The notes beneath the pieces are model-generated. The model was not told the DNA's origin, searched no databases, and saw nothing but the letters and a program-made list of their open reading frames with translations. From Omnitrophica WOR_2 bacterium RIFOXYA2_FULL_38_17 (GTDB lineage Bacteria; Omnitrophota; Gorgyraeia; Zapsychrales; Zapsychraceae): a DNA stretch of 64,000 bases. Positions 1 through 64,000 of this stretch are shown here, piece by piece. Location of the stretch: NCBI GenBank assembly GCA_001805965.1, contig MHHG01000057.1, positions 85,975-149,974 of the forward strand, in the 5' to 3' direction. How positions within the stretch are numbered: the stretch's first letter is position 1; each line of letters begins with the position of its first letter. The translations under genes and the position numbers were made by a program.

Positions 1-199
1 CAAGACCTGGAGGCCCAGAAAAAAGAATATGTTCAACCGGCTCTTTTCTCTGTTTTGCAGCTTCGATCGATACTTTAAGGTTCCCAATCAGGTCTTTCTG
101 TCCAACGAACTCGCCGATCATCGCTGGACGCAAAGATAAGCTATATACTCTATCTTCTTCAGTTTCCTGATTAAAAACGATTCGCTTCTTTTCTTCCAT
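1..199 (-). CDS. ruvB: Holliday junction helicase RuvB, N-terminal fragment; the gene continues beyond the window start
   Basis: Manual reverse-complement translation gives MEEKKRIVFNQETEEDRVYSLSLRPAMIGEFVGQKDLIGNLKVSIEAAKQRKEPVEHILFSGPPGL. This matches the canonical RuvB N-terminus (RP..L.EFIGQ...L...I.AAK.R.E..DH.L..GPPGLGKT). It is not in the ORF track because it is truncated by the window edge. Confidence 0.8.
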   Translation of the reverse strand, partial: MEEKKRIVFNQETEEDRVYSLSLRPAMIGEFVGQKDLIGNLKVSIEAAKQRKEPVEHILFSGPPGL

Positions 200-202
200 G
201 GC

Positions 203-958
203 CTATTCTTGTTTTCCTTGATCCTCTGGTACCATATTATCAGTGTTTCTCATGATCTCGATATCTTCAAAAACCCTTTTTTGGATCGCCTTTATCTCTT
301 TAAGCCTTATTAATTCTAAAATAGCCAAGAATGCTACTACCATCTCTATTTTGCTGGCACACTTTGCGAATAAACTGGTAATAGAAACTGACTTCTCATC
401 AAGCAGTAAGTGCAGAATATCATGGATCTTTTGCTCGACAGTAAAGTTCTCTTTGATGATCTCGTGAATTACTTCTTCAGGAACCTTCTTTAAAGCTTCC
501 GATAATGCATTTATAAGGTCAAACAAGCTGGCTTCAAAATATATTTCCTTTGCATCATCTTTAAACTTGTTAATTTCTTGCGGATCAATATTCCTTGCAA
601 ACAAATTCTTACGCATCATCTCTTTATCTTTTAAAGCTTCCGCGATTTCCTTAAATCTCTTGTACTCATTAAGACGCCTGACCAGCTCGTCTCTTGGATC
701 TTCCTCTTCCTCTTCAGTCTCATAAGGATCAGGCGGTAGAAGCATTTTAGATTTTATTTGCATGAGAGTTGCTGCCATTACCAGAAAATCGCCTACTATA
801 TCAAGGTCCAGCAGCTTCATCATATTTATATATTGCATATACTGCTCTGTTATCTGGGAAATAGGAATATTCGTTATATCAATATCGTTCTTTTTTATTA
901 AATAAAGCAGAAGATCTAAAGGGCCTTCGAATATCTCAAGTTTCAATTTATAGCTCAT
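203..958 (-). CDS. scpA: Segregation and condensation protein A (kleisin ScpA)
   Basis: The N-terminal FEGPLDLLLYLIKKNDIDITNIPISQITEQY motif is typical of ScpA. The 251 aa length fits. Confidence 0.8.
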   Translation of the reverse strand: MSYKLKLEIFEGPLDLLLYLIKKNDIDITNIPISQITEQYMQYINMMKLLDLDIVGDFLVMAATLMQIKSKMLLPPDPYETEEEEEDPRDELVRRLNEYKRFKEIAEALKDKEMMRKNLFARNIDPQEINKFKDDAKEIYFEASLFDLINALSEALKKVPEEVIHEIIKENFTVEQKIHDILHLLLDEKSVSITSLFAKCASKIEMVVAFLAILELIRLKEIKAIQKRVFEDIEIMRNTDNMVPEDQGKQE

Positions 959-1935
959 TTAAATACCGCCTCCTTAACTTCTCGGATAGTCTTTTGCGCT
1001 ATAGCTTGAGCTTTCTTTTTTCCTTCATTTAGAATATCAATAACTTTTTGCTTATTAGCTTCCAACTCAGCTCTTTTATCTTTTATTGGCTTTAGCTTTT
1101 CGATCAAGACCTCAGCTAACTGTTTCTTGCAATCAGTGCAGCCTTTTTGAGCTGTTGTACACCATTTACATACATCTTGTGATTGACCTGATGCAAAAAC
1201 TTGATAGTAACTATATACATTGCATTCTTCGGGGTGGCCGACATCTAAGAGCTTTATCCTTTTGGGGTCCGTGATCATGCTTTTTACTTTCTTTAATATC
1301 ACATCATCGGCGTCTGAAAGATTAATAGCATTATTGTAGCTCTTACTCATCTTACGGCCATCAGTTCCCAGTAAGCGCGGCGTTTCTGTCAAAATAGCTT
1401 CACAATCGCCAAAAAGATCCGTTTTAAAAATATTATTGAATCTTCTGGATATTTCTCTCGTTAATTCAAGATGAGGCAATTGATCCTCGCCAATGGGAAC
1501 GGCATTTGCCTTGTAAAGCAATATATCTGCTGCCTGTAGAACTGGATAGCCCAAAAATCCATAGGTTTGTAGATCTCTTGTTTTTATTTCGCGCAGCTGC
1601 TCCTTATAGGTTGGATTCCTTTCGAGCCAGCCTAAGGGCGTAATACATGATAATATCATCTGTAACTCTAAGTGCTCATGAACATGTGATTGAACATACA
1701 CTATAGATCTTTCAGGATCAATACCACACGCTATCCAATCGATCGCCATATCAATAATATTTTCTTTTATTGAATAGCTATCCTCATACTCACCCATCAA
1801 TGCATGCCAATCAACTATTCCGAACGTACACGCATGATCTTCCTGTAAAACAATCCAATTTTTTAAAGCCCCTACTAAATGACCCAAATGTAGCTTACCT
1901 GTCGGGCGCATGCCGCTAAAAACTGTTTTTTTCAT
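955..1935 (-). CDS. trpS: Tryptophanyl-tRNA synthetase
   Basis: Class I HIGH motif (GMRPTGKLHLGHLVG) and KMSKS motif (KMSKSYNNAI). The 326 aa length fits. Confidence 0.9.
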   Translation of the reverse strand: MKKTVFSGMRPTGKLHLGHLVGALKNWIVLQEDHACTFGIVDWHALMGEYEDSYSIKENIIDMAIDWIACGIDPERSIVYVQSHVHEHLELQMILSCITPLGWLERNPTYKEQLREIKTRDLQTYGFLGYPVLQAADILLYKANAVPIGEDQLPHLELTREISRRFNNIFKTDLFGDCEAILTETPRLLGTDGRKMSKSYNNAINLSDADDVILKKVKSMITDPKRIKLLDVGHPEECNVYSYYQVFASGQSQDVCKWCTTAQKGCTDCKKQLAEVLIEKLKPIKDKRAELEANKQKVIDILNEGKKKAQAIAQKTIREVKEAVFK

Positions 1936-1966
1936 AAAACCCCTATTTGGTCAAAGCTGCTATCAT

Positions 1967-4483
1967 TTATAATTTTTGGGCAATTGTTTCAATATCATAT
2001 GCTTCAATAATATCGCCCGCCTTTATCTGATTAAAGCCATCCACAGTGATTCCGCACTCCATTCCTTCAGTAACTTCTCTGACATCATCTTTGAATCTTT
2101 TCAGAGAGCCTATCTTCCCGGAGAAAACGATCTCACTGTCCCGAATCACATCAACATTAGCTTTTCTCAGTACCTTGCCCTTTATAACATAGCATCCAGC
2201 AACAATGCCCTGTTTTGAAAGCTTAAAAACTTCCCTTATCTCTATCCTGCATAAGAATTTTTTTATCTTTTTAGCTTCTAGCAGACCTTCCAATGCACTG
2301 CGCACTTCATTAACAGCGTCATATATTATCCTGTATTGGCGGACATCAACATGTTCTTTTTCAAGCTCTTGCTTTGCCCTCACATCAATACCTACATGAA
2401 AAGCTATGATGATCGCATCAGATGCAACTGCAAGAACAACATCAGAAGTGTTCACTTCGCCCACTCCGGTATGAATGAACTTTACTTTTACTTTTTCGCT
2501 TGGTATCTTTGCCAAAGAATCACGCAAAGCTTCTAGAGAGCCCTGCACATCAGATTTCAAAATAACACTAAGCTCTTTTACTGCACCTTCCTGTATCTGC
2601 GAGTAAAGATCCTCCAATGTAATTCTTTGTTTGGCATTTAATCTCTTTTGCTTGACCAGCTCTTGCTTTCTTGAAGAAATATCTTTAGCCTGCTTTTCAT
2701 CCTCAACAACATAGAACCTTTCACCAGCTTCAGGGACATCTGAAAGTCCGAGGATCTCAACAGGCATTGATGGACCGGCTTCTTTAATTGGCTTGTGCCT
2801 ATCATTAAACATTGCCTTAACCTTTCCATAAAAAGGTCCGACAACCAAAAAATCACCATCATTAAGCGTACCACTTTGAACAATAAGAGAAGTGACTGCT
2901 CCTTTTCCTTGGCTCATATGTGCTTCAACTACAATTCCAGATGCCTTCTTTTTAGCATTTGCCTTCAACTCAAGCATCTCTGCTTCAAGAAGAACCATTT
3001 CAAGCAAATTATCAACACCATCACCTGTAAGACCTGAAACACCAGCGACAATAGTCTTTCCTCCCCAATCTTCTGCCAAAAGATCTAATTCCGACAATTG
3101 TTTTTTAACCCGATCAGGATCTGCATTCTTTTTGTCCATTTTGGTCAATGCGACAACAATTGGAACTCCCGCTGCTCTAGCATGATCAATGGCTTCTTTT
3201 GTTTGAAGCATAATGCCTTCATCAGCTGCTACAACAAGAATAATAATATCAGTAATATGCGCCCCTCTTGCACGCATTGCTGTAAAAGCTTCATGGCCAG
3301 GCGTATCAAGCAATGTAATCCTGCCTTTTGGCATCTCAACAGAATAAGCATCCATATGCTGAGTGATGCCGCCATGCTCCTGGTCAACAAGCTTGCTCTT
3401 CCTTATTTTATCAACTAATGTTGTCTTTCCATGGTCAACATGCCCCATGAAAGTAATAACGGGTGCCCTCCTGGTCAATAATTTAGGATCTTCTTCCTCT
3501 TCCTGATGAATTTCTATCAACTGTTCTTCCTGTGTTTTAATAGCGGCAAGCCTATATCCAAATTCCAGAGCAATCTTTTCGACTATTTCTCCTTCTAAGC
3601 TCAAATTTATATGAGCAAAAACTCCAAGCTTCATTAAATATTTTAAGACCATACTTGGCTTTTGCTGTACCTTAACACTAATATCCTTAACTGTAATAGG
3701 AACCCTGACTTCAATTTCAGGCATATCTTCAATATTTCTTACCGGAGTTTCTAAAAGCTCCGAAGAGGTATTTTGATTATGATCGGTTTCTTGATCAGCA
3801 ACTAAACCAATATCTTGATAATGCTCTTCTTCTGATCTATCACCATCTTTTCTTATAGCTGAGCGTTTCTTCTTCTTTAAAAGCGGTTTTAAAGTAATTA
3901 AAGGTTCTTTGCTTATCTTGGACCTTTGCTTTGTTAAACTTTTAGTAATACCCGTGCTAACCTCATCTTCATCAGCCTCAAAGCTCTTATCCTTTTTTAT
4001 TTTTACGCTAACTTTCTTTACTTTGACTTTTTGAACTTCTTTATCCCTAGCCTGAACTTTTATTTCAGTTTTCTTTTTAATAATTTCTTCTTTGACATCT
4101 TCCTTAACTTTCGATTCTTTCTTTTTTTCTACTTCCTTTACTTCTTTACCTTCCTGCACTTCCTTCTTAACTTCTTGCACTTCTTTCTTAACTTCCTGCT
4201 CTTCCCTATTGACTTCCTGCTCTTCCTTCTTAACTACCTTTTTCTTAATTTCTTTTTCAGTCTTCTTTACAACTTTCTTCTTAGGAGTTTTAGCAACTTT
4301 CTCTACTTTTTCTTTCTTAGTAGCTTGCTTCTTTTCAACCACAAATTCACTTTTTATAACAGAAGCAACCGCAGAGTTTAATTCCTGATCACCATCTTTC
4401 GCCTTTAATCTAAGCGCTCTCAATTTATCAAGAATTTCTTCAACGGAAACCCCAACTTTTTCTGCTAATTCAGATACTTTCAT
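1967..4483 (-). CDS. infB: Translation initiation factor IF-2 with a long Lys/Glu-rich repetitive N-terminal region
   Basis: GTP-binding domain with [18 protein letters not shown] and NKMD-like motifs. Conserved rimP-nusA-infB synteny. N-terminal KKEVQEV-type repeats. Confidence 0.95.
4060..4300 (-). repeat. Imperfect in-frame tandem nucleotide repeats (about 21-27 bp units) encoding the K/E/V-rich region of IF-2
   Basis: Repeated cttcctgcacttccttcttaacttc-type units on the plus strand. They encode [22 protein letters not shown]. Confidence 0.6.
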
Positions 4484-4502
4484 ATACTAAAATTCCTCTC
4501 GA

Positions 4503-5717
4503 CTACTCACATTGTTCTAATAAAGTTTTTGCTTCACTAATCAATTTTTCTGCTTTGGTTTTTCCTAAGCCTTTAACTTTCATAAGTTCTTCAGGTGTAG
4601 CATCGGCGATCTTATCAAGAGTATCAAATGCTGCTTCCTGTAACTGATCTATCATTTTCTTGCCAACACCTGGAAGATCAGCAATAGTAATTTCTTCAAT
4701 TTCTTCCTTAACGCCATTTTTTTCAATTGGTGCCATAACTTCAGCAGCATCTTCACCTTCCTCTTGCATTTGATTCCATTGATCCATTGAGAACAGGTTT
4801 AATTCCCAGCCTACGAGCTTACTTGCCAATCTCACGTTTTGCCCTCGCTTTCCAATTGCTAAAGACAATTGGTCATCAGCTACTATTATATTCGCCTTCT
4901 TATCTTCAAAATCAAGCTGTATCTGAGAGATCTCAGCAGGGGAAAGAGCTGCCTGAACATACTCCTTAATATCAGAAGAATAACGCACTATATCGATCTT
5001 TTCGCCATGAAGCTCAGTAACAATATTCTTTACTCTGGATCCTCTCATGCCAACACAAGCCCCGACACAGTCAACTTTTTCGTCTTTCGAATAAACAGAT
5101 ATCTTTGTGCGCTCACCAACATTCCTCGATATTGATTTAATTTCAACAATGCCTTCATAAATTTCAGGCACCTCCAGTTCAAATAATCTTTTAACAAAAT
5201 TCGGATGGGCCCTGGAAAGAACAACTTGCGGACCACGGTTCTCCTTTTTAACATCTAGGACATAAGCCCGTATCCTGTCTCCTTGCCTGAACTCTTCTTT
5301 AGGAGACTGCTCTTTTTTCGGAATATAAGCTTCTGTTTTCCCCAAGTCTATTATTATATTGCCCTTTTCAAACCTATATACACCTCCGCTAATGATCTCC
5401 CCGACCCTTGCACAATATTCAGTAAAAACCACATCTTTCTCTGCTTCCCTGATTTTCTGAATAATAACTTGTTTTGCCGTCTGAGCAGCTATACGCCCAA
5501 ATTCACTTGAACGTATTTCCTCATTCCCGACATAAGCAGTTATAGTGCCTGTTTTAGCGTCCAGAACCGCTCTAATTTCTTCTTCTTTATCCACCGTCCA
5601 TAATTTTTTTGCAGCGGATGCAACTGCTGCCTCAACAGCTTCAATAAGTATTTTCTTATCAATGCCCTTATCTCTTTCTAATTGCTCCAAGATTCCTATC
5701 AAATCACCACTTTCCAT
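4503..5717 (-). CDS. nusA: Transcription termination/antitermination factor NusA
   Basis: S1 and KH domains (GERTKISVYS...; LAIGKRGQNVRLASKLVGWELNL). Position between rimP and infB. Confidence 0.9.
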   Translation of the reverse strand: MESGDLIGILEQLERDKGIDKKILIEAVEAAVASAAKKLWTVDKEEEIRAVLDAKTGTITAYVGNEEIRSSEFGRIAAQTAKQVIIQKIREAEKDVVFTEYCARVGEIISGGVYRFEKGNIIIDLGKTEAYIPKKEQSPKEEFRQGDRIRAYVLDVKKENRGPQVVLSRAHPNFVKRLFELEVPEIYEGIVEIKSISRNVGERTKISVYSKDEKVDCVGACVGMRGSRVKNIVTELHGEKIDIVRYSSDIKEYVQAALSPAEISQIQLDFEDKKANIIVADDQLSLAIGKRGQNVRLASKLVGWELNLFSMDQWNQMQEEGEDAAEVMAPIEKNGVKEEIEEITIADLPGVGKKMIDQLQEAAFDTLDKIADATPEELMKVKGLGKTKAEKLISEAKTLLEQCE

Positions 5718-5742
5718 TATTTTTTACCCTTCCTATACTTTT

Positions 5743-6198
5743 CTATATAATTTGAACTGCTTTATTAATTGTTTCGTACAGAATAACTAACTCCTCTGAC
5801 TTAACCTTGATTTTTACTTCATTATCAAAAACTTCAGATACTATCCCAGAATGTTCAAGCTTTCCTTGAAGTTTTTCATTAAGAAAGAACCTGACATCCC
5901 TTCCCATAACCCTCATGAAATCCCTTTTGTCTTTAAGCGGCCTGTCCACACCAGGTGAAAAAACATTAACTGCATAACCTGACCCGACAATCTCAAGCTC
6001 TTCAAGATTCCTTGATACTTCCCTGTTTATGTAAGCACACTCATCGCTATTAATTCCGCCATTAACTTTATCTGCAATGATCTCAATAACAGTTATATTA
6101 TTCTGTTTATAAACCTTAAGCTCAACAATATCAGCATTAATCTCACCTAATATAGGCCTAGCGATATCCTCGATACATCGCTTTAGATCTTCAAACAT
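5743..6198 (-). CDS. rimP: Ribosome maturation factor RimP
   Basis: 151 aa protein immediately upstream of nusA in the conserved rimP-nusA-infB operon. Confidence 0.75.
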   Translation of the reverse strand: MFEDLKRCIEDIARPILGEINADIVELKVYKQNNITVIEIIADKVNGGINSDECAYINREVSRNLEELEIVGSGYAVNVFSPGVDRPLKDKRDFMRVMGRDVRFFLNEKLQGKLEHSGIVSEVFDNEVKIKVKSEELVILYETINKAVQII

Positions 6199-7460
6199 TA
6201 TTTCAATAACTCCTGCACTTTACTTGTCAGATCTTCCTTTGGGACTAATATTACTTCTCCGGTTTTTCGAACCTTTATCTCAACATTTCCATTAGCTAAA
6301 TTACGCTTGCCAATAGTAACACGCAACGGCAGCCCTATAAGGTCAGCATCATTGAACTTTCTTCCTGCAGTTTCTTCTCTATCGTCAACCAAGACATCAA
6401 ATCCTTGGCTTTTCAATTCTGCATAGTATTTGTTAGCCAGCTCCACTATTTCTGCTGCATTATCCCCGCTACCTATTGGAAGGATTTCTATTTGAAACGG
6501 AGCAACCTCTTTGGGCCAGATAATGCCATTTTCATCGTTATGCTTTTCAATAATAGCTGCGATCGTCCTGCTTACGCCTATACCATAACAGCCCATAATA
6601 ATAGGTTTCTGTTTTCCATCCTCATCTAAAAATAAAGCTTGTTGGGCTGCGCTATATTTTGTTCCAAGCTGAAAAATATGGCCTAATTCAATTGCTACTT
6701 GCTTTTTTAATTTTATCTCATTACATTCAGGACAGCTAATGTTATCAGAGCCATCCTGACTTACACCACCTTGATAACCACAAGCTTCGCAAGTTACTAC
6801 AGCATCTTCTCCAATGAGTGCCGGCACCATAAACTCATGAGAGATATCCCCGCCCATCGCACCTGAATCAGCAGCAACAATAACGACATCCAGGTCAAGT
6901 CGCTTGAATATCTTTTTGTAAGCCTGATACATCTTTTCATAATTGACCTTCATTCCCGCTTCATCACGATCAAAACTATAAGCATCCTTCATTATAAATT
7001 CACATGCCCTGACAATCCCGAAACGTGTCCTGATCTCATCCCTGAATTTTGTCTGTATTTGATACAAAACCTTTGGAAGCTGCCTGTATGACTGAACAAA
7101 ATTCTTAACCAGGTCAGTAATGGCTTCTTCATGTGTCGGCCCCAAACACATTTCCTTGCCTTTATTATCTTTAAATCTTATCATTACTTCAGACAGAACC
7201 TCATCTCTTTTGGTTTGCTTCCATAGTTCAATTGGCTGCAAACATGGCAGGAATAGCTCTCTTGCACCTGCTTCCTCCATTTCTTCCCGGATAATATTCT
7301 CGATATTTCTAAGAACCTTAAGACCAAAAGGCAAATAAGAATAAACTCCCGATGTTAACATGTGAACTAAACCGGCTCTCAAGGACAATTGATGGCTTAT
7401 TGCTTCTGTTCCGACAGGAACTTCCTTTAAAGTAGGAATAAAATATTTTGACCAATACAT
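6198..7460 (-). CDS. proS: Prolyl-tRNA synthetase, short form lacking the INS editing domain
   Basis: Class II aaRS motifs. The N-terminus YFIPTLKEVP...ISHQLSLRAG is typical of ProS. 420 aa, with a short Cys4 segment where the editing insertion normally sits. Confidence 0.85.
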   Translation of the reverse strand: MYWSKYFIPTLKEVPVGTEAISHQLSLRAGLVHMLTSGVYSYLPFGLKVLRNIENIIREEMEEAGARELFLPCLQPIELWKQTKRDEVLSEVMIRFKDNKGKEMCLGPTHEEAITDLVKNFVQSYRQLPKVLYQIQTKFRDEIRTRFGIVRACEFIMKDAYSFDRDEAGMKVNYEKMYQAYKKIFKRLDLDVVIVAADSGAMGGDISHEFMVPALIGEDAVVTCEACGYQGGVSQDGSDNISCPECNEIKLKKQVAIELGHIFQLGTKYSAAQQALFLDEDGKQKPIIMGCYGIGVSRTIAAIIEKHNDENGIIWPKEVAPFQIEILPIGSGDNAAEIVELANKYYAELKSQGFDVLVDDREETAGRKFNDADLIGLPLRVTIGKRNLANGNVEIKVRKTGEVILVPKEDLTSKVQELLK

Positions 7461-7484
7461 TGCAAATCTCTTTCTAATTAAAAA

Positions 7485-8753
7485 TTATTCTTTAAAAAAT
7501 CCTTGTGGTAGAGATATTCTTCTTTTCTCAAATTTAAAATAAAATGAAGGCTTCCTTCTGTCAAACTCCCACTCACCAATGATCTGACCATCTTCAGTTA
7601 TCGATTTTTCAACAAATTTAAACATATCTCTCATTTTAATCTCTTTTGTGTTTTCATCCAATGAAACATCAGTAAGACAAGTTACTCTTCTTTTCCCATC
7701 CATGAAAAGCTCTACGTGTATTATGACATCAATAGCATTTGCAATTTGAGCTTGAAATTCTTGAGTTGTGATAGGTATTCCCGTCATAATCATCATTGTC
7801 ACAAGCCTGTTAAAACAATCCTCTGGCGTTTCCGCGTGTACTATAGCTAGCGAACCGCTGTGGCCGCTAATGATAGCCTGGATCATATCAAGGGCTTCCC
7901 CTCCTCTAAGCTCTCCGACAATGATCCTGTCAGGCCGCATACGAAGAGAGTTAACAAAAAGGTCCCTCATTGTGATCTCACCTTTACCTTCAACGTTAGC
8001 AGACTTTGAGCATAAAGAAACAACATGTTTTTGGTGCAATCTCAACTCAGCAGTATCTTCTATAGTAATAATTCTTTCACCTTCAGGAATATGAGTAGAA
8101 AAAACATTCATCAATGTTGTTTTACCTGCTCCTGTTGACCCGCAAAAAACCACGTTCAGTTTTGCTTTCATTGCTCCAATTAAAAATGTAGCAATATTAT
8201 CATCCAATTCTCCAAGCCTGATCAAATCCTCAACAACACTGATCTGATCACTGAATTTTCTTATAGTTACTACTGGCCCTATCATAGAACAAGGAGGCAA
8301 AATAATATTTGCACGCGAACCATCAGGTAGAGAAAGATCAGCATATGGACAAGACTCATCAACTCTTTTTGAAGTTCCTGAACCCGCCAATATTTTCTGG
8401 ATAGTATGTGAAAGGCTCTGGTTAGACTCAAACTTTATGTCTGTTAATATCATCTTGCCAGCTCTTTGCACATATACCTTTTCTGCTCCATTTACCATTA
8501 TCTCTGTTACTGTTGGATCATCCATCAAAGGCTGTAATACCCCCATGCTAACAACCGCGCTGACAAGATCTCGAATGATCTTTTGTCTCTGCTCAAGAGT
8601 CGCCTCGATTTTTTGCTCTCTACATATTTGGACAATAGCTTTATCAACAAAATTCCTAAGCTCATCATCCGCCATCTTATCTTTTTGCCTAAGAAAATCT
8701 GTCTCTTTAATAATGTAAGAGTGTACTATTTGTTTCAAATCTTCAGTTGACAT
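7485..8753 (-). CDS. CpaF/TadA-family (type II/IV secretion) ATPase, orphan
   Basis: Walker A CGSTGAGKTT, the PTVTEIMVNG box, a Walker B/Asp box (RIIVGELRGGEA) and a His box (GHSGSLAIVHA). 422 aa. No other Tad/pilus genes are adjacent. Confidence 0.8.
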   Translation of the reverse strand: MSTEDLKQIVHSYIIKETDFLRQKDKMADDELRNFVDKAIVQICREQKIEATLEQRQKIIRDLVSAVVSMGVLQPLMDDPTVTEIMVNGAEKVYVQRAGKMILTDIKFESNQSLSHTIQKILAGSGTSKRVDESCPYADLSLPDGSRANIILPPCSMIGPVVTIRKFSDQISVVEDLIRLGELDDNIATFLIGAMKAKLNVVFCGSTGAGKTTLMNVFSTHIPEGERIITIEDTAELRLHQKHVVSLCSKSANVEGKGEITMRDLFVNSLRMRPDRIIVGELRGGEALDMIQAIISGHSGSLAIVHAETPEDCFNRLVTMMIMTGIPITTQEFQAQIANAIDVIIHVELFMDGKRRVTCLTDVSLDENTKEIKMRDMFKFVEKSITEDGQIIGEWEFDRRKPSFYFKFEKRRISLPQGFFKE

Positions 8754-8796
8754 TTTTTTCTCCAGTTTTCTTTCAAATATTCTTTATATAAACATT

Positions 8797-10197
8797 TTAA
8801 AACTTAAATAAGCTCAGCATTTTACCAAAAATCTTCTGTATGCCTTCTATCCATCCCTGGCGTGAAAAATCACTATAAAAGACAAACAAGGCCAAAAATA
8901 TAATTAATGTAAAACCCACTTTAGCAATAATTTCATCTGTTTTCTCAGACAGAGGTTTTCCTCTAACCTTCTCTATTCCAAGAAACAATAAATGCCCACC
9001 GTCAAGGGGCACAACAGGCAAAAGATTAAATATTGCAAGGCTTGCGCTAATAACCCCAAGAATAAATAGTAAATGTGATAATCCCATTCTTGCTGCTTCT
9101 TTTATGACATAAAAAATACCTACTGGGCCAGTAACTGATTCTTTTGCTGATATTGCCCCGGTGATCATATAATAAATAGATTTATATGTTGTAACTGTAA
9201 TAAAGACCAATTCTTCAAATGCAAATCTAACTGAATTAACGAGTCCAAATCTAAAAGAATCAAATTCCCCTAAAGGAGAAATTCCGACAATTCGCCTCTC
9301 AACAGTTTCACCAGATTCATTTTTCATAGCTTCTATTTTAGGTCCTATTTCAACCGTCATTTCTTTTTCATCTCTTATAAACCTGACTTGAATAATCTCT
9401 CCAGTTGATTTTAATATACTATTGTAAATATCTTCCCAATCAAATATCATATTAGAATCAATTTGGATAATTTTATCACCCTCGCGCAGGCCAGCCTTGT
9501 AAGCAGGATAATCCTCTCTTACATCACCAATCTTATTTGGCATCAAGCTTATCCCAATATCACGAACACTGCGATTTTCACCCAAAATATTTTGCTCACT
9601 AGTGACCGTCGGCTCAACATAAGCATCAATCTTTTGTTCATTTCTAACGACACTGATGAGAATGCGTTTGTCCGTACTTCCTTCAAGGCGAGTCCTTAAA
9701 TTGTTTAATCCGTATACTTTTGTTGAATCAACTTCAATTATTTTATCTCCTACCATTAATCCCGCTTTATGAGCAGGTCCATTAATTTCAATTTTTGTAA
9801 TTTTTGTCGAGCCTCCAGGATAGCCTAATAAAAAAACACAAACAAGACACAAATAGGCAAATATAAAATTAACAACAGGACCATTTAGGATAACAAGCGC
9901 TCTTTTGCCAGGAGGCTGAGAATAAAATTCTTTAGCGTCTCCTGTACATTCCGATCGTTCATCTCCCATCATCTTCACATAGCCGCCTAATGGAATAAGA
10001 CAAAGCAAGAATTCCGTACCATTAAAAACCTTTGAAAACAACTTAGGGCCAAAGCCCAGTGAAAATCTCTCAACTCCTATTCCTGCCCTTTTTGCAGTAA
10101 TATAATGTCCCCATTCGTGAACTACTATTAAAATGCTCAAAACTACGGCAAAAATTCCGACGCTCTTTATATTAGCAATTAGCTGTTCGATAATCAT
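8797..10197 (-). CDS. rseP: RIP site-2 zinc metalloprotease RseP with PDZ domains
   Basis: HEWGHY zinc motif near the N-terminus. C-terminal LDGG motif. Multi-TM protein with two PDZ-like segments. Position after dxr. Confidence 0.85.
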   Translation of the reverse strand: MIIEQLIANIKSVGIFAVVLSILIVVHEWGHYITAKRAGIGVERFSLGFGPKLFSKVFNGTEFLLCLIPLGGYVKMMGDERSECTGDAKEFYSQPPGKRALVILNGPVVNFIFAYLCLVCVFLLGYPGGSTKITKIEINGPAHKAGLMVGDKIIEVDSTKVYGLNNLRTRLEGSTDKRILISVVRNEQKIDAYVEPTVTSEQNILGENRSVRDIGISLMPNKIGDVREDYPAYKAGLREGDKIIQIDSNMIFDWEDIYNSILKSTGEIIQVRFIRDEKEMTVEIGPKIEAMKNESGETVERRIVGISPLGEFDSFRFGLVNSVRFAFEELVFITVTTYKSIYYMITGAISAKESVTGPVGIFYVIKEAARMGLSHLLFILGVISASLAIFNLLPVVPLDGGHLLFLGIEKVRGKPLSEKTDEIIAKVGFTLIIFLALFVFYSDFSRQGWIEGIQKIFGKMLSLFKF

Positions 10198-11351
10198 AGC
10201 TGGCTCATAACCTTTCTAGTTTCTTCCCTTGCCCAAATATCGGCATCCATAATTTGTTTTATACTAGGGCTGCTAACAATCTTGTGGTTCCTTACAACCT
10301 TAGCCACGACATCATATATTGAGTTAAAATTTAAAATGCCTTCTAAAAAGGACTCAACCGCCTCTTCATCTGCCGCATTTAAAACACATGGCAATGATCC
10401 GCCTTTTTTTAATGCATAATAAGCCAATTCAAGTGCGGGGAACTTCTTATAATCTGGCTTTTTAAACGTCAGTTTTTTTAACTCAACGAAATTCATGCTC
10501 TTCAATCCAGAATCAAGCCTGTCAGGATATGTCAGCGCATACTGAATAGGCAGCCTCATATCTGTAATACCAAGCTGGGCAATAATTGACCCGTCAACAT
10601 ATTCAACCATTGAATGTATAATTGCCTCTGGGTGAATCAATACATCAATTTCATCGGTTTTCAAATTAAACAATTTTTGGGCTTCAATAACTTCAAAACC
10701 CTTGTTCATCATAGTAGCAGAATCTACTGTTATCTTTTTTCCCATCTTCCATCTAGGATGACTTAATATCTGTCCAACTGTTAATCCATTGAACTTAGAC
10801 TTTGGAACATTTAACAACGCCCCTCCAGAAGCCGTTAAAAAAACCTTTTTTAATTCGCTTCTCTTCTGCCCATTCAAACACTGAAAAATAGCACTTTGCT
10901 CGCTATCGATCGGAACAATTGTAGCGCCATGCTCTCTTGCCTCTTGCATAATAATGTCGCCCGCCATGACCAAAGCTTCTTTATTCGCCGGAGCTACGAT
11001 CTTGCCTGACCTGACAGCCGCCAAGAACGGACCTAAAGCGCCCGCCCCCCTCATCGCGATAACAACCACATCAACATTCTTTAATGAAACTATGCTCTCA
11101 AGATCCCTGTTAACACTTAATATTTTGGTTTTGCCAGAACTTATTTTCTTTTTTAAATAAGCAACGCCTTTATCGCTGACACCTAAATGAGTAGGCTGAA
11201 ATTTCTTAGCTTGTTTCTCAAGTAGCTTAAAATTATTATAAGCAGTTAATCCAACAACTTTAAATCTTTCAGGATAACGCTCAACAACTTTTAAAGTATT
11301 AATACCTATTGAGCCAGTTGATCCGAGAATAACTATGTTTTTGCAGCCCAT
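10194..11351 (-). CDS. dxr: 1-deoxy-D-xylulose 5-phosphate reductoisomerase
   Basis: N-terminal ILGSTGSIGINTL NADPH-binding motif. 385 aa. Conserved uppS-cdsA-dxr-rseP order. Confidence 0.9.
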   Translation of the reverse strand: MGCKNIVILGSTGSIGINTLKVVERYPERFKVVGLTAYNNFKLLEKQAKKFQPTHLGVSDKGVAYLKKKISSGKTKILSVNRDLESIVSLKNVDVVVIAMRGAGALGPFLAAVRSGKIVAPANKEALVMAGDIIMQEAREHGATIVPIDSEQSAIFQCLNGQKRSELKKVFLTASGGALLNVPKSKFNGLTVGQILSHPRWKMGKKITVDSATMMNKGFEVIEAQKLFNLKTDEIDVLIHPEAIIHSMVEYVDGSIIAQLGITDMRLPIQYALTYPDRLDSGLKSMNFVELKKLTFKKPDYKKFPALELAYYALKKGGSLPCVLNAADEEAVESFLEGILNFNSIYDVVAKVVRNHKIVSSPSIKQIMDADIWAREETRKVMSQL

Positions 11352-11360
11352 AATGCCAAT

Positions 11361-12188
11361 TTATAAAGAATTTAAAATATGACTCATATAAAAATAAAAT
11401 GCAGGTGCTGAAAACAGCAAGCTATCAATTGCATCTAAAGCACCACCTAAAGCAGGCAACATTTTTCCGGAATCCTTTACATTGAAATCTCTTTTTATAA
11501 GCGATTCAGACATGTCACCAATTTGACCCATTCCCCCAAAAAACATTCCCACCAGTCCAATTTGCCAAAAAGAAAATCCTAATACAGCAGGGAACAAACC
11601 CTTTGCCAATATAGCAACAATAGCACTTGCAGCAAAACTGCCAATGGCTCCTTCAACCGTTTTTTTAGGACTTACCCTATAAAGCAACGGATGCTTTCCG
11701 AAATAAGAACCTATTAATAAGGCACCCATATCGCCAGATTTTGTTATCAAAAGCAAAAACCCTACCAATTTCATGCCAGCTCCTGAAACTTCTGGCATAA
11801 GAAACCTAATCTTAATTAAAAAACTAAAGAACCATGAAACATACAAGATCCCAAAAAGTGTTGTTGAAATGCCAACAATAGCATTACTATTATCTTTGCG
11901 TGCAAGCTGCATGATAAATATCATGATCAAAGCTAACCCAATAAAAAAAAGCTCCCACCCTTTTGTCGGCTGGAATTTAAAAAATATTGAGAGAGGTATT
12001 ATTGCTCCAATAGCGATACCGGTATAACTGTAAATGGGTATGCCTTTTTTCTTTACCAAATAAAAGAATTCATAAAGACCTCCAACCGTCAGCAATAATA
12101 AAACACTAATAAAAACCCAATCATTTATAACCGCAAAAAACGACAAAAGAATCATTACTGTTGAACTGAAAAGCCTATCCCTGTTCAT
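11361..12188 (-). CDS. cdsA: Phosphatidate cytidylyltransferase (CDP-diglyceride synthase). The likely true start is the internal Met (MNRDRL...); the track ORF extends to 12245
   Basis: Multi-TM protein with a C-terminal CTP-transferase signature (KRDFNVKDSGKMLPALGGALDAIDS). Position between uppS and dxr. Confidence 0.8.
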   Translation of the reverse strand: MNRDRLFSSTVMILLSFFAVINDWVFISVLLLLTVGGLYEFFYLVKKKGIPIYSYTGIAIGAIIPLSIFFKFQPTKGWELFFIGLALIMIFIMQLARKDNSNAIVGISTTLFGILYVSWFFSFLIKIRFLMPEVSGAGMKLVGFLLLITKSGDMGALLIGSYFGKHPLLYRVSPKKTVEGAIGSFAASAIVAILAKGLFPAVLGFSFWQIGLVGMFFGGMGQIGDMSESLIKRDFNVKDSGKMLPALGGALDAIDSLLFSAPAFYFYMSHILNSL

Positions 12189-12972
12189 CTTTTGTTTCCT
12201 TTTTATTAATAGCCCCAAAGCGCCTATCCCGCTTATTAAAATCAATAATTGCTTTTTCTAGTTCCTCCGATGTGAACTCAGGCCAATATTTCTCAGTAAA
12301 ATACAATTCAGCATAAGATAATTGCCATAATAAAAAATTACTTACTCTTTTTTCTCCGGAAGTTCGTATAAGAAGATCCGGGTCAGGTAAATTTTTTGTG
12401 TACATTGCTTTCGATATTTGATCTTCGTTAATATCGGCCAATTCCATTTTACCTGCTTTTACTTTGCCTGCTATTGATAAAAATGCATCTAATATTTCCA
12501 TTCTTGAGCCATAATCAATAGCCAAATTCAAGATCATACCATTACAATGCTTTGTATCTTTAGACACTTCGCTAATGGAGGCCAAGACATTTTCAGGTAA
12601 CCTGTTTGTCCTTCCAATCGTCTGAAATCTAATATGACGGTTCATCAACATCTTTTTTTTCTTTAGCATTAGCCCCGCAAGAGCGTTCATCAACATACTG
12701 ACTTCTGTTTGTGGACGATTCCAATTTTCAGTAGAGAAAGTAAACAATGTCAGTACTTTAATACCTAAATCGCTCGAACTCTTAATAATCTCTTCAACTC
12801 TTTTCATCCCTTCAAAATGGCCCTGGATCCTAGCCATTTTTCTCTTCTGTGCCCACCTTCCATTACCGTCCATTATTATTGCTACATGTTTGGGAATATT
12901 TTCAAATTTTTGATTTTTCATTTCATTTAAATAAAATGGGGGATTATTATCCCCCATCTCAAAGTCTCTCAT
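12175..12972 (-). CDS. uppS: Undecaprenyl diphosphate synthase (cis-prenyltransferase)
   Basis: HVAIIMDGNGRWA motif; the ERRFGAI C-terminus has the RxG motif. The start may be an internal Met. Confidence 0.9.
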   Translation of the reverse strand: MRDFEMGDNNPPFYLNEMKNQKFENIPKHVAIIMDGNGRWAQKRKMARIQGHFEGMKRVEEIIKSSSDLGIKVLTLFTFSTENWNRPQTEVSMLMNALAGLMLKKKKMLMNRHIRFQTIGRTNRLPENVLASISEVSKDTKHCNGMILNLAIDYGSRMEILDAFLSIAGKVKAGKMELADINEDQISKAMYTKNLPDPDLLIRTSGEKRVSNFLLWQLSYAELYFTEKYWPEFTSEELEKAIIDFNKRDRRFGAINKKETKDEQG

Positions 12973-13012
12973 CTAGCAATAGAAAAAGTTTTAATTAGTC
13001 ATCGCAACAATC

Positions 13013-13360
13013 CTAAAAATCCCCTGAAGAAACTTTTATCAACTCCTGGATTTTAGTTTCCAAGTTCTTTTTTATTTCAGAAACTTTATTCAATCGGTTC
13101 ATTAAATCCTCATTAACCATTTTCTCTTTAGTTAACAACGTTTCAATGTTTTCATTTTTTTTATGAACTTTTGCTAATTGTGATTCTAATGAAACAACCA
13201 TTTTCCTGGTTTTTTCTAGGTCTTCTTCAGCAACCATCCTACTATATCTTTCAGTATTTAATTTTTGCTGGGCTTTTAACAGATCAGTTTTAGAATTAAA
13301 TGCCATCAATCCACATGAAAAAAGCAAGACAATAATAAGAATTAATACAAGAACTCTCAA
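13013..13360 (-). CDS. Hypothetical membrane-anchored coiled-coil protein
   Basis: N-terminal hydrophobic helix followed by about 90 aa predicted coiled coil. No recognisable catalytic motif. Confidence 0.4.
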   Translation of the reverse strand: MRVLVLILIIVLLFSCGLMAFNSKTDLLKAQQKLNTERYSRMVAEEDLEKTRKMVVSLESQLAKVHKKNENIETLLTKEKMVNEDLMNRLNKVSEIKKNLETKIQELIKVSSGDF

Positions 13361-13383
13361 AATCCCCTCCTTTTAGATATAGA

Positions 13384-14013
13384 TCATCGTCCCTTTTTTT
13401 CTATTTTAGGAATAATTACGATCTCAACTCTGCGATTCTTTTGCCTTCCTTCAGCCGTATCATTTGTCGCTATAGGCCTATGCTCTCCATATCCGGTTGC
13501 CGACAAACGGTTAGAATTTATTTTCTGTTCATCTTCAAGATAATATAGAACACTTAAGGCTCTAGCAGAAGATAATTCCCAGTTTGATTTCCAGCCAGAG
13601 TACTTGATCGGCACATTATCCGTATGCCCTTCAATGCCGATAGAAAGATCTTTAACTGTCGTCTTTAAGACATCAGAGATTTTATCCAATGATAAATAAG
13701 CTTCTTGCTTTAACTCGTTTTTTCCTGAGTCAAAAAGAACTTCGGCGACAAAAGTAATAACAAGTCCTTTGTCAAGCATTTGGACATTTACATCTTTTTG
13801 CCCAATTTCATTCTTCAGCTTATCCTCCAATTCATTCTTGGCTTTTTCAAGGTCCGATAATTCTCCTTTGAGCTTTGATATCTTTTCAACATCAACTCTT
13901 CTGCCTTTTTGAAATATTATCGTACAGCCGTTAAATGATATAAATACAATAGTTATAATTAATAGATTTAAAAACCTCGATTTCTTGCTATACATAATTT
14001 CCTCCCTTTTCAT
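13384..14013 (-). CDS. OmpA/MotB-family peptidoglycan-binding domain protein (probable lipoprotein or membrane anchor)
   Basis: C-terminal OmpA-like motif (GHTDNVPI...SNWELSSARA...NRRVEIVI). N-terminal hydrophobic segment and a coiled coil. Confidence 0.7.
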   Translation of the reverse strand: MKREEIMYSKKSRFLNLLIITIVFISFNGCTIIFQKGRRVDVEKISKLKGELSDLEKAKNELEDKLKNEIGQKDVNVQMLDKGLVITFVAEVLFDSGKNELKQEAYLSLDKISDVLKTTVKDLSIGIEGHTDNVPIKYSGWKSNWELSSARALSVLYYLEDEQKINSNRLSATGYGEHRPIATNDTAEGRQKNRRVEIVIIPKIEKKGR

Positions 14014-14157
14014 ATTTAGGAAAATAATTTTCTAACAATAAGTACTATTAAATAATAGGTCAGATAGACAATCCTATGCAGATTTCAACATTAACATAGC
14101 GCTATTTTAAAGTCAAGATAATTCTCCAAACATAACGTATGTCAATAGGATACAACG

Positions 14158-15450
14158 CTAACAAACAATTATTTGGTCTCTTTTTGACCCTATAGAAACG
14201 TACTTCACTGCTACCTTAAGAAGTTTTTCCAGTCTTCTAACGTATTTCCTTGCATTAACAGGCAATTTGTTAAACTCTCTTATACCCGTTGTTGAAGTCT
14301 TCCAACCCTGCATTTCCTCATAAATTGGCTTTGCATTTGCAATAACTTCAAAATCTGTAGGAAAATTCTTATAGATTTTGCCTTTATATTTGTAAGCCGT
14401 ACATATCTTTATCTTTTCAAGATCATCAAGAACATCTAGCTTCATAATAGCAAGCTCGTCAATACCATTTAAAATGACGGAATACCTAACCAAAACACTG
14501 TCAAACCATCCGCATCTTCTTGGTCTTCCTGTTGTAGCACCATACTCTTTACCTTTTTTTCGAATATCATCTTTCAAGCGATTCGTAAATTCTGTAGGAA
14601 ACGGTCCTTCACCAACTCTAGTAGTATAAGCCTTTACACAAGCAATGGCTTTATCGATCTTAGTCGGCCCAACACCGGTCCCCGAGCAAACTCCTCCTAC
14701 AATAGAGTTCGATGAAGTCACAAAAGGATATGTGCCAAAATCAATGTCCAAGAAAGTGCCTTGAGCTCCTTCAAAAAGAATTGATTTTTTCTTATCAATT
14801 GCTTCGTTCAAATAAATAACAGTATCACAAATATACTTTTTCAGCTGTTTACCATAGCCCAAATATTCATTATATATGCTATCAAAAGAGTAACCCTTCG
14901 CTCCATACACCTTCTTAAAAATCTCGTTTTTCTCTAACAGATTATCTTTAAGCTTTTCTTCAAGCACTTTAGGGTTTAACAAGTCAACTAATCTGATCCC
15001 GCATCTCGTAACTTTATCAGAATAACAAGGGCCTATACCTCTTCCGGTTGTTCCAATCTTGTTTTTTCTTTTTGTTTCTCTTAACCCATCAAGAACTCTG
15101 TGATAAGGCATGACTACATGACATCTATCAGACACCTTAAAACGCTTTTCTGTCACCTTTAAACCTTTTTTTTCAAGATCACTTATTTCTTGAAGCAGTG
15201 CTTTGGGATCAACAACAACTCCATTGCCAATAACACAAACTTTTCCTTTATGTAATATTGCAGAAGGAAGCAAATGAAAAATATATTCCTTATTTCCTAC
15301 AACTACAGTATGACCAGCATTATTCCCTCCCTGATATCGAACAGTAATATCAGTATCTTTAGAAATAATGTCGATCAACTTTCCTTTTCCTTCATCACCC
15401 CACTGTGAGCCGACAACAACTAAATTCATTCTTAATCCTTTTTTTATCAA
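14158..15450 (-). CDS. purA: Adenylosuccinate synthetase
   Basis: VVVGSQWGDEGKGK P-loop and GNNAGHTV motif. About 425 aa. Confidence 0.9.
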   Translation of the reverse strand: MIKKGLRMNLVVVGSQWGDEGKGKLIDIISKDTDITVRYQGGNNAGHTVVVGNKEYIFHLLPSAILHKGKVCVIGNGVVVDPKALLQEISDLEKKGLKVTEKRFKVSDRCHVVMPYHRVLDGLRETKRKNKIGTTGRGIGPCYSDKVTRCGIRLVDLLNPKVLEEKLKDNLLEKNEIFKKVYGAKGYSFDSIYNEYLGYGKQLKKYICDTVIYLNEAIDKKKSILFEGAQGTFLDIDFGTYPFVTSSNSIVGGVCSGTGVGPTKIDKAIACVKAYTTRVGEGPFPTEFTNRLKDDIRKKGKEYGATTGRPRRCGWFDSVLVRYSVILNGIDELAIMKLDVLDDLEKIKICTAYKYKGKIYKNFPTDFEVIANAKPIYEEMQGWKTSTTGIREFNKLPVNARKYVRRLEKLLKVAVKYVSIGSKRDQIIVC

Positions 15451-15490
15451 TTACAGTTAAGATTTAAATCCCTTTTGAAAAATTAAAAAC

Positions 15491-16282
15491 TTATAAAAGC
15501 TTGTTCAAGATAACTAAAACTGAACTAACTCCAACGGCCAACAAAACAGCAGTAAATACCATATGCAGCAAAGAAAAGTGTTTTCTCAACGCATTAGCCG
15601 CCCCTTTACTCTCCATTGAGAACATTACAAAGACCCAAATTAAAATTAACGGTAGCATATTAGAAATAAAATACAGAAAAAGCTTAAAATACGCTGTTTT
15701 AATATCTTCCATTTGTGCCACTGTAAGAAAATTTAAAGCAAGTTCTGCGTTCTCCCCAGAACCCAAATTCAGAAAACCTATAAAATGCCCTATGACAACA
15801 GGAACAAAAACAAGAAAAATCAGGTTCAGAAAAACATCAATAAATGTAGTCTTCTTACTAGCCGCTAAAGGTGTTTGCTCCAGCAAAAAAGCTGGTAATC
15901 GTAAAGCAACCTTAACTTCCGATGCCTGACGCTTAAATGCAATCCACTCAAAAAACATTTTCAATCCTAACGCAATCATACCAAAAGCCAAAACCAAATA
16001 CATTATTCTTAAAATTCTATCGACATCCATAAAACTGTAAAAAATATCCATTAGACCCAAAGCTAATAAATAATTCATCCTAGCAAAAGATATAAGGTAA
16101 ACTAATCCGACAAGAAAGATTTTTTCCTTTGTTGTTCCGACACAACTAAGATACATAACAAAGAACAACAAAGCTATAAGCATACAAAGAGACAAACTAC
16201 TGCTAATCCCCGAATACAATACAGGTAAAAAAACAAAACCATTGCAAGTTGTTAACCCTGATACAAAGCTTTTTTTCTGCAT
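15491..16282 (-). CDS. Hypothetical polytopic membrane protein
   Basis: 263 aa with at least six hydrophobic helices. No recognisable family motif. Confidence 0.4.
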   Translation of the reverse strand: MQKKSFVSGLTTCNGFVFLPVLYSGISSSLSLCMLIALLFFVMYLSCVGTTKEKIFLVGLVYLISFARMNYLLALGLMDIFYSFMDVDRILRIMYLVLAFGMIALGLKMFFEWIAFKRQASEVKVALRLPAFLLEQTPLAASKKTTFIDVFLNLIFLVFVPVVIGHFIGFLNLGSGENAELALNFLTVAQMEDIKTAYFKLFLYFISNMLPLILIWVFVMFSMESKGAANALRKHFSLLHMVFTAVLLAVGVSSVLVILNKLL

Positions 16283-16319
16283 AATTATTATAGAAATCTT
16301 TTAAAAGTATTATACATGA

Positions 16320-16360
16320 AGTGACAGTTCAAGCTAAATAATACTGCCTGAACTGTCACT
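16320..16360 (-). promoter_or_regulatory. Long near-perfect hairpin between serA and the downstream membrane-protein gene
   Basis: agtgacagttcaagc ... gcctgaactgtcact. About 15 bp stem, one mismatch, 11 nt loop. No adjacent U-tract. A TATAAT-like hexamer follows it on the minus strand. Confidence 0.4.
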
Positions 16361-16389
16361 AGCATAAATTAAGAACAGATTAAAACAAC

Positions 16390-17976
16390 TTAGATCTTCA
16401 AAAGCTTTACGAATAGAACATCTTTAGTGTTTTTAATCTTTGTAATCGTTTCTTCAGACACTTCACTGTCAACATTGACAACGCTAACTGCCAGTCCCCC
16501 TTTTGACTCACGGCCAAAAGTTATGCCGGCAATATTAACATTCTCTTGTGCCAAGACTGTCCCAACAGCTCCAACAATCCCTGGCTTATCATTATTGTTT
16601 ATAAAAAGCAAATTGCCTTCGGGCACGGCTTCAACATAAACATTATTTACTTTAACAATACGAGGCTGATTATTCCCAGACAATGTCCCCCAAATGACAA
16701 AAGGCTCTTTATCTGTTTTTATTTCAGCAATGATACAATTAACAAACTCTTCATCTTTTGTCGAATTAACCTCTTCAACAGCAATAGATCTCTCCTTTGC
16801 AACCTCAAGAGCATTAATTGAATTAATTGTATCCCCCAAAATATGGCTCAATAATCCATGAACCAATGATAATGTTACTGGAGCCGCTTTATGATCTGTA
16901 ACAACACCGCTATAAGTTATTTTAACTTCATTGATCCTGCCATTGATCAATTGGCCTGCAAATTTTCCCATCTTAAGACCTAAGCTTATATAAGGCTCAA
17001 GCACCTTGTAGCCTTCAGCACTTACTGTTGGGAAATTTGCCGCATTAACTATACCCCTGCCCAAAAGAGCATTCTTTACAGTCTCTGCAATTTCAATAGC
17101 AACATTGATCTGGGCTTCTGATGTAGAGGCACCGAGATGAGGGGTTGTCACACAATTTTCAAATTTAAATAAAGGAGAATTAAAATCCGGCGGCTCTTGC
17201 TCGTAAACATCTACTGCACAGCCAGCAATCTTTCCTTGTTCCAAAGCTTTTATCAAGGCTTCTTCATTAACAATGCCTCCTCTGGCACAATTAATTACAC
17301 GGCATGTTCTTTTCATCATATCAAACTCTTTATCACCGATAAGGTCCTTTGTTTCACTGCTCTTAGGAATATGAACCGAAACAAAGTCACTTGTTTTAAG
17401 CAACTTTTCAAGGTCGACGATCTCAACTCCTTTTTTTGTCGCAGCTTCAATTGATAGAAATGGATCATATGCAATGACATTCATAACAAAAGCCTTTGCA
17501 AAACTTGCGACTGTTGAGCCAATCCTCCCTAGACCGATAATCCCAAGAGTTTTACCATATAGTTCAACTCCATCAAATTTTGTTCTTTCCCATTTTCCTG
17601 CTTTAAGAGAAGCACATGCCTGAGCCGTGTTCCTTGATAATGCCAAAATCAATGCCATTGTTTGTTCTGCAGTAGATGTAGTGTTTCCTGCCGGGGTATT
17701 CATTGCAACTATACCCTTTTTCGTAGCAGCTTTTAGATCGACATTGTCCAATCCAACACCAGCCCTACCAATGAACTTAAGATTATCTGCCACCTCAAGG
17801 ATATCTTCCTTTAATTTCGTCGCGCTACGGATAATAATAGCATCATAATCCTTAATGATCGCTTTTAGCTCATCCGGCTTCAACCCTGTGTTGACATCTA
17901 CTTGAAATTCTTTTTCTTTCCTAAGAATCTCAATACATTCGTCTGCCAACTTGTCACTGATCAGAATCTTTTTCAT
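16390..17976 (-). CDS. serA: D-3-phosphoglycerate dehydrogenase with C-terminal ACT domain
   Basis: 2-hydroxyacid dehydrogenase NAD-binding motif (GIIGLGRIGS). 528 aa with an ACT-like C-terminus. Adjacent to a class V aminotransferase. Confidence 0.85.
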   Translation of the reverse strand: MKKILISDKLADECIEILRKEKEFQVDVNTGLKPDELKAIIKDYDAIIIRSATKLKEDILEVADNLKFIGRAGVGLDNVDLKAATKKGIVAMNTPAGNTTSTAEQTMALILALSRNTAQACASLKAGKWERTKFDGVELYGKTLGIIGLGRIGSTVASFAKAFVMNVIAYDPFLSIEAATKKGVEIVDLEKLLKTSDFVSVHIPKSSETKDLIGDKEFDMMKRTCRVINCARGGIVNEEALIKALEQGKIAGCAVDVYEQEPPDFNSPLFKFENCVTTPHLGASTSEAQINVAIEIAETVKNALLGRGIVNAANFPTVSAEGYKVLEPYISLGLKMGKFAGQLINGRINEVKITYSGVVTDHKAAPVTLSLVHGLLSHILGDTINSINALEVAKERSIAVEEVNSTKDEEFVNCIIAEIKTDKEPFVIWGTLSGNNQPRIVKVNNVYVEAVPEGNLLFINNNDKPGIVGAVGTVLAQENVNIAGITFGRESKGGLAVSVVNVDSEVSEETITKIKNTKDVLFVKLLKI

Positions 17977-18097
17977 TGTACTTCTCCCTTTTTTGACCTA
18001 TCCCCTGAAAGAGATAGTGCCAAGTGCATTTTCTTCTTTTTTGATCGATAAAACTTGAAGATTGCACCAATTTCTCCAAGGATTACTTATCGATTTA

Positions 18098-19237
18098 CTA
18101 TGAATTGAAAACTTCTTGTGCAGCCTTAACTCCAGCTCCCATTTCAAAAGAATAGCCAACATCTTTTAAAGCTTTTTCAAAACATGCTATCCCAGTAAGA
18201 ATGTCATACTCATCAACACAACCCATATGAGCTATTCTGACAATTTTACCTTTAAGATACCCTTGTCCTCCTGCAACAGTAACGCCATAAGTATCTCTCA
18301 TGATTTTTACGACTTTTCCTCCGGCAACTCCTTCCGGAAGAACTATTGGGGTAACCGCGTTGGAGACACAATCATCACCCGCCAAAATTGTCATACCTAA
18401 AGCTTTAGCTGCAGCCCTAGTTGCTTCTGCTAATTTTGCATATCTGGCAAATAACTTATCCAGCCCTTCCTCTTTAAATTTTCTCAAGCTGTCGACTAAA
18501 GCAACAACAATACTAATTGCAGGCGTGAAAGGAGTGTCAGGATCATTGTAAACTTTTTTGGATTTTCTAAGGTCAAAATAATATCTAGGCGTTTCACATT
18601 TTTCAACGAGCTTATAAGCTTTTTCGTTCATAGCTACAAAAGAGATTCCAGGAGGGAGCATAAACCCTTTGTGAGATGCGGATACAATAACATCAACTGC
18701 CCAGTCATCCATTTTAATATCAATAACACCTAAACCACTGATAGCATCGACTACCAAAACGGCGTTGGTTTCTTTTACAACCGCAGCAATTGATTTAATA
18801 TCAGATACCACTCCAGTAGAAGTTTCATTTAAAGTGACAAAGACCGCCTTGATAGATTTATCTTTATCAAGCAGGGCTTTAATGTCAGCAGGTTTTACGG
18901 CAGTGCCCCATTTAACTTCAATTACTTGTGGTTCTGCGCCATAGACTTTGCAAAGCTCTGTCCATCTTTCACCAAATTTCCCACCTTCAACAGTAATAGC
19001 TTTATCGCCTTTTCCAACCAAATTACAGACGGCCGCTTCCATCGCGCCAGTTCCTGAAGACGTTAGGATGTAAACATCATTCTTTGTTTGCATTACATAC
19101 TGCAAACCATCTATAACATCTTTAAGGTTTTGCGCAAATTGCGGCGTTCTGTGATGAATAATCGGCTTTCCCAAAGCCGCGCAAAGGTCTGGTGGTATTT
19201 GTGTTGGTCCCGGAGCTAAAATTAAATTTCTTTTCAT
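18098..19237 (-). CDS. Class V aminotransferase (phosphoserine / serine-pyruvate aminotransferase family)
   Basis: PLP-dependent fold with the active-site lysine in SASHKGFMLPPG. 379 aa. The serA neighbour suggests a serine-biosynthesis role. Confidence 0.7.
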   Translation of the reverse strand: MKRNLILAPGPTQIPPDLCAALGKPIIHHRTPQFAQNLKDVIDGLQYVMQTKNDVYILTSSGTGAMEAAVCNLVGKGDKAITVEGGKFGERWTELCKVYGAEPQVIEVKWGTAVKPADIKALLDKDKSIKAVFVTLNETSTGVVSDIKSIAAVVKETNAVLVVDAISGLGVIDIKMDDWAVDVIVSASHKGFMLPPGISFVAMNEKAYKLVEKCETPRYYFDLRKSKKVYNDPDTPFTPAISIVVALVDSLRKFKEEGLDKLFARYAKLAEATRAAAKALGMTILAGDDCVSNAVTPIVLPEGVAGGKVVKIMRDTYGVTVAGGQGYLKGKIVRIAHMGCVDEYDILTGIACFEKALKDVGYSFEMGAGVKAAQEVFNS

Positions 19238-19307
19238 TGCTTACCTTTCTAAAATATTTTTTAAATTGAATATATCTTGCAGCAAATTATTAAGTTTAAA
19301 AATGCTT

Positions 19308-19913
19308 TTAATTAACTTCCTGATGCTCAATAACCGCATCAACAAGCCCGTACTCTTTGGCCTCGCTGGCCGACATAAAATAATCTCTGTCAGTATCTTT
19401 TTGGACCTTTTCTATTGGCTGCCCACAATGTTTTGACAATAGTTTATTCAGCTCTTCTTTCATCCGCAGGATCTCCTGGGCTTGAATTGATATATCACTA
19501 GCTGTCCCCTGTGTGCCACCCCACGGCTGATGGATCATAATACGAGCGTTTGGAAGTGCAAACCTTTTACCTTTTGCTCCGGCAGAAAGAAGAAGCGATC
19601 CCATGCTTGCAGCTTGACCCATGCAATACGTGCAAACATCTGGCTTAACAAATTGCATAGTATCATAAATTGCTAGCCCGGCCGTAACTGAACCACCTGG
19701 AGAATTCACGTATACATTGATATCCTTATTAGCATCATCGCTTTGAAGAAAAAGAAGTTGAGCTATAATCAAATTAGCAACATTGTCATCAATTGCTGTT
19801 CCAATAAAGATTATCCTGTCCTTTAACAAACGGGAATAGATATCGTAAGCCCTCTCTCCCTGACCAGTTTTTTCTACAACCATAGGTACTAACATCTGAT
19901 AATTTGGTTCCAT
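19308..19913 (-). CDS. clpP: ATP-dependent Clp protease proteolytic subunit
   Basis: Ser/His/Asp catalytic motifs ([11 protein letters not shown]; IMIHQP). 201 aa. Follows tig. Confidence 0.9.
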
Positions 19914-19914
19914 T

Positions 19915-20814
19915 TTACTTGACCTCCTCCCACTTTGCCTCTTTTAATAAATATTCCATAACCTTCAAAGGCAGATTCCCGCCCTCACTTATCTCAATTT
20001 TCTCTCTATTTGCAATTTCATCCAATATAAAATAAACCTTTATATCCTTCTCAACAGCTTCACTTAAATCCTTGCGAACACTTTCCTCTTTTTTCTTCAG
20101 GTCCTCAGCACTCATGCCTTGCTTTTTCAGCCTCTCCATCATTTCATTAACGCGCTGCTCCAGGTGTTTTTTTACAAGTCCTTTAGGAGTTGCTAATTTC
20201 GCTTTTTTCAATAAAGCATCAACAATTTGATTCTCAACATCTAGCTTGTTCGATCTGTCCTTATCTGCCTCCATTTGACGTGATAAAGATTTCTTGAACT
20301 CTTCTAGGCTTGGATATCCCAAACCTTTAGCAAAGGCATCGTCAATAGTAAGCTCTTTATCTTTTCCCTGGCCTTGCTTGAAATAATCCAATGTCTTATT
20401 CAGCTCTTCATCAGAAACTTTATTGCTTTTTCTTTTTACTTTTATGCCGACATAATCGTTATCTTTTATGCTTACTTCCGGCTTAAGCTCAATGGTCGCT
20501 TTAAAAGCAACCTTGCCGTCCTTAAAAGAAACATCTTCAATGTCCGGCATATCGATCGGATGAAGCTGTTCTTTATCAACGCCTTCCTGATATACCTCTG
20601 GTATTAACTTCTTAACAACCTCCTCCTTTGCTGTCGGGCCATATTGTGACTCCAAAAGATGCCTGGGGATTTTTCCTTTTCTAAATCCCTTTACTTTTGC
20701 GATTTTACCAATTTCTAAATATACTCCCTCTAATGCCTTAGAAACTCTTTCTTTTGAAACTTCAAATCTCAATTCCCTTTTAATTGAATCAATTTTCTTA
20801 ACTTCTACTTTCAT
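19915..20814 (-). CDS. tig: Trigger factor, short form lacking the FKBP PPIase domain
   Basis: N-terminal ribosome-binding signature GFRKGKIP. Only 299 aa. tig-clpP synteny. Confidence 0.7.
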
Positions 20815-20935
20815 AATTCTTTTTTTCTCCCTCTATTTCGCTTTTACAAAACACTCATAATGAGCATCCCTATCCAATAAGACAATAATATGCTATTTAA
20901 ACCCTAATTCCTTTATCCTAATCCGGAATTATGGT

Positions 20936-21667
20936 CTACATGGTAAACTTTTCACCTAAATAGATTTTTCTTGCTTCTGGATCATTAATAAGATCATCAG
21001 CCGATCCCGAGACCAATATCCTTCCATCAGCAATCAAATATGCCCTGTCAGTAATGGATAAAGTTTCTCTAACATTATGATCGGTCAATAATATTCCTAA
21101 ACCTCTGGCTTTGAGGTCTTTGATTATTTCTTGCGCTTCTGCAACAACAATCGGGTCAATCCCGGAAAAAGGCTCGTCTAAAAGCAAAAACGATGGATTT
21201 GTGACCAAAGCTCTTGTTATCTCTAACCGGCGCCTTTCTCCTCCTGATAAAGTATAAGCCTTGCTCTTTGCTAAATGAGCAATATTCAATTCTTCAAGCA
21301 AAGATTTCAATCTCTTTCTTCTTTCAGTCGGACTGATATTTAAAGTCTCAAGTATCGCTAAAATGTTCTCTTCAACAGTAAGCTTTCTAAAAATAGATGC
21401 TTCCTGCGCCAGATAACCAATTCCTAGCCGACAACGTTCATGAATTGTCTTTTTTGTAATATCCTCATTATCAAAAATGATCTGCCCATCATTAGGTTTA
21501 ATAATGCCAACAGCCATATAAAACGTTGTTGTTTTGCCAGCCCCGTTAGGCCCTAAAAGCCCAACAATCTCAGAACGTCCGACAGAAATACTAAGGCCGT
21601 CTACAACCCTACGGCTTCCGTACGTCTTAACGATATTTTTAGTTTCCAAAAGTTGCAATTCCGCCAT
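20936..21667 (-). CDS. lptB: LPS export ABC transporter ATP-binding protein LptB
   Basis: Walker A GPNGAGKTTTF, ABC signature LSGGERRRLEI, Walker B LLLDEP. Lies immediately downstream of an OstA-like periplasmic protein and the kds genes. Confidence 0.85.
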   Translation of the reverse strand: MAELQLLETKNIVKTYGSRRVVDGLSISVGRSEIVGLLGPNGAGKTTTFYMAVGIIKPNDGQIIFDNEDITKKTIHERCRLGIGYLAQEASIFRKLTVEENILAILETLNISPTERRKRLKSLLEELNIAHLAKSKAYTLSGGERRRLEITRALVTNPSFLLLDEPFSGIDPIVVAEAQEIIKDLKARGLGILLTDHNVRETLSITDRAYLIADGRILVSGSADDLINDPEARKIYLGEKFTM

Positions 21668-22463
21668 CCCCTTCCGTCAATAAGATCAATTTGGGCCTGC
21701 CAGTAAGAATCAACTTCTGCTCTGCCGCATTATACTCAGCTCTATCAGCATAAGTCATATTTTCACCTTGAACGACCTCTACATTCCCGATGCAAAATAT
21801 TTTCTTAATAGTGCTGCTTTTTGCATCAAAATATATTTCCATTTTATCCGCCTTGAGTGTCTGGTCACCTTGAACAGCTCTAACATTATCATTAAAAACA
21901 GCGTAAGATTCAGCTTGATTGATAACCATGGGCCCATCAGATGTAATAATTACTTTTTCACTTCCTTTCTTCTCATCTTTTTCAGTATCCACCATTACAG
22001 TAACATCCTGCAATATCTCTGCGTCTTTTGAAGTAGGGTGAGCTTTCAATCCAGTTCCGGTTATCATAACACCTTCATCAGATATCATGACGTCATCATC
22101 AGTTGTGATCAAATCTTCATTTCTATTCCAATTGAGGGAATCAGTTAACATTTGCCCGCCATTTGGGTGCGTAATGGCAACATCTTTACTCAAATTCATG
22201 TTGCCATTTTCTTGGTCAATAACGCCTTTATCAGCCACAACATTAATTTTTTCGTTATCATATATATCAGCATTAACATTAGTCAGCTCTATTTTACTTC
22301 CCATTATATTGGCAGTATCACCGCTCACTTCCCATGATTTTTGGCCATTATCTTTATATCCTTCAAGGTTAAATCCCTGAAATTTTTGTTCAGAATCTTG
22401 GGAAAAAGAATTAGCTGCCCCTAATAGAAACAAAACAGAAGCTAGTAATATGATTTTTTTCAT
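21639..22463 (-). CDS. lptA: LptA-like periplasmic LPS transport protein (OstA N-terminal family), unusually long
   Basis: Cleavable signal peptide and a beta-jellyroll OstA-like repeat composition. Position between kdsC and lptB. No separate lptC. Confidence 0.6.
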   Translation of the reverse strand: MKKIILLASVLFLLGAANSFSQDSEQKFQGFNLEGYKDNGQKSWEVSGDTANIMGSKIELTNVNADIYDNEKINVVADKGVIDQENGNMNLSKDVAITHPNGGQMLTDSLNWNRNEDLITTDDDVMISDEGVMITGTGLKAHPTSKDAEILQDVTVMVDTEKDEKKGSEKVIITSDGPMVINQAESYAVFNDNVRAVQGDQTLKADKMEIYFDAKSSTIKKIFCIGNVEVVQGENMTYADRAEYNAAEQKLILTGRPKLILLTEGDGGIATFGN

Positions 22464-22483
22464 AAATTATTATCCAATACGGG

Positions 22484-23008
22484 TTAAGATTCCCTGTTTA
22501 AGAGCTGTTTCCACTTCCCTTGAGTTTTAAGTATCAACTCAACAACTTCCCTAATTGCGCCCTTGCCACCTTGTTTTCTTGTAACATAATCTGCGACTTT
22601 TTTTACTTCAGAAGCGGCATTTTTAACAGCAACCGCGAACCCAACTTTTTCCAACAAAGCGATGTCAGGTATATCATCCCCTACAAAACAAACTTCTTCT
22701 GAAGACACATTAAGCTCTTTAAGCATTATATTATAAGCTTCCGTCTTAGGATAAGCATCCTGAAACACTTTATCTATCTTTAAATCCGCTGCTCTTGAAG
22801 TTACAGCGCCAGCTGACCTTGCTGAAATAATAGCCGTTTTGATCCCTGCCCTTCTGATCAATGCAACACCATACCCATCCTGGACATCAAAGAACTTCAA
22901 TTCATTGCCGCTATGGTCCAAAACGATCTTCCCGTTAGTCAAAACACCATCTACATCCATTGCCAAAACTTTAATTTTCTTTATCTTGCCTTTCAATTTA
23001 TCTGTCAT
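22484..23008 (-). CDS. kdsC: KDO 8-phosphate phosphatase (HAD-IIIA)
   Basis: HAD motifs (LAMDVDGVLT; GDDIPD). 174 aa. kdsD-kdsC-lptA-lptB synteny. Confidence 0.85.
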   Translation of the reverse strand: MTDKLKGKIKKIKVLAMDVDGVLTNGKIVLDHSGNELKFFDVQDGYGVALIRRAGIKTAIISARSAGAVTSRAADLKIDKVFQDAYPKTEAYNIMLKELNVSSEEVCFVGDDIPDIALLEKVGFAVAVKNAASEVKKVADYVTRKQGGKGAIREVVELILKTQGKWKQLLNRES

Positions 23009-23964
23009 ACCAAACCAGCCTTTAAAAGGTCTTGAACATCCAGCAATCCAACCAATTTACCTTTATTGTCTACAACCGGAAGCTCATCAATCTTTTTCTC
23101 TTGCAGGAGCCTTAAAGCTTCCTGTGCTAACCTGTCTTTTGATATAGTCGTTGGATTTTTTGTCATAACATCCTTCACTTTCCTATCAAGCAGATGGTTG
23201 TCAGTTTCAAGTTGCCTTCTAAGATCCCCGTCAGTAAAGATCCCGACAAATTTTCCTCTTTTATTTAAAACACAGGCTGACCCGCATCTAGCCTTTGTAA
23301 TGGCCAGAAGAACTTTTTTTACCGGGGCATCTTCTTCAATTGTTGCAAACCTAACACCTTTTCTCATGATATCTTCAACTTTTAGCAACAGCATTCTGCC
23401 CAAAGATCCTCCTGGATGATAAAAAGCAAAATCTTCCCGTCTAAAACCTTTTTTAACTATCAAGCAAGCGGCTAAAGCATCTCCCATAGCAAGAGTTGCT
23501 GTCGTTGAGGCCATAGGGGCCAGTTCAAGAGGGCACCCTTCTTTCTTAACAGAAACATCCAGATCAATGTCGCTGAACTTCGCTAAAGTTGATTTTGGAT
23601 TGCCGGTAATTGCAATTATTTTGGAGCCTATTTTCCTCATCAACGGCAGTAATTTCTTTGTTTCATCAGTTTCGCCGCTATAAGATATAATGATCAAAAT
23701 ATCATTTCTGGTCACCTGTCCTAGATCTCCATGGAACGCCTCAGCACAGTGCATCCAAATACTTGGGGTTCCTGTTGAGGACAATGTTGCGGCAATTTTC
23801 CTTCCAATAATACCTGTTTTCCCCATTCCCGCTACGATAACCCTGCCCTTGCATTTAGATATAAGCTCTACTGCTTTTTCAAATTTACTATTGATCCTCG
23901 ATGCCAGGCTCTTTATCGCCTCTGCTTCAATTCTTATTACCTCTTTTGCTTCTTTTAAAGACAT
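23005..23964 (-). CDS. kdsD: Arabinose-5-phosphate isomerase (SIS + tandem CBS domains)
   Basis: SIS domain (GRVIVAGMGKTG) plus a C-terminal CBS pair. 319 aa. Confidence 0.85.
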   Translation of the reverse strand: MSLKEAKEVIRIEAEAIKSLASRINSKFEKAVELISKCKGRVIVAGMGKTGIIGRKIAATLSSTGTPSIWMHCAEAFHGDLGQVTRNDILIIISYSGETDETKKLLPLMRKIGSKIIAITGNPKSTLAKFSDIDLDVSVKKEGCPLELAPMASTTATLAMGDALAACLIVKKGFRREDFAFYHPGGSLGRMLLLKVEDIMRKGVRFATIEEDAPVKKVLLAITKARCGSACVLNKRGKFVGIFTDGDLRRQLETDNHLLDRKVKDVMTKNPTTISKDRLAQEALRLLQEKKIDELPVVDNKGKLVGLLDVQDLLKAGLV

Positions 23965-23973
23965 TCTTTTCCC

Positions 23974-24810
23974 TCAGCTAATTTTATCTTTGATTATTTT
24001 GTCAATTGATCTCATCTCAACCAACATTTTCTCAAGCTTACTGAGCTTCAGTGAATTGGGACCATCAGACAATGCTTTTTCAGGGTCATGATGAACTTCC
24101 ATAAAGATCGAATCACATCCTGCCGCCAGAGCACATCTAGATAAAAGCGGGACATATTCACTGTTGCCCCCTGAACAATCACCCATACCACCCGGTTGCT
24201 GAACGCTATGAGTCGCATCAAAAACTATCGGATATCCAAACCTGGACATAATATCTAATGAGCGAAAATCACTAACCAGGTTATTATATCCAAAACTAAC
24301 TCCACGTTCAGTAAGAAGAATCTTCTTATTACCCGTGGACTCGATCTTGATTATTATATTTTTCATGTCCCCTGGCGCAAGGAACTGTCCTTTTTTAACA
24401 TTAACTACTTTTTCTGATCTGCCGGCAGCAACAATAAGGTCTGTTTGCCTGCATAGAAATGCAGGTATCTGCAAAACATCTAAGACATCATATGCTCGGT
24501 CAATTTCTTCTACTGAATGGACATCGCTCAAAACAGGAACACCTATTTTTTCTTTGATCTCTTTAAGAATATCAAGGCCCTTATCGATCCCTAATCCCCG
24601 AAATGATTTTATAGACGTCCTATTTGCCTTGTCATAACTAGCTTTAAAAATAAAAGGTATGTGCTGCTTAACACATATTTTTTTAATTGAACCTGCCAGA
24701 GCTATCGTCTTCTTCCTGTCCTCAATGACGCACGGACCGGCAATCAGTACAAACGGCTTCCCTCCCCCGACCATTACGTTACCGATTTTTATGACTTTTG
24801 TCTTTATCAT
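23974..24810 (-). CDS. kdsA: 2-dehydro-3-deoxyphosphooctonate aldolase (KDO8P synthase)
   Basis: DAHP/KDO8P synthase fold. 278 aa. Clustered with kdsB, kdsC and kdsD. Confidence 0.85.
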   Translation of the reverse strand: MIKTKVIKIGNVMVGGGKPFVLIAGPCVIEDRKKTIALAGSIKKICVKQHIPFIFKASYDKANRTSIKSFRGLGIDKGLDILKEIKEKIGVPVLSDVHSVEEIDRAYDVLDVLQIPAFLCRQTDLIVAAGRSEKVVNVKKGQFLAPGDMKNIIIKIESTGNKKILLTERGVSFGYNNLVSDFRSLDIMSRFGYPIVFDATHSVQQPGGMGDCSGGNSEYVPLLSRCALAAGCDSIFMEVHHDPEKALSDGPNSLKLSKLEKMLVEMRSIDKIIKDKIS

Positions 24811-24825
24811 GAATAAACCCCTTGC

Positions 24826-25548
24826 TTAACTAAGCAATAATTTTTTAACCTTTTCTAAATCTTTTTTTGTATCAACACCAACCGTTTCAACATCAGTAAG
24901 TATTGTTTTGATCTTATACCCTGCTTCCAATGCCCTTAGCTGCTCCAAACATTCTGAAGCTTCAAGATTAGACTTTGGCAGGTCCTTAAACTCAAGTAAA
25001 AAATGTTTTCTATAAGCATAAATGCCTAAATGCTTATAGCATTTTGCTCCAAGGCCGTCTCTATCATACGGGATCGTGGACCTAGAAAAATACAGCGCAT
25101 TATTTGAGCTATCAATAACAACCTTAACAATATTTGGATCAGAAAGATCCTGCTCTTTATCAATAACCTTAATAACAGTAGCCATTGATGAAGAGCTATC
25201 TTTATCAAGTGCCTCGATCAAACTATCAATAACCTCAGGCTGTATCATTGGTTCATCGCCCTGAATGTTAACAACAATATCACATTCTTCTTTACTTATC
25301 GCTTCTGATATCCTGTCAGTTCCAGATTGATGATCAACAGATGTCATAACCGCCCGGGCACCAAAGCCCCTTGCCACCTTTAAAACTTTTTCATTATCGC
25401 AGGCAATAATAACATCATCCAATTTAGCGCTTTTCTTAACCTGTTCCCAAACAAGCTGTATCATTGGCTTGCCTAATATTTCGGCTAATACTTTCCCTTC
25501 AAATCTTGTAGAGTTCAATCTGGCCGGAATAACACCTATTGCCTTCAT
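24826..25548 (-). CDS. kdsB: 3-deoxy-manno-octulosonate cytidylyltransferase (CMP-KDO synthetase)
   Basis: N-terminal MKAIGVIPARLNSTRFEGK nucleotidyltransferase motif. 240 aa. Confidence 0.85.
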   Translation of the reverse strand: MKAIGVIPARLNSTRFEGKVLAEILGKPMIQLVWEQVKKSAKLDDVIIACDNEKVLKVARGFGARAVMTSVDHQSGTDRISEAISKEECDIVVNIQGDEPMIQPEVIDSLIEALDKDSSSSMATVIKVIDKEQDLSDPNIVKVVIDSSNNALYFSRSTIPYDRDGLGAKCYKHLGIYAYRKHFLLEFKDLPKSNLEASECLEQLRALEAGYKIKTILTDVETVGVDTKKDLEKVKKLLLS

Positions 25549-25563
25549 ATTTATTATTGCCCT

Positions 25564-26586
25564 TTACTTTATTGCTTCCATAAGCTCTTCTTTAGTTACA
25601 GCAACTGCTCCCATCTTTCCAACAACAATTCCTGCTGCAATATTTGAAAGCTCTGCAGCCTGCCTTTTTGTAGCATTAGACGCCAGGCAAAGTGTGAATA
25701 CAGAAATGACAGCATCACCTGCTCCAGTAACATCAAAGACTTCTTGGGCCTTTGTGCTGATAGAATAAGGCTTCTTCTTTCCCTTCTCAAACAAGCGCAT
25801 TCCTCTTTCACCAAGGGTTATCAACAAAGACTCTAAATCCAAAAATTCAAGAAGTTTTTCACCGGCCTTATCAATATCGCTATCCTTTTCAAGCTTATCA
25901 ATATTTATACCGAGGGAACTTCCCCGTTCATGCGTTATCTTTATATTTCTGATCGCATTCTCAGCCTCGCTTTTATTCGGGGTAATAGCAGTTACTTTTT
26001 TATAATAACCAAAATTCTCGACCTTAGGGTCAACAGTAATTATTTTGTTCTTCGCTAACGCTAAGGAACAAAGGCTGTCAATTACTTTAGGAGTAATCAA
26101 CCCTTTACCGTAATCAGAAATAATTATTGCATCATAATTATCTATTCTTTTTTCAATAAAATTTAAAATTTTATTGAAAATTGATCTATCTTTTGACTCT
26201 TTTATATTCTCTCTATCAATTCTAACAATTTGCTGATGTTGTGCAATTATCCTGGTTTTTGTAATAGTTGGGATATTCTTATCAAGAAATACCCCGTTAA
26301 TATCAATATTCTTTCTTTTTAATTCTCGCTTTAATAGCTTTCCATCAAAATCATTACCAATTCTTCCTACCTGAGTTACATTGGCACCCAAAGAACTAAG
26401 ATTTTGCGAAACATTAGCAGCTCCACCTGTTGTATAAAAAGATTTCTCTTCAAGTACTATTGGAACAGGAGCTTCCGGTGAAATCCTAGTTACAGTTCCT
26501 TGAATATATCTGTCAAGGATAATATCCCCAACAACAAGTATGTTTTTTTTATTAAATCTCGATATTATTTTTTTATATATGGACAT
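25564..26586 (-). CDS. hldE: D-glycero-beta-D-manno-heptose 7-phosphate kinase (HldE/RfaE domain I only; PfkB family)
   Basis: PfkB ribokinase-family motifs (GGAANVS; DVTGAGDAVISVF). 340 aa, without the C-terminal adenylyltransferase domain. Confidence 0.75.
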   Translation of the reverse strand: MSIYKKIISRFNKKNILVVGDIILDRYIQGTVTRISPEAPVPIVLEEKSFYTTGGAANVSQNLSSLGANVTQVGRIGNDFDGKLLKRELKRKNIDINGVFLDKNIPTITKTRIIAQHQQIVRIDRENIKESKDRSIFNKILNFIEKRIDNYDAIIISDYGKGLITPKVIDSLCSLALAKNKIITVDPKVENFGYYKKVTAITPNKSEAENAIRNIKITHERGSSLGINIDKLEKDSDIDKAGEKLLEFLDLESLLITLGERGMRLFEKGKKKPYSISTKAQEVFDVTGAGDAVISVFTLCLASNATKRQAAELSNIAAGIVVGKMGAVAVTKEELMEAIK

Positions 26587-26679
26587 TTCTGCAGAAACAA
26601 AACAATAGTTATACTAATAGTTTATATTTATATTATTGGATAAACATGCTCCTGTAGCTCAAAACGAAGGCTGATTCTA

Positions 26680-27750
26680 TCACAGTTTAAATATAGAGTC
26701 AACTGCTTCTAAAACTTGCGGTATTTTAATAATTTCCAGGTATTGTTGGTCACATTCATCGGCTTTTTGAAAGTTAATACCCATCTGCCCTGCAGCATTA
26801 TAAGGGACGCTAACAACAACAGAATTTGCGGATAATGGCCTCCAACACTCTGGATTGATCCCTGGCTCATTTCTTGTAAAAATTGAAACAACTGGCACAC
26901 CAAGAGCTGCAGCAATATGAACAGGGCCCGAATCGTTAGAAACAAGCAAACCGCATCTATTTAGCAAGCTAACTAATTGCCCCACAGTAGTAAAACCTGT
27001 TGCATCAATAATACTCCCTCTTACTAAAGACACAATTTTTTCAGAGATATCCTTAATGCGCGCATCTCCAACAATAACAATTTTACACTTATATCTTTTG
27101 ATAAGCTCCTCAATAAGGCCAGCAAAATACTTATACGGCCACTGTTTTGATGAATCACTTGCACCGGGATGAATCGCTATTATTATATCTTTTTTGAGCA
27201 ATCCTTTACTTTTTAAAAAAGATCCTGCCCATTTTTCAGAAGATTCACTTAGTGAAACTTGCATTTCAAATTTTTCACTATCAATACCTGAAAAATCCAT
27301 ATCTAAGGCTTTTAAAACATCAACACAATACTGGCTTTCATGTTTATTGCCTAAAAACCTCTCATCTTCCAGTGGGTCTGTAAGCAAGAATCCGAATTTT
27401 TTGTTCTTGTACCCTAGCCTGACAGGGATTCCCGCTAAAAAACATGTCAGATTGGCCCTTCTTTTAGTATGGTATACAATTGCCAAATCAAATTTTCTTT
27501 TACAAAGCTCTCTTACAAGCTTAAGATAACCAAAAAGCCCTTTATTTAAACCTTTTCTATCATCAATGATCACTTCATCAATATTTTCATTGTTAATTAT
27601 CAGTTCTTTGGTTTGCGGAGCAACAAGCATTGAAATACTTGAATCAGGCCAGAAATCCTTTAAAAGCTTTATAGCAGGTGTTGTCAAAATGACATCACCT
27701 ATTCTATCTGTTCGAACGATCAATATTTTATTAAATTTTCCTGAAGGCAC
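26680..27750 (-). CDS. GT9-family glycosyltransferase (LPS heptosyltransferase)
   Basis: The GT9 N-terminus ILIVRTDRIGDVILTTPA and the C-terminal VSNDSGPVHIAAALGVPVVSIF motif. Confidence 0.8.
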   Translation of the reverse strand: MPSGKFNKILIVRTDRIGDVILTTPAIKLLKDFWPDSSISMLVAPQTKELIINNENIDEVIIDDRKGLNKGLFGYLKLVRELCKRKFDLAIVYHTKRRANLTCFLAGIPVRLGYKNKKFGFLLTDPLEDERFLGNKHESQYCVDVLKALDMDFSGIDSEKFEMQVSLSESSEKWAGSFLKSKGLLKKDIIIAIHPGASDSSKQWPYKYFAGLIEELIKRYKCKIVIVGDARIKDISEKIVSLVRGSIIDATGFTTVGQLVSLLNRCGLLVSNDSGPVHIAAALGVPVVSIFTRNEPGINPECWRPLSANSVVVSVPYNAAGQMGINFQKADECDQQYLEIIKIPQVLEAVDSIFKL

Positions 27751-28691
27751 TTAATAACATCCTCACTTGAAATACCCATCATACAATTATGTTCAGTTTT
27801 TAATTTAGAATTATTACATTTCTCACAACTTCTGTTATTCCTAAGCGAATAACCATTTTTACCCCAAGGGCCATACTTTTCGACTTGTGTCGGGCCAAAT
27901 AAAGCTAACACTGGAATATCCATATAGCTCGCTAAATGCATAGGAGCACTGTCATTGACAACAGCAAATCGACAATGTAATAGCAATTCGGCAAGCTGAA
28001 CAAGATTTGTCCTCCCGCATAAATTGACCAAATCATGTTCCATAATTTTTGCAATCTCTCGAGCGGCCTCTCTATCCTTATGGTCTCCCACAAAAACGAC
28101 CTTCATATTGCAGTTATTCACTACATGATCTGCTACCTTGGCAAATCCTTCATTGCTCCACCTTTTTGAATCACTTGCCGAAGACGGGGCAACTACAACA
28201 TAATCGTCATCTCCTATTTCATCATACCTAAGATCCACAACACAACTTTTATCCTCATCAGAAATAAACAAAGACTTCTTCGGAGCCTCAACAGGTTCAA
28301 ATTCATACACACTTGATAAACACTTCAAATGCTTGTCTTTCATATGCATACCATCTGATCTTGTTTTAAATATCGAAGTATGGTATTTAGGCGATATTAA
28401 AACCGGCAAAGCTGTATTTCTTAGGTCGATTAAAAGGTCAAAACGCTGCTTGATCAATTCCAATACCCAAGCACCTTGTTTAAGAATTGAATCCTTTTTA
28501 TTATAAACATATATTTTTTTAAATCTTGGATTAGCACATATTACAGATTCGGCTCTTGGGCCAACAACAACAGATATCTCTGCTTCGGGAAAATCTCTTA
28601 TTAGAATATCTATAGTTGGAAAAGTTAACACAACATCTCCAATGTTCGTCAAAGAGACGACTAATATTTTTTTAATTATTTCTTTTTTCAT
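27720..28691 (-). CDS. GT9-family glycosyltransferase (LPS heptosyltransferase)
   Basis: ILVVSLTNIGDVVLTFP and NDSAPMHLASYMDIPVLALFGPT motifs. Confidence 0.8.
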   Translation of the reverse strand: MKKEIIKKILVVSLTNIGDVVLTFPTIDILIRDFPEAEISVVVGPRAESVICANPRFKKIYVYNKKDSILKQGAWVLELIKQRFDLLIDLRNTALPVLISPKYHTSIFKTRSDGMHMKDKHLKCLSSVYEFEPVEAPKKSLFISDEDKSCVVDLRYDEIGDDDYVVVAPSSASDSKRWSNEGFAKVADHVVNNCNMKVVFVGDHKDREAAREIAKIMEHDLVNLCGRTNLVQLAELLLHCRFAVVNDSAPMHLASYMDIPVLALFGPTQVEKYGPWGKNGYSLRNNRSCEKCNNSKLKTEHNCMMGISSEDVIKCLQENLIKY

Positions 28692-28718
28692 TATTTATTA
28701 ACTATATAAAATATCTGA

Positions 28719-29756
28719 TTATTTGCCTTTATCGCTGATTATCTTTACTGCAATTTTAAAAACATCATCAGCTGTTATTGCTTTCATGCAAACATTATCA
28801 TCACAATCCAGCTTATAACAAGGCTGCCGGTTACACTCAATATCTTTTTGAAGGATAACTGCTTTACCTTTACCCTTTGGACCTGTTATTTCGGAACGAG
28901 TAGGCCCAAATATCGCAATAGTATCGGTATTTACACTGTTAGCAATATGCAGAGGCCCAGAATCAGCAGATATCAAGAGCTCAGCCAAACTCATTAAAGA
29001 AATCACCTGTATCAATGTAGTCTTACCAACAAGCACGATCGGTTTTTCTTTTAACTGTTCTACAATGCTTTCAACCAACACAATGTCTGTTGGTGCTCCT
29101 GAGATTATAACTTTAATGCCTTTTTGTTTATATTCTCCAATGAGCTTTTCTATCAGCTCAACAAAATTTTCCTTTGGCCATCGTTTAAGGTCCCAGTTCC
29201 CGCCGCAATTAACAATGATCAATCTATCATTATCTTCAACGCAATTATTCCTAAGAATTGTCATTACGCTTTGTGTAACCTCATTTTTCGGAACTAGAAC
29301 AGTTCTCCTTTCATTCACCTTCACCCCAAACGATTCAATCACATTAAGATAATAATCGCGCCTATGAACATCATTCACTTCTATCCAATCAACTTTATGC
29401 GTTAAAAAAGCTCCTCTTTTCTTTGTGTCATAGCCAATTCTGTTTGGGATCCCTGCAAAATAAACAAACAATGCCCTGGTTAATGATCTGTGCAGAAGAA
29501 ACGCAGCATCAAATTTCTTTTTCCTTAATTCAAGGATCAATTTAATTTTGGCAAAGATACCATTATGAACATTTCCTTCGTCACAAATTATGATCTCATC
29601 CAAGCATTCAATACACTCAAGAACCTCTTTAACCCGAAGAGGTGCCATACAGCTTATTGTAGCTTCAGGATAAGCTTGTTTAAGCGCTTTGAATATTGGC
29701 GATGAGAAGATTACATCCCCCACCCAATTAACATTAACCACTAATATTTTTTTCAT
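28719..29756 (-). CDS. GT9-family glycosyltransferase (LPS heptosyltransferase)
   Basis: ILVVNVNWVGDVIFSSP and SADSGPLHIANSVNTDTIAIFGPT motifs. Confidence 0.8.
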   Translation of the reverse strand: MKKILVVNVNWVGDVIFSSPIFKALKQAYPEATISCMAPLRVKEVLECIECLDEIIICDEGNVHNGIFAKIKLILELRKKKFDAAFLLHRSLTRALFVYFAGIPNRIGYDTKKRGAFLTHKVDWIEVNDVHRRDYYLNVIESFGVKVNERRTVLVPKNEVTQSVMTILRNNCVEDNDRLIIVNCGGNWDLKRWPKENFVELIEKLIGEYKQKGIKVIISGAPTDIVLVESIVEQLKEKPIVLVGKTTLIQVISLMSLAELLISADSGPLHIANSVNTDTIAIFGPTRSEITGPKGKGKAVILQKDIECNRQPCYKLDCDDNVCMKAITADDVFKIAVKIISDKGK

Positions 29757-30831
29757 ATACTTTTAATGTACGTTCGATCATTCTTACTGATGAATAATTT
29801 AACAATGCATATTCCCTAGCAGCTTTACCTAGATTTTGGGCAAGCTGTGCATCTTCAACCAGCCTTATAATCGCATCAGCTAAAGCCTCAACGTTTTCAG
29901 GTTCGACCAATAAGCCGGTTTTGTTATCCTCTATCAAAGATGGTATTCCTCCTATCCTGGATCCAATAACAGCCAATCCGCAGGCCTGGGCCTCCATAAC
30001 AGACAATCCCAACCCTTCCATACGCGATGGCGCGACAAAAACATCAAGAGCGCTCATACACTCAGATGGCCTGCTTAGAGTAGGATTAAAGACGACACTA
30101 TCTTGTATCAACAGCTTCTTAACTTTTTCTTTTAGCAAACCCTCAAGCTTACCCTGTCCAAAAAGAACTAATCTTACATTCGGATTTTTTTTTAGAACAT
30201 ATGGCATAGCCTCAACAAGTATATCCTGCCCCTTAACATCAGATAAACGTGCAACCATTCCAACCAAAATCCCTTCTTTCAGCCCAAACCCTTTTTTTCT
30301 TTCCATCTTAGTAGCTTGATCGACAACTTTAAACTTATCAAGATCAATACCACTCGTCACTAAAATAACTTTATCTTTTATTACTTTAAGATCATCAACT
30401 AAATGAGCAACTACTGCGTCGCTAATTGCCACTACAGAATCTCCCCAGCACGGGAAGAGCTTTCTTGAAATCCTTGGCTTAAAATACCCGTGGCAAGTTG
30501 AAACATAAGGCTTTTTTGTTATCTTCTCAAGCAAATAACCCATGACCTGCGTCACTCTTGTCTGCGCATGAATGATTTCTATTCCATTTTCCTTAATATA
30601 ATCTGCTATCTTTCTTAAATTAAAATAAATCCTGGGGCTAAGCTCTGATTTTGTGCGTATATCAACATTAAATAATAGTGCACCAACATCTCTGAAAGAA
30701 TCTTCCGCATCACCTCCGCATGAAACAATATGAACTTGATGGCCTCTTTCAACAAAGCCCTTTGTCAAAGTATGCAAATATGCTGTAATGCCTCCGGTGT
30801 TAAGATGTGTTGTTATAAATAATATTTTCAT
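29734..30831 (-). CDS. GT4-family (GT-B, RfaG/WaaG-like) glycosyltransferase
   Basis: The GT4 N-terminus MKILFITTHLNTGGITAY and the C-terminal E-X7-E region (SRMEGLGLSVMEAQACG). Confidence 0.75.
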   Translation of the reverse strand: MKILFITTHLNTGGITAYLHTLTKGFVERGHQVHIVSCGGDAEDSFRDVGALLFNVDIRTKSELSPRIYFNLRKIADYIKENGIEIIHAQTRVTQVMGYLLEKITKKPYVSTCHGYFKPRISRKLFPCWGDSVVAISDAVVAHLVDDLKVIKDKVILVTSGIDLDKFKVVDQATKMERKKGFGLKEGILVGMVARLSDVKGQDILVEAMPYVLKKNPNVRLVLFGQGKLEGLLKEKVKKLLIQDSVVFNPTLSRPSECMSALDVFVAPSRMEGLGLSVMEAQACGLAVIGSRIGGIPSLIEDNKTGLLVEPENVEALADAIIRLVEDAQLAQNLGKAAREYALLNYSSVRMIERTLKVYEKNISG

Positions 30832-30843
30832 TGATTTTTTTGC

Positions 30844-32937
30844 CTAGCTCATTAGATATTTAATCTCTTTCATGACTTCTTCCGGAGAGATATCATCAAT
30901 ACATGCATGCGACAAAATCTTACAATAACCTGAATAACACGGGGCACAATTCAGCTTTTTATCCAGGACAACATACTTCTTTGCCGGCGGAAGATGCCTT
31001 TCAGCATCGGTCGGCCCAAAAAACGCGATAAAAGGTGTACCAACTGCTGCTGCAACATGCATCGGAGCTGAATCAGGCGTAACAAAAACCTTACATTGTT
31101 TTATCAATGCTGCCAGTTGCATGATATCCGTCTTTCCCACAAAAATTGCGGGCTTTGATTTTGTCAATGACAACAATTTCTGAGCCAATTCCCTATCATG
31201 ATCCATGCCTGTAATGATCACCCGTATATTACTGGCCGTAAGAAGATCGCACAATTTTGCGATATAATCGATAGGCCAATTTTTTGTCTGCCATTTTGCG
31301 GATGCAGCAATATTAATACCTACGATATTCGTTGCGTTGCCCATCCATTCTGAATCAAAAAGTTGCCTCGCATGCTGTTTATCCTTTGCAGATAACCACA
31401 GTTCAAGATATGAATTCTCGTTATAATTAATATCAAGCTTGCTTAAGATCTGAAACTGCTGCTTTATTGCCGGGACTTCTTTTATATAGTTCTTTACAGG
31501 ATGAGATAAAAGAAACCCGTATTTCCCATTATTAAATCCATAACTTTCATTAGGAAAACTTAAGAAGCTCAATAAGTGACTAGTTCCATTATTTTGAAAA
31601 TCAATAATCTTATCGAATCTATACTTCCGTAACTTGCTAGCCAATTTTAAGAATTTAAGCGGCCCTCTGTCTTTATGCTTTTTGTCATAAACTATTAATC
31701 CATCCAAATACGGGCAATTATGAAGAATCTTGCGTGCCTCATTGCCAACCAAACAATGTATCCTTGCTTTGGGAAATTTCTTCCTTAGAGCTTTTAACGA
31801 CGGCGTAACCATAACAACATCACCAACTGAGCTCATTTTGATAACCAGAATATTCATCGACCTTAACAGCTCTTCATAAACTTCAATGGTCTTAGTTGCC
31901 ATCTGGTCAAGAGTATACTTTTCCTGCAGCTTTTTTTTTGCTTCGACAGAAAATCTTGCAGCAAGAGTTTTATCATTAAGCAATCTCAAAACAGCTTTTG
32001 CCATGGACTCTGTATCCTTAGGCATGACAAGCAATCCTGTTTTGTCATCATCAATGATATCAACAACTCCACCGACTTTTGTGGCAACAACCGGGACACC
32101 TACCGCTTGCGCTTCGATTATTACCCTTCCAAAAGACTCTTGAGTGATCGTTGCAAGGACAAGAACATCAACCTTTGATAGAAGCTCAGGCACATCACTT
32201 CTATTCCCCAAAAACTCAACATTATCCTTTATGCCAAGCCTTTTGACCAGAACCTCTAATTCTCTTTTGTATGATTCTTTTTTAGCCGGGACATCCCCGA
32301 TAATCTGTATCTTTAAATAAGGGTTTGAACGCACAACCGTAGCCATCGCCTTTAAGAAATAAATGTGACCTTTCAGAGGGGTTATCCTTCCGACTATAGC
32401 AACAACTTTATCCGGACTCCCCTTCGCAAATTCTTTTTGCACTTTGAATTTATCAAGGTCAACACTTCTGGGAATGCACCTTATACTTCTCGACTGTACC
32501 TTATAATCATCTATCATATGCCGCCCAATTACCTCACTTGGCACAATAATCAATTTTGCCCAACCCATAACCTGGCTGAAAAATCGGTTCTTATAATAAC
32601 CATGGCAAGTAGTGATAAAAGAGGCGTTTGTTTTGCGCGTAGCAAAATAGGCTATCCACGCCGGAACTCTCGAACGCGCATGAACAATATCAATCTTTTC
32701 TTTGCGGATTATTTTCCGAAGAGACTTGATGGAATTATAAATTGTTAACAGGGATTTTTTATGAACAGGCAATACATAGTGCTTGGCACCTGCTGATTCG
32801 AGCTGTTTTACCAGTTCGCCTCCGTTAGAAACAACTACTGAATAGTGACCCTTCTCAACTAAATATTTTGCAAGGTCTACAGTACCAGTTTCAACTCCCC
32901 CAACATTCAACTCTGGAAGTATTTGCAATATTTTCAT
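30844..32937 (-). CDS. Two-domain glycosyltransferase: N-terminal GT4 fused to C-terminal GT9 heptosyltransferase-like domain
   Basis: The N-terminal half (~1-360) is paralogous to the upstream GT4 (MKILQILPELNVGGVETGT...; EGFGRVIIEAQAVG). The C-terminal half carries GT9 signatures (VIKMSSVGDVVMVTP; DSAPMHVAAAVGTPFIAFFGPT). Confidence 0.75.
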   Translation of the reverse strand: MKILQILPELNVGGVETGTVDLAKYLVEKGHYSVVVSNGGELVKQLESAGAKHYVLPVHKKSLLTIYNSIKSLRKIIRKEKIDIVHARSRVPAWIAYFATRKTNASFITTCHGYYKNRFFSQVMGWAKLIIVPSEVIGRHMIDDYKVQSRSIRCIPRSVDLDKFKVQKEFAKGSPDKVVAIVGRITPLKGHIYFLKAMATVVRSNPYLKIQIIGDVPAKKESYKRELEVLVKRLGIKDNVEFLGNRSDVPELLSKVDVLVLATITQESFGRVIIEAQAVGVPVVATKVGGVVDIIDDDKTGLLVMPKDTESMAKAVLRLLNDKTLAARFSVEAKKKLQEKYTLDQMATKTIEVYEELLRSMNILVIKMSSVGDVVMVTPSLKALRKKFPKARIHCLVGNEARKILHNCPYLDGLIVYDKKHKDRGPLKFLKLASKLRKYRFDKIIDFQNNGTSHLLSFLSFPNESYGFNNGKYGFLLSHPVKNYIKEVPAIKQQFQILSKLDINYNENSYLELWLSAKDKQHARQLFDSEWMGNATNIVGINIAASAKWQTKNWPIDYIAKLCDLLTASNIRVIITGMDHDRELAQKLLSLTKSKPAIFVGKTDIMQLAALIKQCKVFVTPDSAPMHVAAAVGTPFIAFFGPTDAERHLPPAKKYVVLDKKLNCAPCYSGYCKILSHACIDDISPEEVMKEIKYLMS

Positions 32938-33011
32938 TTATAGAACTCAACATTATTAAAACGAATAATTTTTTTAGTTAAGCAATCTTGGACATAAGAT
33001 CATTTTGCCAC

Positions 33012-35015
33012 CTAAACAATTTCTCTTACAGCTTCAAGAATGATCTTATTATCGTTAATTGCTCTTGTTTGAAGCTTGTTCTTTGCAACTCCAAGAATCG
33101 AGTTACCAATATTTTTAACATCCGTTGACAATATATAGCCCTGCTCATTAAGGATTTCGACGATCAATTTGTGTTTATTGTATATCTTTAGGAATTTTGC
33201 CCTTGTTTCAGGCAAGAATACAATAGTCTTCTTTCCTGATGAGGCTGCCTCGCTAATCATTGAAATGCTGTCCCCGGAAACAACAACAATATCAGATAAT
33301 CCCAGAATGCCACCCACAGCCTCAGGAACATTATCCTGGTTCGCTATTATTAATAAAGGACAGACAATATTTTTCTTAAGTTCCCTGTACAGCATTTGTT
33401 CTATTCTGGAAGGAGTTCTTCTTGACGTAGTAACCAAAAGTGAGGCTTTTAGGTCCTTTGCGACATTTTTAATCTGGTTTATAAGTACTCTTATCTGGTT
33501 CTCGCTAATAAAAACATTGTTTGAATCACCACCCACGAACAAACCGATCTTTACACGCACATTTTCTTTCAGATGAGAGTATCTTTTTTCTAGGAGCGCA
33601 GATTGCTCAGCAAGATATTCTTTTGTAATTAAGTTGGGAGCCGCTTTTGTAATAGCCATTCTTGCTTTTAGATCTTTCTTCTCGGGCTCATCATGCTGTG
33701 GCAAAACAACCAGATCAAAACGGTTAAATCTTAAAAGGCCTGGTTTTAGGACTACAATGCTCTTTGCATTATGGTCCTTAGATACTAAACTATTTAACCC
33801 TGCGATAGAAGATCCACAAGAAATAAAAAAGTCTGCTTTCACTGACATGATCTCATCAAAAGATTCTTGCGTAAGGAACCAATTTAAAAAGTCCAATCTG
33901 CCCTGGTAAATAAACGAATGCAAGAAAACCGTCAGCAGGGAAAACAGCCTGGCCGGGTATTTGCCCTTAAAATTTACACTGATTATCTGAGAGGTGGCTT
34001 CAACATCCCTTTCAGCAAGAGCTTTCTGCACCATCTTGGCTACGGTTTCCGACTGCCTTAAATGGCCTGTTTTTCCGTCGAATAAAATTGCGATATTTGT
34101 CTTATTAGAATACTTCCAGATCTTGTAGAACCACATATATTCACTGGGATACTTGCATATAAATCCTTCCATCTTCTTTGTGACTTTACTCAAACTCTCA
34201 AAGACATCCTTTTCAGTATCACCCGTATCAACAAGATCAAGGGGTTTATCAATGATCATTTTGTGATACGCACCTTTTTGCCTGATAACAACTGCAAAGC
34301 ATATTGGGACACCCAGCTTCAGACCTAAACGAATTGCACCAACGGACATTGAAGCAGGCCTACCAAAAAATGGAACCAGCATACCATCACGGCCGCCTTG
34401 ATCTACGACCATCCCGACAACTTCATTTTTCTTTATGCTCTTAACAAAATCTCTTGTCCCAGCTCCCCGGGATAAAACAACTGAGCCGCCACATGATCTA
34501 TACGTGTTAAGAAGATCGTCGAGTTTTGAATACTTGGGCTGAGGCTTCACCATGACCTTATAAGGGAATTGAAGCATTGCACATGAAAGGCTCGCCATCT
34601 CCCAGCTGCCAAAATGCATTGCCAGCAATATCAGCCCTTTTCCTTCTTTAAGAGAATTTTCAATATTCTCTTTTCCCTCAACCGAGACATATTTTTCAAA
34701 CCTCTTGCTATTCATCAAAGGCATCCTAAACAATTCAATAAAATTCTGACCATAGTTCAAAAATAGCTCTTTCGTTATATTCCTTATCTCATAAGGAGAT
34801 TTGCTATCTGCAAAGGCCATCTTTAGGTTCGCATATGCCTGTCCCTTGTGCTTTGCATCAAAGTAATATGCAACTATCCCGATAAACTTGCCTATTAATA
34901 AACTTAGCCACAACGGCAAGATCCTCACAATAAACCCGAATATCTTAAGACTGTAATAAATTATCGATTCTTTCAAAAATCTTTTCCTTTCCTTCGATGA
35001 ATTGAAGGCCAACAT
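33012..35015 (-). CDS. lpxL: Fusion of lipid A late acyltransferase (LpxL/HtrB family) with a C-terminal ELM1/DUF1022-like GT-B domain
   Basis: N-terminus has a TM helix plus the LpxL-like HFGSWE catalytic motif and a VDQ motif. C-terminal ~350 aa has ELM1-family features (IGLFVGGDS...LVTTSRRTP...VSGDSISMISEA). The 5' end overlaps lpxK by 71 bp. Confidence 0.65.
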   Translation of the reverse strand: MLAFNSSKERKRFLKESIIYYSLKIFGFIVRILPLWLSLLIGKFIGIVAYYFDAKHKGQAYANLKMAFADSKSPYEIRNITKELFLNYGQNFIELFRMPLMNSKRFEKYVSVEGKENIENSLKEGKGLILLAMHFGSWEMASLSCAMLQFPYKVMVKPQPKYSKLDDLLNTYRSCGGSVVLSRGAGTRDFVKSIKKNEVVGMVVDQGGRDGMLVPFFGRPASMSVGAIRLGLKLGVPICFAVVIRQKGAYHKMIIDKPLDLVDTGDTEKDVFESLSKVTKKMEGFICKYPSEYMWFYKIWKYSNKTNIAILFDGKTGHLRQSETVAKMVQKALAERDVEATSQIISVNFKGKYPARLFSLLTVFLHSFIYQGRLDFLNWFLTQESFDEIMSVKADFFISCGSSIAGLNSLVSKDHNAKSIVVLKPGLLRFNRFDLVVLPQHDEPEKKDLKARMAITKAAPNLITKEYLAEQSALLEKRYSHLKENVRVKIGLFVGGDSNNVFISENQIRVLINQIKNVAKDLKASLLVTTSRRTPSRIEQMLYRELKKNIVCPLLIIANQDNVPEAVGGILGLSDIVVVSGDSISMISEAASSGKKTIVFLPETRAKFLKIYNKHKLIVEILNEQGYILSTDVKNIGNSILGVAKNKLQTRAINDNKIILEAVREIV

Positions 35016-36018
35016 CTAAAGATAACACTGTTAGGCTTTCATCAAACAGATCCAACATCCCTTCAATTTTCACCGCATCTTTTTGTGTTGTAACTATTAT
35101 ATTGGTTCTTGAGCAGCTGTCCTGATCCTGAATTCTGGCAATATCCCTTTTGTCATACACATGATGATCAATAAAATTATCGCTTTTAATAATATTGGCC
35201 CCTAAAATCTCAAGGATCTCAACAAAGGATCTCGGATCTCCTATTCCACAGAAAGTAATAATTCTCTTTTCATTAATAGAGACAGTTTCTTTTTTTTGGC
35301 CTGTTCTAAGGTCAGTAAATCCTACCGGAGAATGTATAGCTTTTACTATATCAGCCTTAGGATTAATTCCTGCAAGTTTATCAATAATGCCATTTACATT
35401 CTTTGCGCCCAAGTCTGCCTTTGTGATAACGAACATATCCGCTCTTTTTAAAGAGCCTAACTTCTCCCGGAGAAATCCTCTGGGAATCAAAAATCCATTT
35501 CCCCATGGGTTCATAGCATCAATGCATACAATATTTAAATCTCTGTGCAACCGCCATCTTTGAAATCCGTCATCAAGGATAAAAACATCTGCATCATCAG
35601 TTTTCAAATATCTTTTGGCATTCTCAAACCTGTTTGCCCCGACAAGGACAGGGACATCTTCCAGTGCTCTTTCAAGCATTCTAGCTTCATCTTTAGCTTG
35701 TGATTCGTCATTTGAAATACTGTCTTTATATCCTCGGTTTAAAATAACAGGCTTTTTTTTATTTGCTCTCAGTTCTCTTGCAATAACCTCAACCAAAGGG
35801 GTTTTACCGACGCCACCTAAAGTAATATTGCCGACACTAATGACTTTCCTATTTAAGCGATTAACTTTTAAAATGCCTTTTTCATAAAAAGCACAGACCG
35901 TGCTTGCCAAAAATCCATATACGATCGAGACCACCCATAAGAAACATTTCAATATCCGGACGAAGAAGCCATCAACCTTGTCCGTAATAACTAATAAAAA
36001 ATATTCTTTAATGCTCAC
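34945..36018 (-). CDS. lpxK: Tetraacyldisaccharide 4'-kinase
   Basis: P-loop GNITLGGVGKTP. 357 aa. waaA-lpxK coupling with a 4 bp overlap. Confidence 0.85.
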   Translation of the reverse strand: MSIKEYFLLVITDKVDGFFVRILKCFLWVVSIVYGFLASTVCAFYEKGILKVNRLNRKVISVGNITLGGVGKTPLVEVIARELRANKKKPVILNRGYKDSISNDESQAKDEARMLERALEDVPVLVGANRFENAKRYLKTDDADVFILDDGFQRWRLHRDLNIVCIDAMNPWGNGFLIPRGFLREKLGSLKRADMFVITKADLGAKNVNGIIDKLAGINPKADIVKAIHSPVGFTDLRTGQKKETVSINEKRIITFCGIGDPRSFVEILEILGANIIKSDNFIDHHVYDKRDIARIQDQDSCSRTNIIVTTQKDAVKIEGMLDLFDESLTVLSLDVGLQFIEGKEKIFERIDNLLQS

Positions 36019-37304
36019 TTTAGCTCCACCATATTTGATCCTATCAAAATATCTCTTATGAATTTAAAAGTCCTATCTGTTGCACCTTGTGATTTTTTTA
36101 CAGCTTTTTGCGCCCTTAAACCAATTTCATATGATTTCTGGTCATCCTTTAGCAGCTCTTTCATCACTTCAAACATTTCATTTTTATCATTCACCTGCAG
36201 CAGTGCTTTTTCACTCAATAAAAACCTGACCGCATCCTTAAAATTTTCAGTCCTGGGCCCAATAATTGTAGGCTTACCATAACCTGCCGGCTCTATCATA
36301 TTCTGGCCTCCGCCAACAGCAAAAGATTTGCCAACAAAGACTATCTTTGATAACACATAAAACTTGCGCAAGTATCCGATCTTGTCAACGACAAGGACTT
36401 TATCTTTTTCTTTTGCCATGTCAAAATTATTCGAGAACAATACAGCTTTCAATCCATTATTTTCAATGACTCTAACAACCTCTTCTGAACGTTCAATATG
36501 TCTTGGCACTATTACCAGCCGTAAATCCTTAAACTCGCGTAAAAGTTTCTTATAAACGTCCACAATCAATTCTTCTTCTGTTGGATGAGTGCTTCCAGCA
36601 ACAAGCAATTTATCTTCTTTTTTATACCCACACAAGCAAGAAACATCTTCAATATTACCATCAAAGCCATCAAATTTTAAATTACCAACCATATGCACTT
36701 TATCCTTTCCAGCACCTAAAGAGATAATTCTAGAACAGTCCATTTCACTCTGCATACAGAAAACTTTAACACAAGAAAGCACATTCCTTGTCAAAAAATT
36801 CATTCTCTTATATCCCCTTAAAGCCTTGTCAGATATCCTGCCATTAACCTGAACGATAGGAACACCTGAATCAGAAAGGCCCGTATAAAGATTAGGCCAA
36901 AGTTCGGTTTCAGCTGCAATATATAATTTTGGCCTAATTTGAGAGATGTATTTCTTGACGATTAAACTGAAATCTAATGGAGCATAAATAACTTCAATAT
37001 CTTTTCCCAGCTTCTCTTTTGCCAGGTCATTGCCAGTTTTGGTAACCGTTGAGAATATTATCTTATAATCTTTAAAATTTATCTTTATTCTTGCGACAAG
37101 TTCTAAAACCGTTAATACTTCCCCTACACTGACTGCATGAATCCATATACATTTACGCTTATCATTCCTCAGCGAACCTTTAAGCTCTTTGGGAAAAACC
37201 CCAAACCTCATCCAAAACCCACAATGCCATTTGCGTTTTAAAAGAAGATACGGAAAATAAATAAGGGCGAATATAAGAAAAATTATGTCATAAATAATTA
37301 TCAT
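36015..37304 (-). CDS. waaA: 3-deoxy-D-manno-octulosonic acid (KDO) transferase
   Basis: N-terminal membrane anchor, then the WIHAVSVGE motif typical of KdtA/WaaA. 429 aa. Confidence 0.85.
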   Translation of the reverse strand: MIIIYDIIFLIFALIYFPYLLLKRKWHCGFWMRFGVFPKELKGSLRNDKRKCIWIHAVSVGEVLTVLELVARIKINFKDYKIIFSTVTKTGNDLAKEKLGKDIEVIYAPLDFSLIVKKYISQIRPKLYIAAETELWPNLYTGLSDSGVPIVQVNGRISDKALRGYKRMNFLTRNVLSCVKVFCMQSEMDCSRIISLGAGKDKVHMVGNLKFDGFDGNIEDVSCLCGYKKEDKLLVAGSTHPTEEELIVDVYKKLLREFKDLRLVIVPRHIERSEEVVRVIENNGLKAVLFSNNFDMAKEKDKVLVVDKIGYLRKFYVLSKIVFVGKSFAVGGGQNMIEPAGYGKPTIIGPRTENFKDAVRFLLSEKALLQVNDKNEMFEVMKELLKDDQKSYEIGLRAQKAVKKSQGATDRTFKFIRDILIGSNMVELK

Positions 37305-37310
37305 TAAAGA

Positions 37311-38171
37311 TCATGCTCTTGGATGTGATTTATCATAAATTTTTTTTAATCTATCAGTTGTCACATGTGTATATATCTGGGTTGTCGAAAGGTTCACATG
37401 GCCTAGCAACTCCTGAACAGAACGAAGGTCTGCTCCCCTGTCCAGCAAATGAGTTGCAAAAGAATGCCTGAGCGTATGAGGAGATATATTCTTTGTCGCG
37501 CTTACATTTAAAATATGCTTGTTCACAATATTCCTAACACTTCTATCTGTTAAACGTCCACCGTTCTTATTTAAGAACAAGGCTCTAGATTGATGTTTTC
37601 GGCTATCTATATAATCTTTAATGACAAGCAACGCAGTATTACCGATCGGGACTAATCTTTCCTTCTTACCTTTGCCCAACACCTTAGCAATATTGCCTAT
37701 CATGTCAACGCTATCAACATCCAATCCGACCAATTCACTAACCCTTATCCCGGTTGAGTACAAAGTTTCTAATATAGCTTTATCTCTCTTGCCAAATATA
37801 TTGTCCGAAGAAGGGGTCTCAACAAATTTTACCGCTTCCTCCTCAGATAAGAACTTCGGCAAAACTTTATCCAATTTAGGTGACATTAAAAGAGTGGCGG
37901 GATTATTCTTTATCAAGCCTTCCCTATGCAGGAATTTAAAGAAACTCCTGATAGCTGATAATTTTCTTGAAATAGTTCTTGGCCTGAAATTTTTTGTTCT
38001 AAGCTGCGCTAAAAACCTTCTCAATGCGATATAATCAATTTTCTCAAGAGGCGACTTGCCCTGAAACTCAATAAAATCCTCTAGATCCAATCTATAATTC
38101 AAGATAGTATGATCAGAATAGTTTTTTTCTATTTCTAAATAGGAAAGGAATTTATCTAAGTATCTGTTCAT
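37311..38171 (-). CDS. XerC/XerD-family tyrosine site-specific recombinase
   Basis: C-terminal catalytic HTLRHSFATHLL...LLGH...TQIYTH with the terminal Tyr. 286 aa. dprA-topA-xer synteny. Confidence 0.8.
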   Translation of the reverse strand: MNRYLDKFLSYLEIEKNYSDHTILNYRLDLEDFIEFQGKSPLEKIDYIALRRFLAQLRTKNFRPRTISRKLSAIRSFFKFLHREGLIKNNPATLLMSPKLDKVLPKFLSEEEAVKFVETPSSDNIFGKRDKAILETLYSTGIRVSELVGLDVDSVDMIGNIAKVLGKGKKERLVPIGNTALLVIKDYIDSRKHQSRALFLNKNGGRLTDRSVRNIVNKHILNVSATKNISPHTLRHSFATHLLDRGADLRSVQELLGHVNLSTTQIYTHVTTDRLKKIYDKSHPRA

Positions 38172-38299
38172 TTCTAAAAAACAAAAGTTATTAAAAACGA
38201 TCTATGAAGGGTTTAATATTAATATTAACATTAATATTAAATATATCTAGAATTATTCTAACACTTAGAAATTGCCCTACATACAAAAATTATATAATA

Positions 38300-40255
38300 T
38301 TATTCTTCTTCGGGAAGTTCTTTTGAAACATATGTACATTGGGGGTATTTAGTACATCCATAAAAAGCGCCTCTTGAAGATTTCCTCTTAACGACCTCTC
38401 CTTCACAGCCTTCTTCTGGGCACTTAATTCCTAATGTAAGCGGCTCAGCGTGCTTACAATCCGGAAATCCACTGCAGCTCAAAAACTTGCCTCTTCGTCC
38501 CCACTTAATAAGCAATTTTTTTCCACACTCGGGACAATCTTTATCTACAAAGTTCTCAGTCTTGACAATATTATCCTCAGCATAATCCAGCTCTTCATTA
38601 AAAGGCTGGTAAAACTCCTTCAATAAATCCTTATAAACCAGGTCACCTTCTTCGATCAGATCAAGATTCTCTTCCATCTTAGCAGTAAAAGTTATATCCA
38701 TTATTTTCGAAAAATATTCAACTAAAAGATCGCTGATCAACACCCCTAATTCAGTCGGCCCTAAATATCCTTTTTCCCTCTCAACATAATTCCTCATAAC
38801 CAATGTGAGAATAATTGATGCATAAGTACTTGGGCGCCCTATACCATCTTCTTCTAAAGCCTTTACCAAACTTGCATCTGAAAACCTTGGCGGTGGCTTA
38901 GTAAAATGCTGTGTCGGCTTAACTTCAACAAGATTAAGGTTGTCTCCTTTATCATAGTGGGAAAAATCGATCTTTGATTCCTCTTCTCTTGCTTCATTCT
39001 CAATTGCAAGATATCCATCGAAGAGAAGGGTAGACCCTGAAGCCCCAAACTGAAAGTTACCTGCTGCGATCTCAATCTTCTTGTTCTCATATAAAGATGG
39101 CACCATTTGCGAGCTTACAAATTTATTCCAGATCAATTCGTATAATTTGAACTGATCATCATCCAAATATTGCCTAAGATCATTTGGTCTACGCAAAACA
39201 TCAGACGGCCGAATTGCCTCATGAGCCTCCTGGGCTGATTTCTTTGCTTTAAATTTATTAGGAATCTCGGGCAAATATTTTTCACCATAATTATCGCCAA
39301 TAAAACTTCTGACTTTTTCTATTGCTTCATTGGAAACATTAACAGAATCAGTCCTCATATACGTAATAAGACCGATCGTCTCGCCATCCCCCAGATCAAT
39401 ACCTTCGTAAAGTTGCTGAGCGACCATCATGGTCTTAGATGCATTAAACCTCAACTTGTTAAAAGCCTCTTGCTGCATAGTGCTCGTTCTTAAAGGTGCC
39501 TGGGACTTTCTGCTGATCTGCCTCTTTGTTATATCTGTTACTACAAATTTTTCTTTCCTGATACTCTCGACCAGTTCATTAGCCCTATCTTGTGATCCAA
39601 TTTCCGGCTTTTCTCCATTTATCTTCTCAAATGATGCTTCAAGAATATTATCATAACCCTCTTTTTTAAGGTCCACTGAGATCTGCCAATATTCATTAGG
39701 GACAAATTTTTTGATTTCACGTTCACGATCAACAATTATACGTAAGGCCACAGATTGGACACGCCCAGCGCTAAGCCTTGAGCCGACCTTTTTCCATAGA
39801 AGAGGGCTTATTTTGTAGCCGACTATTCTATCTAATACCCGACGCGCCATCTGGGCATTGATCTTTTTTTGATCAAATTCGCGAGGATGCTTAAATGCCT
39901 TAAGAACAGCTTCTTTTGTGATTTCTTGAAAAGTAACACGGAAGATCTTTTTACCTTCCCCTATATGACTGACCAGATTCCATCCGATCGCTTCTCCCTC
40001 TCGGTCAGGGTCAGATGCAAAATAGATCTCTTTTGCTTTTGCACAATCCTTCTTTAATTTGGTAAGTATCTTCTGCTTTTTTCTGACCACGATAAGTTTA
40101 GGCTCAAAATCATTTTCAATATCAACACCAAGCGTGGATTTTGGCAGGTCAACTAAATGCCCCATTGAAGAAACAACTTTAAAATTTTTCCCAAGTATTT
40201 TATTTATAGTCTTAACTTTTGTGGGAGACTCAACAATTACTATTGATTTTGCCAT
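38300..40255 (-). CDS. topA: DNA topoisomerase I with C-terminal zinc-ribbon domains
   Basis: Toprim N-terminus (IVESPTKVKTI). Catalytic Tyr region (LITYMRTDS). C-terminal C4 zinc fingers (CPECGKK...C..C). Confidence 0.9.
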   Translation of the reverse strand: MAKSIVIVESPTKVKTINKILGKNFKVVSSMGHLVDLPKSTLGVDIENDFEPKLIVVRKKQKILTKLKKDCAKAKEIYFASDPDREGEAIGWNLVSHIGEGKKIFRVTFQEITKEAVLKAFKHPREFDQKKINAQMARRVLDRIVGYKISPLLWKKVGSRLSAGRVQSVALRIIVDREREIKKFVPNEYWQISVDLKKEGYDNILEASFEKINGEKPEIGSQDRANELVESIRKEKFVVTDITKRQISRKSQAPLRTSTMQQEAFNKLRFNASKTMMVAQQLYEGIDLGDGETIGLITYMRTDSVNVSNEAIEKVRSFIGDNYGEKYLPEIPNKFKAKKSAQEAHEAIRPSDVLRRPNDLRQYLDDDQFKLYELIWNKFVSSQMVPSLYENKKIEIAAGNFQFGASGSTLLFDGYLAIENEAREEESKIDFSHYDKGDNLNLVEVKPTQHFTKPPPRFSDASLVKALEEDGIGRPSTYASIILTLVMRNYVEREKGYLGPTELGVLISDLLVEYFSKIMDITFTAKMEENLDLIEEGDLVYKDLLKEFYQPFNEELDYAEDNIVKTENFVDKDCPECGKKLLIKWGRRGKFLSCSGFPDCKHAEPLTLGIKCPEEGCEGEVVKRKSSRGAFYGCTKYPQCTYVSKELPEEE

Positions 40256-40276
40256 AATTTAATTTTCTAGAATTGA

Positions 40277-41389
40277 TCAAACTGCTTTATAATTTTTCCC
40301 TGGCAACTGCCTGATAAGCCTTTTAAGCTCCATCTGCAATAAAACCACTGCTAATCTTTTAACATCTATTTCTAATTTGTCAACTATATCATCAATCTGA
40401 ACAATTCTTGTTCCAATAAAATCCATGATCTTTTTTTCTTCCGGGCCAAGATCTTCACTGGCTACCGTCGGTCTCAAATTCCCAACCTGCAAATCTTCAG
40501 CATCGTTTAAACACTCTGCCAGTTGCGGGCTCAAATCCTCAAGAATATCCTCAATGCAAGTGACCAATTTAGCACCCTGCTTAATTAAATTATTCACACC
40601 CGCAGAGGTGGGTGAATCTACTTTTCCGGGAATTGCATAAACCTCTTTCCCCTGCTCGAGAGCAAAGTCTGCTGTTATCAGCGCCCCGCTCCTTTGAGCC
40701 GCCTCAATTACTACAACCCCTAAAGACAAACCGCTTATTATCCTGTTCCTTCTAGGAAAATTCTGTGGAAGAGGTTGTGTCTCCATGGGAAACTCACTAA
40801 CGACTGCCCCGTTCTGAGATATCTCTTCAAAAAGTTTTTTGTTCTCAGGAGGATAAACGTTCGCCAAACCATTGCCAAGCGCTGCAATTGTTCTACCTTT
40901 TGCCTTCAAAGAACCTCGATGTGAAGCAGTATCGATCCCTCTTGCCATACCAGAAACAATTGTTATTCCCAGCTCTGCGAGCCTTAAAGCAAAATTCTCC
41001 GCAATATTCATTCCATATATCGAGGCTTTCCTCGAACCAACAAAACCCAATGCCAAGTGGTCCTTTGGGATATTACCTTTTACATATAGAACAAAAGGCG
41101 CATCCGAAATATCCCTTAAGCTCGATGGATAATCGCTATCAAGCGCTGTAATTATCCTTACCTGTTTTTTGTTTATTAGATTATATTCATTTTTAAGGAA
41201 TTTGTCTTTAGGAAAATTCAAAATATTTGCTGCAGCTTTAGCAGGGATAATGTGGTCTTCTAATAAAGCAGCTTCCTTTAAAGAAAACACTTTCAAAGCA
41301 GAGCCATAAAAAGCGATCAATTTCTTTATATAAGCATTCCCAATACCAGCAACAGCGTTAAGAACTAAGAGTGCATCGTTTTCATTCAT
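40277..41389 (-). CDS. dprA: DNA processing protein DprA (Smf)
   Basis: Rossmann-like DprA core (GSRKASIYG...GMARGIDTASH). 370 aa. Lies immediately upstream of topA. Confidence 0.8.
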   Translation of the reverse strand: MNENDALLVLNAVAGIGNAYIKKLIAFYGSALKVFSLKEAALLEDHIIPAKAAANILNFPKDKFLKNEYNLINKKQVRIITALDSDYPSSLRDISDAPFVLYVKGNIPKDHLALGFVGSRKASIYGMNIAENFALRLAELGITIVSGMARGIDTASHRGSLKAKGRTIAALGNGLANVYPPENKKLFEEISQNGAVVSEFPMETQPLPQNFPRRNRIISGLSLGVVVIEAAQRSGALITADFALEQGKEVYAIPGKVDSPTSAGVNNLIKQGAKLVTCIEDILEDLSPQLAECLNDAEDLQVGNLRPTVASEDLGPEEKKIMDFIGTRIVQIDDIVDKLEIDVKRLAVVLLQMELKRLIRQLPGKNYKAV

Positions 41390-41906
41390 AATTCAACAAT
41401 TCTAATATTTCCTGACATACCTCGCCGATAACTTTATTATCCACTCTAACAGTAAAATCAGCTTTTTCATAATACGGCTTTCGATATTCCAAAAGTTCTT
41501 TGATCTTTGCAACAGGTTCTTCAACATTCAAAAGTGGCCTGTCTTCTCTTCCCTTTGTCCTTGCGTAGACCAATTCCGGGGAAATAGATAAATAAATTAT
41601 AACCCCATGTTTTTTTAAATTCTCTACATTAACAGTGTTCAAGACTACTCCGCCGCCACAATCTATAATAACATTCTCTTTCGCTGATAACTCTTTAATA
41701 ACATCACATTCTAGTTTCCTGAAATAATCTTCACCTGAATTCTCAAATATTTCTTTTATGGACCTTCCTTCCCTTTCTACGATCACATCATCGCTGGATA
41801 CCATTTCTTTTTCAAGGGCCAAGGAAAGCTCTTTAGAGACCGAAGATTTTCCAGATGCCATAAAACCAACAAAGGCTATATTTTTATTATCGACATTCAT
41901 ATTCAA
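41382..41906 (-). CDS. aroK: Shikimate kinase
   Basis: P-loop GFMASGKSSV. 174 aa. Confidence 0.85.
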   Translation of the reverse strand: MNMNVDNKNIAFVGFMASGKSSVSKELSLALEKEMVSSDDVIVEREGRSIKEIFENSGEDYFRKLECDVIKELSAKENVIIDCGGGVVLNTVNVENLKKHGVIIYLSISPELVYARTKGREDRPLLNVEEPVAKIKELLEYRKPYYEKADFTVRVDNKVIGEVCQEILELLNYE

Positions 41907-41927
41907 TATAATATTTTGTTTGTTAGA

Positions 41928-42737
41928 TCAAAACCTATAACCGTTGACTATCCACGATATAATCAAATCTCCATAAAACAAGCTTATCAACGCCCCTAAA
42001 ACCAAAAAAGGGCCATAAGCTATCGCGGTATCTTTTGTGCGTATCATTTCAAATAGACCAAATATAGCCCCGAAGAAAGGCGCGACAAAAAATGAAAGCA
42101 GCGCTAGCTTCCAGCCTAAGAATGCTCCCACCATTGCAAGCAGCTTAACATCGCCTCCGCCAATAGATTCTTTTTTAAACATAAAATCCCCTATAATCCC
42201 CATTAAATAAACAGAACCCCCTCCTACTAATACTCCTAAAAGTGATAATCCAAGTGAATGCAAATGTACAAATAAAAAATGTTTGTTTGCATAATCCAAG
42301 CCATGCATCTCAGGAATGAACAAACTAAAGACCAGGCCCACAAACATTCCTCCAACACTTATCTCATCCGGAATAATCCTATGCTTAAAATCTACAATGG
42401 TGGCAACAATAAAACCGGACACCATAACAAGATAAGGGAATAGGATTTTCGAAAAGCCAAAATAACGGTATAAAAGCACAAAAGTGATTCCTGTTAGAAG
42501 CTCAACAAAAAAATACATAAAAGAAAACTTCGTTTTGCAGAACCGGCATTTTCCTCTTAAGAACAGATAACTGAAAAGCGGGATATTGTCATACCAGGGA
42601 ATTGTTTTTTTACATTTAACGCAATGTGATCGTGGCAGAATAACAGACTTCTCATCCGGCATTCGAACTATGCAAACATTCAAAAAACTTCCAATAATTG
42701 CGCCGAATATGAATACATATATGTCAATAATTATCAT
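41928..42737 (-). CDS. pilD: Type IV prepilin peptidase (A24 family)
   Basis: N-terminal Zn-binding tetracysteine (CVKCKK...CRFCK). Multi-TM protein with conserved Asp residues (IIPDE; GGGDVKLL). Confidence 0.8.
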   Translation of the reverse strand: MIIIDIYVFIFGAIIGSFLNVCIVRMPDEKSVILPRSHCVKCKKTIPWYDNIPLFSYLFLRGKCRFCKTKFSFMYFFVELLTGITFVLLYRYFGFSKILFPYLVMVSGFIVATIVDFKHRIIPDEISVGGMFVGLVFSLFIPEMHGLDYANKHFLFVHLHSLGLSLLGVLVGGGSVYLMGIIGDFMFKKESIGGGDVKLLAMVGAFLGWKLALLSFFVAPFFGAIFGLFEMIRTKDTAIAYGPFLVLGALISLFYGDLIISWIVNGYRF

Positions 42738-43630
42738 AAGCCCAATCCTTTTTCCAGCGCTTTGCGCATAATATTCTTAATTTTCTGGTCAATTTCCTGC
42801 TCAGCCCAACGCTGAAAAGCTAGAACTCCCTGATAATAAAGCATGCCCAAACCATTAGATACTTGCGCACCTTTTTCTCTTGCCAATCTTAAAAGCTCCG
42901 TCTCTGCAGGATTATAGATCAGATCATAAACCAGCATTCCGCTGTGAAGAAGGCCTTCTTCGACCAGACAAGGGTCCTTCTCTTTCATGCCTATTGGAGT
43001 AGCGTTTATTAAAAGTTCAGATGATTCAATATTTAGATCATCAATACTATTTACTGTTTCAACAATATCAATATTTATGTTTTCACTAATATCCTTAACA
43101 AGGAACTCTGCTTTTCCTTTATCAATATCATATATTTTAATGGATTTTGGTCGCTCAACTATTAAACAAAGGACACTTATTATAGCCCTTGCTGCACCTC
43201 CAGCCCCAATAATAGCCACACTTTTTTCATCAGTAGCAAAACCAAGTTCAGATAAGTGCGCTAAGAATCCAGGAGCATCTGTATTATAACCAACTAATTT
43301 TCTTTTATCATTGATAAAAATTGTATTAACTGCCTTTATTTTATCTACTAAAGGATCAACATTATCCAGGAATCGGACAACTTTTTCTTTATATGGGACT
43401 GTCACATTAAGGCCAAATATTGGACTTTCCTCGTCCTTTAAGTCTTTAAAAAATGGCTCCAGTTCTCCTTCCTGAAGTGGAAACAGTTTATAAACGGCAT
43501 CGACACCTAAAGCATCAAATGCCGCATTATGCATTAAAGGAGAAAGGCTGTGGCCTAGGGGATAACCGACCAAACCATAAAGTGATTTATTATATTCTTC
43601 CATATTTTGCCATATCATTATTAAGGGCAT
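42734..43630 (-). CDS. aroE: Shikimate 5-dehydrogenase
   Basis: Substrate-binding N-terminus (GYPLGHSLSP...NVTVPYK) and NADP-binding GAGGAARA. 298 aa. Confidence 0.85.
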   Translation of the reverse strand: MPLIMIWQNMEEYNKSLYGLVGYPLGHSLSPLMHNAAFDALGVDAVYKLFPLQEGELEPFFKDLKDEESPIFGLNVTVPYKEKVVRFLDNVDPLVDKIKAVNTIFINDKRKLVGYNTDAPGFLAHLSELGFATDEKSVAIIGAGGAARAIISVLCLIVERPKSIKIYDIDKGKAEFLVKDISENINIDIVETVNSIDDLNIESSELLINATPIGMKEKDPCLVEEGLLHSGMLVYDLIYNPAETELLRLAREKGAQVSNGLGMLYYQGVLAFQRWAEQEIDQKIKNIMRKALEKGLGL

Positions 43631-43682
43631 GGAAGTTGTGCCTCCATGCCCCCATAATATAAAACGCTAAAATTTTTTAAAT

Positions 43683-45197
43683 CTAAGAGAGAACCTTGTT
43701 GATCGCATTAATATAAGCTTTCACTGAAGCTTCAAAAATATCAGTGCTTGCACCATGAGCAATAACTTTTTTATCCCCAGCTTTTACCTTTACAGTAACT
43801 TCACCCAGGGCATCTTTCCCTCTTGTTACTGACTGAATAGAATAGTCAAGCAATTCGCAATTGATCTTAGTAATCGACTCAATCGCTTTATAACAAGCAT
43901 CAACCGGACCATCACCCGTACCGCTTTTACAATAAATTTTCCCCTTCGATCTCAATTTTATATCGATCATAGGCTTCTTTCCTGTTCCAGTTGTTGCCGC
44001 TAAGCTTTCCAGCGTCCATATTTTTTTAAAAACCTTAACTTCATCTTCAACAATTGCTAATAAGTCCTCATCAAAGACTTGTTTTTTCTTGTCTGCAACA
44101 TCTTTGAAACGATCAAAGGCCTTATCTAATTCTTTTTCACCCAGCTCTATTCCTAAAGCCTTCAACCTCTCTTTAAATGCATGTCGTCCAGAATGCTTGC
44201 CCAGCACTAATCCTGTACCTAAAAAGCCAACATCTTCCGGCTTCATGATCTCATATGTTGTTCTTTCTTTTAGAATACCATCCTGATGAATGCCTGCTTC
44301 ATGGCGGAATGCATTATGCCCGACAATAGCTTTGTTTGGAGCAACTGCAAAGCCAGTATATTTGCTGACCAACCTTGACACTCTACAAATTTCCGGGGTT
44401 TTGATCCCGGTTATACATCCATAAAGGTCTGATCGGGTTTTTAAAGCCATAACTATCTCTTCCATAGATGCATTACCGGCTCTTTCACCAATACCATTGA
44501 TGGTACATTCAACCTGCCGAGCACCTTTTTTTACTGCTTCTAGTGAATTAGCAACCGAGACACCCAGGTCATCATGACAATGAACAGAAACGATAGCTTT
44601 ATTGATATTAGGAACATTATTCATAATATCATCAATCAACTGCCCATATTCTGACGGAACGCTATAGCCAACTGTATCCGGTATATTTACTGTTCTTGCC
44701 CCAGCCTTAATGACCGCTTCAAGGATACTATACAGAAATCCCTTTTCTGTTCTTGACGCATCCTCAGGAGAGAACTCAATATCTTCAGCTTTCTTTTTTG
44801 CATATTTTACAGCATCAACAGCCATTTTAAGGATCTCCTCCTTATTTTTCCTCAACTTATGCTGCATGTGTATATTTGAAGTGGCCAAAAAAACATGAAT
44901 TCTTTTATTCTTTGCCTTCTTTAGTGCATCAGAAGCCGCATCAATATCTTTCTTTATAGACCTTGCTAAGCCGCACACAATAGACTTTTTTATGTGTTTA
45001 GCAACTATGCTTACAGATTCAAAATCCCCTTTAGAAATTACTGGGAACCCCGCTTCAATTATATCGACACCTAGCCTCTCTAAAGCATAAGCAACTTCCA
45101 GCTTTTCTTTTTTGTTCATGCTAGCGCCCGGAGCTTGCTCACCGTCGCGCAAGGTCGTGTCGAATATCAATACTTTATCTGATTTTTTCTTTATCAT
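43683..45197 (-). CDS. leuA: 2-isopropylmalate synthase / citramalate synthase family
   Basis: DRE-TIM motif IFDTTLRDGEQ and an HxH metal site (VHCHDDLG). 504 aa with a C-terminal regulatory domain. LeuA and CimA cannot be told apart from sequence alone. Confidence 0.75.
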   Translation of the reverse strand: MIKKKSDKVLIFDTTLRDGEQAPGASMNKKEKLEVAYALERLGVDIIEAGFPVISKGDFESVSIVAKHIKKSIVCGLARSIKKDIDAASDALKKAKNKRIHVFLATSNIHMQHKLRKNKEEILKMAVDAVKYAKKKAEDIEFSPEDASRTEKGFLYSILEAVIKAGARTVNIPDTVGYSVPSEYGQLIDDIMNNVPNINKAIVSVHCHDDLGVSVANSLEAVKKGARQVECTINGIGERAGNASMEEIVMALKTRSDLYGCITGIKTPEICRVSRLVSKYTGFAVAPNKAIVGHNAFRHEAGIHQDGILKERTTYEIMKPEDVGFLGTGLVLGKHSGRHAFKERLKALGIELGEKELDKAFDRFKDVADKKKQVFDEDLLAIVEDEVKVFKKIWTLESLAATTGTGKKPMIDIKLRSKGKIYCKSGTGDGPVDACYKAIESITKINCELLDYSIQSVTRGKDALGEVTVKVKAGDKKVIAHGASTDIFEASVKAYINAINKVLS

Positions 45198-45229
45198 TTT
45201 ATAAACCTCTCAAAAAAGAGAGTGTATTC

Positions 45230-46222
45230 TTATTTATGCATCCAAGGCATCATTTTGCGTAAAGCAGCTCCAACTTTTTCTATTGGATGATTTGCAGACT
45301 CTTTTCTAAATTGCTCAAAATTCTGCCTACCTTTTTTATTTTCACGAATCCACTCTTTGGCAAATTTGCCTGATTGAACTTCCGCTAAAATCTTCTTCAT
45401 TTCCTTACGGGTTCTTTCTGTAATTATCCTTGGCCCTCTTGAATAATCACCATATTCCGCCGTATCAGAAACCCTTTTTCTCATTCCAACAATACCATCT
45501 TCATAAATGAGATCAGTAATGAGTTTTAGCTCGTGGAGGCATTCAAAATAAGCAATTTCCGGCTGATAACCTGCATCAACCAAAGTTTCATAACCAGCTT
45601 TAACAAGCTCGCTGACGCCGCCGCAAAGTACTACCTGCTCACCAAACAGATCGGTTTCAGTCTCTTCTTTAAAAGTTGTTTCAATAACTCCGCCTCTTGT
45701 TCCGCCAATGCCTTTAGCATAAGCAAGGGCATTCTTTAATGCCTTACCTGATGCATCCTGATAAATAGCGACCAAGCATGGAACACCTTTACCTTCTTCA
45801 TATTGCCTTCTGACTAATGCCCCTGGCCCCTTAGGCGCGATCATCCAAACGTCAACATCTGCTGGAGGGACAATTTGCCCAAAATGGATATTAAAACCAT
45901 GTGAGAAAACCAAAGATTTCCCTGATGTCAAATTTTTCCTGATAGCTTTTTTATAAAGCATCGCTTGAACATGATCCTGGGTTAATATTTGGATAATATC
46001 AGCTTTCTTTGCAGCTTTCTTTGCATCTATAGGCTTAAACCCGTCTTCAATTGCAATTTTATAGTTTGGATTATCTTCAAGTTCGCTAATAATAACATTC
46101 AGCCCGCTATCTCTCAAATTCAAAGCCTGACCGCGACCTTGAATGCCATATCCAATAATTGCAATTACTTTATCTTTTAATACTCCTAAATCAGCATCTT
46201 GTTCATGATAGATCTTTGCCAT
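45230..46222 (-). CDS. ilvC: Ketol-acid reductoisomerase. The likely start is the internal Met ([12 protein letters not shown]); the track ORF extends to 46285
   Basis: NADPH motif [21 protein letters not shown]. Class I KARI length. Confidence 0.85.
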
Positions 46223-46314
46223 ACCAAACTCCTTTTCTTTTTTTCTTCTTAAATAAGAATTGTTAACATATTCAGACCGACGCAAGGCCGACCCCTAAAG
46301 AACCCCCAACAATC

Positions 46315-47730
46315 TTAATATCTATAATGATCAGGCTTATAAGGGCCGTCTACAGGGACGCCGATGTAATCTGCCTGCGCCTTAGAAAGCTTTGTAAGCT
46401 TGACACCTATATGCTTCAAATGAAGACGAGCAACTTCTTCATCAAGATTTTTAGGCAATCTATAAACATCTGTCTTATAATCTTTTTGCCAAAGTTCAAG
46501 TTGAGCTAATGTCTGATTAGTAAATGAATTGCTCATTACAAAAGAAGGATGGCCTGTCGCGCAACCTAAGTTAACCAACCTTCCTTCAGCAAGCAAAATA
46601 ATAGAATGTCCGTCTGGAAAATAATATTGGTCAACTTGTGGCTTAATATTTTCTTTCTTTATTCCTGGAAATTTTTCAAGTTTAGCAACCTGTATTTCAT
46701 TATCAAAGTGCCCGATATTACAAACAATAGCTTTATCCAACATTTTAGACATATGTTCAGTAGTTATAATATCTACATTGCCAGTTGTTGTCACATAAAT
46801 ATTGCCTTCACTCAATGAGTCTTCCAAGGTTTTAACCTCAAAGCCTTCCATTGCGGCTTGAAGCGCACAAATAGGATCTATCTCTGTAACTATTACTCTC
46901 GCTCCGTAACTTTTCATAGAATGAGCGCATCCTTTTCCAACATCACCATAGCCACAAACAACAACGACTTTTCCAGCTATCATTATATCCGTTGCCCTCT
47001 TAATTCCATCAGCCAAGGATTCCCGGCATCCATAAAGATTATCGAACTTTGATTTTGTCACAGAATCATTAACATTAAACGCGGGAAAAAGGAGCTTGCC
47101 GTCCTTCATCATTTGATAAAGTCGATGAACACCTGTTGTCGTTTCCTCGGAGACGCCTCTGATCTCTTTAGCCATATTTTGCCATTTCATTGGCTCATCA
47201 GCCAAAACCCCTTTTAAACAAGCGAACAGCTCTTTCTCATCTTCAGCTTCCACTTTTTTATCAAGAATCGAAGGATCTTTCTCTGCTTCACAACCAATAT
47301 GCACCATCATGGTAGCGTCGCCACCATCATCGACAATAAGATTAGGACCTTCACCCTTAGGAAATGATAAAGCCTTAAGAGTGCACCACCAATATTCCTT
47401 TAAAGTCTCACCTTTCCATGCAAAAACCGGAACGCCTAGATCAACGATCGCAGCAGCCGCATGGTCTTGAGTTGAAAATATATTACAGCTGGCCCATCTA
47501 ACATCAGCCCCAAGCTCAACCAATGTCTTGATCAATACTGCTGTCTGAATAGTCATATGAAGAGAGCCCATTATCCTTGAACCTGCCAGCGGTTTTTGTC
47601 CTTTATATTTTTTTCTTAAAGCCATCAAGCCAGGCATCTCAGTTTCAGCCAGTTCAATCTCTTTATGCCCAAATGTCGCTAAAGACATATCTTTTACTTT
47701 ATAATCATTAGTTTCTACTACAATGTTCAT
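46315..47730 (-). CDS. ahcY: Adenosylhomocysteinase (SAH hydrolase). The likely start is [18 protein letters not shown]; the track ORF extends to 47769
   Basis: [10 protein letters not shown]...[13 protein letters not shown]-terminus. NAD-binding [10 protein letters not shown]. Confidence 0.9.
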
Positions 47731-47767
47731 TTCAACTCCCTGTTCACTAAAATAATTTAATAAAAAC

Positions 47768-47841
47768 AAAACTACCCTATCTAAGCATCAGGGTATCGCT
47801 TCTGAAATTAAGCCCGGAGAATAACAACTTCCAGGCTTAAT
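47768..47841 (-). terminator. Two consecutive stem-loops after metK: a 10 bp stem at 47808-47840 and a shorter stem plus U-tract near 47770-47800
   Basis: RNA-sense UUAAGCCUGG-13 nt loop-CCGGGCUUAA sits 20 nt after the metK stop. Then UACCCU...AGGGUA is followed by UUUUGUUUUUAUU. Confidence 0.45.
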
Positions 47842-47859
47842 TGATCAGTTAACACATTC

Positions 47860-49026
47860 TTACTTTCTCAAAGCATCTTTTTTCAAACCAGCTGCTTTAT
47901 CAGTTTTTTCCCAAGTAAACTCTTTTTCATTTCTGCCAAAATGGCCATAAGAAGCTGTTTTTAAGAACTTTGGTTTGCGAAGGTCTAAAGTCTTAATAAT
48001 ACCTTTTGGCGTCAGATCAAAGTGTTTACGTATTATCTTCTCTAATTTTGCTTCATCAACAATACCTGTTCCAAAAGTATCAACATAAATACTGAGCGGT
48101 TCTGGATATCCTATAGCATAACTTAATTGAACTAAACATTTTTTAGCCAGCTTAGCAGCAACAATATTTTTTGTGATATATCTAGCCATATAAGTTGCCG
48201 AACGGTCAACCTTTGTTGAATCCTTACCGGAAAATGCTCCTCCGCCATGAGGAACTATTCCGCCATAATTATCAACAATGATCTTGCGTCCAGTCACTCC
48301 AGCATCTGACTGAGGCCCGCCGACTACGAACTTACCAGTTTCATTAACAAAGAATTTTGTTTTACTGTCCATAAGTTTTCCGACAATAGGCTTTGCGATC
48401 ATGTTGATCATCTCTTCACGTGCTTTTTTTGTTATTCTTTTTCCTGTCTTATCTAAAATGTCTTCTGTGTGCTGACAGGCTAAAACAACAGTATCAACTC
48501 TAATTGGCTTATCATCAAGATACTCAACAGTTACCTGACTTTTACAATCAGGGCCTAAATATTTCAGAACCTTGTTCACCCTGAGCTCAGCTATACGTAA
48601 AACCAATTTGTGAGCCAACATAATAGGCAGCGGCATTAATTCCGGAGTTTCATCAGTTGCATAACCATACATAATACCCTGGTCTCCCGCACCACCTGCA
48701 TCAACGCCTTGAGAAATATCAGGTGACTGTGAATTGATCCCGTTTAAAATTGCACAAGTATTAGCATCAAAGCCGTATTTTGGATGATCATATCCGATAT
48801 CTTTAACAACTTTACGTACCAGCTTATGAACATCAATATAAGTTTTTGTTGTAATTTCTCCTCCGACAACAACAAGACCGGAAGAAATAAAAGTTTCGCA
48901 AGCCACCCGGCTTAACGGGTCATCCTTCAAACATGCGTCAAGGACTGCATCAGAGATTTGATCACAAACTTTATCTGGATGTCCAGCCCCAACTGATTCT
49001 GATGTAATAAAATACTTTCCTTTCAC
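47860..49026 (-). CDS. metK: S-adenosylmethionine synthetase (GTG start inferred)
   Basis: [14 protein letters not shown]-terminus and GGGAFSGKD motif. 388 aa. Confidence 0.9.
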
Positions 49027-49095
49027 AACAGGCCCTTCCTTTCTGAATTAAGCGAATAATTTTTATTAGATTTGGTTTCGCTCTAGACAACAAAC

Positions 49096-49839
49096 CTAAT
49101 TACTTTTAAACTTTTCCTGTGCTTCATTATATGATTCAATGCTTCCGATATCATACCATTTTCCACTAAATCTAAATCCATAGACCTCGAACCCTTCGTG
49201 CAGCCACCTGATATAATCGCCCGCAGTATCTGACTTTTTACACTGAGCCAAATAATCCTCCACTAAATTAAGAGAATTCTTTGGCAGATAATAAAAGCAC
49301 ATAGCTATGAGAGTTGATTTAGGCTCTGCAGGCTTCTCAAAAAATGAGATTATTTTATTGCTGTCATCAATGCCTACTACTCCAAATTTTGTTGCTTCTG
49401 CCAAACTTTCAATGTCATACAAACCAATTGTAACAGCCGTTCTCTGAGACTGTGCAAAATGGATATATTCATCTAAATTGAAATCAAAAAGATTATCGCC
49501 CCCGACAACTAAAACATCATCATCGATAGATTCTTGCTTTATTGCGAATTCAATGTCTCCAATAGACCCTAATCGGTCTTCATTTGTACGCGTTCCATCA
49601 TTAACAATATTTATCTTAAAAGGAAAATCTTTTTGCTCCTCTGCCCATGACACAAAATTATTATAGAACTTATCATTAGTGATAATTATAACTTCATTAA
49701 GTTCGTTAAGACCCTTTATTCTGTCAAGAATATGGTTTGAAATAGGTTTTCCAGCAATTGGTAAAAGAGCTTTGGGGGTATCTTTTGCAACTTCTTGCAG
49801 CCTGGTCCCATAACCTGCTGCTAAAATCAATGCTTTCAT
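49096..49839 (-). CDS. Sugar-1-phosphate nucleotidyltransferase (short RmlA/HddC-like)
   Basis: N-terminal MKALILAAGYGTRL...PKALLPIAGKP motif of NDP-sugar pyrophosphorylases. 247 aa. Confidence 0.65.
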   Translation of the reverse strand: MKALILAAGYGTRLQEVAKDTPKALLPIAGKPISNHILDRIKGLNELNEVIIITNDKFYNNFVSWAEEQKDFPFKINIVNDGTRTNEDRLGSIGDIEFAIKQESIDDDVLVVGGDNLFDFNLDEYIHFAQSQRTAVTIGLYDIESLAEATKFGVVGIDDSNKIISFFEKPAEPKSTLIAMCFYYLPKNSLNLVEDYLAQCKKSDTAGDYIRWLHEGFEVYGFRFSGKWYDIGSIESYNEAQEKFKSN

Positions 49840-49851
49840 AGTGATTTTTCC

Positions 49852-51609
49852 TTAATCATGACTCACAAACTCTGGAGCTAATCTCGCTAGTGTTTCTGAA
49901 CTTAATTGCTCAACTTCTTTACCTGTAGATAGCTCAAGAGCTTTTTCCACCATTGCTTTTGCATCGCTGAAGCTAACACTTCTAATAAGTTTCTTGATCT
50001 GTAAAATACTATTAGGTGACATACTTAGCTCGTCTATCTCCAATCCAAGCAGCATCAATGCCAATATAGGCTCGTTTGCCATTTCTCCGCACAAACTTAC
50101 TTTAATACCTGCTTTATGCGCAGACTCAACAGTCATTTTTATCAGACGTAAAACAGCAGGATGACAAGGTTCATACATTGATGCTGTTTGCTCATTAACC
50201 CTATCAACAGCCAGTGTATACTGAATAAGGTCATTTGTTCCAAGACTAAAAAAATCCGCTTCTTTTGCCAGCAAATCTGAAGTCACAGCTGCAGAAGGAA
50301 CCTCTATCATAACCCCAACCTTCATATCTTCGTTAAAAGGAATACCTGCTTTTCTTAAATCTTCCTTAACTTCATTAAGTATTAAATTAGCCCTGGTCAA
50401 TTCTCCTGGACCCGCTATCATAGGATACATCATTCTTATATTTCCATAAGCTGACGCCCTAAGAATAGCTCTTAACTGCACTTTAAAAATATCCGGTCTT
50501 TCAAAACAGAATCTAATAGCGCGCCAGCCTAATGATGCATACATATCTCTAGGTATCTGTAAGCTTGAAATAAACTTGTCTCCCCCAAGATCAAGCGTTC
50601 GAATAGTAACCGGCATTTCCCCCATGGCTTCTGTCACCATTTTATAAGCTTCAAATTGCTCATCTTCAGAAGGAAGATCAACCCTATTCATATAAAAATA
50701 CTCTGTCCTATACAAGCCAACTCCGCCAGCATTATGTTTCATCACATTATGAACTTCTTCAGGCAGCTCCAAATTACCTAGCAGTGATATTACTTTTCCA
50801 TCGTTTGTTTGAGCTTCAAGATCCTTGATCTCCATGAATTGATTTCTATATTCATGTATCCTGCTCAACTGATCTTCATATGATTTTATTGTTTCCTCAG
50901 TTGGGCTTACAACAACAAGGCCTTTTCTGCCATCAACTATAATAAAATCTTGATTCTTTATTTTCAGAGTAGCATCTTTTAAACCAACAACAGCCGGCAC
51001 TCCAAGAGATTTAGCCATAATAGCTGTATGCGATGTGCGCCCACCAATGTCAGTAGCAAAGGCTATAATGCTCTTGTTGAACATACTTGCAGTATCTGAC
51101 GGCGCCAGGTCATGACTGATAATTATCAATTGTTCAGTAATATTATCAAGTTCATGAAGCTTATCTTCATCCATCAAATTTTTCAGAACCCTCCTGCCAA
51201 CATCACTGATATCGCTCATTCTTTCTCTTAAATATTCATCCTCTATATTCATGAATATTTTCACATACTTTTTGATTACTTCTGAAAAGATGTATTCACT
51301 AGAAAGTTTTTCAGCTCTGATTCTTTTTACAACTTCTTCTACCAAAGTCCTATCTTCTAATACTAATAAATGAGCATCAAAGACTTGGGCATGCTTTCCA
51401 CCCATTTGAGCACTTATCTTTTTTTGTATAGAACAGATTTCATCGCGTGTTTTAATAAGAGCCTCTTCAAATCTAGCTATTTCTATAGGTATTTCCTTTT
51501 CCATCACAGCTCTTGGAGCTATGACAAACTCCTGTTTATCAAGGATAAATGCTGAACCAAATGCAATGCCAGGTGCGGCAGGAATACCTTTTAATATTAT
51601 TTCACTCAT
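49852..51609 (-). CDS. ptsI: Phosphoenolpyruvate-protein phosphotransferase (PTS enzyme I; possibly the nitrogen-PTS PtsP-type without GAF domain)
   Basis: Phosphohistidine region ([21 protein letters not shown]) and PEP-utilising C-terminus (GEMANEP). 585 aa. Confidence 0.85.
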
Positions 51610-51875
51610 TATTTTTCCTCATCGGTCAACAATGCCTCTAGCTCATCAGCAACTATTTGCGCATCTTCACCATCAACTTCAATAACAACATCAGCACCCT
51701 TTTGTGCCCCTAAAGTCAATATGCCCATTATAGATTTACCATTCACTTTCTCTCCATTACCTTGAATGGTAACAACAGAATCATACTTCGAGACTATCTG
51801 AACGAACAATGCTGCTGGACGCGCATGTAATCCCTGTGGATTCTTAACGTTGATCTCTCTTCTAATTAGTGGCAC
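51609..51875 (-). CDS. ptsH: Phosphocarrier protein HPr/NPr
   Basis: 88 aa. The active-site His lies in the GLHARPAA motif. Confidence 0.85.
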
Positions 51876-53117
51876 TTATCTTTTTATAACCCTGTTAGCT
51901 TCGATCAGCCTGATCAAAGCTCGATTTAATTTTGATGAATCATGTTGAACATAATCTGTTACCCCGAGCAAATCAGTTGCTACAACCCTGCATCCCATCT
52001 CTCTAATTTTTTCAATATCAGCCTTTACCGGAAATGATTCTTCAAATTGATAACGGTCTAAAGTATTTTCAGGCGCGGTAGCATTATTAATAAGACACGC
52101 ATCGATCACTTTGCTGTTGGAATGCTTAACAATTGCCTTCACATGGTCGCTTGCTGAATACCCCGTAGTTTCTCCTTTTTGAGTCATGACATTGCAAACA
52201 TATATTTTAAAAGCCGATGCTTTTGCAATTGCGTCACTCATCCCCTTAATTATCAAATTAGGAATTATACTTGTATACAGGCTGCCTGGACCAAGAATAA
52301 TTATATCCGCATCTTCTATAGCAGCAAGCGCATCTGAAGTTGGATACGCATCTTCATCCGTTAAAGAAAGCCTGTCGATCGCAACACCTTTACTTGGTAT
52401 TCTAGCCTCACCTTCCATTTTGGTCCCGTCACTATATTCAGCGATCAAATGTATATTACTAACTGTTGCAGGAACAACCTTGCCGCGAATAGCTAAAACC
52501 TTGCTTGTTTCTTTAACAGCTCTTTCAAAGTCACCATCAGTCAATTGCACCATCGCAGTTAAAAACAAGTTCCCAAAATTATGTCCCTTCAATTCAGAAT
52601 CTTTTGAAAATCTAAATTGAAAAAGCTCTCCCATAAGAGCAGGCGCATCAGCTAACGCTACAAGACAATTTCTAATATCCCCAGGAGCAACAATATTAAA
52701 TTCCTCTCGCAATCTTCCAGAAGATCCCCCGCTATCAGCAACAGTCACAATTGCAGTAATATTTGAAGTATATTCTTTTAGACCAAAAATAAGATGAGAA
52801 AGACCATGACCGCCCCCGATAGTAACTATCTTTGGGCCGCGCTCTAAATATCTTTTTTGATATAATATATTTACAAGTTCTCGTTCACCTTTAGGTAAGA
52901 ATAATGTCAAAAGAGAAACGATCATTTTACTCATACCCATAACTATAAGAATCATCCCGCACAAGATCCAAACAACGCCCAGAACGCTTACGAACTCATA
53001 TTCATTTGAGGAAAGAACAGCACCAACACCAACTATCACAACTCCCAAAAGTGATGTAAAAAACCACCTTTTTACCTTCATTCCAGGATAAAGCCATTTA
53101 AAAGGATTCTTAGGCAT
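51876..53117 (-). CDS. YvcK/CofD-like (UPF0052, gluconeogenesis factor family) protein with an N-terminal double-TM anchor
   Basis: VTIGGGHGLS signature. The first ~90 aa have two hydrophobic helices. Sits between ptsN and HPr. Confidence 0.7.
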   Translation of the reverse strand: MPKNPFKWLYPGMKVKRWFFTSLLGVVIVGVGAVLSSNEYEFVSVLGVVWILCGMILIVMGMSKMIVSLLTLFLPKGERELVNILYQKRYLERGPKIVTIGGGHGLSHLIFGLKEYTSNITAIVTVADSGGSSGRLREEFNIVAPGDIRNCLVALADAPALMGELFQFRFSKDSELKGHNFGNLFLTAMVQLTDGDFERAVKETSKVLAIRGKVVPATVSNIHLIAEYSDGTKMEGEARIPSKGVAIDRLSLTDEDAYPTSDALAAIEDADIIILGPGSLYTSIIPNLIIKGMSDAIAKASAFKIYVCNVMTQKGETTGYSASDHVKAIVKHSNSKVIDACLINNATAPENTLDRYQFEESFPVKADIEKIREMGCRVVATDLLGVTDYVQHDSSKLNRALIRLIEANRVIKR

Positions 53118-53119
53118 AA

Positions 53120-53596
53120 TTACAAACTCATTAGCCGGTCATCTTCTTGATCAATGATCTTTTTAATTTCTTCCTCATCCTTAGCACCTTTAAGTCTTTC
53201 TCTTACAAATTTATCCTTTAATAATCGCGATATTTTTGCTAGCGCCTTCAAATGTGGTCCCGCAGAATCAATTGGTGCCATTAATAAAAAGAATATGTGT
53301 GCAAGTTCGCCATCTAATGAATCAAAATCAATTCCTTCTTTGCTAACGCCTAAACATCCCACAAGCTGTTTTGTGCTCTTATGCTTTGCATGAGGGATTG
53401 CAATGCCTTGACCAATCGCTGTCGAACCTAGCGCTTCTCTGGCCATTAACACTTCTAAAACCTTTTTCTTGCTCTTTCTATCTATTGCATCAGTATCAAT
53501 AAGCAAATCAACTAATTCAGTTATAACCCCTTCTTTGTCTTTGGCTTTCAAATCTGCTGAAACAGCTTTTGCACTAATAAACTCTCTTATCTTCAT
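53120..53596 (-). CDS. ptsN: PTS EIIA(Ntr)-type regulatory protein
   Basis: EIIA fructose/Ntr family with the active-site His in GIAIPHAK. 158 aa. Confidence 0.8.
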   Translation of the reverse strand: MKIREFISAKAVSADLKAKDKEGVITELVDLLIDTDAIDRKSKKKVLEVLMAREALGSTAIGQGIAIPHAKHKSTKQLVGCLGVSKEGIDFDSLDGELAHIFFLLMAPIDSAGPHLKALAKISRLLKDKFVRERLKGAKDEEEIKKIIDQEDDRLMSL

Positions 53597-53699
53597 TTAA
53601 TAATCCTCCTAAAATGTCGTTTCAGTCTAATATAAATCTATAATAACTGCAACTATCTTTTTTTAAAACAATTTATGACTCTTCTTAAATAAAATACTG

Positions 53700-53745
53700 C
53701 GCAATAAAATAAAGCCCATTCTCTTATAGAGACTGGGCTATATGG
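53700..53745 (-). terminator. Predicted rho-independent terminator downstream of the tRNA cluster
   Basis: Inverted repeat agcccattctc/gagactgggct (53714-53740). On the transcribed minus strand it is followed by a U-rich tract (plus-strand caataaaataa). Confidence 0.5.
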
Positions 53746-53826
53746 CTATATATATTCACATGTTTATCTTAATATTATTAATAATTAACCTTCTTTATCA
53801 AAGGTGATCCGAGGTTAAATGATTAA

Positions 53827-53900
53827 AGCGGCGGATGGGATTCGAACCCACGACATCCACCTTGGCAAGGTGGCATTCTAGCCAACTGAATTACCGCCGC
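53827..53900 (-). tRNA. tRNA-Gly (anticodon GCC)
   Basis: Reverse complement GCGGCGGTAATTCAGTTGGCTAGAATGCCACCTTGCCAAGGTGGATGTCGTGGGTTCGAATCCCATCCGCCGCT. Anticodon loop cuuGCCaag, T-loop GGTTCGAATCC, discriminator U. Confidence 0.85.
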
Positions 53901-53951
53901 ATTAGTTTTCAAATATTATTCAACTTGATAAATCAGAAATCAAAATGTTAG

Positions 53952-54032
53952 TGGGCGGAAGAGGACTTGAACCTCCATGCCTTGCGGCACTAGTTCCTAA
54001 GACTAGCGTGTCTACCATTTCACCATCCGCCC
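53952..54032 (-). tRNA. tRNA-Leu (anticodon TAG), type II with long variable arm
   Basis: Reverse complement GGGCGGATGGTGAAATGGTAGACACGCTAGTCTTAGGAACTAGTGCCGCAAGGCATGGAGGTTCAAGTCCTCTTCCGCCCA. Anticodon loop cuUAGga. About 81 nt, extra arm present. Confidence 0.8.
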
Positions 54033-54053
54033 TAAACTATTTGCCGCTTAAAT

Positions 54054-54129
54054 TGGTGACCCACCCGCGACTCGAACGCGGTACACCAGCCTTAAAAGGG
54101 CTGTGCTCTACCAGATGAGCTAGTGGGTC
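54054..54129 (-). tRNA. tRNA-Lys (anticodon TTT), CCA encoded
   Basis: Reverse complement GACCCACTAGCTCATCTGGTAGAGCACAGCCCTTTTAAGGCTGGTGTACCGCGTTCGAGTCGCGGGTGGGTCACCA. Anticodon loop cuUUUaa. Confidence 0.85.
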
Positions 54130-54159
54130 ATAAATATTTTTATTAAACAAAGTTTTTCA

Positions 54160-54717
54160 TTAACTCATCAAAGCTTTGCTTTTTTCTTCCAAAAGAACAT
54201 CGATTTCTTTAATATATTTATCAATCAATTTTTGAATACTCTCGTGCGCCTTAAATCCATCATCTTCTGCAATAGCCTTATCATGCTCAAGTTTCTTTAT
54301 TTTATCGTTAGCATCTTTTCTAATTGTCCTCAATGAAATCCTTGATTGCTCAGCCATTTCTTTAACAACTTTCTGCAGCTCATGTCTTCTTTCTTCAGAA
54401 AGAGGAGGAATATTTAAACGAACCACCTTCCCATCATTAGATGGCAAAACTCCTAACTTTGAATTTGTAATCGCCTTTTCAATTTCAGGGATCACGCTTG
54501 GATCCCATGGCTGAATAAGTACTGTGCGCGGGTCAGGAATCGAAATAGAAGAAAGCTCCTTAAACATTGTAGGAGTGCCATAGTAATCAACATGTATACC
54601 TTCTATCAGACCCGGATGTGCCCTTCCTGTTCTAACTTCTGAAAATTCGCGCCTCGCCGACTCAATAGATTTCTTCATCTTTGATTCTGTCTGTTGAATA
54701 ACTTCTTTTACGATCAT
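54160..54717 (-). CDS. frr: Ribosome recycling factor
   Basis: 185 aa. RRF family. rpsB-tsf-pyrH-frr synteny. Confidence 0.85.
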   Translation of the reverse strand: MIVKEVIQQTESKMKKSIESARREFSEVRTGRAHPGLIEGIHVDYYGTPTMFKELSSISIPDPRTVLIQPWDPSVIPEIEKAITNSKLGVLPSNDGKVVRLNIPPLSEERRHELQKVVKEMAEQSRISLRTIRKDANDKIKKLEHDKAIAEDDGFKAHESIQKLIDKYIKEIDVLLEEKSKALMS

Positions 54718-54730
54718 GTTATTACTCCTA

Positions 54731-55459
54731 TTATTGGACTATTGTTCCGATGTTTTCACCTAAAACAACTTTTTTAATATTACCTTTTTTAAGCAAATTA
54801 AAAACTAAAATAGGCAAATCATTGTCCATACACATGCTAATTGCTGTAGAATCCATGACTTTAAGATTCTGCTTTAAAACATCAATAAACTTTAACTTCT
54901 TATATTTTTTTGCCGTCTTGACTTTAACAGGATCAGCTGTGTAAATCCCATCAACCTTAGTTGCTTTTAAAATAATATCAGCTCCAATTTCATTTGCCTT
55001 TAATGAAGCTGCTGTGTCAGTAGTAAAATAAGGGTTCCCTGTACCTGCAACAAAAATAACTACTCTTCCTTTATCCAAATGATGTACAGCTCTTCTTCTA
55101 ATATATGGTTCAGCAACAGCTGCCATTGGAATAGATGTCATAACCCTGCAGCTAACTCCCGCCTGCTCAATAGCATTTTGCAAAGCCAAACCATTCAAGA
55201 CTGTTGCCAGCATACCCATATAATCAGCTACAGATCTTTCAAGCCCAAATTTCTCTGATTCAACCTGACCCCTGAATATGTTACCTGCACCGACAACAAT
55301 AGCTACTTGTACTCCCAAAGAACAAACTTCCTTAACCTGTTTTGCAATAGATGCACACATCTCAGCATCAATACCATGAGCTTTGTCACCCAAAAGGGCT
55401 TCACCGCTAAGCTTCAAAAGTATTCTTTTATAGACAGGCTTCTTTTTAGGCAATTTCAT
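54731..55459 (-). CDS. pyrH: UMP kinase
   Basis: Amino-acid kinase fold ([10 protein letters not shown]; [10 protein letters not shown]). 242 aa. Confidence 0.9.
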
Positions 55460-55982
55460 TTACCTTGTATTTAGTGAAACGGCTAACATAAATATTTTCG
55501 CCAATACTTGCAATAAGATCTGTAATCAAGGTCTTAACAGATTTTTTTGGATCTTTAATAAAAGGCTGCTCTAAAAGACATGATTCCTTGATAAAAGCAT
55601 TAGGATCCTTCTGCTCTGCTAAAACTTCCTCAGGAATGTCCTCTTTTTTAATATATTTTGGATTTGCCGCGACTATTTGCATTGCAATGTCTTTTGTTAA
55701 AGCAACAAAATCTTCATTTTTAGCGACAAAATCTGTTTCGCAGTTAACTTCTAAAATTACACCAACCTTGTTTCCTTGGTGTATATATGTTTCAATCCTT
55801 CCTTCTTTTGCCTCGCGGCTTCCTTTTTTAGCAGCTATTTCAAGTCCTCTTTTTTGAAGGATCTTTTTGGCTTTGTCAAAATCGCCACCCGCTTCTTCAA
55901 GAGCATTCTTACATTCAATAACTCCGCATGAAGTCATTTCTCTCAGCTCTTTAATATTATCTACTGTAATTGCCATCTTCAA
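55446..55982 (-). CDS. tsf: Elongation factor Ts, short form
   Basis: N-terminal UBA-like EF-Tu-binding motif ([29 protein letters not shown]). Only 178 aa. Confidence 0.8.
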
Positions 55983-56028
55983 CTCCTCTATTCTTACTCA
56001 ATTTTTTTCAATATTTACTCTTAACAAA

Positions 56029-56811
56029 CTATTCCGCCTTTTGTGCCTCAGGAACAACTGCAACCTTTTCCTTAGATTCTACTACAGGTGCCGGTTTTGC
56101 TTCTTTCTTAACAAGATCACTAGACAAGAACTCTTTTCTTCCATCAATTATACTCTGAGAAACCAATGAAGTAATTACCCTAATAGATTTCAAAGCGTCG
56201 TCATTTCCAGGTATTGGAAAATCAATAACCTCTGGATCACAGTTTGTATCTACTATAGCAATTATCGGGATTTTGAGTTTTATAGCTTCTTTGACAGCAA
56301 TATCTTCTTTCTTTGGATCAACTATAAAAATCAGATCAGGCTGTTCTTGCATATCACGTATTCCGCCAAGGTCCCGAAGAAGCCTTTCTTTTTCTTTGTC
56401 CAAACGGCAGGTCTCTTTCTTCTTAAGATTTTCCCAAATGCCGTTTTCCTTCATATTTTCAATTTCTTCAAGTCGACGAATAGACCCTTTTACTGTTTTA
56501 TAATTAGTTAAAAGACCACCAAGCCATCTATTCTTAACATAGTACATACCAGACTTTTTTGCTTCTTCTTCAACAATAATCTGTGCTTGTTTTTTTGTCC
56601 CGACAAAAAGAACTTTGCCTCCCTTTGCTGCAATATCTCTCGCAAAAACACAAGCCGCATCTATACATTGAGACGTTTTTTCAAGGTCAATGATATATAT
56701 ACCACTTCTTTGCCCAAAAATATACGGTTTCATTTTTGGATTCCATCGCTTCTTTTGATGCCCAAAATGGACACCCGCTTCTAATAATTTTTTAATCAAT
56801 TCTTCTACCAT
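56029..56811 (-). CDS. rpsB: 30S ribosomal protein S2
   Basis: LLEAGVHFGHQKKRWNPKM N-terminus. 260 aa with a charged C-terminal tail. Confidence 0.9.
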   Translation of the reverse strand: MVEELIKKLLEAGVHFGHQKKRWNPKMKPYIFGQRSGIYIIDLEKTSQCIDAACVFARDIAAKGGKVLFVGTKKQAQIIVEEEAKKSGMYYVKNRWLGGLLTNYKTVKGSIRRLEEIENMKENGIWENLKKKETCRLDKEKERLLRDLGGIRDMQEQPDLIFIVDPKKEDIAVKEAIKLKIPIIAIVDTNCDPEVIDFPIPGNDDALKSIRVITSLVSQSIIDGRKEFLSSDLVKKEAKPAPVVESKEKVAVVPEAQKAE

Positions 56812-56993
56812 GTTTCCTCCGTGAATAAGTTCAATTTTATGTTTCTTTTGCTCTTATTAGCAGAACAAATCCGCATAAAATTGTTTGTTAATAAATTTTG
56901 AATGCAGCTAGTATACCCAATAATTATTTTTTTTGCAACCTTTTATTTTAAAAATAGTAAAAAAAAGTTAATAAATAATAGGATTAATAAATA

Positions 56994-58787
56994 CTATACT
57001 TTGAATTGAATTTCATGAAGTTTTTTATAAAGAGGACAACTTTTTAATAGAGTATCATGTTTTCCAATACCTTCAATACGCCCTTCATTAAGAACTACTA
57101 TTTTATCTGCTTTAATAACAGTAGCCAACCTGTGAGCTATTGCAACGACGGTTCTTCCCTGCATAAGTTTATCTAAAGCCTCCTGAACGAACCTTTCAGA
57201 TTCAGAGTCAAGCTGAGAAGTTGCCTCATCTAATATCAAAATAGGAGGATTTGCTAAAATGGCACGGGCAATGCATATTCTTTGCTTTTCCCCGCCTGAA
57301 AGCCTGAAGCCCCGGTCTCCGACTATAGTATCATAACCTTCCGGCATCTTCTCGATAAACATATGTGCAAATGCTTTATGCGCAGCAGCTTCGATCTCTT
57401 CCTGTGATGCCTCATGATAACCATATGCAATATTTGCCCTAACTGTATCGTTAAAAAGAATACTCTCCTGCGTGACAATTCCAAATTGTTTCCTTAGTGA
57501 ATGAAAGCTAGCCTTTTTAATATCAATACCATCCATCTTAACTACTCCATTTACTGGGTCATAAAATCTTGGCATTAAATTAACTAAAGTCGTTTTTCCT
57601 GTACCTGTTGGGCCAACTATAGCAACTATTTCACCCTTCTTGATTTCCAGATTAACACCTTTTAAAACAATCTCTGACTCATTCCCATAATAAAAATCAA
57701 TATTTTCCATAACTATAGCATCACTTAACTCTTCTAACTCTATAAAATCTTCCACCTCTTTTACAGAGGGCTCTTCATCAAGCACGGCATATATCCTCTC
57801 ATTAGCAGCTAAAGCCTGCTGGATCAAAGCATTAACATTTCCCAGTTTTTTCATTGGCGAAATAATCGACATTATAGAGCCAAAGAATAAAATAAACACG
57901 CCAAATGAAAGCGCCCCATCCATAACACTGCGTCCAATAAGAAATATAATTGCAACTCCGCAGACTGCCCCAAATAATTCGGTTAAAGGTGCGATTACTA
58001 TCGTTCTTTTAAGCGATTTCATTTTAATTTTATAGAATCCATGATTTTCACTTTTAAACCTTTTTGTCTCATAATCCTCGTTGCCAAAAGCCTTAACAAC
58101 CCTTACCCCTGAAATAGTCTCAAGTAATAATGAATTTATATCCGCCATTTTCTCCTGGTGACTTTTAGAAAGTTTTCGAAGCTTTTTCCCTATCTGGTTA
58201 ATAGGAATGCCTATAAAAGGAAATACCACAAAAAGCACTAGCGCCGCTTGTGGATAGATCATAAATGCAATTACCACATAAATTACTATTAAGAATACAG
58301 ATTTACAAAGGTCTGTCAATCCGTAAGATACAGCATTTTCTATCATGTTAACATCATTGGTTATTCTGGAAACTAGCTCCCCAGTACGTTTTTGGCTAAA
58401 ATAATCCAGTGAAAGATGTTGGATTTTTTCATAAAGGTTTGACCGAACATCCCTTATAACTCTCTGAGATACATCACCCATAAGATATTGATGAGCAAAT
58501 ACAAAAATATGTTTAATCAGCAAAGCAACAATCACAACAATAGGAAAAATCCAGAACATTGTCTGAGGTTCAATATTGTTCAGCTTATCAACAAAATCAC
58601 TAATAAATCGGGGTAAATTACCAGGTACGGCAATTTTCTTATTATTGAAAATGCGATCGGTCATAGGAACCAATAAGGATAACTGGAACCCTTCAAAAAT
58701 ACTCGCAACAAACATAGTGAAAACTGCTGTTGAAAATAGTCTTCTATGGTCCTTTAAAAAGCTTAATAATTTAAGATAATTTTTCAT
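56994..58787 (-). CDS. msbA: ABC exporter (fused TMD-NBD), MsbA-like lipid A flippase candidate
   Basis: Six-TM domain plus an NBD with Walker A GPTGTGKTTL, signature LSGGEKQR and Walker B ILILDEATS. Divergent from lpxB. Confidence 0.7.
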   Translation of the reverse strand: MKNYLKLLSFLKDHRRLFSTAVFTMFVASIFEGFQLSLLVPMTDRIFNNKKIAVPGNLPRFISDFVDKLNNIEPQTMFWIFPIVVIVALLIKHIFVFAHQYLMGDVSQRVIRDVRSNLYEKIQHLSLDYFSQKRTGELVSRITNDVNMIENAVSYGLTDLCKSVFLIVIYVVIAFMIYPQAALVLFVVFPFIGIPINQIGKKLRKLSKSHQEKMADINSLLLETISGVRVVKAFGNEDYETKRFKSENHGFYKIKMKSLKRTIVIAPLTELFGAVCGVAIIFLIGRSVMDGALSFGVFILFFGSIMSIISPMKKLGNVNALIQQALAANERIYAVLDEEPSVKEVEDFIELEELSDAIVMENIDFYYGNESEIVLKGVNLEIKKGEIVAIVGPTGTGKTTLVNLMPRFYDPVNGVVKMDGIDIKKASFHSLRKQFGIVTQESILFNDTVRANIAYGYHEASQEEIEAAAHKAFAHMFIEKMPEGYDTIVGDRGFRLSGGEKQRICIARAILANPPILILDEATSQLDSESERFVQEALDKLMQGRTVVAIAHRLATVIKADKIVVLNEGRIEGIGKHDTLLKSCPLYKKLHEIQFKV

Positions 58788-58850
58788 AATTGCGCGATAA
58801 TAGCATACTGATTGACTTTTGTCGAGGTCTTTGTTATTGTGTTTACCATG

Positions 58851-59795
58851 AATAAATTAAAAGTCGCGATAATCGGCATCGGCCATCTAGGATCTCTTCA
58901 TCTTAAGGATTACAACAATCTTTCCTCTCTTGTTGAAATCGTTGGAGTCTGCGATATTAAGGAAGAACGCACTACCAGGCTTGCAAATCATTACAACGTC
59001 CCTTTCTTTGAAAATTACAAAGATCTTGTTGGTAAAATAGATGCTGTAAATGTATGTGTACCAACAAAAGATCATTTTGAGATCGCGAGGTTTTTCTTAG
59101 AAAACAATACACATGTTTTTGTGGAAAAACCAATTACAACAACAGTTGAACAAGCAGACAAACTCATCGAACTTTCAGAAAAAAACAACCTTAAACTGCA
59201 AGTTGGTCACATTGAAAGGTTTAATTCAGCATTTCAATCAGCACGCCACTTTTTAAGCAAACCATTATTCATTGAATGCCATAGGCTTAATCACTTCCCT
59301 AACAGATCACTTGATATTGGCGTTGTTATGGACCTTATGATACATGATATTGATATTATGCTTGGACTCATTGACTCACCGATAAAGAACATTCATGCAG
59401 TTGGGGTCAATGTCTTGACCCTGATGGAAGATATTGCAAGCGTAAGAGTATCCTTCGAAAATGGCTGCGTTTGCAACCTTACAGCTAGTCGTGTTTCGGA
59501 AGATGTCATGAGAAAAATAAGGATCTTTCAGAAAGATTCATATATTTCGCTTGATTACATAAAACAAGAAGCATACATTTACAAAAAAAGTGAAAACAGT
59601 ATACTTAAACACAGTTTACCCATTGAACGCGAACAGCCTTTAAGAAAAGAAATAGAACATTTTATAGAATGTATCAATAAAGGCAAGACTCCTCTAATTT
59701 CGGGAAAAGAAGGCAGAGCCGCTCTTTCCGTAGCTCTTAAAATAATTAAAACCATTAAAGAAAGAACTGCCTTAATTAATAGTCAGCCTGACTAA
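58851..59795 (+). CDS. Gfo/Idh/MocA-family NAD(P)-dependent oxidoreductase. The start is taken at MNKLKVAIIG; the track ORF begins at 58812
   Basis: N-terminal Rossmann motif KVAIIGIGHLGSLH. C-terminal alpha/beta domain of the Gfo/Idh/MocA type. Lies 39 bp upstream of lpxB on the same strand. Confidence 0.75.
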   Translation, partial: NKLKVAIIGIGHLGSLHLKDYNNLSSLVEIVGVCDIKEERTTRLANHYNVPFFENYKDLVGKIDAVNVCVPTKDHFEIARFFLENNTHVFVEKPITTTVEQADKLIELSEKNNLKLQVGHIERFNSAFQSARHFLSKPLFIECHRLNHFPNRSLDIGVVMDLMIHDIDIMLGLIDSPIKNIHAVGVNVLTLMEDIASVRVSFENGCVCNLTASRVSEDVMRKIRIFQKDSYISLDYIKQEAYIYKKSENSILKHSLPIEREQPLRKEIEHFIECINKGKTPLISGKEGRAALSVALKIIKTIKERTALINSQPD

Positions 59796-59834
59796 ACAAA
59801 GCTTTCTTTTTAATATTTTCATTCAATACTGATC

Positions 59835-61004
59835 ATGTCAGAAAACAAAAGCAAACAAATTATCATTGTCGCAGGTGAAGCTTCAGGAGATATGCATGGC
59901 TCATATCTTATTAACGAGATAAAGAAAATCGATCCTAGTATACGTTTTAGCGGCCTCGGAGGCTCACAAATTCAGGCAAGCGGTGCTGAGATCTATTATG
60001 ACCTGACAAAACTGGCAGTTATAGGCTTTTACGAAGTACTAAAACATTACAAAGAGATCAAGAAAGCTTTTAATTTAATTCTAAAAGTAATTAAGGAATC
60101 AAAACCCGCTGCTGTAATCCTAATTGACTATCCTGGCTTCAACTTAAGATTAGCTGAAGAAATTAAGAAGCTAAAAATCGACACAAAAGTTATTTACTAT
60201 ATAAGCCCTCAGATATGGGCGTGGAAAAAGAACAGGATCAAGGCAATCAAGAAGAACATAGACAAAATGCTTGTTCTTTTCGATTTTGAGGAAAAGATAT
60301 ATCTAAACTCAGGAGTAACAGCTAAATTTGTTGGCCATCCGCTTGTTGATGAAGTCAAATCAACTATTTCAAAAGAGGATTTTCTCGAAAGCCTCGGACT
60401 TTCTTCCTACAAAATGACAATAGGAATTCTCCCCGGTTCAAGGGAAAAAGAAGTTCAGCGACATTTACCCTTAATGCTTGGAGCCGCAAAAATACTTAAA
60501 GACGATTATCCAATGATGCAATTTATCGTTATAAAAGCACCTACAATAAGCGAGTCCTTGATAAAAGAATTCTTACCTGACAATCAGCCCCATATAAAGA
60601 TCATTGGATCAAACACTTATGATGCCATTAATTCATGCGAATCATGCATGGTGGCATCCGGCACAGCCACGCTTGAAACAGCTATTCTTTGCAGACCAAT
60701 GGTCGTGGTTTACAAGACATCCTGGCTTACTTGGATTTTAGCAAAATTGTTTTTAAAAATACCTAACATCGGTTTGGTTAATGTTGTGGCTCAAAAAAGA
60801 ATCGTTCCCGAATGCATTCAGCTTTCAGCGAATCCTAATAGGATTGCCTCTGAAATAAGTGAACTGTTTACAAATGAGATCCGATTAGCAAACATTAAAA
60901 ATGAATTAAAAAAAGTAGCAACTGCCTTGGGAACAACTGGGGCTAGTAGAAATGCCGCTAAAGAAGTGATCAACATGATTTTTCCTGCAGAAGGCAAATC
61001 TTAA
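59835..61004 (+). CDS. lpxB: Lipid-A-disaccharide synthase
   Basis: N-terminus IIIVAGEASGDMHG is typical of GT19 LpxB. 389 aa. Confidence 0.85.
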   Translation: MSENKSKQIIIVAGEASGDMHGSYLINEIKKIDPSIRFSGLGGSQIQASGAEIYYDLTKLAVIGFYEVLKHYKEIKKAFNLILKVIKESKPAAVILIDYPGFNLRLAEEIKKLKIDTKVIYYISPQIWAWKKNRIKAIKKNIDKMLVLFDFEEKIYLNSGVTAKFVGHPLVDEVKSTISKEDFLESLGLSSYKMTIGILPGSREKEVQRHLPLMLGAAKILKDDYPMMQFIVIKAPTISESLIKEFLPDNQPHIKIIGSNTYDAINSCESCMVASGTATLETAILCRPMVVVYKTSWLTWILAKLFLKIPNIGLVNVVAQKRIVPECIQLSANPNRIASEISELFTNEIRLANIKNELKKVATALGTTGASRNAAKEVINMIFPAEGKS

Positions 61005-61010
61005 AAAAGA

Positions 61011-61451
61011 TTATCTCATGCTCCTTAGTCTTCTTTGTATCACAACCTGATTACTTGGAGTATTTTGATTTGGATATGAAACCGCTATTTCTTGAATAGT
61101 GCGGCCCTTTGACACGCCGGTTTCTGCGCGCTCCTTCACAACAACAGGTTCAGGTAATTCGGGAGCTGAACCAAATGCAACACTAGCGTTTGCATTAATA
61201 TCTTCAGCCTTAAATACTGCAGTCCATGCCTCAAACAATTTATAATAATCAGGATGTTCTATTTTCGTAAGCTCCAAAATTTCTTCATTTTCAGATAGCG
61301 CCTTATAGGTTTTTTCAATAACAGCCCTATCTTTTGATTTCACTGCCTCAAAGAACTTATCAACAAGGTCCGGCAATGATTTTGATGCCTCAGCAAATGA
61401 AAGCGGCACACATAAAAGAGCTATTAGACAAATAATTAAATATTTTTTCAT
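61011..61451 (-). CDS. Hypothetical secreted protein
   Basis: Cleavable signal peptide (MKKYLIICLIALLCVPLSFA). No recognisable motifs. Confidence 0.4.
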   Translation of the reverse strand: MKKYLIICLIALLCVPLSFAEASKSLPDLVDKFFEAVKSKDRAVIEKTYKALSENEEILELTKIEHPDYYKLFEAWTAVFKAEDINANASVAFGSAPELPEPVVVKERAETGVSKGRTIQEIAVSYPNQNTPSNQVVIQRRLRSMR

Positions 61452-61517
61452 CAGGATTTCCTCGATCTTTTTTATTTTATTCTAAATCTAAATAAACAAC
61501 CCGTCAATATAAGCATA

Positions 61518-62039
61518 TTATGAACAATCTTCTGGGCAATTACAGCTGTCTTCAAACTGATTGCAAATACCGTTTCCGCAAGGGATACAAATAGGCACGC
61601 TGTAAAGCGTATGAGCTCCGATCATATCACAAGTACCATCAATAAAACGCTCTCCGCATCTTTTGACCAGACCATAACAACATTCAACTTTTTGACCAGC
61701 GTATGAAATGTTCCCGCATCCAAATGGCTCATTTATCAATTTATGATAACAAACATCCTCGCCGCTACAGCCTTTGAGTATCTGACAGCTATCCAGCGGA
61801 CAATTCTCAGCATCAATTTCGGCACATTCTTTTGGATAACAAACTTTCTCACAATCATCTAAAGAAAGACCCCCGACACATTCCAATCTGCAAACTGTCT
61901 GAGGACATTCATTGGTTTTACTATAAACACCCTCACAAAACTGTGCAGTACTCTCTTGAGCATATACGATACCAGATAAAGACAAATAAACAAAAAACAC
62001 TAAAAACCAACAAATAAAATTCTTTTTATTAATTTCCAT
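61518..62039 (-). CDS. Hypothetical secreted cysteine-rich protein
   Basis: Signal peptide, then a mature region of about 145 aa with roughly 30 cysteines in C-x-x-C / C-x-C spacing. No known family recognised. Confidence 0.45.
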   Translation of the reverse strand: MEINKKNFICWFLVFFVYLSLSGIVYAQESTAQFCEGVYSKTNECPQTVCRLECVGGLSLDDCEKVCYPKECAEIDAENCPLDSCQILKGCSGEDVCYHKLINEPFGCGNISYAGQKVECCYGLVKRCGERFIDGTCDMIGAHTLYSVPICIPCGNGICNQFEDSCNCPEDCS

Positions 62040-62822
62040 TTAAATTCCTTCCAGATTAATTTGTTGAACCCATCCTTGCTTATCGTCTGAACGTCTTATT
62101 TTAACCCAACCCCCTTCAAATTTCATCATTTTCACACGATTTCCTTCATTTAATTTAAAGTAAACCGTTGCATCCTCTCTAGGCTCAAATCTGGCATCAG
62201 AATCATCTAGAATAACTGCTGTTCCGACCTGATTCTGCACTTTATACTTGAACCCTCCCATATAAATAACTGCCAGAATACTAAGCACTACCAAAATAAT
62301 TTTACCTATCATCAAAGTGATCTTCAGGAACAAGAACAATAAATAAAGCCCAATCGCTATGAACCCAATTGTAACGCCTATAGTCACCAGCTCTTGATCT
62401 GAATGAAAGCTAGTGAATTTATCAATGATCTTAATAACAAAGCCTTTTTTCTCTGACCCAAAATCCTTAACAAGCTTCAGAACATATTTATAATTATAAT
62501 CAACATCGCTGTCTCTTGGCATTAACCTCTTTGCTCTTTCATAATTAAGCACCGCTTTGCCATAATTACCATTCTTAAAATAGCTATTCGCTAAATTATA
62601 ATAGATCTGTCCACTCTCTTTCCCATTCTTAATAATAAGCTCATATTGTTCAATTGCTTTTTTATATTCTTTATCCTTATAAAATCGCTCAGCTGAAACA
62701 AATCGAGCCAAAGCTTCATCATCTGCACTTACAGGGACTGTTAGAAGAAGCAAAATCAAGATAATTAGCCCTCTCAAATAAAGCGTTAAATTTTTATGTT
62801 GTAAAACGCGGGGTGAAAGCAT
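62040..62822 (-). CDS. BatE-like protein (TPR repeats, one TM helix, C-terminal SH3b-like domain)
   Basis: TPR-like repeats (YYNLANSYFKNGNYGKAVLNYERA). A central TM segment. C-terminal KMMKFEGGWVKIRRSDDKQGWV, as in SH3b. Confidence 0.55.
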   Translation of the reverse strand: MLSPRVLQHKNLTLYLRGLIILILLLLTVPVSADDEALARFVSAERFYKDKEYKKAIEQYELIIKNGKESGQIYYNLANSYFKNGNYGKAVLNYERAKRLMPRDSDVDYNYKYVLKLVKDFGSEKKGFVIKIIDKFTSFHSDQELVTIGVTIGFIAIGLYLLFLFLKITLMIGKIILVVLSILAVIYMGGFKYKVQNQVGTAVILDDSDARFEPREDATVYFKLNEGNRVKMMKFEGGWVKIRRSDDKQGWVQQINLEGI

Positions 62823-64000
62823 TTAAAATTTCCTTTCATAGTAATCAATTATCTCTTCAAGATCCTCGAAACTAATATGCATAATATCATGGCTTATCTG
62901 ACCTGAAGCATATCTAACAATATCGCATTCATCAAAGATTCTTTTTAGTTTAGTTTTTATATTATCTGATATATCAATATCTGGCTTATATATTTTACAT
63001 CTGTTAATAACAGATTCAAAGCTAACTGTTCCTACAGGCATATGAAACTTACTTGAAAAATACTTCTGCAATGTCTTGTATAAGCAATCATAGAACCCCT
63101 GCTTATCTTCTAAATCCAGCAAAGTCTTTGCTTTTAAAATTTGTTTTTTTGCATATTTAGGGGCATGCTTTCTTTTTGCATAAACAACGTCAGTCTGCAG
63201 CCTCTCATTTTTCAAAAAATAAACATATCCAAAGATCCACAAAATCAGGAGACATGCAATGATAATATAAAAAGAAGGTTTTTTATAGTCCTTTGTTCCA
63301 ACAGGCTTAATATCGCCAATCTCGGTTTTTATAAACACAATGTCAGAGCCCAGCTCTTCTTCAAAATTCAAATCCCTTTTTGAATCTCCTCCAACAATTC
63401 TTAATCCAACATCTCCTTCGCTCTCCTGTACTTTTATCGGAAAAGGACCTCTTACAATGGTCTTATACTCACCTGATCCTGAATCAAAATAAGAAAAACT
63501 TATAGGAGGAATTTCCTTTAATGTCTTTGACCTGGGAATTAGCACCTGTTCAAGAATCTTATCTCCGTTATTCTGGCTGATCTGGGGCTCATATAATTTT
63601 AGCTCATTGGTCTCTTTAATTTTTGGAAAATTAACAGAATTAATATTCCCCTGGCCAGAAACATTCATCTTCAATGTTATAGGATCCCCCTCTTTAACAT
63701 CCGTCGGACTTACCTGAACATTGAAATCATAAGAGCCAACTCCCCCGGAAAAATCAGCCGGCTTTCCTTCCTGCGGCAATTCCAGGACATTTATTACACC
63801 TTTGCCTGATTCAACAGTCATTGGAACCCTTCTATAAGAATCAAAAATCCCATCAAAGAATTCATCATCAAAAAAACTGCCGAAAGAACGCCTTTTTGTT
63901 TGTTGATTGCTTTTAACGAGCAAATTACAATCTAATTTTACCGGGCCTAATTCCAATGTTCCTGTTCTTGTTGGGTACAAAAAAACAGAGTGCTCAACAA
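62823..64000 (-). CDS. BatD-like protein, partial (N-terminus outside the window)
   Basis: The reading frame stays open to the window edge. A large extracytoplasmic domain is followed by a single TM helix (FYIIIACLLILWIFGYVYFL) and a cytoplasmic tail. Adjacent to the BatE-like gene. Confidence 0.5.
   Translation of the reverse strand, partial: VEHSVFLYPTRTGTLELGPVKLDCNLLVKSNQQTKRRSFGSFFDDEFFDGIFDSYRRVPMTVESGKGVINVLELPQEGKPADFSGGVGSYDFNVQVSPTDVKEGDPITLKMNVSGQGNINSVNFPKIKETNELKLYEPQISQNNGDKILEQVLIPRSKTLKEIPPISFSYFDSGSGEYKTIVRGPFPIKVQESEGDVGLRIVGGDSKRDLNFEEELGSDIVFIKTEIGDIKPVGTKDYKKPSFYIIIACLLILWIFGYVYFLKNERLQTDVVYAKRKHAPKYAKKQILKAKTLLDLEDKQGFYDCLYKTLQKYFSSKFHMPVGTVSFESVINRCKIYKPDIDISDNIKTKLKRIFDECDIVRYASGQISHDIMHISFEDLEEIIDYYERKF

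Follow-up and report, generated by a model that had tools for sequence, protein, structure and literature searches.

A CpaF/TadA-Type ATPase Gene between rseP and proS, Encoded Apart from Filament Genes, in Velamenicoccia

Introduction

CpaF of Caulobacter crescentus is a bifunctional motor of the Tad pilus. Among its relatives in the T2SSE superfamily, FlaI has a platform, VirB11 works without one of the GspF type, and the archaeal ATPase PINA has been turned into a motor for Holliday-junction migration. PilT and PilU of type IVa pili are second motors of a filament machine, and their genes usually stand apart from those for pilus assembly. Velamenicoccia are bacteria of ultra-small size that probably live as predators or parasites, and the chief genomic hint of how they attack hosts comes from their Tad-like and giant-gene-associated secretion loci. 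In Omnitrophota, the Tad-like or "T2SS-like" locus precedes giant genes (West-Roberts et al., 2023, preprint). For CpaF, two elements that touch the platform, D208 in Loop 8 and residues 331–334 of the Central Loop, have been proposed with mutational data (PMC11300603).

Here we describe a proS-linked ATPase of the CpaF/TadA family, which we call S-type, encoded in a 64-kb stretch of DNA that was analysed as a whole (the window). The original prediction was of a complete secretion ATPase stranded in a housekeeping operon, an unusual arrangement that could reflect either service to machinery encoded elsewhere or co-option for a non-pilus function.

Results

S-Type Is a Complete CpaF/TadA-Type ATPase

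The S-type protein is a CpaF/TadA-type ATPase with complete catalytic motifs, as predicted. Residues 71–347 match Pfam PF00437 (T2SSE; E 4e-50), all four catalytic motifs can be read directly in the sequence, and NCBI entry HBG60359.1 is the identical protein. Its features are as follows:

7485..8753, (−) strand: S-type ATPase gene (proS-linked, CpaF/TadA family), ATG start, 422 aa
8553..8753, (−) strand: N-terminal helical region, residues 1–67, which aligns with the N-terminal helices of CpaF
8352..8369, (−) strand: Loop 8 motif KRVDES, in which D132 corresponds by alignment to CpaF D208, a proposed TadB/TadC contact
8112..8147, (−) strand: Walker A, FCGSTGAGKTTL, by direct sequence reading
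8043..8078, (−) strand: Asp box, ERIITIEDTAEL, by direct sequence reading
7980..7991, (−) strand: Central Loop EGKG (E255-G-K-G258), equivalent to CpaF E331-G-S-G334, a proposed platform contact
7905..7943, (−) strand: Walker B region, RMRPDRIIVGELR, by direct sequence reading
7833..7868, (−) strand: His box, SGHSGSLAIVHA, by direct sequence reading

The closest match in both sequence and structure is C. crescentus CpaF (8RKD, 8RJF, 9E24). In a phmmer search of the PDB, CpaF scored 281 bits (E 1e-82), compared with 129 for VirB11 and 127 for FlaI. Foldseek, run with an AF2 model of S-type (pLDDT 83.6), returned CpaF structures 8rjf and 9e24 as top matches, CpaF aligning with E 4e-40 and ∼34% identity over 414 columns. 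Query residues 23–396 align to residues 104–471 of full-length CpaF (9e24), and the two proteins share domain order, catalytic motifs, the Loop 8 aspartate and the Central Loop EGxG. Helices are predicted in the S-type N terminus at residues 3–17, 20–26, 29–46 and 53–66 (DSSP on the AF2 model). S-type differs from C. crescentus CpaF in lacking its long (∼80-residue) disordered N-terminal extension and in not being encoded with cpaE/tadZ, cpaG/H (tadB/C), cpaC or pilA. PilT and PilU have the hexameric T2SSE fold in common with S-type, but at 17%–20% identity in structural alignments they offer a likeness in how they work, not in membership.

No NCBIfam model passes its curated cut-off with S-type. 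The best, TIGR03819, reaches 272.4 bits where 373.15 are required; since this model describes a specific, actinobacterial-type subgroup, the shortfall does not exclude membership in the broader CpaF/TadA family. The TIGR03819 ATPases are likewise TadA-like and are named for a non-pilus, "helicase/secretion" neighbourhood, but there is no helicase neighbour at the S-type locus. Scores fall to 44.8 bits for pilT_fam (cut-off 319.1) and 28.7 for type_IV_pilB (cut-off 675.65).

Within the S-type clade the catalytic motifs, D132 and the EGxG loop are invariant, and 30 orthologues share 100 invariant columns. The clade and the CpaFs of Tad loci have 55 invariant positions in common, which include all catalytic motifs, and S-type is 38%–47% identical to the Tad-locus CpaFs, about as much as to the most distant members of its own clade. 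Only six positions are specific to the clade (K120, K198, F203, F266, S296 and A303), all of them conservative changes; S296 and A303 lie in the His box, where Tad-locus CpaFs have T at both sites. We also considered the C-terminal tail, PSF..KF.KR...LP.GFF, as a clade-specific extra domain and rejected it on finding its counterpart in canonical Tad-locus CpaFs. As both this tail and the N-terminal helices are common to canonical CpaFs, S-type contains no new domain.

The Gene Lies in a Housekeeping Block without Filament Genes

The neighbours of the ATPase gene are those predicted, the uppS-cdsA-dxr-rseP-proS block, all on the (−) strand:

10194..12972, (−) strand: dxr, cdsA and uppS, upstream part of the conserved block
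8797..10197, (−) strand: rseP (M50 site-2 protease, Peptidase_M50), upstream neighbour
8754..8796, (−) strand: rseP-ATPase spacer, 43 nt, in which a Shine-Dalgarno-like GGAG precedes the ATG
7461..7484, (−) strand: ATPase-proS spacer, 24 nt
6198..7460, (−) strand: proS, short 420-aa form, downstream neighbour
1967..6198, (−) strand: rimP, nusA and infB, downstream part of the conserved block
41928..42737, (−) strand: PilD-type prepilin peptidase (A24_N_bact and Peptidase_A24), 33 kb from the ATPase gene

The gaps of 43 and 24 nt and the GGAG element indicate that the ATPase is very probably co-transcribed with these envelope and translation genes. A promoter and terminator scan of positions 1900–16400 gave counts no higher than those of shuffled sequence, so the operon structure is read from spacing; no site isolates the ATPase gene, and the rseP-ATPase spacer contains no convincing promoter or terminator.

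As the original prediction had it, pilus machinery is absent from the vicinity. Pfam scans of essentially all ORFs of at least 100 aa in the window, with precomputed Pfam matches covering the genes of the block itself, detected no T2SSF, secretin, TadZ/ParA-like, RcpC or Flp protein, and HMMs built from 15 TadB/TadC sequences matched none of the window ORFs of at least 60 aa. The prepilin peptidase is the sole other filament-related gene in the 64 kb, by Pfam. The source contig continues for ∼10 kb past the left end of the window with ruvB, spoIID, queA, tgt, trmD, rplS, rnhB and folD, and there are no pilus genes in this stretch; no Tad or type IV pilus cluster begins directly beyond this end of the region. 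In all, no platform, secretin, TadZ or Flp gene was found within ∼17 kb of the ATPase on one side or ∼55 kb on the other.

The Arrangement Is Inherited in Related Genomes

Homologue scans, each limited to the best 80 matches, showed that rseP-(ispG)-ATPase-proS is the rule in related genomes and is an inherited arrangement. Among the best 80 matches, each of the 63 Omnitrophota-type loci retrieved with the ATPase keeps the order uppS-cdsA-dxr-rseP-(ispG)-ATPase-proS-rimP-nusA-infB, with ATPases 41%–65% identical to the window protein. When proS was the anchor, six of eight loci had rseP-(ispG)-ATPase-proS. The original description of the arrangement as unusual is partly supported: the separation from filament machinery stands, but the arrangement is no one-off. 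The ATPase likewise lies directly upstream of proS in loci L167 and L168. The gap between the two genes has a median of 8 nt in 58 related loci, and in some the genes overlap. Loci of the clade's more divergent half have ispG between rseP and the ATPase.

None of the 63 syntenic loci among the best 80 matches has a filament gene, T2SSF included, within ∼10 kb of the ATPase. In contrast, TadB and TadC are adjacent in 12 of 17 non-syntenic CpaF loci. Two related loci read rseP-ispG-proS without the ATPase, and their proS nests inside the clade; since the gene is absent from these metagenomic loci, it is not indispensable. The ATPase-less order rseP, ispG, proS occurs in L093, L095 and L098. Because every taxonomically placed locus belongs to one class, Velamenicoccia/Koll11 (orders Zapsychrales, Gygaellales and Velamenicoccales), we rejected a claim of phylum-wide distribution.

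Every complete syntenic locus carries the gene as an uninterrupted, full-length frame. Among close relatives, the ATPase is on average 59.6% identical to the window protein, compared with 62% for dxr, 64% for cdsA, 54% for uppS and 51% for rseP. Since GC and GC3 of the gene equal those of its neighbours and the synteny is inherited, we reject recent horizontal acquisition.

S-Type Forms a Separate Neighbour-Joining Clade beside the ATPase of the Tad-like Locus

In neighbour-joining trees, in which Tad-locus CpaFs formed the comparison set, the S-type clade has a bootstrap of 100/100 and excludes all 19 of those sampled, the TadZ::CpaF fusion included. The fusion (L071, L079, L169) is the ATPase of the Omnitrophota Tad-like locus of relatives, which also encodes RcpC, a secretin and ∼10 Flp-type pilins (G/xxxxEY). 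It belongs to the same phylum as S-type and its T2SSE core is ∼43% identical, but it is ∼720 aa long, carries an N-terminal ParA/MinD-like TadZ domain and is embedded in PPIase-RcpC-secretin-...-Flp pilin arrays. As judged from shared NCBI locus-tag prefixes (DD723 and A3C36), at least two MAGs contain both paralogues, S-type DD723_06620 with fusion DD723_10375 in one and A3C36_07820 with A3C36_05880 in the other. Comparison of both hit lists by eye found no contig carrying S-type together with a fusion gene.

In the Tad-like locus of relatives, the 10 kb downstream of the fusion ATPase contain no T2SSF that could be recognised, and a Pfam search for a platform there found only a class III signal-peptide pilin. 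A 629/653-aa ORF following DUF192 was considered as the platform and rejected, as its product is soluble and shows no relationship to TadB/C (hhalign probability <1%). A second paralogue, S2, shows decay of Loop 8 and of the His box, unlike S-type.

Discussion

S-type is a well-behaved CpaF homologue at an unusual but stable address, a lead from comparative genomics and not a new kind of system. What might it do? The most likely reading, which we hold with about even confidence, is that S-type is an active motor serving a type IV filament platform encoded elsewhere. This choice follows from the retention of both D132 and E255-G-K-G258, the second of which VirB11 lacks. Of the two functional ideas first put forward, machinery encoded elsewhere fits the sequence better and co-option for a non-pilus function fits it less well, since the contact residues are invariant and there is neither a new domain nor a divergent motif. 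Counting against a motor role, no platform gene (T2SSF) was found near S-type, either in the window or across more than 60 syntenic loci, and none was recognised downstream of the fusion ATPase in the Tad-like locus.

S-type is a distinct, vertically inherited CpaF/TadA paralogue and, if it is such a motor, would act as an active hexamer. The gene probably arrived at the ancestral rseP-ispG|proS junction before the Velamenicoccia (Koll11) orders sampled here diverged, and has kept its place, very probably co-transcribed and probably also translationally coupled with proS. As the Tad-like locus already has its own ATPase, S-type is best read as a second motor, perhaps expressed constitutively beside the fusion ATPase. 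It may be an opposing or alternative motor of the Tad-like machine, much as PilT is, or the motor of another filament system. Precedent does not require a second motor, since C. crescentus CpaF is bifunctional. An accessory machine fits better than an essential housekeeping role, as two related loci lack the ATPase. Hexamer formation, ATPase activity and platform docking, together with the identity of the partner and the division of labour between motors, are what we infer.

A dedicated opposing motor would bear on how Tad systems extend and retract, and with a dedicated second motor a Tad system would run on two motors, where Caulobacter has one bifunctional CpaF.

It is also possible, though unlikely, that S-type has been co-opted as a platform-independent ATPase for another membrane or envelope process or for a nucleic-acid transaction. 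Such a role would account for the fixation of the gene in an envelope/isoprenoid/translation operon. The gene has a stable place among housekeeping genes, more than 60 genomes showing no filament gene within 10 kb of it, and is as conserved as core enzymes. Sharing an operon with rseP, ispG and proS says little about function, since the block is widespread and occurs in the same order without the ATPase, and the gene is not essential, as two related loci with a proS nested in the clade lack it. PINA provides a precedent within the superfamily, and weak matches to it were found (22.9 bits with NCBIfam; 5f4h with Foldseek), but PINA is very distant and nothing in S-type points to DNA transactions. 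Moreover, only six conservative substitutions set the clade apart, and the proposed platform contacts do not vary within it; in VirB11, which works without a GspF-type platform, the EGxG loop has been lost.

Published surveys bear on whether S-type might occur in cells that have no Tad platform. TadBC/RcpA were reported in only 74 of 116 Velamenicoccia species (Seymour et al., 2023), a patchy distribution that is consistent with co-option. In the per-genome KO data of the same study, which for our purposes comprise three genomes and are anecdotal, the 92.7%-complete Velamenicoccia genome 231 (family 4484-171) has the cpaF KO K02283 and pilB, pilC, pilD, pilM and pilT, and lacks the other Tad KOs searched (K02279, K02280, K02282, K12510 and K12511). 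From these two observations, within the limits of those data, S-type may occur without a Tad platform. The strongest departure, that the clade has left filament machinery for a platform-free, membrane-associated process tied to its envelope/isoprenoid/translation operon, we consider distinctly unlikely. In a milder version, S-type would be a dedicated second motor, of the retraction or the extension type, of a Tad-like machine. A platform-free S-type would be a new bacterial co-option of this ATPase family and would add a functional branch to the T2SSE superfamily in bacteria.

Could S-type instead be the organism's own tadA/cpaF, a sole motor moved out of the Tad locus? The protein is CpaF-like in every motif, public records name the gene TadA or CpaF, and Tad-type components are known in Velamenicoccia from the published data cited above. 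We nevertheless think this quite improbable. In relatives the Tad-like locus carries a 720-aa TadZ::CpaF of its own, MAGs DD723 and A3C36 contain both genes, and the S-type clade excludes the fusion ATPases with full bootstrap support. Since that locus has its own fusion ATPase, S-type is better regarded as an extra paralogue than as a dislocated member.

Far less probable is that S-type belongs with the VirB11/TrbB ATPases of type IV secretion or conjugation. The VirB11 model TIGR02788 does score 209 bits and the TrbB model 164.5, and VirB11 structures are among the PDB matches in both phmmer and Foldseek. Both scores are nevertheless under their curated cut-offs (249.95 and 304.55), and CpaF outscores VirB11 by far in the PDB search. 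S-type has the N-terminal domains and Central Loop of CpaF, which VirB11 lacks; the Central Loop position reads EEEN in B. suis VirB11 and GGEG in FlaI. Pfam scans detected no T4SS genes in the 64-kb window, and S-type is vertically inherited, with GC3 like that of its neighbours. A VirB11/TrbB identity is effectively refuted. Least credible is a non-functional or decaying hitch-hiker in the operon, which the loss from two related loci might suggest, given the intact frames, the 100 invariant columns with every catalytic residue kept and, by contrast, the decay seen in S2.

A class-conserved, putative second CpaF-type motor coupled to proS and kept apart from the Tad-like and giant-gene-associated loci is undiscussed in the literature that we searched, and any model of the filament machinery would need to include S-type. 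Neither the ATPase nor its position is mentioned in Seymour et al. (2023), West-Roberts et al. (2023), a 2026 complete-genome preprint or the Ace Lake paper; literature searches for CpaF with orphan, proS or paralog returned nothing relevant, and we found no paper on the arrangement. The gene itself is already annotated in public records, where it appears as "type II secretion system protein E," "CpaF family protein" or "Flp pilus assembly complex ATPase component TadA."

Results

An intact CpaF-type ATPase in a housekeeping block

The ATPase, a member of the proS-linked type of the CpaF/TadA family (S-type), is encoded by an intact reading frame that matches the Pfam T2SSE family (PF00437; E = 4e-50), and its motifs were read from the sequence as follows:

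7485-8753, minus strand: S-type ATPase ORF, 422 aa, ATG start
8112-8147, minus strand: Walker A, FCGSTGAGKTTL
8043-8078, minus strand: Asp box, ERIITIEDTAEL
7905-7943, minus strand: Walker B, RMRPDRIIVGELR
7833-7868, minus strand: His box, SGHSGSLAIVHA

None of the NCBIfam curated models passes its cut-off with this protein, the top scores being 272 bits for TadA-family TIGR03819 (cut-off 373) and 209 bits for VirB11 (cut-off 250). Among solved structures, a sequence search placed CpaF, the Tad pilus motor of Caulobacter crescentus, far ahead (E = 1e-82, 281 bits), with VirB11 at 129 bits and FlaI at 127 bits; a VirB11-type ATPase is thus poorly supported. When an AlphaFold2 model built with 30 orthologues as input (mean pLDDT 83.6) was used for a structure search, CpaF structures again ranked first, with the predicted model aligning over 414 columns. 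Since both searches agree, the ATPase has the full CpaF architecture, and the only part missing is the long N-terminal extension of C. crescentus CpaF. Sequence and modeled fold alike place the protein in the CpaF/TadA subfamily, as database names already do: its own entry, NCBI HBG60359.1, is titled "type II secretion system protein E," and homologues are recorded as "CpaF family protein" or "Flp pilus assembly complex ATPase component TadA."

All neighbors are co-oriented with the ATPase, with uppS, cdsA, dxr and rseP upstream and proS, rimP, nusA, infB, a class I (Trp/Tyr-type) tRNA synthetase gene and scpA downstream. The gap to rseP is 43 nt, with GGAG ahead of the ATG, and that to proS is 24 nt; promoter and terminator consensus scans around the block gave no signal above chance. 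A Pfam scan of essentially all other ORFs of at least 100 aa in the window showed a housekeeping setting, with genes for LPS, lipid A and the biosynthesis of amino acids as well as topA, dprA, xerC and rpsB-tsf-pyrH-frr, and identified a single other filament-related gene:

41928-42737: PilD-type prepilin peptidase

TadB and TadC HMMs, built from 15 proteins of canonical loci, had no match in the window. These scans bear out the original prediction, which described an ATPase inside a housekeeping block with the peptidase as the sole other pilus-related gene. Past the window, the source contig (ENA ANAN16-1 scaffold_19, 272,950 bp) carries ruvB, spoIID, queA, tgt, trmD, rplS, rnhB and folD; in all, the analysis covered ~74 kb of this genome.

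A conserved address beside proS

Candidatus Omnitrophota MAGs are the source of the 120 closest homologues listed, which show 60-90% identity and are all 394-435 aa long. We scanned one genome per GTDB species and retained the best 80 loci, among which the ATPase lies immediately 5′ of proS in 63 of 63 Omnitrophota-type loci (41-65% identity). These share the block uppS-cdsA-dxr-rseP-ATPase-proS-rimP-nusA-infB; the more divergent half additionally carry ispG, placed after rseP and before the ATPase, and often overlapping the ATPase start by 4-8 nt. The median distance from ATPase stop to proS start is 8 nt (58 loci). Because all loci placeable in the taxonomy of Seymour et al. belong to the class Velamenicoccia (GTDB Koll11), with the window type in Zapsychrales and divergent types in Gygaellales and Velamenicoccales, we claim conservation across the class rather than the phylum.

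Several MAGs with the full Omnitrophota-type block (loci L009, L018, L020, L024, L075 and others from our scans) are titled "uncultured Planctomycetales," "Planctomycetia" or "Elusimicrobia bacterium," yet group inside Omnitrophota clades in both ATPase and ProS trees; these titles are probably a poor guide to where the MAGs belong. The synthetase encoded next to the ATPase has the following form:

6198-7460, minus strand: ProS, short form, 420 aa

A small four-cysteine segment (C224, C227, C243, C246), invariant in 12 Omnitrophota sequences, replaces the usual bacterial insertion (editing) domain. Short ProS also occurs in many other lineages in the metagenome scan, and the ~570-aa form in others.

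Among close relatives, mean identity to the window is 59.6% for the ATPase, similar to dxr (62%) and cdsA (64%) and above uppS (54%), rseP (51%) and rimP (38%). There are 100 invariant columns among 30 orthologues, and GC and GC3 resemble those of neighboring genes. A decaying hitch-hiker is poorly supported.

In an unbiased, proS-anchored check of metagenome contigs, likewise limited to the best 80 hits, the ATPase was present in six of the eight Omnitrophota-type loci with sufficient upstream sequence. The other two (L093, 1854-5149; L095, 1856-5254) have the order rseP-ispG-proS-rimP-nusA-infB, with ispG abutting proS. As their ProS proteins nest within the ATPase-bearing clade, the ATPase was apparently lost or relocated. 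No such gene adjoins proS in ~70 loci of other lineages on these contigs. The simplest history would begin with an ancestral order rseP-ispG-proS, followed by a single ATPase insertion before the sampled orders diverged, later loss of ispG from the site in Zapsychrales and occasional loss or relocation of the ATPase.

A paralogue distinct from Tad-locus ATPases

Ordinary Tad loci make up the 17 of the best 80 that lack proS synteny; their sources are Vampirovibrio, Acidobacteria, Armatimonadota, Chloroflexi, Nitrospirota and two Omnitrophota. One of them, L074, has secretin, ParA-like TadZ, CpaF, TadB and TadC, and in 12 of the 17 TadB/TadC adjoin the ATPase. Both Omnitrophota loci (L071, L079) encode a 720-aa TadZ::CpaF fusion within the order PPIase-RcpC-secretin-fusion-DUF192. 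This Tad-like locus (L071, 5162-16673; L169, 6411-19056; L079) comprises, in order, a PPIase (Rotamase_2), RcpC, a secretin with a TonB_C domain, the fusion, DUF192, a soluble ~630-650 aa protein without Pfam match and ~10 tandem Flp-type pilin genes (KGQSTxEY); in a relative from the window's order, the ~10 pilins have the G/xxxxEY motif. No recognizable TadB/TadC (T2SSF) gene lies within 10 kb downstream. West-Roberts et al. report a "type II secretion-like" locus upstream of giant genes, which this one matches. The fusion occurs widely and is well conserved, with at least 120 clusters at 66-100% identity among the matches listed.

In neighbor-joining trees, the method used throughout, proS-linked ATPases are monophyletic (100/100 bootstraps) and every Tad-locus CpaF, fusions included, falls outside. 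Locus tags place an S-type ATPase and a fusion in the same MAG twice (DD723_06620/DD723_10375; A3C36_07820/A3C36_05880). The separate clade and this coexistence make the S-type a paralogue distinct from Tad-locus CpaF.

In some Velamenicoccia lineages a second T2SSE paralogue (S2, ~38% identity) lies between proS and rimP, so that proS is flanked by two CpaF-like genes:

L040, 12749-13906: S2
L043, 12712-13947: S2
L061, 12458-13480: S2
L088, L089 and L092: S2

S2 is sister to the S-type (74/100 bootstraps). Its Loop 8 aspartate is gone (RVSE, RVTE or RVNS), and in two cases R or Q takes the place of the first His in the His box, which suggests an inactive or regulatory subunit.

Retention of predicted platform-contact residues

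The S clade and 18 Tad-locus CpaFs have 55 near-invariant positions in common, every catalytic motif among them. Just six positions differ consistently, each by a conservative change (K120, K198, F203, F266, S296, A303). The C-terminal tail and N-terminal helices are likewise common to the S clade and canonical CpaFs. Hohl et al. (PMC11300603) showed that two membrane-facing elements of CpaF are required for function, Loop 8 (D208) and the Central Loop (E331-G-S-G334), with the platform proteins CpaG/CpaH as their predicted contacts. These elements align with D132 and E255-G-K-G258 of the window ATPase, both invariant in the clade. At the Central Loop position, where the window ATPase has EGKG, FlaI, which has a GspF-type platform, has GGEG, whereas Brucella VirB11, which lacks one, has EEEN. 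We infer that the S-type is still suited to docking on a GspF/TadBC/PilC-type platform, although the same residues could instead matter for the hexamer itself.

Discussion

The best explanation, to which we give roughly even credence, is that the S-type, expressed along with housekeeping genes, is an active motor of the CpaF type for a type IV filament platform encoded elsewhere. Since the Tad-like locus has its own ATPase, the S-type may be a second motor beside it, by analogy with PilT, the second motor of type IVa pili. It could also drive another system.

Against a motor with a distant platform, no platform gene was found in the window, and at the Tad-like locus no recognizable T2SSF gene within 10 kb downstream. 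In the tables of Seymour et al., as far as these were available to us, a 92.7%-complete Velamenicoccia genome has the cpaF KO and none of the other Tad KOs searched, with pilB/C/D/M/T present; Seymour et al. also record TadBC/RcpA in just 74 of 116 Velamenicoccia species. Together, the missing platform gene, the solitary cpaF KO and the patchy TadBC/RcpA keep alive a less likely reading, in which the ATPase was co-opted and no longer has a filament role. That the S-type is instead the dislocated sole motor of a Tad system is improbable and poorly supported, as the Tad-like locus carries its own ATPase, the fusion, in the same MAG as the S-type in two cases.

In the literature searched, we found no description of a fixed proS-adjacent address across an Omnitrophota class, of the S-type and the TadZ::CpaF fusion as separate paralogues or of their coexistence. 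The S-type has an unusual, stable genomic context and does not define a new system; its use is as a lead into how these putative predators live.

Finally, we note other features of the window. Just upstream of uppS (13013-14013, minus strand), two genes that are syntenic in most close relatives encode a 209-aa lipoprotein with an OmpA domain and a membrane-anchored coiled-coil protein of 115 aa; also conserved is an ORF of 263 aa without Pfam match between purA and serA (15491-16282, minus strand). Three minus-strand ORFs are fusions of envelope-biogenesis genes: LptC with an LptA-like domain (21639-22463, 274 aa), GT4 with GT9 (heptosyltransferase; 30844-32937, 697 aa) and a lipid A acyltransferase with an ELM1-like domain (33012-35015, 667 aa). 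In many bacteria rpsB-tsf-pyrH-frr is contiguous with uppS-cdsA; here the former (54160-56811, minus strand) lies ~41 kb from the latter (12175-12972, minus strand), with LPS, amino-acid and other genes between. Almost every gene lies on the minus strand, and GC skew is uniformly and strongly negative across 1-64000 (about -0.25 per 2-kb window), weakening only at 58-62 kb, where two plus-strand genes encode a GFO/IDH/MocA oxidoreductase and LpxB.

Follow-up and report, generated by a model that had tools for sequence, protein, structure and literature searches.

The genome of Omnitrophica WOR_2 bacterium RIFOXYA2_FULL_38_17 carries an ORF (33012-35015) that encodes an LpxL-type half followed by an ELM1 half and is interrupted by neither a stop nor a frameshift. 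The ORF and its neighbors in the LPS gene string are listed below, with positions in the window, i.e., the whole 64-kb stretch of DNA that was analyzed.

36015..37304, (-): waaA (Kdo transferase), at the head of the LPS gene string (PF04413, E 6e-56)
34945..36018, (-): lpxK (tetraacyldisaccharide 4'-kinase), which overlaps the 5' end of the fusion (PF02606, E 8e-78; TIGR00682, above cutoff)
33012..35015, (-): fusion ORF of 667 codons, beginning at the first ATG (35015) and ending at the stop (33012)
34981..34995, (-): purine-rich stretch GAAGGAAAGGAAAAG within the 3' end of lpxK, read from the sequence and putatively RBS-like
34974..34976, (-): TTG, the likely start codon, equivalent to codon 14 in the long ORF (public 654-aa protein and homologue N-termini)
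33012-34976, (-): likely CDS of the fusion, 654 aa
31864..32937, (-): GnaT/LpsB-like GT4 domain, occupying aa 1-358 of the GT4-GT9 fusion encoded downstream
30844..31860, (-): GT9 heptosyltransferase domain belonging to this GT4-GT9 fusion (PF01075, E 2.8e-38; TIGR02195, 139.1 bits vs 134.6)
20936..30831, (-): other co-directional LPS genes, namely, GT4, three GT9s, PfkB kinase, kdsB, kdsA, kdsD, kdsC, lptC/lptA-like, and lptB

The original prediction described a single 667-aa ORF joining two domains, located between lpxK/waaA and the core glycosyltransferases. Both points were borne out: PF03279 and PF06258 matched the same ORF, and lpxK and waaA are upstream while glycosyltransferases are downstream. 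The waaA product matched NF004388 with an E value of 6e-94, yet remained under the model cutoff (315 vs 438 bits). The GT4 domain encoded downstream of the fusion was 35% identical to A. baumannii GnaT over its full length (E 2.6e-77) and contains an EX7E motif at E267-E275; its best matches in 7.3 Gb of records were LpsB loci. A UDP-GlcNAc dehydrogenase gene (gna) was not seen within the 64-kb window. In Acinetobacter, lpxL adjoins gnaT.

The true start of the fusion is likely to be the TTG at 34976 because the identical protein is publicly annotated with 654 aa, most homologue N-termini read 'M-K/x-E-S' and align with fusion codons 14-17, and the purine-rich stretch CGAAGGAAAGGAAAAGATTT precedes this codon in the sequence. 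The overlap with lpxK of 71 nt that was initially proposed holds for the longest ORF, but becomes about 32 nt with the likely start. The overlap was also taken to suggest tight translational coupling; however, short overlaps fit a compact operon and by themselves do not demonstrate coupling. Promoter and terminator scans gave the same counts as shuffled sequence and, therefore, were uninformative on operon structure.

Domains and conserved residues of the fusion protein

The features of the acyltransferase half are as follows.

34113..34964, (-): LpxL-type late acyltransferase domain, PF03279, aa 18-301
34860..34958, (-): hydrophobic helices at the N-terminus, aa 20-52, predicted membrane anchor (hydropathy and AF2)
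34599..34616, (-): HFGSWE, the HX4E catalytic dyad, H134 and E139 (invariance among homologues)

A Pfam search matched this half to PF03279 (Lip_A_acyltrans) with an E value of 3.2e-47 and 161.6 bits (cutoff 22.3), covering profile positions 15-294 of 295. Hydropathy peaked at 2.03 at aa 32 (Kyte-Doolittle, 19-residue window), and the AF2 model placed helices at H7-32 and H35-52; the half combines this N-terminal membrane-anchoring helix with an LpxM/PatA-like fold. H134 and E139 were both invariant across 58 fusion homologues. These results agree with the expectation of an LpxL-type acyltransferase with a TM anchor and a catalytic dyad. All 17 NCBIfam equivalog matches were under cutoff (the best, NF006270, reached 147.5 bits vs 248); these scores support superfamily membership only and not a specific assignment to LpxL, LpxM, or LpxP. 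Identity to A. baumannii LpxL was only about 25%. The fusion differs from LpxL/LpxM/LpxP acyltransferases (A. baumannii LpxM structure 5knk) by an entire glycosyltransferase at its C-terminus.

The junction and the ELM1 half comprise the following features.

34062..34148, (-): conserved junction without a linker, PSEYMWFYKIWKYSNKTNIAILFDGKTGH (junction alignment and AF2)
33015..34103, (-): ELM1/GtrOC1 (KdoT-like) GT-B glycosyltransferase domain, aa 305-667
34062..34079, (-): DGKTGH loop, in which D313 and H318 align with KdoT D8 and H13 (invariant in alignments A1-A4)
33831..33968, (-): helical segment, aa 350-395, ~45 aa, hydrophobic/amphipathic, mostly inserted in comparison with KdoT and the Tistrella ELM1 protein
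33690..33701, (-): PQHD (H441-D442), aligned to KdoT H109-D110 (P, H, and D invariant in the diverse alignment A3)
33414..33425, (-): SRRT (S531-T534), aligned to KdoT S178-T181, with R533 equivalent to KdoT R180
33246..33278, (-): SGDSISMISEA, a conserved donor-domain motif with the KdoT counterpart TEDSVSMVFEA

The C-terminal half was predicted to be of the ELM1/DUF1022 GT-B type, and the Pfam search is in accordance: PF06258 (Mito_fiss_Elm1) matched aa 317-632 with an E value of 3.7e-43 and 148.2 bits (cutoff 27). This half adopts a GT-B fold of two Rossmann-like domains. In the AF2 model, which is confident for the whole two-domain fusion (pTM 0.85), the acyltransferase fold stops at ~aa 300 and the first Rossmann strand spans aa 305-312. 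All of the motifs originally highlighted were located (HFGSWE at aa 134-139, GG at 495-496, LVTTSRRTP at 527-535, and SGDSISMISEA at 580-590). S531-R532-R533-T534 was invariant in alignments A1, A3, and A4. Alignment A3 contained 18 diverse sequences and was too diverse for the genome scan, which was run with a 6-sequence alignment. The aa 350-395 segment corresponds to gaps in KdoT alignments and is modeled by AF2 as helices of lower pLDDT; it is possibly a membrane- or lipid-binding element.

WaaA ranked below UDP/TDP-sugar GT-B enzymes and UDP-GlcNAc 2-epimerase, which were the best structural matches of the ELM1 half. As checked at the suggestion of the original prediction, the half is neither a GT9 nor an LpxB protein, nor is it WaaA: PF01075 (GT9) did not match the fusion at E <= 0.01, whereas four neighboring proteins match it strongly, and the C-terminal half had no Pfam match to PF02684 (LpxB, GT19) or PF04413 (WaaA, GT30). 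A role as a substitute for LpxB or WaaA was considered and rejected, both canonical genes being inside the window.

Relationship to KdoT and distribution of the fusion

To our knowledge, no role was known for the bacterial ELM1-like family until 2024-2025, and WaaA was earlier credited with all inner-core Kdo residues. A. baumannii A1S_2903/GtrOC1 was predicted to be a glycosyltransferase by Kenyon and Hall (2014), was tied genetically to the third Kdo in 2024 (PMC10936431), and was demonstrated in vitro in December 2025 to be KdoT, the CMP-Kdo:Kdo2-lipid IVA third-Kdo transferase (PMC12856342). The premise that bacterial DUF1022/ELM1 proteins lack an established function has been outdated by these studies. 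The further proposal that the same Kdo2-lipid A intermediate could be the substrate of a second transferase agrees with what is now known of the family from KdoT. The A. baumannii outer-core loci encode additional Mito_fiss_Elm1 glycosyltransferases (GtrOC14, 19, and 22), and PF06258 members are functionally non-uniform.

KdoT itself matched PF06258 with 203.5 bits. It was 27% identical to the ELM1 domain of the fusion over 292 aa (E 9e-13, BLASTP), and its comparison with the profile of this domain gave a probability of 99.75% (E 1.9e-27, 264 columns, hhalign). The two share the GT-B fold, DSxSM and other motifs, and a GnaT/LpsB-like GT4 partner, GnaT/LpsB being the partner enzyme of KdoT. 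KdoT D8, H13, H109-D110, and SRRT all have counterparts that are invariant in the fusion. However, conservation at D8, H13, H109, and D110 is weak functional evidence because the single mutants D8A, H13A, H109A, and D110A all retained activity; R180 is the sole KdoT residue with demonstrated importance for activity, as assessed by mutagenesis, and H13 is reported to be lost outside Acinetobacter (PMC12856342). KdoT is an unfused peripheral protein of 296 aa whose gene lies in the outer-core locus beside ilvE, whereas the fusion domain (362 aa) is covalently joined to LpxL, has the ~45-aa hydrophobic insertion and a C-terminal extension, and has its coding sequence between lpxK and the core glycosyltransferases. 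KdoT and the Tistrella ELM1 protein, the latter of which has no equivalent of KdoT H13, are at about the same distance from the fusion domain. The standalone Tistrella ELM1 gene was considered as contextual support and rejected, its neighbors being unrelated and its setting non-LPS. Arabidopsis ELM1 (ELONGATED MITOCHONDRIA1), the namesake of PF06258, is a eukaryotic mitochondrial-fission factor (PMC10936431). It shares only the Pfam family with the fusion and has no LPS link, and nothing in the fusion points to a comparable role.

Identical architecture and gene order (waaA, lpxK, lpxL-ELM1, GT4-GT9, GT4, GT9...) were found in 70 of the 80 Omnitrophota species genomes sampled. The fusion is kept across this phylum down to ~30% identity with a highly conserved junction, and NCBI names these proteins 'ELM1/GtrOC1 family putative glycosyltransferase'. 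Some Omnitrophota lineages, such as CP070837.1, carry an LpxK-ELM1 fusion. The possibility that the LpxL-ELM1 fusion is confined to Omnitrophota was considered and rejected when the protein WP_226069883.1 of Methylophaga pinxianii (plasmid pWTT2411), annotated with the same family name, was found. Its LpxL(N)-ELM1(C) order is that of Omnitrophota, and its gene is directly followed by genes for a GnaT-like GT4 and a GT9. However, it has a linker of ~75 aa, whereas the Omnitrophota fusion is almost without one, and its ELM1 half shares 35% identity with KdoT and only 22% with the Omnitrophota domain. The Methylophaga LpxL-KdoT fusion arose independently of the Omnitrophota one. It is rare, only its own cluster having been found. 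LpxL-WaaA fusions are common in Gammaproteobacteria; those of uncultured members (e.g., P0292, 733 aa) resemble the present fusion in carrying an N-terminal acyltransferase and a C-terminal Kdo-adding GT-B enzyme on one chain, but in them LpxL is paired with the primary Kdo transferase (GT30, PF04413) and not with an enzyme of the ELM1/KdoT type.

Proposed function and alternatives

We consider a bifunctional LPS enzyme that combines LpxL-type acylation with KdoT-like Kdo transfer to be the best explanation of the fusion as a whole (probability of approximately 0.55). That it is a bifunctional enzyme of the LPS inner core is very probable, and the chances that CMP-Kdo is the donor of the ELM1 domain appear to be even; the best reading of the added sugar is a further Kdo or another inner-core sugar. 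The N-terminal hydrophobic helix would tether the protein to the cytoplasmic face of the inner membrane, and the LpxL-type domain (H134/E139) would place a secondary acyl chain on Kdo-substituted lipid IVA. The ELM1/GtrOC1 domain would most likely use CMP-Kdo to add an extra Kdo to the Kdo(2)-lipid IVA supplied by WaaA, whose gene is the second one upstream. The added residue may then be extended by the GnaT/LpsB-like GT4 domain that the next gene encodes, and the GT9 domains may contribute heptose. The fusion would unite two enzymes that use a common lipid substrate in one polypeptide tethered to the membrane. The analysis established the identities and folds of the domains, the conservation of the catalytic and KdoT-equivalent residues, the homology to KdoT and GnaT, the phylum-wide synteny, and the independent recurrence of the fusion; which sugar is donated, to which acceptor, in what order the reactions proceed, and whether the substrate is channeled are inferred.

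The same architecture and pathway are consistent with an ELM1 domain that decorates the Kdo/lipid A region with a non-Kdo sugar, such as a hexose, a hexuronic acid, or a hexosamine supplied as a UDP-sugar or another NDP-sugar. The presence of several A. baumannii outer-core glycosyltransferases besides KdoT in PF06258, the low identity to KdoT, the insertion in the acceptor domain, and the precedence of UDP/TDP-sugar enzymes over WaaA among the structural matches all favor this donor. However, the sole biochemically characterized family member, KdoT, uses CMP-Kdo (PMC12856342); SRRT, the R180 equivalent, and the DGKxGH loop are retained, including the H13 that is lost in Tistrella; a GnaT-like partner is co-conserved directly downstream; and the gene lies between waaA/lpxK and the core glycosyltransferases with kds genes in the same string. 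We regard a non-Kdo donor as rather unlikely. An ELM1 domain that lacks catalytic activity and acts as a scaffold or regulator, in the manner of plant ELM1 recruiting a dynamin-related protein, is very improbable. A non-catalytic role was considered for the A. baumannii protein before its biochemistry was established (PMC10936431), but KdoT is catalytic in vitro (PMC12856342), the fold of the domain is a complete GT-B, and GG, SRRT, SxxSISMxSEA, DGKxGH, and PxHD are invariant over deep divergence.

Another possibility, which we regard as doubtful, is that the fusion is mechanistically meaningless and that its domains act independently, the stop codon between operon genes having been lost during gene compaction in small Omnitrophota genomes. 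The ELM1 module is joined to whatever gene is upstream (LpxL, LpxK, or GT9), neighbors in the LPS string are also fused (GT4-GT9, GT9-GT9, and LptC-LptA-like), a split lpxL|elm1 version with equal spacing exists, and KdoT functions as a free protein in A. baumannii (PMC12856342). On the other hand, the deep conservation of the fusion and its linkerless junction, the confident two-domain model, and the independent recurrence of the pairing in Methylophaga with a different linker argue against compaction, as does the repeated joining of the LpxL C-terminus to other Kdo-region enzymes (WaaA, GT9, and EptA/B). A sequencing or assembly error that merged two genes, or a C-terminal half that is in fact a GT9, LpxB, or WaaA homologue, is almost certainly not the explanation. 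Of the 80 independent species genomes, 70 had the uninterrupted ORF, as did 108 of the best 150 cluster representatives, and the C-terminal half lacks matches to the three corresponding Pfam families while canonical GT9, lpxB, and waaA genes are elsewhere in the window. The fused ORF in more than 100 protein clusters also rules out the two separate genes that the original prediction had named as an alternative.

A more ambitious version of the bifunctional reading, which we consider unlikely, is a machine with two active sites that physically couples the addition of an extra inner-core sugar to secondary acylation on one Kdo2-lipid IVA, or an Omnitrophota enzyme whose donor is not CMP-Kdo and that builds a novel inner core. 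If true, physical coupling would impose a fixed order on steps that proceed independently in Proteobacteria, and the LpxL-KdoT, LpxL-WaaA, LpxL-GT9, and LpxL-EptA/B fusions together would point to a general, previously unrecognized complex at the inner membrane in which late acyltransferases associate with Kdo-region enzymes. We know of no LPS structure for Omnitrophota, and an unusual inner core is predicted for this phylum.

With the KdoT-like bifunctional enzyme as the preferred reading, the locus provides independent genomic evidence from a distant uncultured phylum that a KdoT-type enzyme belongs to the Kdo2-lipid IVA stage, and it supports the view that this enzyme travels with a GnaT-type partner. 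Since the fusion arose at least 2 times and lpxL is the neighbor of gnaT in Acinetobacter, the KdoT-type enzyme may be functionally tied to late acylation. The non-canonical KdoT/GnaT route would reach well past Acinetobacter and Rickettsia. Literature searches covering KdoT, Mito_fiss_Elm1, and Omnitrophica LPS turned up no mention of the fusion, and one for DUF1022 was empty. It is a new architecture of known enzymes and an incremental advance because the underlying enzyme families were already known. PDB searches found no solved structure of the PF06258 family, and this naturally membrane-tethered form of the enzyme could aid structural work.

Domain architecture and genomic setting of the fusion protein

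An uninterrupted ORF of 667 codons runs from 35015 to 33012 on the minus strand. Its N-terminal half (aa 18–301) matched PF03279 (bacterial lipid A biosynthesis acyltransferase; E 3.2e-47) and its C-terminal half (aa 317–632) matched PF06258 (Mito_fiss_Elm1; E 3.7e-43), both well over the curated Pfam cutoffs. These matches bear out the original prediction of a two-domain LpxL + ELM1/DUF1022 ORF, and the motifs it quoted were located at aa 134–139 (HFGSWE), 495–496 (GG), 527–535 (LVTTSRRTP), and 580–590 (SGDSISMISEA). In NCBIfam, the N-terminal half matched LpxL/LpxM/LpxP-type models only, each under its equivalog cutoff. The predicted 71-nt overlap with lpxK holds for the longest ORF. However, the real overlap is likely 32 nt, with the start codon TTG at 34976, because the public annotation of an identical protein is 654 aa, the N-termini of homologues line up from codon 14 of the long ORF onward, and a purine-rich stretch precedes this TTG. 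A protein with 100% identity to the fusion is encoded in the metagenome-assembled genome (MAG) 'Omnitrophica WOR_2 bacterium GWF2_38_59'.

AlphaFold2 modeled the full-length protein with confidence (pLDDT 88.5, pTM 0.85). The two domains are predicted to be joined with effectively no linker, since the modeled acyltransferase fold extends to about aa 300 and a Rossmann strand, the first, starts from aa 305. The junction, EYMWFYKIWKYS-xxx-IxILxDGKTGH, was highly conserved in an alignment of homologues.

Features of the window
33012–35015, minus: LpxL–ELM1 fusion
30844–32937, minus: GT4–GT9 fusion, 697 aa; GT4 half (aa 1–358) GnaT/LpsB-like, GT9 half C-terminal
21639–22463, minus: single 274-aa ORF with an LptC domain (aa 25–155) and an LptA/LptD_N domain (aa 180–259); an apparent further fusion of neighbouring LPS-transport genes
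56994–61004: MsbA-like ABC exporter (minus), Gfo/Idh/MocA oxidoreductase (plus), and lpxB (plus)
15491–16282, minus: 263-aa ORF, no Pfam match
61518–62039, minus: 173-aa ORF, no Pfam match

The fusion gene is part of a co-directional string in the order xerC-like recombinase, waaA, lpxK, fusion, GT4–GT9 fusion, GT4, three GT9 genes, PfkB kinase, kdsB, kdsA, kdsD, kdsC, an lptC/lptA-like gene, and lptB. A canonical lpxB, the exporter, and the oxidoreductase lie at 57–61 kb, and the remaining genes are housekeeping genes. The window has both waaA and lpxB, so the ELM1 domain is a transferase in addition to WaaA and LpxB and replaces neither. A gna gene was not seen within the window. The oxidoreductase beside lpxB may be a GnnA-like enzyme, which would imply GlcN3N-type lipid A. 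In positions 1–58000, all ORFs of at least 150 aa are on the minus strand and the GC skew is near -0.25 across approximately 58 kb, which is consistent with one replichore with strong gene co-orientation. This otherwise strong negative skew relaxes at 56994–61004, and, apart from the oxidoreductase and lpxB, no ORF of 150 aa or more lies on the plus strand of the window.

Relationship of the ELM1 domain to KdoT

The original prediction regarded DUF1022/ELM1 as an orphan domain, a view that is now outdated because a family member, KdoT of Acinetobacter baumannii, was shown to transfer Kdo (PMC12856342). Kenyon and Hall predicted in 2014 that GtrOC1, a Mito_fiss_Elm1 protein of the GT-B clan CL0113, is a glycosyltransferase (PMC4172580). 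In 2024, the deletion of A1S_2903 was found to result in a Kdo2-lipid A chemotype (PMC10936431), and in December 2025 its purified product, now called KdoT, was reported to move Kdo from CMP-Kdo to Kdo2-lipid IVA (PMC12856342). KdoT was inactive on lipid IVA, favoured a tetra-acylated substrate, needed R180 in the conserved SRRT motif, and acted upstream of the GT4 enzyme GnaT (LpsB); single mutants at D8, H13, H109, and D110 were still active (PMC12856342). The donors of the further A. baumannii family members GtrOC14, 19, and 22 are not known (PMC4172580).

The KdoT sequence was obtained from an A. baumannii chromosome fragment filed as a plasmid in PLSDB, in which the gene is the first after ilvE and encodes 296 aa. 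Its D8, H13, H109, D110, and S178-R179-R180-T181 match the published numbering exactly (PMC12856342). PLSDB 'plasmids' of 3.6–4.9 Mb (NZ_CP077849.1, NZ_CP064203.1, NZ_CP104448.1, NZ_OL790696.1, and others) are evidently complete chromosomes of A. baumannii or E. coli, which is a data-quality issue.

KdoT shared 27% identity with the ELM1 domain of the window (E 9e-13) and matched a profile of diverse Omnitrophota ELM1 domains with a probability of 99.75% (E 1.9e-27). Its D8, H13, H109-D110, and SRRT align to D313, H318, H441-D442, and S531–T534 of the fusion. Among 58 fusion homologues, these residues were invariant (D442 nearly so), as were H134 and E139 (the HX4E dyad), G317, G495-G496, and most of S580–E589; the invariant S531–T534 stretch reads S531-R532-R533-T534. 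In 18 ELM1 domains chosen for divergence (29–50% identity; aa 306 numbered as 1), D8, G12, H13, Q16, P134, H136, D137, G190-G191, T225-S226-R227-R228-T229, S278, M281, and K309 were still invariant. Compared with KdoT, the domain of the window has an additional hydrophobic helical insertion of approximately 45 aa in the acceptor half and a C-terminal extension. A Tistrella ELM1 protein from an unrelated genomic context was about as far from the window's domain as KdoT is; it has N where KdoT has H13 and SRRS where KdoT has SRRT.

Conservation in Omnitrophota and the GnaT-like partner

A word-indexed search with the fusion yielded 380 proteins at E ≤ 1e-10. The best 120 of these all carried both Pfam domains at 55–75% identity, and the organism name, where given, was always Omnitrophota. 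When the ELM1 domain alone was the query, exhaustive phmmer returned 2,103 cluster representatives at E ≤ 1e-3, the best 150 of which comprised LpxL+ELM1 (108), LpxK+ELM1 (3), GT9+ELM1 (1), and ELM1-only proteins (38, approximately 14 of which appear complete). The LpxL–ELM1 fusion was retained down to approximately 30% identity.

Scanning species-representative genomes revealed relatives in at least 531 of them. The best 80 loci were all from Omnitrophota MAGs, a few with an automatic 'Planctomycetales' or 'Elulimicrobium' label, and their order was near-constant: WaaA, LpxK, LpxL–ELM1, GT4–GT9, GT4, GT9, GT9. The LpxL–ELM1 fusion was found in 70 of these loci, LpxK–ELM1 without lpxL nearby on that strand in six, and separate lpxL and elm1 genes in one; three were interrupted by contig ends. 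In the split locus, lpxL terminates with '...YMWFY*' and elm1 begins 27 nt on, a spacing equal to that of the fusions.

Many Omnitrophota carry GT9–GT9 tandem fusions downstream in the same locus (L014, L019, L022, L023, L030, L033, and others), the counterparts of which are separate genes in the window. A complete waaA-lpxK-lpxL/ELM1-GT4/GT9 locus is present in DYOU01000008.1 (L038), a MAG labelled 'Candidatus Elulimicrobium sp.', which NCBI taxonomy places in the Patescibacteria group. Since Patescibacteria generally lack LPS, either this label or the bin may be in error. Several further loci are labelled 'uncultured Planctomycetales'.

The GT4 domain of the gene following the fusion shared 35% identity with GnaT of A. 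baumannii over the full length (E 2.6e-77), versus only 24% for the other GT4 of the window. It has an EX7E motif at E267–E275, and the GT9 half of the protein passes TIGR02195 (heptosyltransferase II model). When 7.3 Gb of records, among them complete chromosomes of A. baumannii and E. coli, were searched with tblastn, the best matches of this GT4 domain were LpsB loci, with the LpsB locus as the sole strong match per Acinetobacter chromosome. Among 85 loci (the best 80 and five retrieved before), the gene after the ELM1 module was visible in 80; it was a GT4–GT9 fusion in 73 (one with the GT4 domain matched twice), and the visible part was a GT4 domain in the remaining seven. Since this GT4 domain matches GnaT/LpsB, KdoT-like and GnaT-like modules are neighbouring and co-conserved in Omnitrophota.

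Proposed role and LpxL fusions in Proteobacteria

The present analysis established identities, folds, conserved residues, homology, synteny, and recurrent fusion; we infer the donor, acceptor, step order, and any channelling for the fusion as follows. LpxK would provide lipid IVA, to which WaaA would add Kdo. The LpxL helix would keep the fusion protein at the membrane, its GT-B domain most likely adds another Kdo, and secondary acylation would fall to its acyltransferase domain. In the following protein, the GnaT-like domain would then extend the newly added residue, and the GT9 domains would add heptose. The preference of KdoT for a tetra-acylated substrate fits an enzyme whose encounter with the substrate precedes late acylation or coincides with it. 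The ELM1 module joins whichever gene is upstream, and several adjoining LPS genes are also fused; therefore, operon compaction probably contributed to the fusion.

Both enzyme families are already known, and the public label of the fusion proteins is 'ELM1/GtrOC1 family putative glycosyltransferase'. Our literature search found no paper on the LpxL–ELM1 fusion or its conservation throughout the phylum Omnitrophota, and none on the neighbouring GnaT-like module or the independent Methylophaga fusion described below. LpxL–ELM1 is a new domain architecture built of known enzyme families. It offers independent evidence that KdoT-type enzymes work alongside late acylation, at the stage of Kdo2-lipid IVA, and suggests that the non-canonical KdoT/GnaT route extends far outside Proteobacteria.

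Proteobacterial genes lend independent support to a link between LpxL, KdoT, and GnaT. In A. baumannii (CP035931.1, 292516–303322; L089), lpxL (lauroyl acyltransferase) immediately precedes lpsB/gnaT, with both on one strand, and kdoT lies apart from them, beside ilvE (L086). The cultured gammaproteobacterium Methylophaga pinxianii has a plasmid-borne 674-aa protein with PF03279 (261 bits) and PF06258 (207 bits) separated by a linker of approximately 75 aa. This fusion is of independent origin because its ELM1 half is nearer to KdoT (35% identity, E 5e-55) than to the Omnitrophota domain (only 22%). Directly after it lies a gene with 46% identity to GnaT (E 4e-118), and then come more glycosyltransferases, GT9, and O-antigen ligase.

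Relatives of the Methylophaga LpxL domain in uncultured Gammaproteobacteria were N-terminal LpxL–C-terminal WaaA fusions in approximately 86 of the 120 matches listed (e.g., the 733-aa P0292). LpxL–GT9, LpxL–EptA/B (phosphoethanolamine transferase type), and tandem LpxL–LpxL proteins were rarer among the matches listed. The proteins concerned are P0279–P0390, and examples across these types are P0292, P0280, P0392, and P0274. We found no literature on these four gammaproteobacterial fusion types. Because of the WaaA, GT9, and EptA/B partners, a membrane-anchored N-terminal LpxL with an enzyme acting on the Kdo region is a recurring design.

The M. pinxianii plasmid pWTT2411 (NZ_CP095734.1, 150333–169097; L088) carries an island devoted to synthesis of the LPS core and to remodelling of lipid A, with eptA, a two-component system, a PAP2 phosphatase, dgkA, an LTA-synthase-family protein, the LpxL–KdoT fusion, the GnaT orthologue, GT4, GT9, and O-antigen ligase.

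Follow-up and report, generated by a model that had tools for sequence, protein, structure and literature searches.

CysR, an undescribed cysteine-rich protein with a predicted export signal encoded directly downstream of batE in Omnitrophota

The Bat/MoxR-VWA operon is widespread and is found in Bacteroidota, Spirochaetota, Omnitrophota, and other phyla. The Bat proteins have been proposed to form a periplasmic complex (PMC3557215), and the VWA/MIDAS domain of BB0173, the Borrelia homologue of BatA, faces the periplasm (PMC5700661). Export of reducing equivalents was proposed as a function of Bat, since reducing agents partly rescued B. fragilis mutants, while Leptospira bat mutants had no oxidative-stress phenotype (PMC3557215). 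In the literature that we searched, we found no established mechanism for the operon. Here, we describe a gene that directly follows batE in an Omnitrophota genome and in many of its relatives.

The window, i.e., the whole stretch of 64,000 nucleotides that we analyzed, carries this gene, which we name CysR, at 61518..62039 on the minus strand (stop codon included). Based on the ORF listing, its homologues, and dN/dS, it encodes a protein of 173 aa, and the initial annotation had placed the ORF exactly. That annotation described a small protein with about 30 cysteines; the actual count is 23, of which 22 are in the mature protein. It also described a signal peptide followed by a mature region of ~145 residues, in agreement with our reading of the sequence. 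Residues 1 to 27 (MEINKKNFICWFLVFFVYLSLSGIVYA; 61959..62039, minus strand) are followed by QE, have VYA at positions −3 to −1, and lack a lipobox; we take the N-terminus for a Sec/SPase I signal peptide that is putatively cleaved after VYA, and all 39 aligned homologues have a hydrophobic, sequence-variable N-terminus. The predicted mature protein comprises 146 aa (~15.9 kDa) and is acidic, with a computed pI of about 4.3 and 23 Asp and Glu residues versus 10 Lys and Arg residues; the composition includes 2 His, 6 Tyr, and 4 Phe residues.

The dense packing of cysteines noted initially is far above chance: cysteine makes up 13.3% of CysR versus 1.23% when the window's remaining 56 ORFs of 150 aa or more are pooled (binomial P of about 1.6e-17). 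The three cysteine-rich stretches quoted in the annotation (CPQTVCRLEC, CEKVCYPKEC, and CIPCGNGICNQFEDSCNCPEDC) are all present. Based on two alignments (A1 and A2), a motif scan, and the mapping of 204 matches together with module alignments, CysR can be divided into an N-terminal cysteine-rich half (residues 28 to 104; 61728..61958, minus strand) and a C-terminal module (residues 105 to 173; 61521..61727, minus strand), each with 11 cysteines. The motif scan identified C-x7-9-C-P-x3-4-C three times, starting at C35, C72, and C159, of which the first two lie in the N-terminal half, and the prolines of these motifs are nearly invariant across the aligned family. The most conserved stretch of CysR is the mini-motif CGNGICNQFEDSCNCPEDC (residues 154 to 172; 61524..61580, minus strand), which was delineated from columns invariant in A1 and A2. 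Thus, the observation of a cysteine-rich, probably exported protein beside Bat genes was correct in part, and the number of cysteines was wrong.

Immediately upstream of CysR, on the same strand, is a BatE-like gene (62040..62822) with TPR, transmembrane, and SH3 regions (Pfam TPR_2, 3.2e-9; SH3_3, 1.3e-6), preceded by a BatD-like gene (62823..64000; Pfam BatD, 2.7e-9) that is cut by the window end. The reading frame of the latter is open to base 63998 with no stop or end within the window; its homologue in locus L001 has 600 aa. The CysR ATG (62037-62039) follows the batE stop codon TAA (62040-62042) with no intervening nucleotide, and a Shine-Dalgarno-like GGAAGGA (62046..62052, minus strand) lies 6 nt before this ATG, within the 3'-terminal part of batE. 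Downstream of CysR, the ORF listing contains a 146-aa orphan gene on the minus strand (61011-61451) with a signal-like hydrophobic N-terminal stretch. The annotation was therefore right in placing CysR between an orphan secreted protein and a BatE/BatD-like pair (61011-61451, 62040-62822, and 62823 onward). The orphan has no Pfam match and was found only in the nearest relative, L004 (71% identity, dN/dS of 0.21). It is preceded by a sigma-70-like site, TTGACG-17-TAGAAT, at 61507..61479, and may be transcribed separately from CysR; we note that scanning 60800-64000 for promoters and terminators yielded no more sites than shuffled sequence does and is thus uninformative.

CysR is a genuine gene that is conserved and subject to purifying selection. 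A single-sequence search returned 59 protein clusters at 42 to 98% identity, a profile search extended the family to at least 185 clusters, and an exhaustive phmmer search of 1.84 billion representatives gave 168 matches. All named members of the 185 clusters are "hypothetical protein" from Candidatus Omnitrophota/Omnitrophica, and the nearest relatives have 98%, 84%, and 74% identity. In the comparison with L004 (84% protein identity), dN/dS is 0.129 for CysR, 0.133 for batE, and 0.208 for the downstream orphan gene, and CysR is accordingly not a decaying ORF, a possibility that had been raised for it. Members of the Omnitrophota family share a signal peptide, 20 conserved cysteines, and the C-terminal motif C[ILV]PCGNG[IV]C..E[ND]xCNCPEDC; the CysR protein of the window has all of these features and carries every column that is invariant in A1 and A2.

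We found no homology of CysR to a characterized family in Pfam, NCBIfam, or PDB. It had no match in Pfam and NCBIfam at E values up to 1, and when the 127 family members of A2 were compared with Pfam, the sole matches were three weak ones to DUF2180. Searches of PDB sequences with profiles of the whole family and of the C-terminal module at E values up to 10 returned unrelated chance chains, such as Rv1813c and RSC8 at E values of about 1. Likewise, we found no description of CysR in the literature and preprints searched for its motif strings and for the gene in Omnitrophota. These results show that the CysR family is new and undescribed. We note that 12 CysR loci are titled "uncultured Planctomycetales bacterium" (L011, L024, L025, L028-L030, L032, L033, L037, L038, L040, and L041). 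In most of them, CysR is also flanked by genes in the same order as in Omnitrophota (Bat, lpxB, msbA, and rpsB), and the Planctomycetales labels on these 12 assemblies are probably wrong.

The distribution of cysteines across the family is that of paired cysteines. Of the 22 cysteines in mature CysR, 18 are invariant in A2, and C35 and C172 are each absent from one sequence. C54 and C63 account for the other two: both are absent from 22 of the 127 sequences, and neither is ever absent singly, as expected if they form one disulfide bond. Moreover, 125 of the 127 sequences have an even number of cysteines (20, 22, or 24) when counting starts at the first conserved one. The even count and the joint loss of C54 and C63 argue for a disulfide-bonded structural protein rather than a thiol or metal buffer. 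Judged by these sequence patterns, CysR is very probably fully disulfide bonded, probably by 11 disulfide bonds, with 10 in about a fifth of the relatives.

Using AlphaFold2 with the mature sequence and 127 aligned sequences, we obtained a model with a pLDDT of 89.5 and a pTM of 0.79, in which no segment had a value below 50 and the N-terminal half reached values of 83 to 96. The model, which is composed of an N-terminal helix, several β-hairpins, and two short C-terminal helices, confidently predicts that CysR folds as one compact unit. An earlier run, for which 39 sequences were aligned and the signal peptide was kept, had a pLDDT of 78 and a weak C-terminus; a knottin fold match to CysR was gone with the better model. 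When this model was compared with 350,542 chains using Foldseek, none had a probability above 0.02, showing that the predicted fold is new and without a PDB counterpart.

The two parts of CysR differ in their distribution. Mapping of the family profile on the 204 matches showed that matches to full-length CysR, including the N-terminal half, are almost all from Omnitrophota, while most matches outside this phylum begin at about residue 62 or 118 of CysR. Three weak, near-full-length matches (29 to 34% identity) come from Myxococcales, Woesearchaeota, and Deltaproteobacteria, and residues ~62 to 171 are present in Myxococcota and some Proteobacteria. The module of residues ~105 to 173 is widespread, often in 2 to 6 tandem copies. 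It is found in archaea (Woesearchaeota, Pacearchaeota, and Aenigmatarchaeota), in Patescibacteria (Falkowbacteria, Magasanikbacteria, Paceibacterota, and Saccharibacteria), and in Myxococcota and Phycisphaerae, and has a consensus with ten cysteines, C..EGE(12)CCxGL(11)GxC(9)iCxxCG[ND]GiCxxxENxCNCPeDC. A profile of the module identified 186 more proteins, all without a Pfam domain or an informative name. The module itself had no sequence match in Pfam, NCBIfam, or PDB, and we found no description of it in the literature searched.

In 17 module-bearing proteins compared with Pfam and NCBIfam, partner domains were matched and the module was not. These partners (SLH, T9SS sorting, Kazal, Kre9_KNH, CARDB, Gmad2, and bacterial TSP3) are all extracytoplasmic, and therefore point to an extracytoplasmic setting of the module; other carriers are small proteins with an N-terminal anchor. 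The last 19 to 22 residues of CysR also occur alone elsewhere, as a 26-aa tandem repeat with four cysteines, PLCGNGVCGDFENPGNCPQDCGSPNE, in lipoprotein-like proteins. Among these, P0135, P0171, and P0194 contain tandem repeats of PLCGNGVCGDFENPGNCPQDC and end in three to seven near-identical tandem copies of PLCGNGVCGDFENPGNCPQDCGSPNE. This 26-aa repeat is the minimal stand-alone form of the C-terminal motif of CysR. An apparent match of P0185 (1832 aa) to repeats of the N-terminal domain was dropped as a composition artifact, because this protein has zero cysteines. The Omnitrophota genome of L015 (isolate HK-STAS-OMNI-4) encodes a second protein with the C-terminal module only (L064:10001-10249), indicating that the module is used in other Omnitrophota proteins too.

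We compared gene order at 44 species-level Omnitrophota loci from GTDB genomes. In 33 of the 44 loci, and in addition in the window, BatD, BatE, and CysR are encoded in this order on one strand. A CysR start codon could be placed in 31 of these 33 loci and not in the other 2; the gap between batE and CysR ranges from an overlap to about 160 nt in 23 loci and is 400 to 620 nt in 8 loci, the proteins of which have longer N-terminal linkers. A junction like that of the window, with 0 to about 20 nt or an overlap, is present in many relatives. Wherever the upstream sequence is long enough (L001 and about 20 other loci), the full array MoxR-DUF58-DUF4381-BatA-BatB-BatC-BatD-BatE-CysR is present, and CysR is its ninth and last cistron. 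Downstream of CysR, all loci that extend far enough contain a convergent lpxB gene followed by genes for a GFO/IDH/MocA oxidoreductase, msbA, and rpsB, with the oxidoreductase gene absent from a few. The slot between CysR and lpxB varies among relatives; in L003:8654-10179, a DoxX-family gene overlaps the CysR stop codon and is accompanied by a gene for a 62-aa ferredoxin, and L001:8760-14473 contains genes for a sulfatase, an M54 peptidase, the same small ferredoxin, and a PMT_2 glycosyltransferase.

A gene for a protein of ~1090 aa that is conserved in Omnitrophota (for instance L005:6604-9972, plus strand) lies just ahead of the Bat operon and is itself preceded by a polysaccharide deacetylase gene. 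This protein has no Pfam match and a weak match to GH149 β-1,3-glucan phosphorylase (109 bits versus a cut-off of 1150). The gene is also present in L003, L013, L014, L021, L026, L027, L030, L044, and L049, and it is located at the 5' ends of L004, L008, L022, L031, L032, L040, L042, and L043.

In 11 of the 44 loci, which have no Bat gene within 10 kb upstream, as well as in L003, the Bat operon is absent from this slot and CysR is kept. There, CysR abuts or overlaps the gene for the ~1090-aa protein or, in two loci, a PqiA-like gene, as in L044, in which the latter directly precedes CysR. Genes for ExbB-like, ExbD-like, and cyclophilin proteins lie between the gene for the ~1090-aa protein and CysR in two of the Bat-less loci, L044:7808-9945 and L030:8109-9761. 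A single loss of Bat in one clade does not fit a neighbor-joining tree of CysR, in which the Bat-less loci are scattered; this tree, based on 140 aa, is weakly resolved. The scattering suggests that Bat was lost or relocated more than once while CysR was retained.

Based on these data, we propose that CysR is a rigid envelope binding subunit that possibly works with the Bat complex, a reading to which we assign a probability of about 0.5. CysR would be exported by Sec to the periplasm or cell surface and serve there as a binding or adaptor subunit that is rigid and resists proteases, with its invariant Asp, Glu, and Asn residues predicted to be placed on disulfide-stapled loops. In most relatives, it would be made as the last cistron of the MoxR-DUF58-DUF4381-BatA-E operon, and it would most likely work together with those parts of the Bat complex that lie in the periplasm. 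The tight linkage to batE in three quarters of the genomes suggests that CysR is made together with the Bat complex and probably works with it, and the abutment or overlap of the two genes suggests co-translation. Also, the topology of BB0173 (PMC5700661) and the proposed periplasmic Bat complex (PMC3557215) make a periplasmic partner plausible.

The retention of CysR without adjacent Bat genes indicates that adjacency to Bat is not required, and the linkage may be mere conserved gene order. An alternative of substantial weight, although we consider it the less probable one, is therefore that CysR functions on its own in the envelope or at the surface, for example as an adhesin or as a glycan-binding or calcium-stabilized binding module, and that its position after batE reflects a conserved order of genes. 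This is consistent with the 11 of 44 genomes in which CysR stays next to lpxB with Bat absent from the slot, with the spread of these Bat-less loci over the CysR tree, and with the synteny of the whole block (deacetylase, GH149-like, Bat, CysR, lpxB, msbA, and rpsB). In addition, the C-terminal module outside Omnitrophota is never near Bat genes and is part of surface proteins that carry Ig-like, SLH, and T9SS domains. However, the abutment or overlap of batE and CysR in many genomes exceeds what loose synteny would give. An adhesin or binding module, which was among the suggestions made initially, is the direction that we favor for CysR.

Two further suggestions, a metal- or redox-buffering periplasmic protein and a toxin- or inhibitor-like knot, fare less well. 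A periplasmic thiol redox buffer or sacrificial oxidant sink could be a source of the "reducing power in the periplasm" ascribed to Bat. Such a role would suit a protein with 22 cysteines in 146 residues and a CxxC motif (CIPC), its location within the Bat operon, the reducing-equivalent export proposed for this operon (PMC3557215), and the DoxX-family gene that directly follows CysR in one relative, L003. We nevertheless regard it as improbable, given the even number of cysteines, their strictly pairwise loss, their invariant spacing, and the confidently predicted rigid fold. Moreover, CysR has neither a thioredoxin fold nor a redox domain from Pfam, tandem copies of the module occur in extracellular proteins from unrelated phyla that have no Bat gene close by, and the redox model for Bat is itself unsupported in Leptospira (PMC3557215). 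A periplasmic thiolate metal binder, resembling a metallothionein, a zinc ribbon, or a copper store, might be expected from the high cysteine content with CxxC, CxC, and CC motifs, from the weak matches of 3 of 127 relatives to Pfam DUF2180 (best E value of 4.5e-6), and from a four-cysteine mini-repeat that could in principle hold one metal ion. Yet CysR of the window has no Pfam match at E values up to 1, is predicted to be exported, and with its two His, six Tyr, and four Phe residues and predicted β-hairpins is unlike metallothioneins; the joint loss of two cysteines also fits the loss of a disulfide bond better than that of half a tetrahedral site, leaving thiolate metal binding very unlikely.

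A knotted secreted protein acting as a toxin, an antimicrobial peptide, or a protease inhibitor appears similarly far-fetched, because CysR is acidic (pI of 4.3) and is encoded by a single-copy gene in a fixed chromosomal slot over 44 species with a dN/dS of 0.13; we recognized no immunity or export genes among its neighbors, and the match to a knottin did not persist with the better model. Hence, buffering of metal or redox equivalents is disfavored by the even number of cysteines in 125 of 127 sequences, their pairwise loss, and the predicted compact fold, and a toxin or inhibitor is unlikely for a protein that is acidic, fixed in position, and under constraint. Of the broader description as a disulfide-knotted or metal-binding module with no housekeeping fold, the disulfide-rich, exported, non-housekeeping part is supported, and the thiolate metal part is not. 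The initial interpretation of CysR is thus partly supported.

By our own reasoning, a rigid acidic CysR with invariant Asp, Glu, and Asn residues on stapled loops would match the type of ligand bound by MIDAS sites. We can therefore envisage a more specific version of a rigid envelope binding subunit, which we consider a long shot: CysR might be the missing periplasmic ligand or subunit of Bat, resembling a bacterial disintegrin, with the invariant acidic residues of its loops docking in the metal-ion-dependent adhesion site (MIDAS) of the VWA domains of BatA/BatB, which face the periplasm, or on the SH3/TPR regions of BatE. If so, CysR would give a first handle on what the Bat operon, unexplained since 1999, binds, and the module shared with CPR, DPANN, and Myxococcota would serve more generally for docking, as a rigid and acidic unit whose fold is new. 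If CysR is merely an unrelated neighbor of Bat, it would be one more domain of unknown function.

As an exported, lineage-specific ninth gene product coupled to batE, CysR is a concrete candidate Bat partner that is accessible to binding tests. We regard CysR as an accessory cistron, not described before, of an operon that is known but still lacks an explanation; the function that we assign to CysR is inferred. Its C-terminal module is uncurated, has a confidently predicted fold with no PDB counterpart, and is common to Omnitrophota, CPR bacteria, DPANN archaea, and Myxococcota; it would be sensible to create a Pfam entry for it and to solve its structure. Omnitrophota, like several of the other lineages with the module (CPR, DPANN, and Myxococcota), have been characterized as ultra-small, episymbiotic, or predatory, or have been suggested to be so.

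Among the known cysteine-rich families that we considered, none accounts for CysR. The resemblance to EGF, granulin, or metallothionein folds that had been considered was not borne out by Pfam or fold searches: EGF-like, granulin, and knottin families had neither a profile match in Pfam nor a fold match, and no metallothionein model in Pfam matched CysR, in which 6 Tyr and 4 Phe residues accompany predicted β-hairpins and helices. The three weak matches to DUF2180 (PF09947; best E value of 4.5e-6) explain the name "DUF2180 family protein" given by NCBI to one CysR relative; CysR of the window had no match to this model at E values up to 0.1, nor did 124 of the 127 members match it. DUF2180 is an uncharacterized cysteine-rich archaeal family, the proteins of which are not known to carry a signal peptide; the similarity is probably that of a short CxxCGxGxC stretch.

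The motif CGNG...E.C.C of CysR resembles the disintegrin and the Myxococcus cysteine-rich repeat, for both of which Pfam/NCBIfam presumably include models. Disintegrins present an acidic residue to the metal site of integrins, an action analogous to that expected of a ligand of a VWA/MIDAS domain. CysR shares with the disintegrin/Myxococcus repeat short, acidic, disulfide-stapled loops that start with CG[ND]G and differs from it in the spacing of cysteines; no model of this repeat in Pfam/NCBIfam matched CysR at E values up to 1, no disintegrin chain of the PDB did so at E values up to 10, and no fold match was found.

Compared with the Bat operon (BatA-E), CysR is the terminal cistron on the same strand after the canonical order from MoxR to BatE, and like BatD, it carries an export signal. 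Unlike BatA-E, it lacks a VWA, TPR, SH3, or BatD domain, and none of the 127 members matched Bat-related models (BatA N-terminal domain, VWA, TPR, BatD, and SH3). Our searches returned no CysR relatives from Bacteroidota or Spirochaetota genomes, and no Bat, VWA, or MoxR genes were found near CysR homologues outside Omnitrophota. Also, CysR persists in Omnitrophota genomes in which the operon is absent from the slot. Another counterpart is the unnamed module of CPR, DPANN, and Myxococcota, which aligns with residues 105 to 173 of CysR at 33 to 48% identity with all ten module cysteines kept. CysR differs from this module in having an extra cysteine (C128) within it and an added N-terminal half with 11 cysteines that is found almost solely in Omnitrophota.
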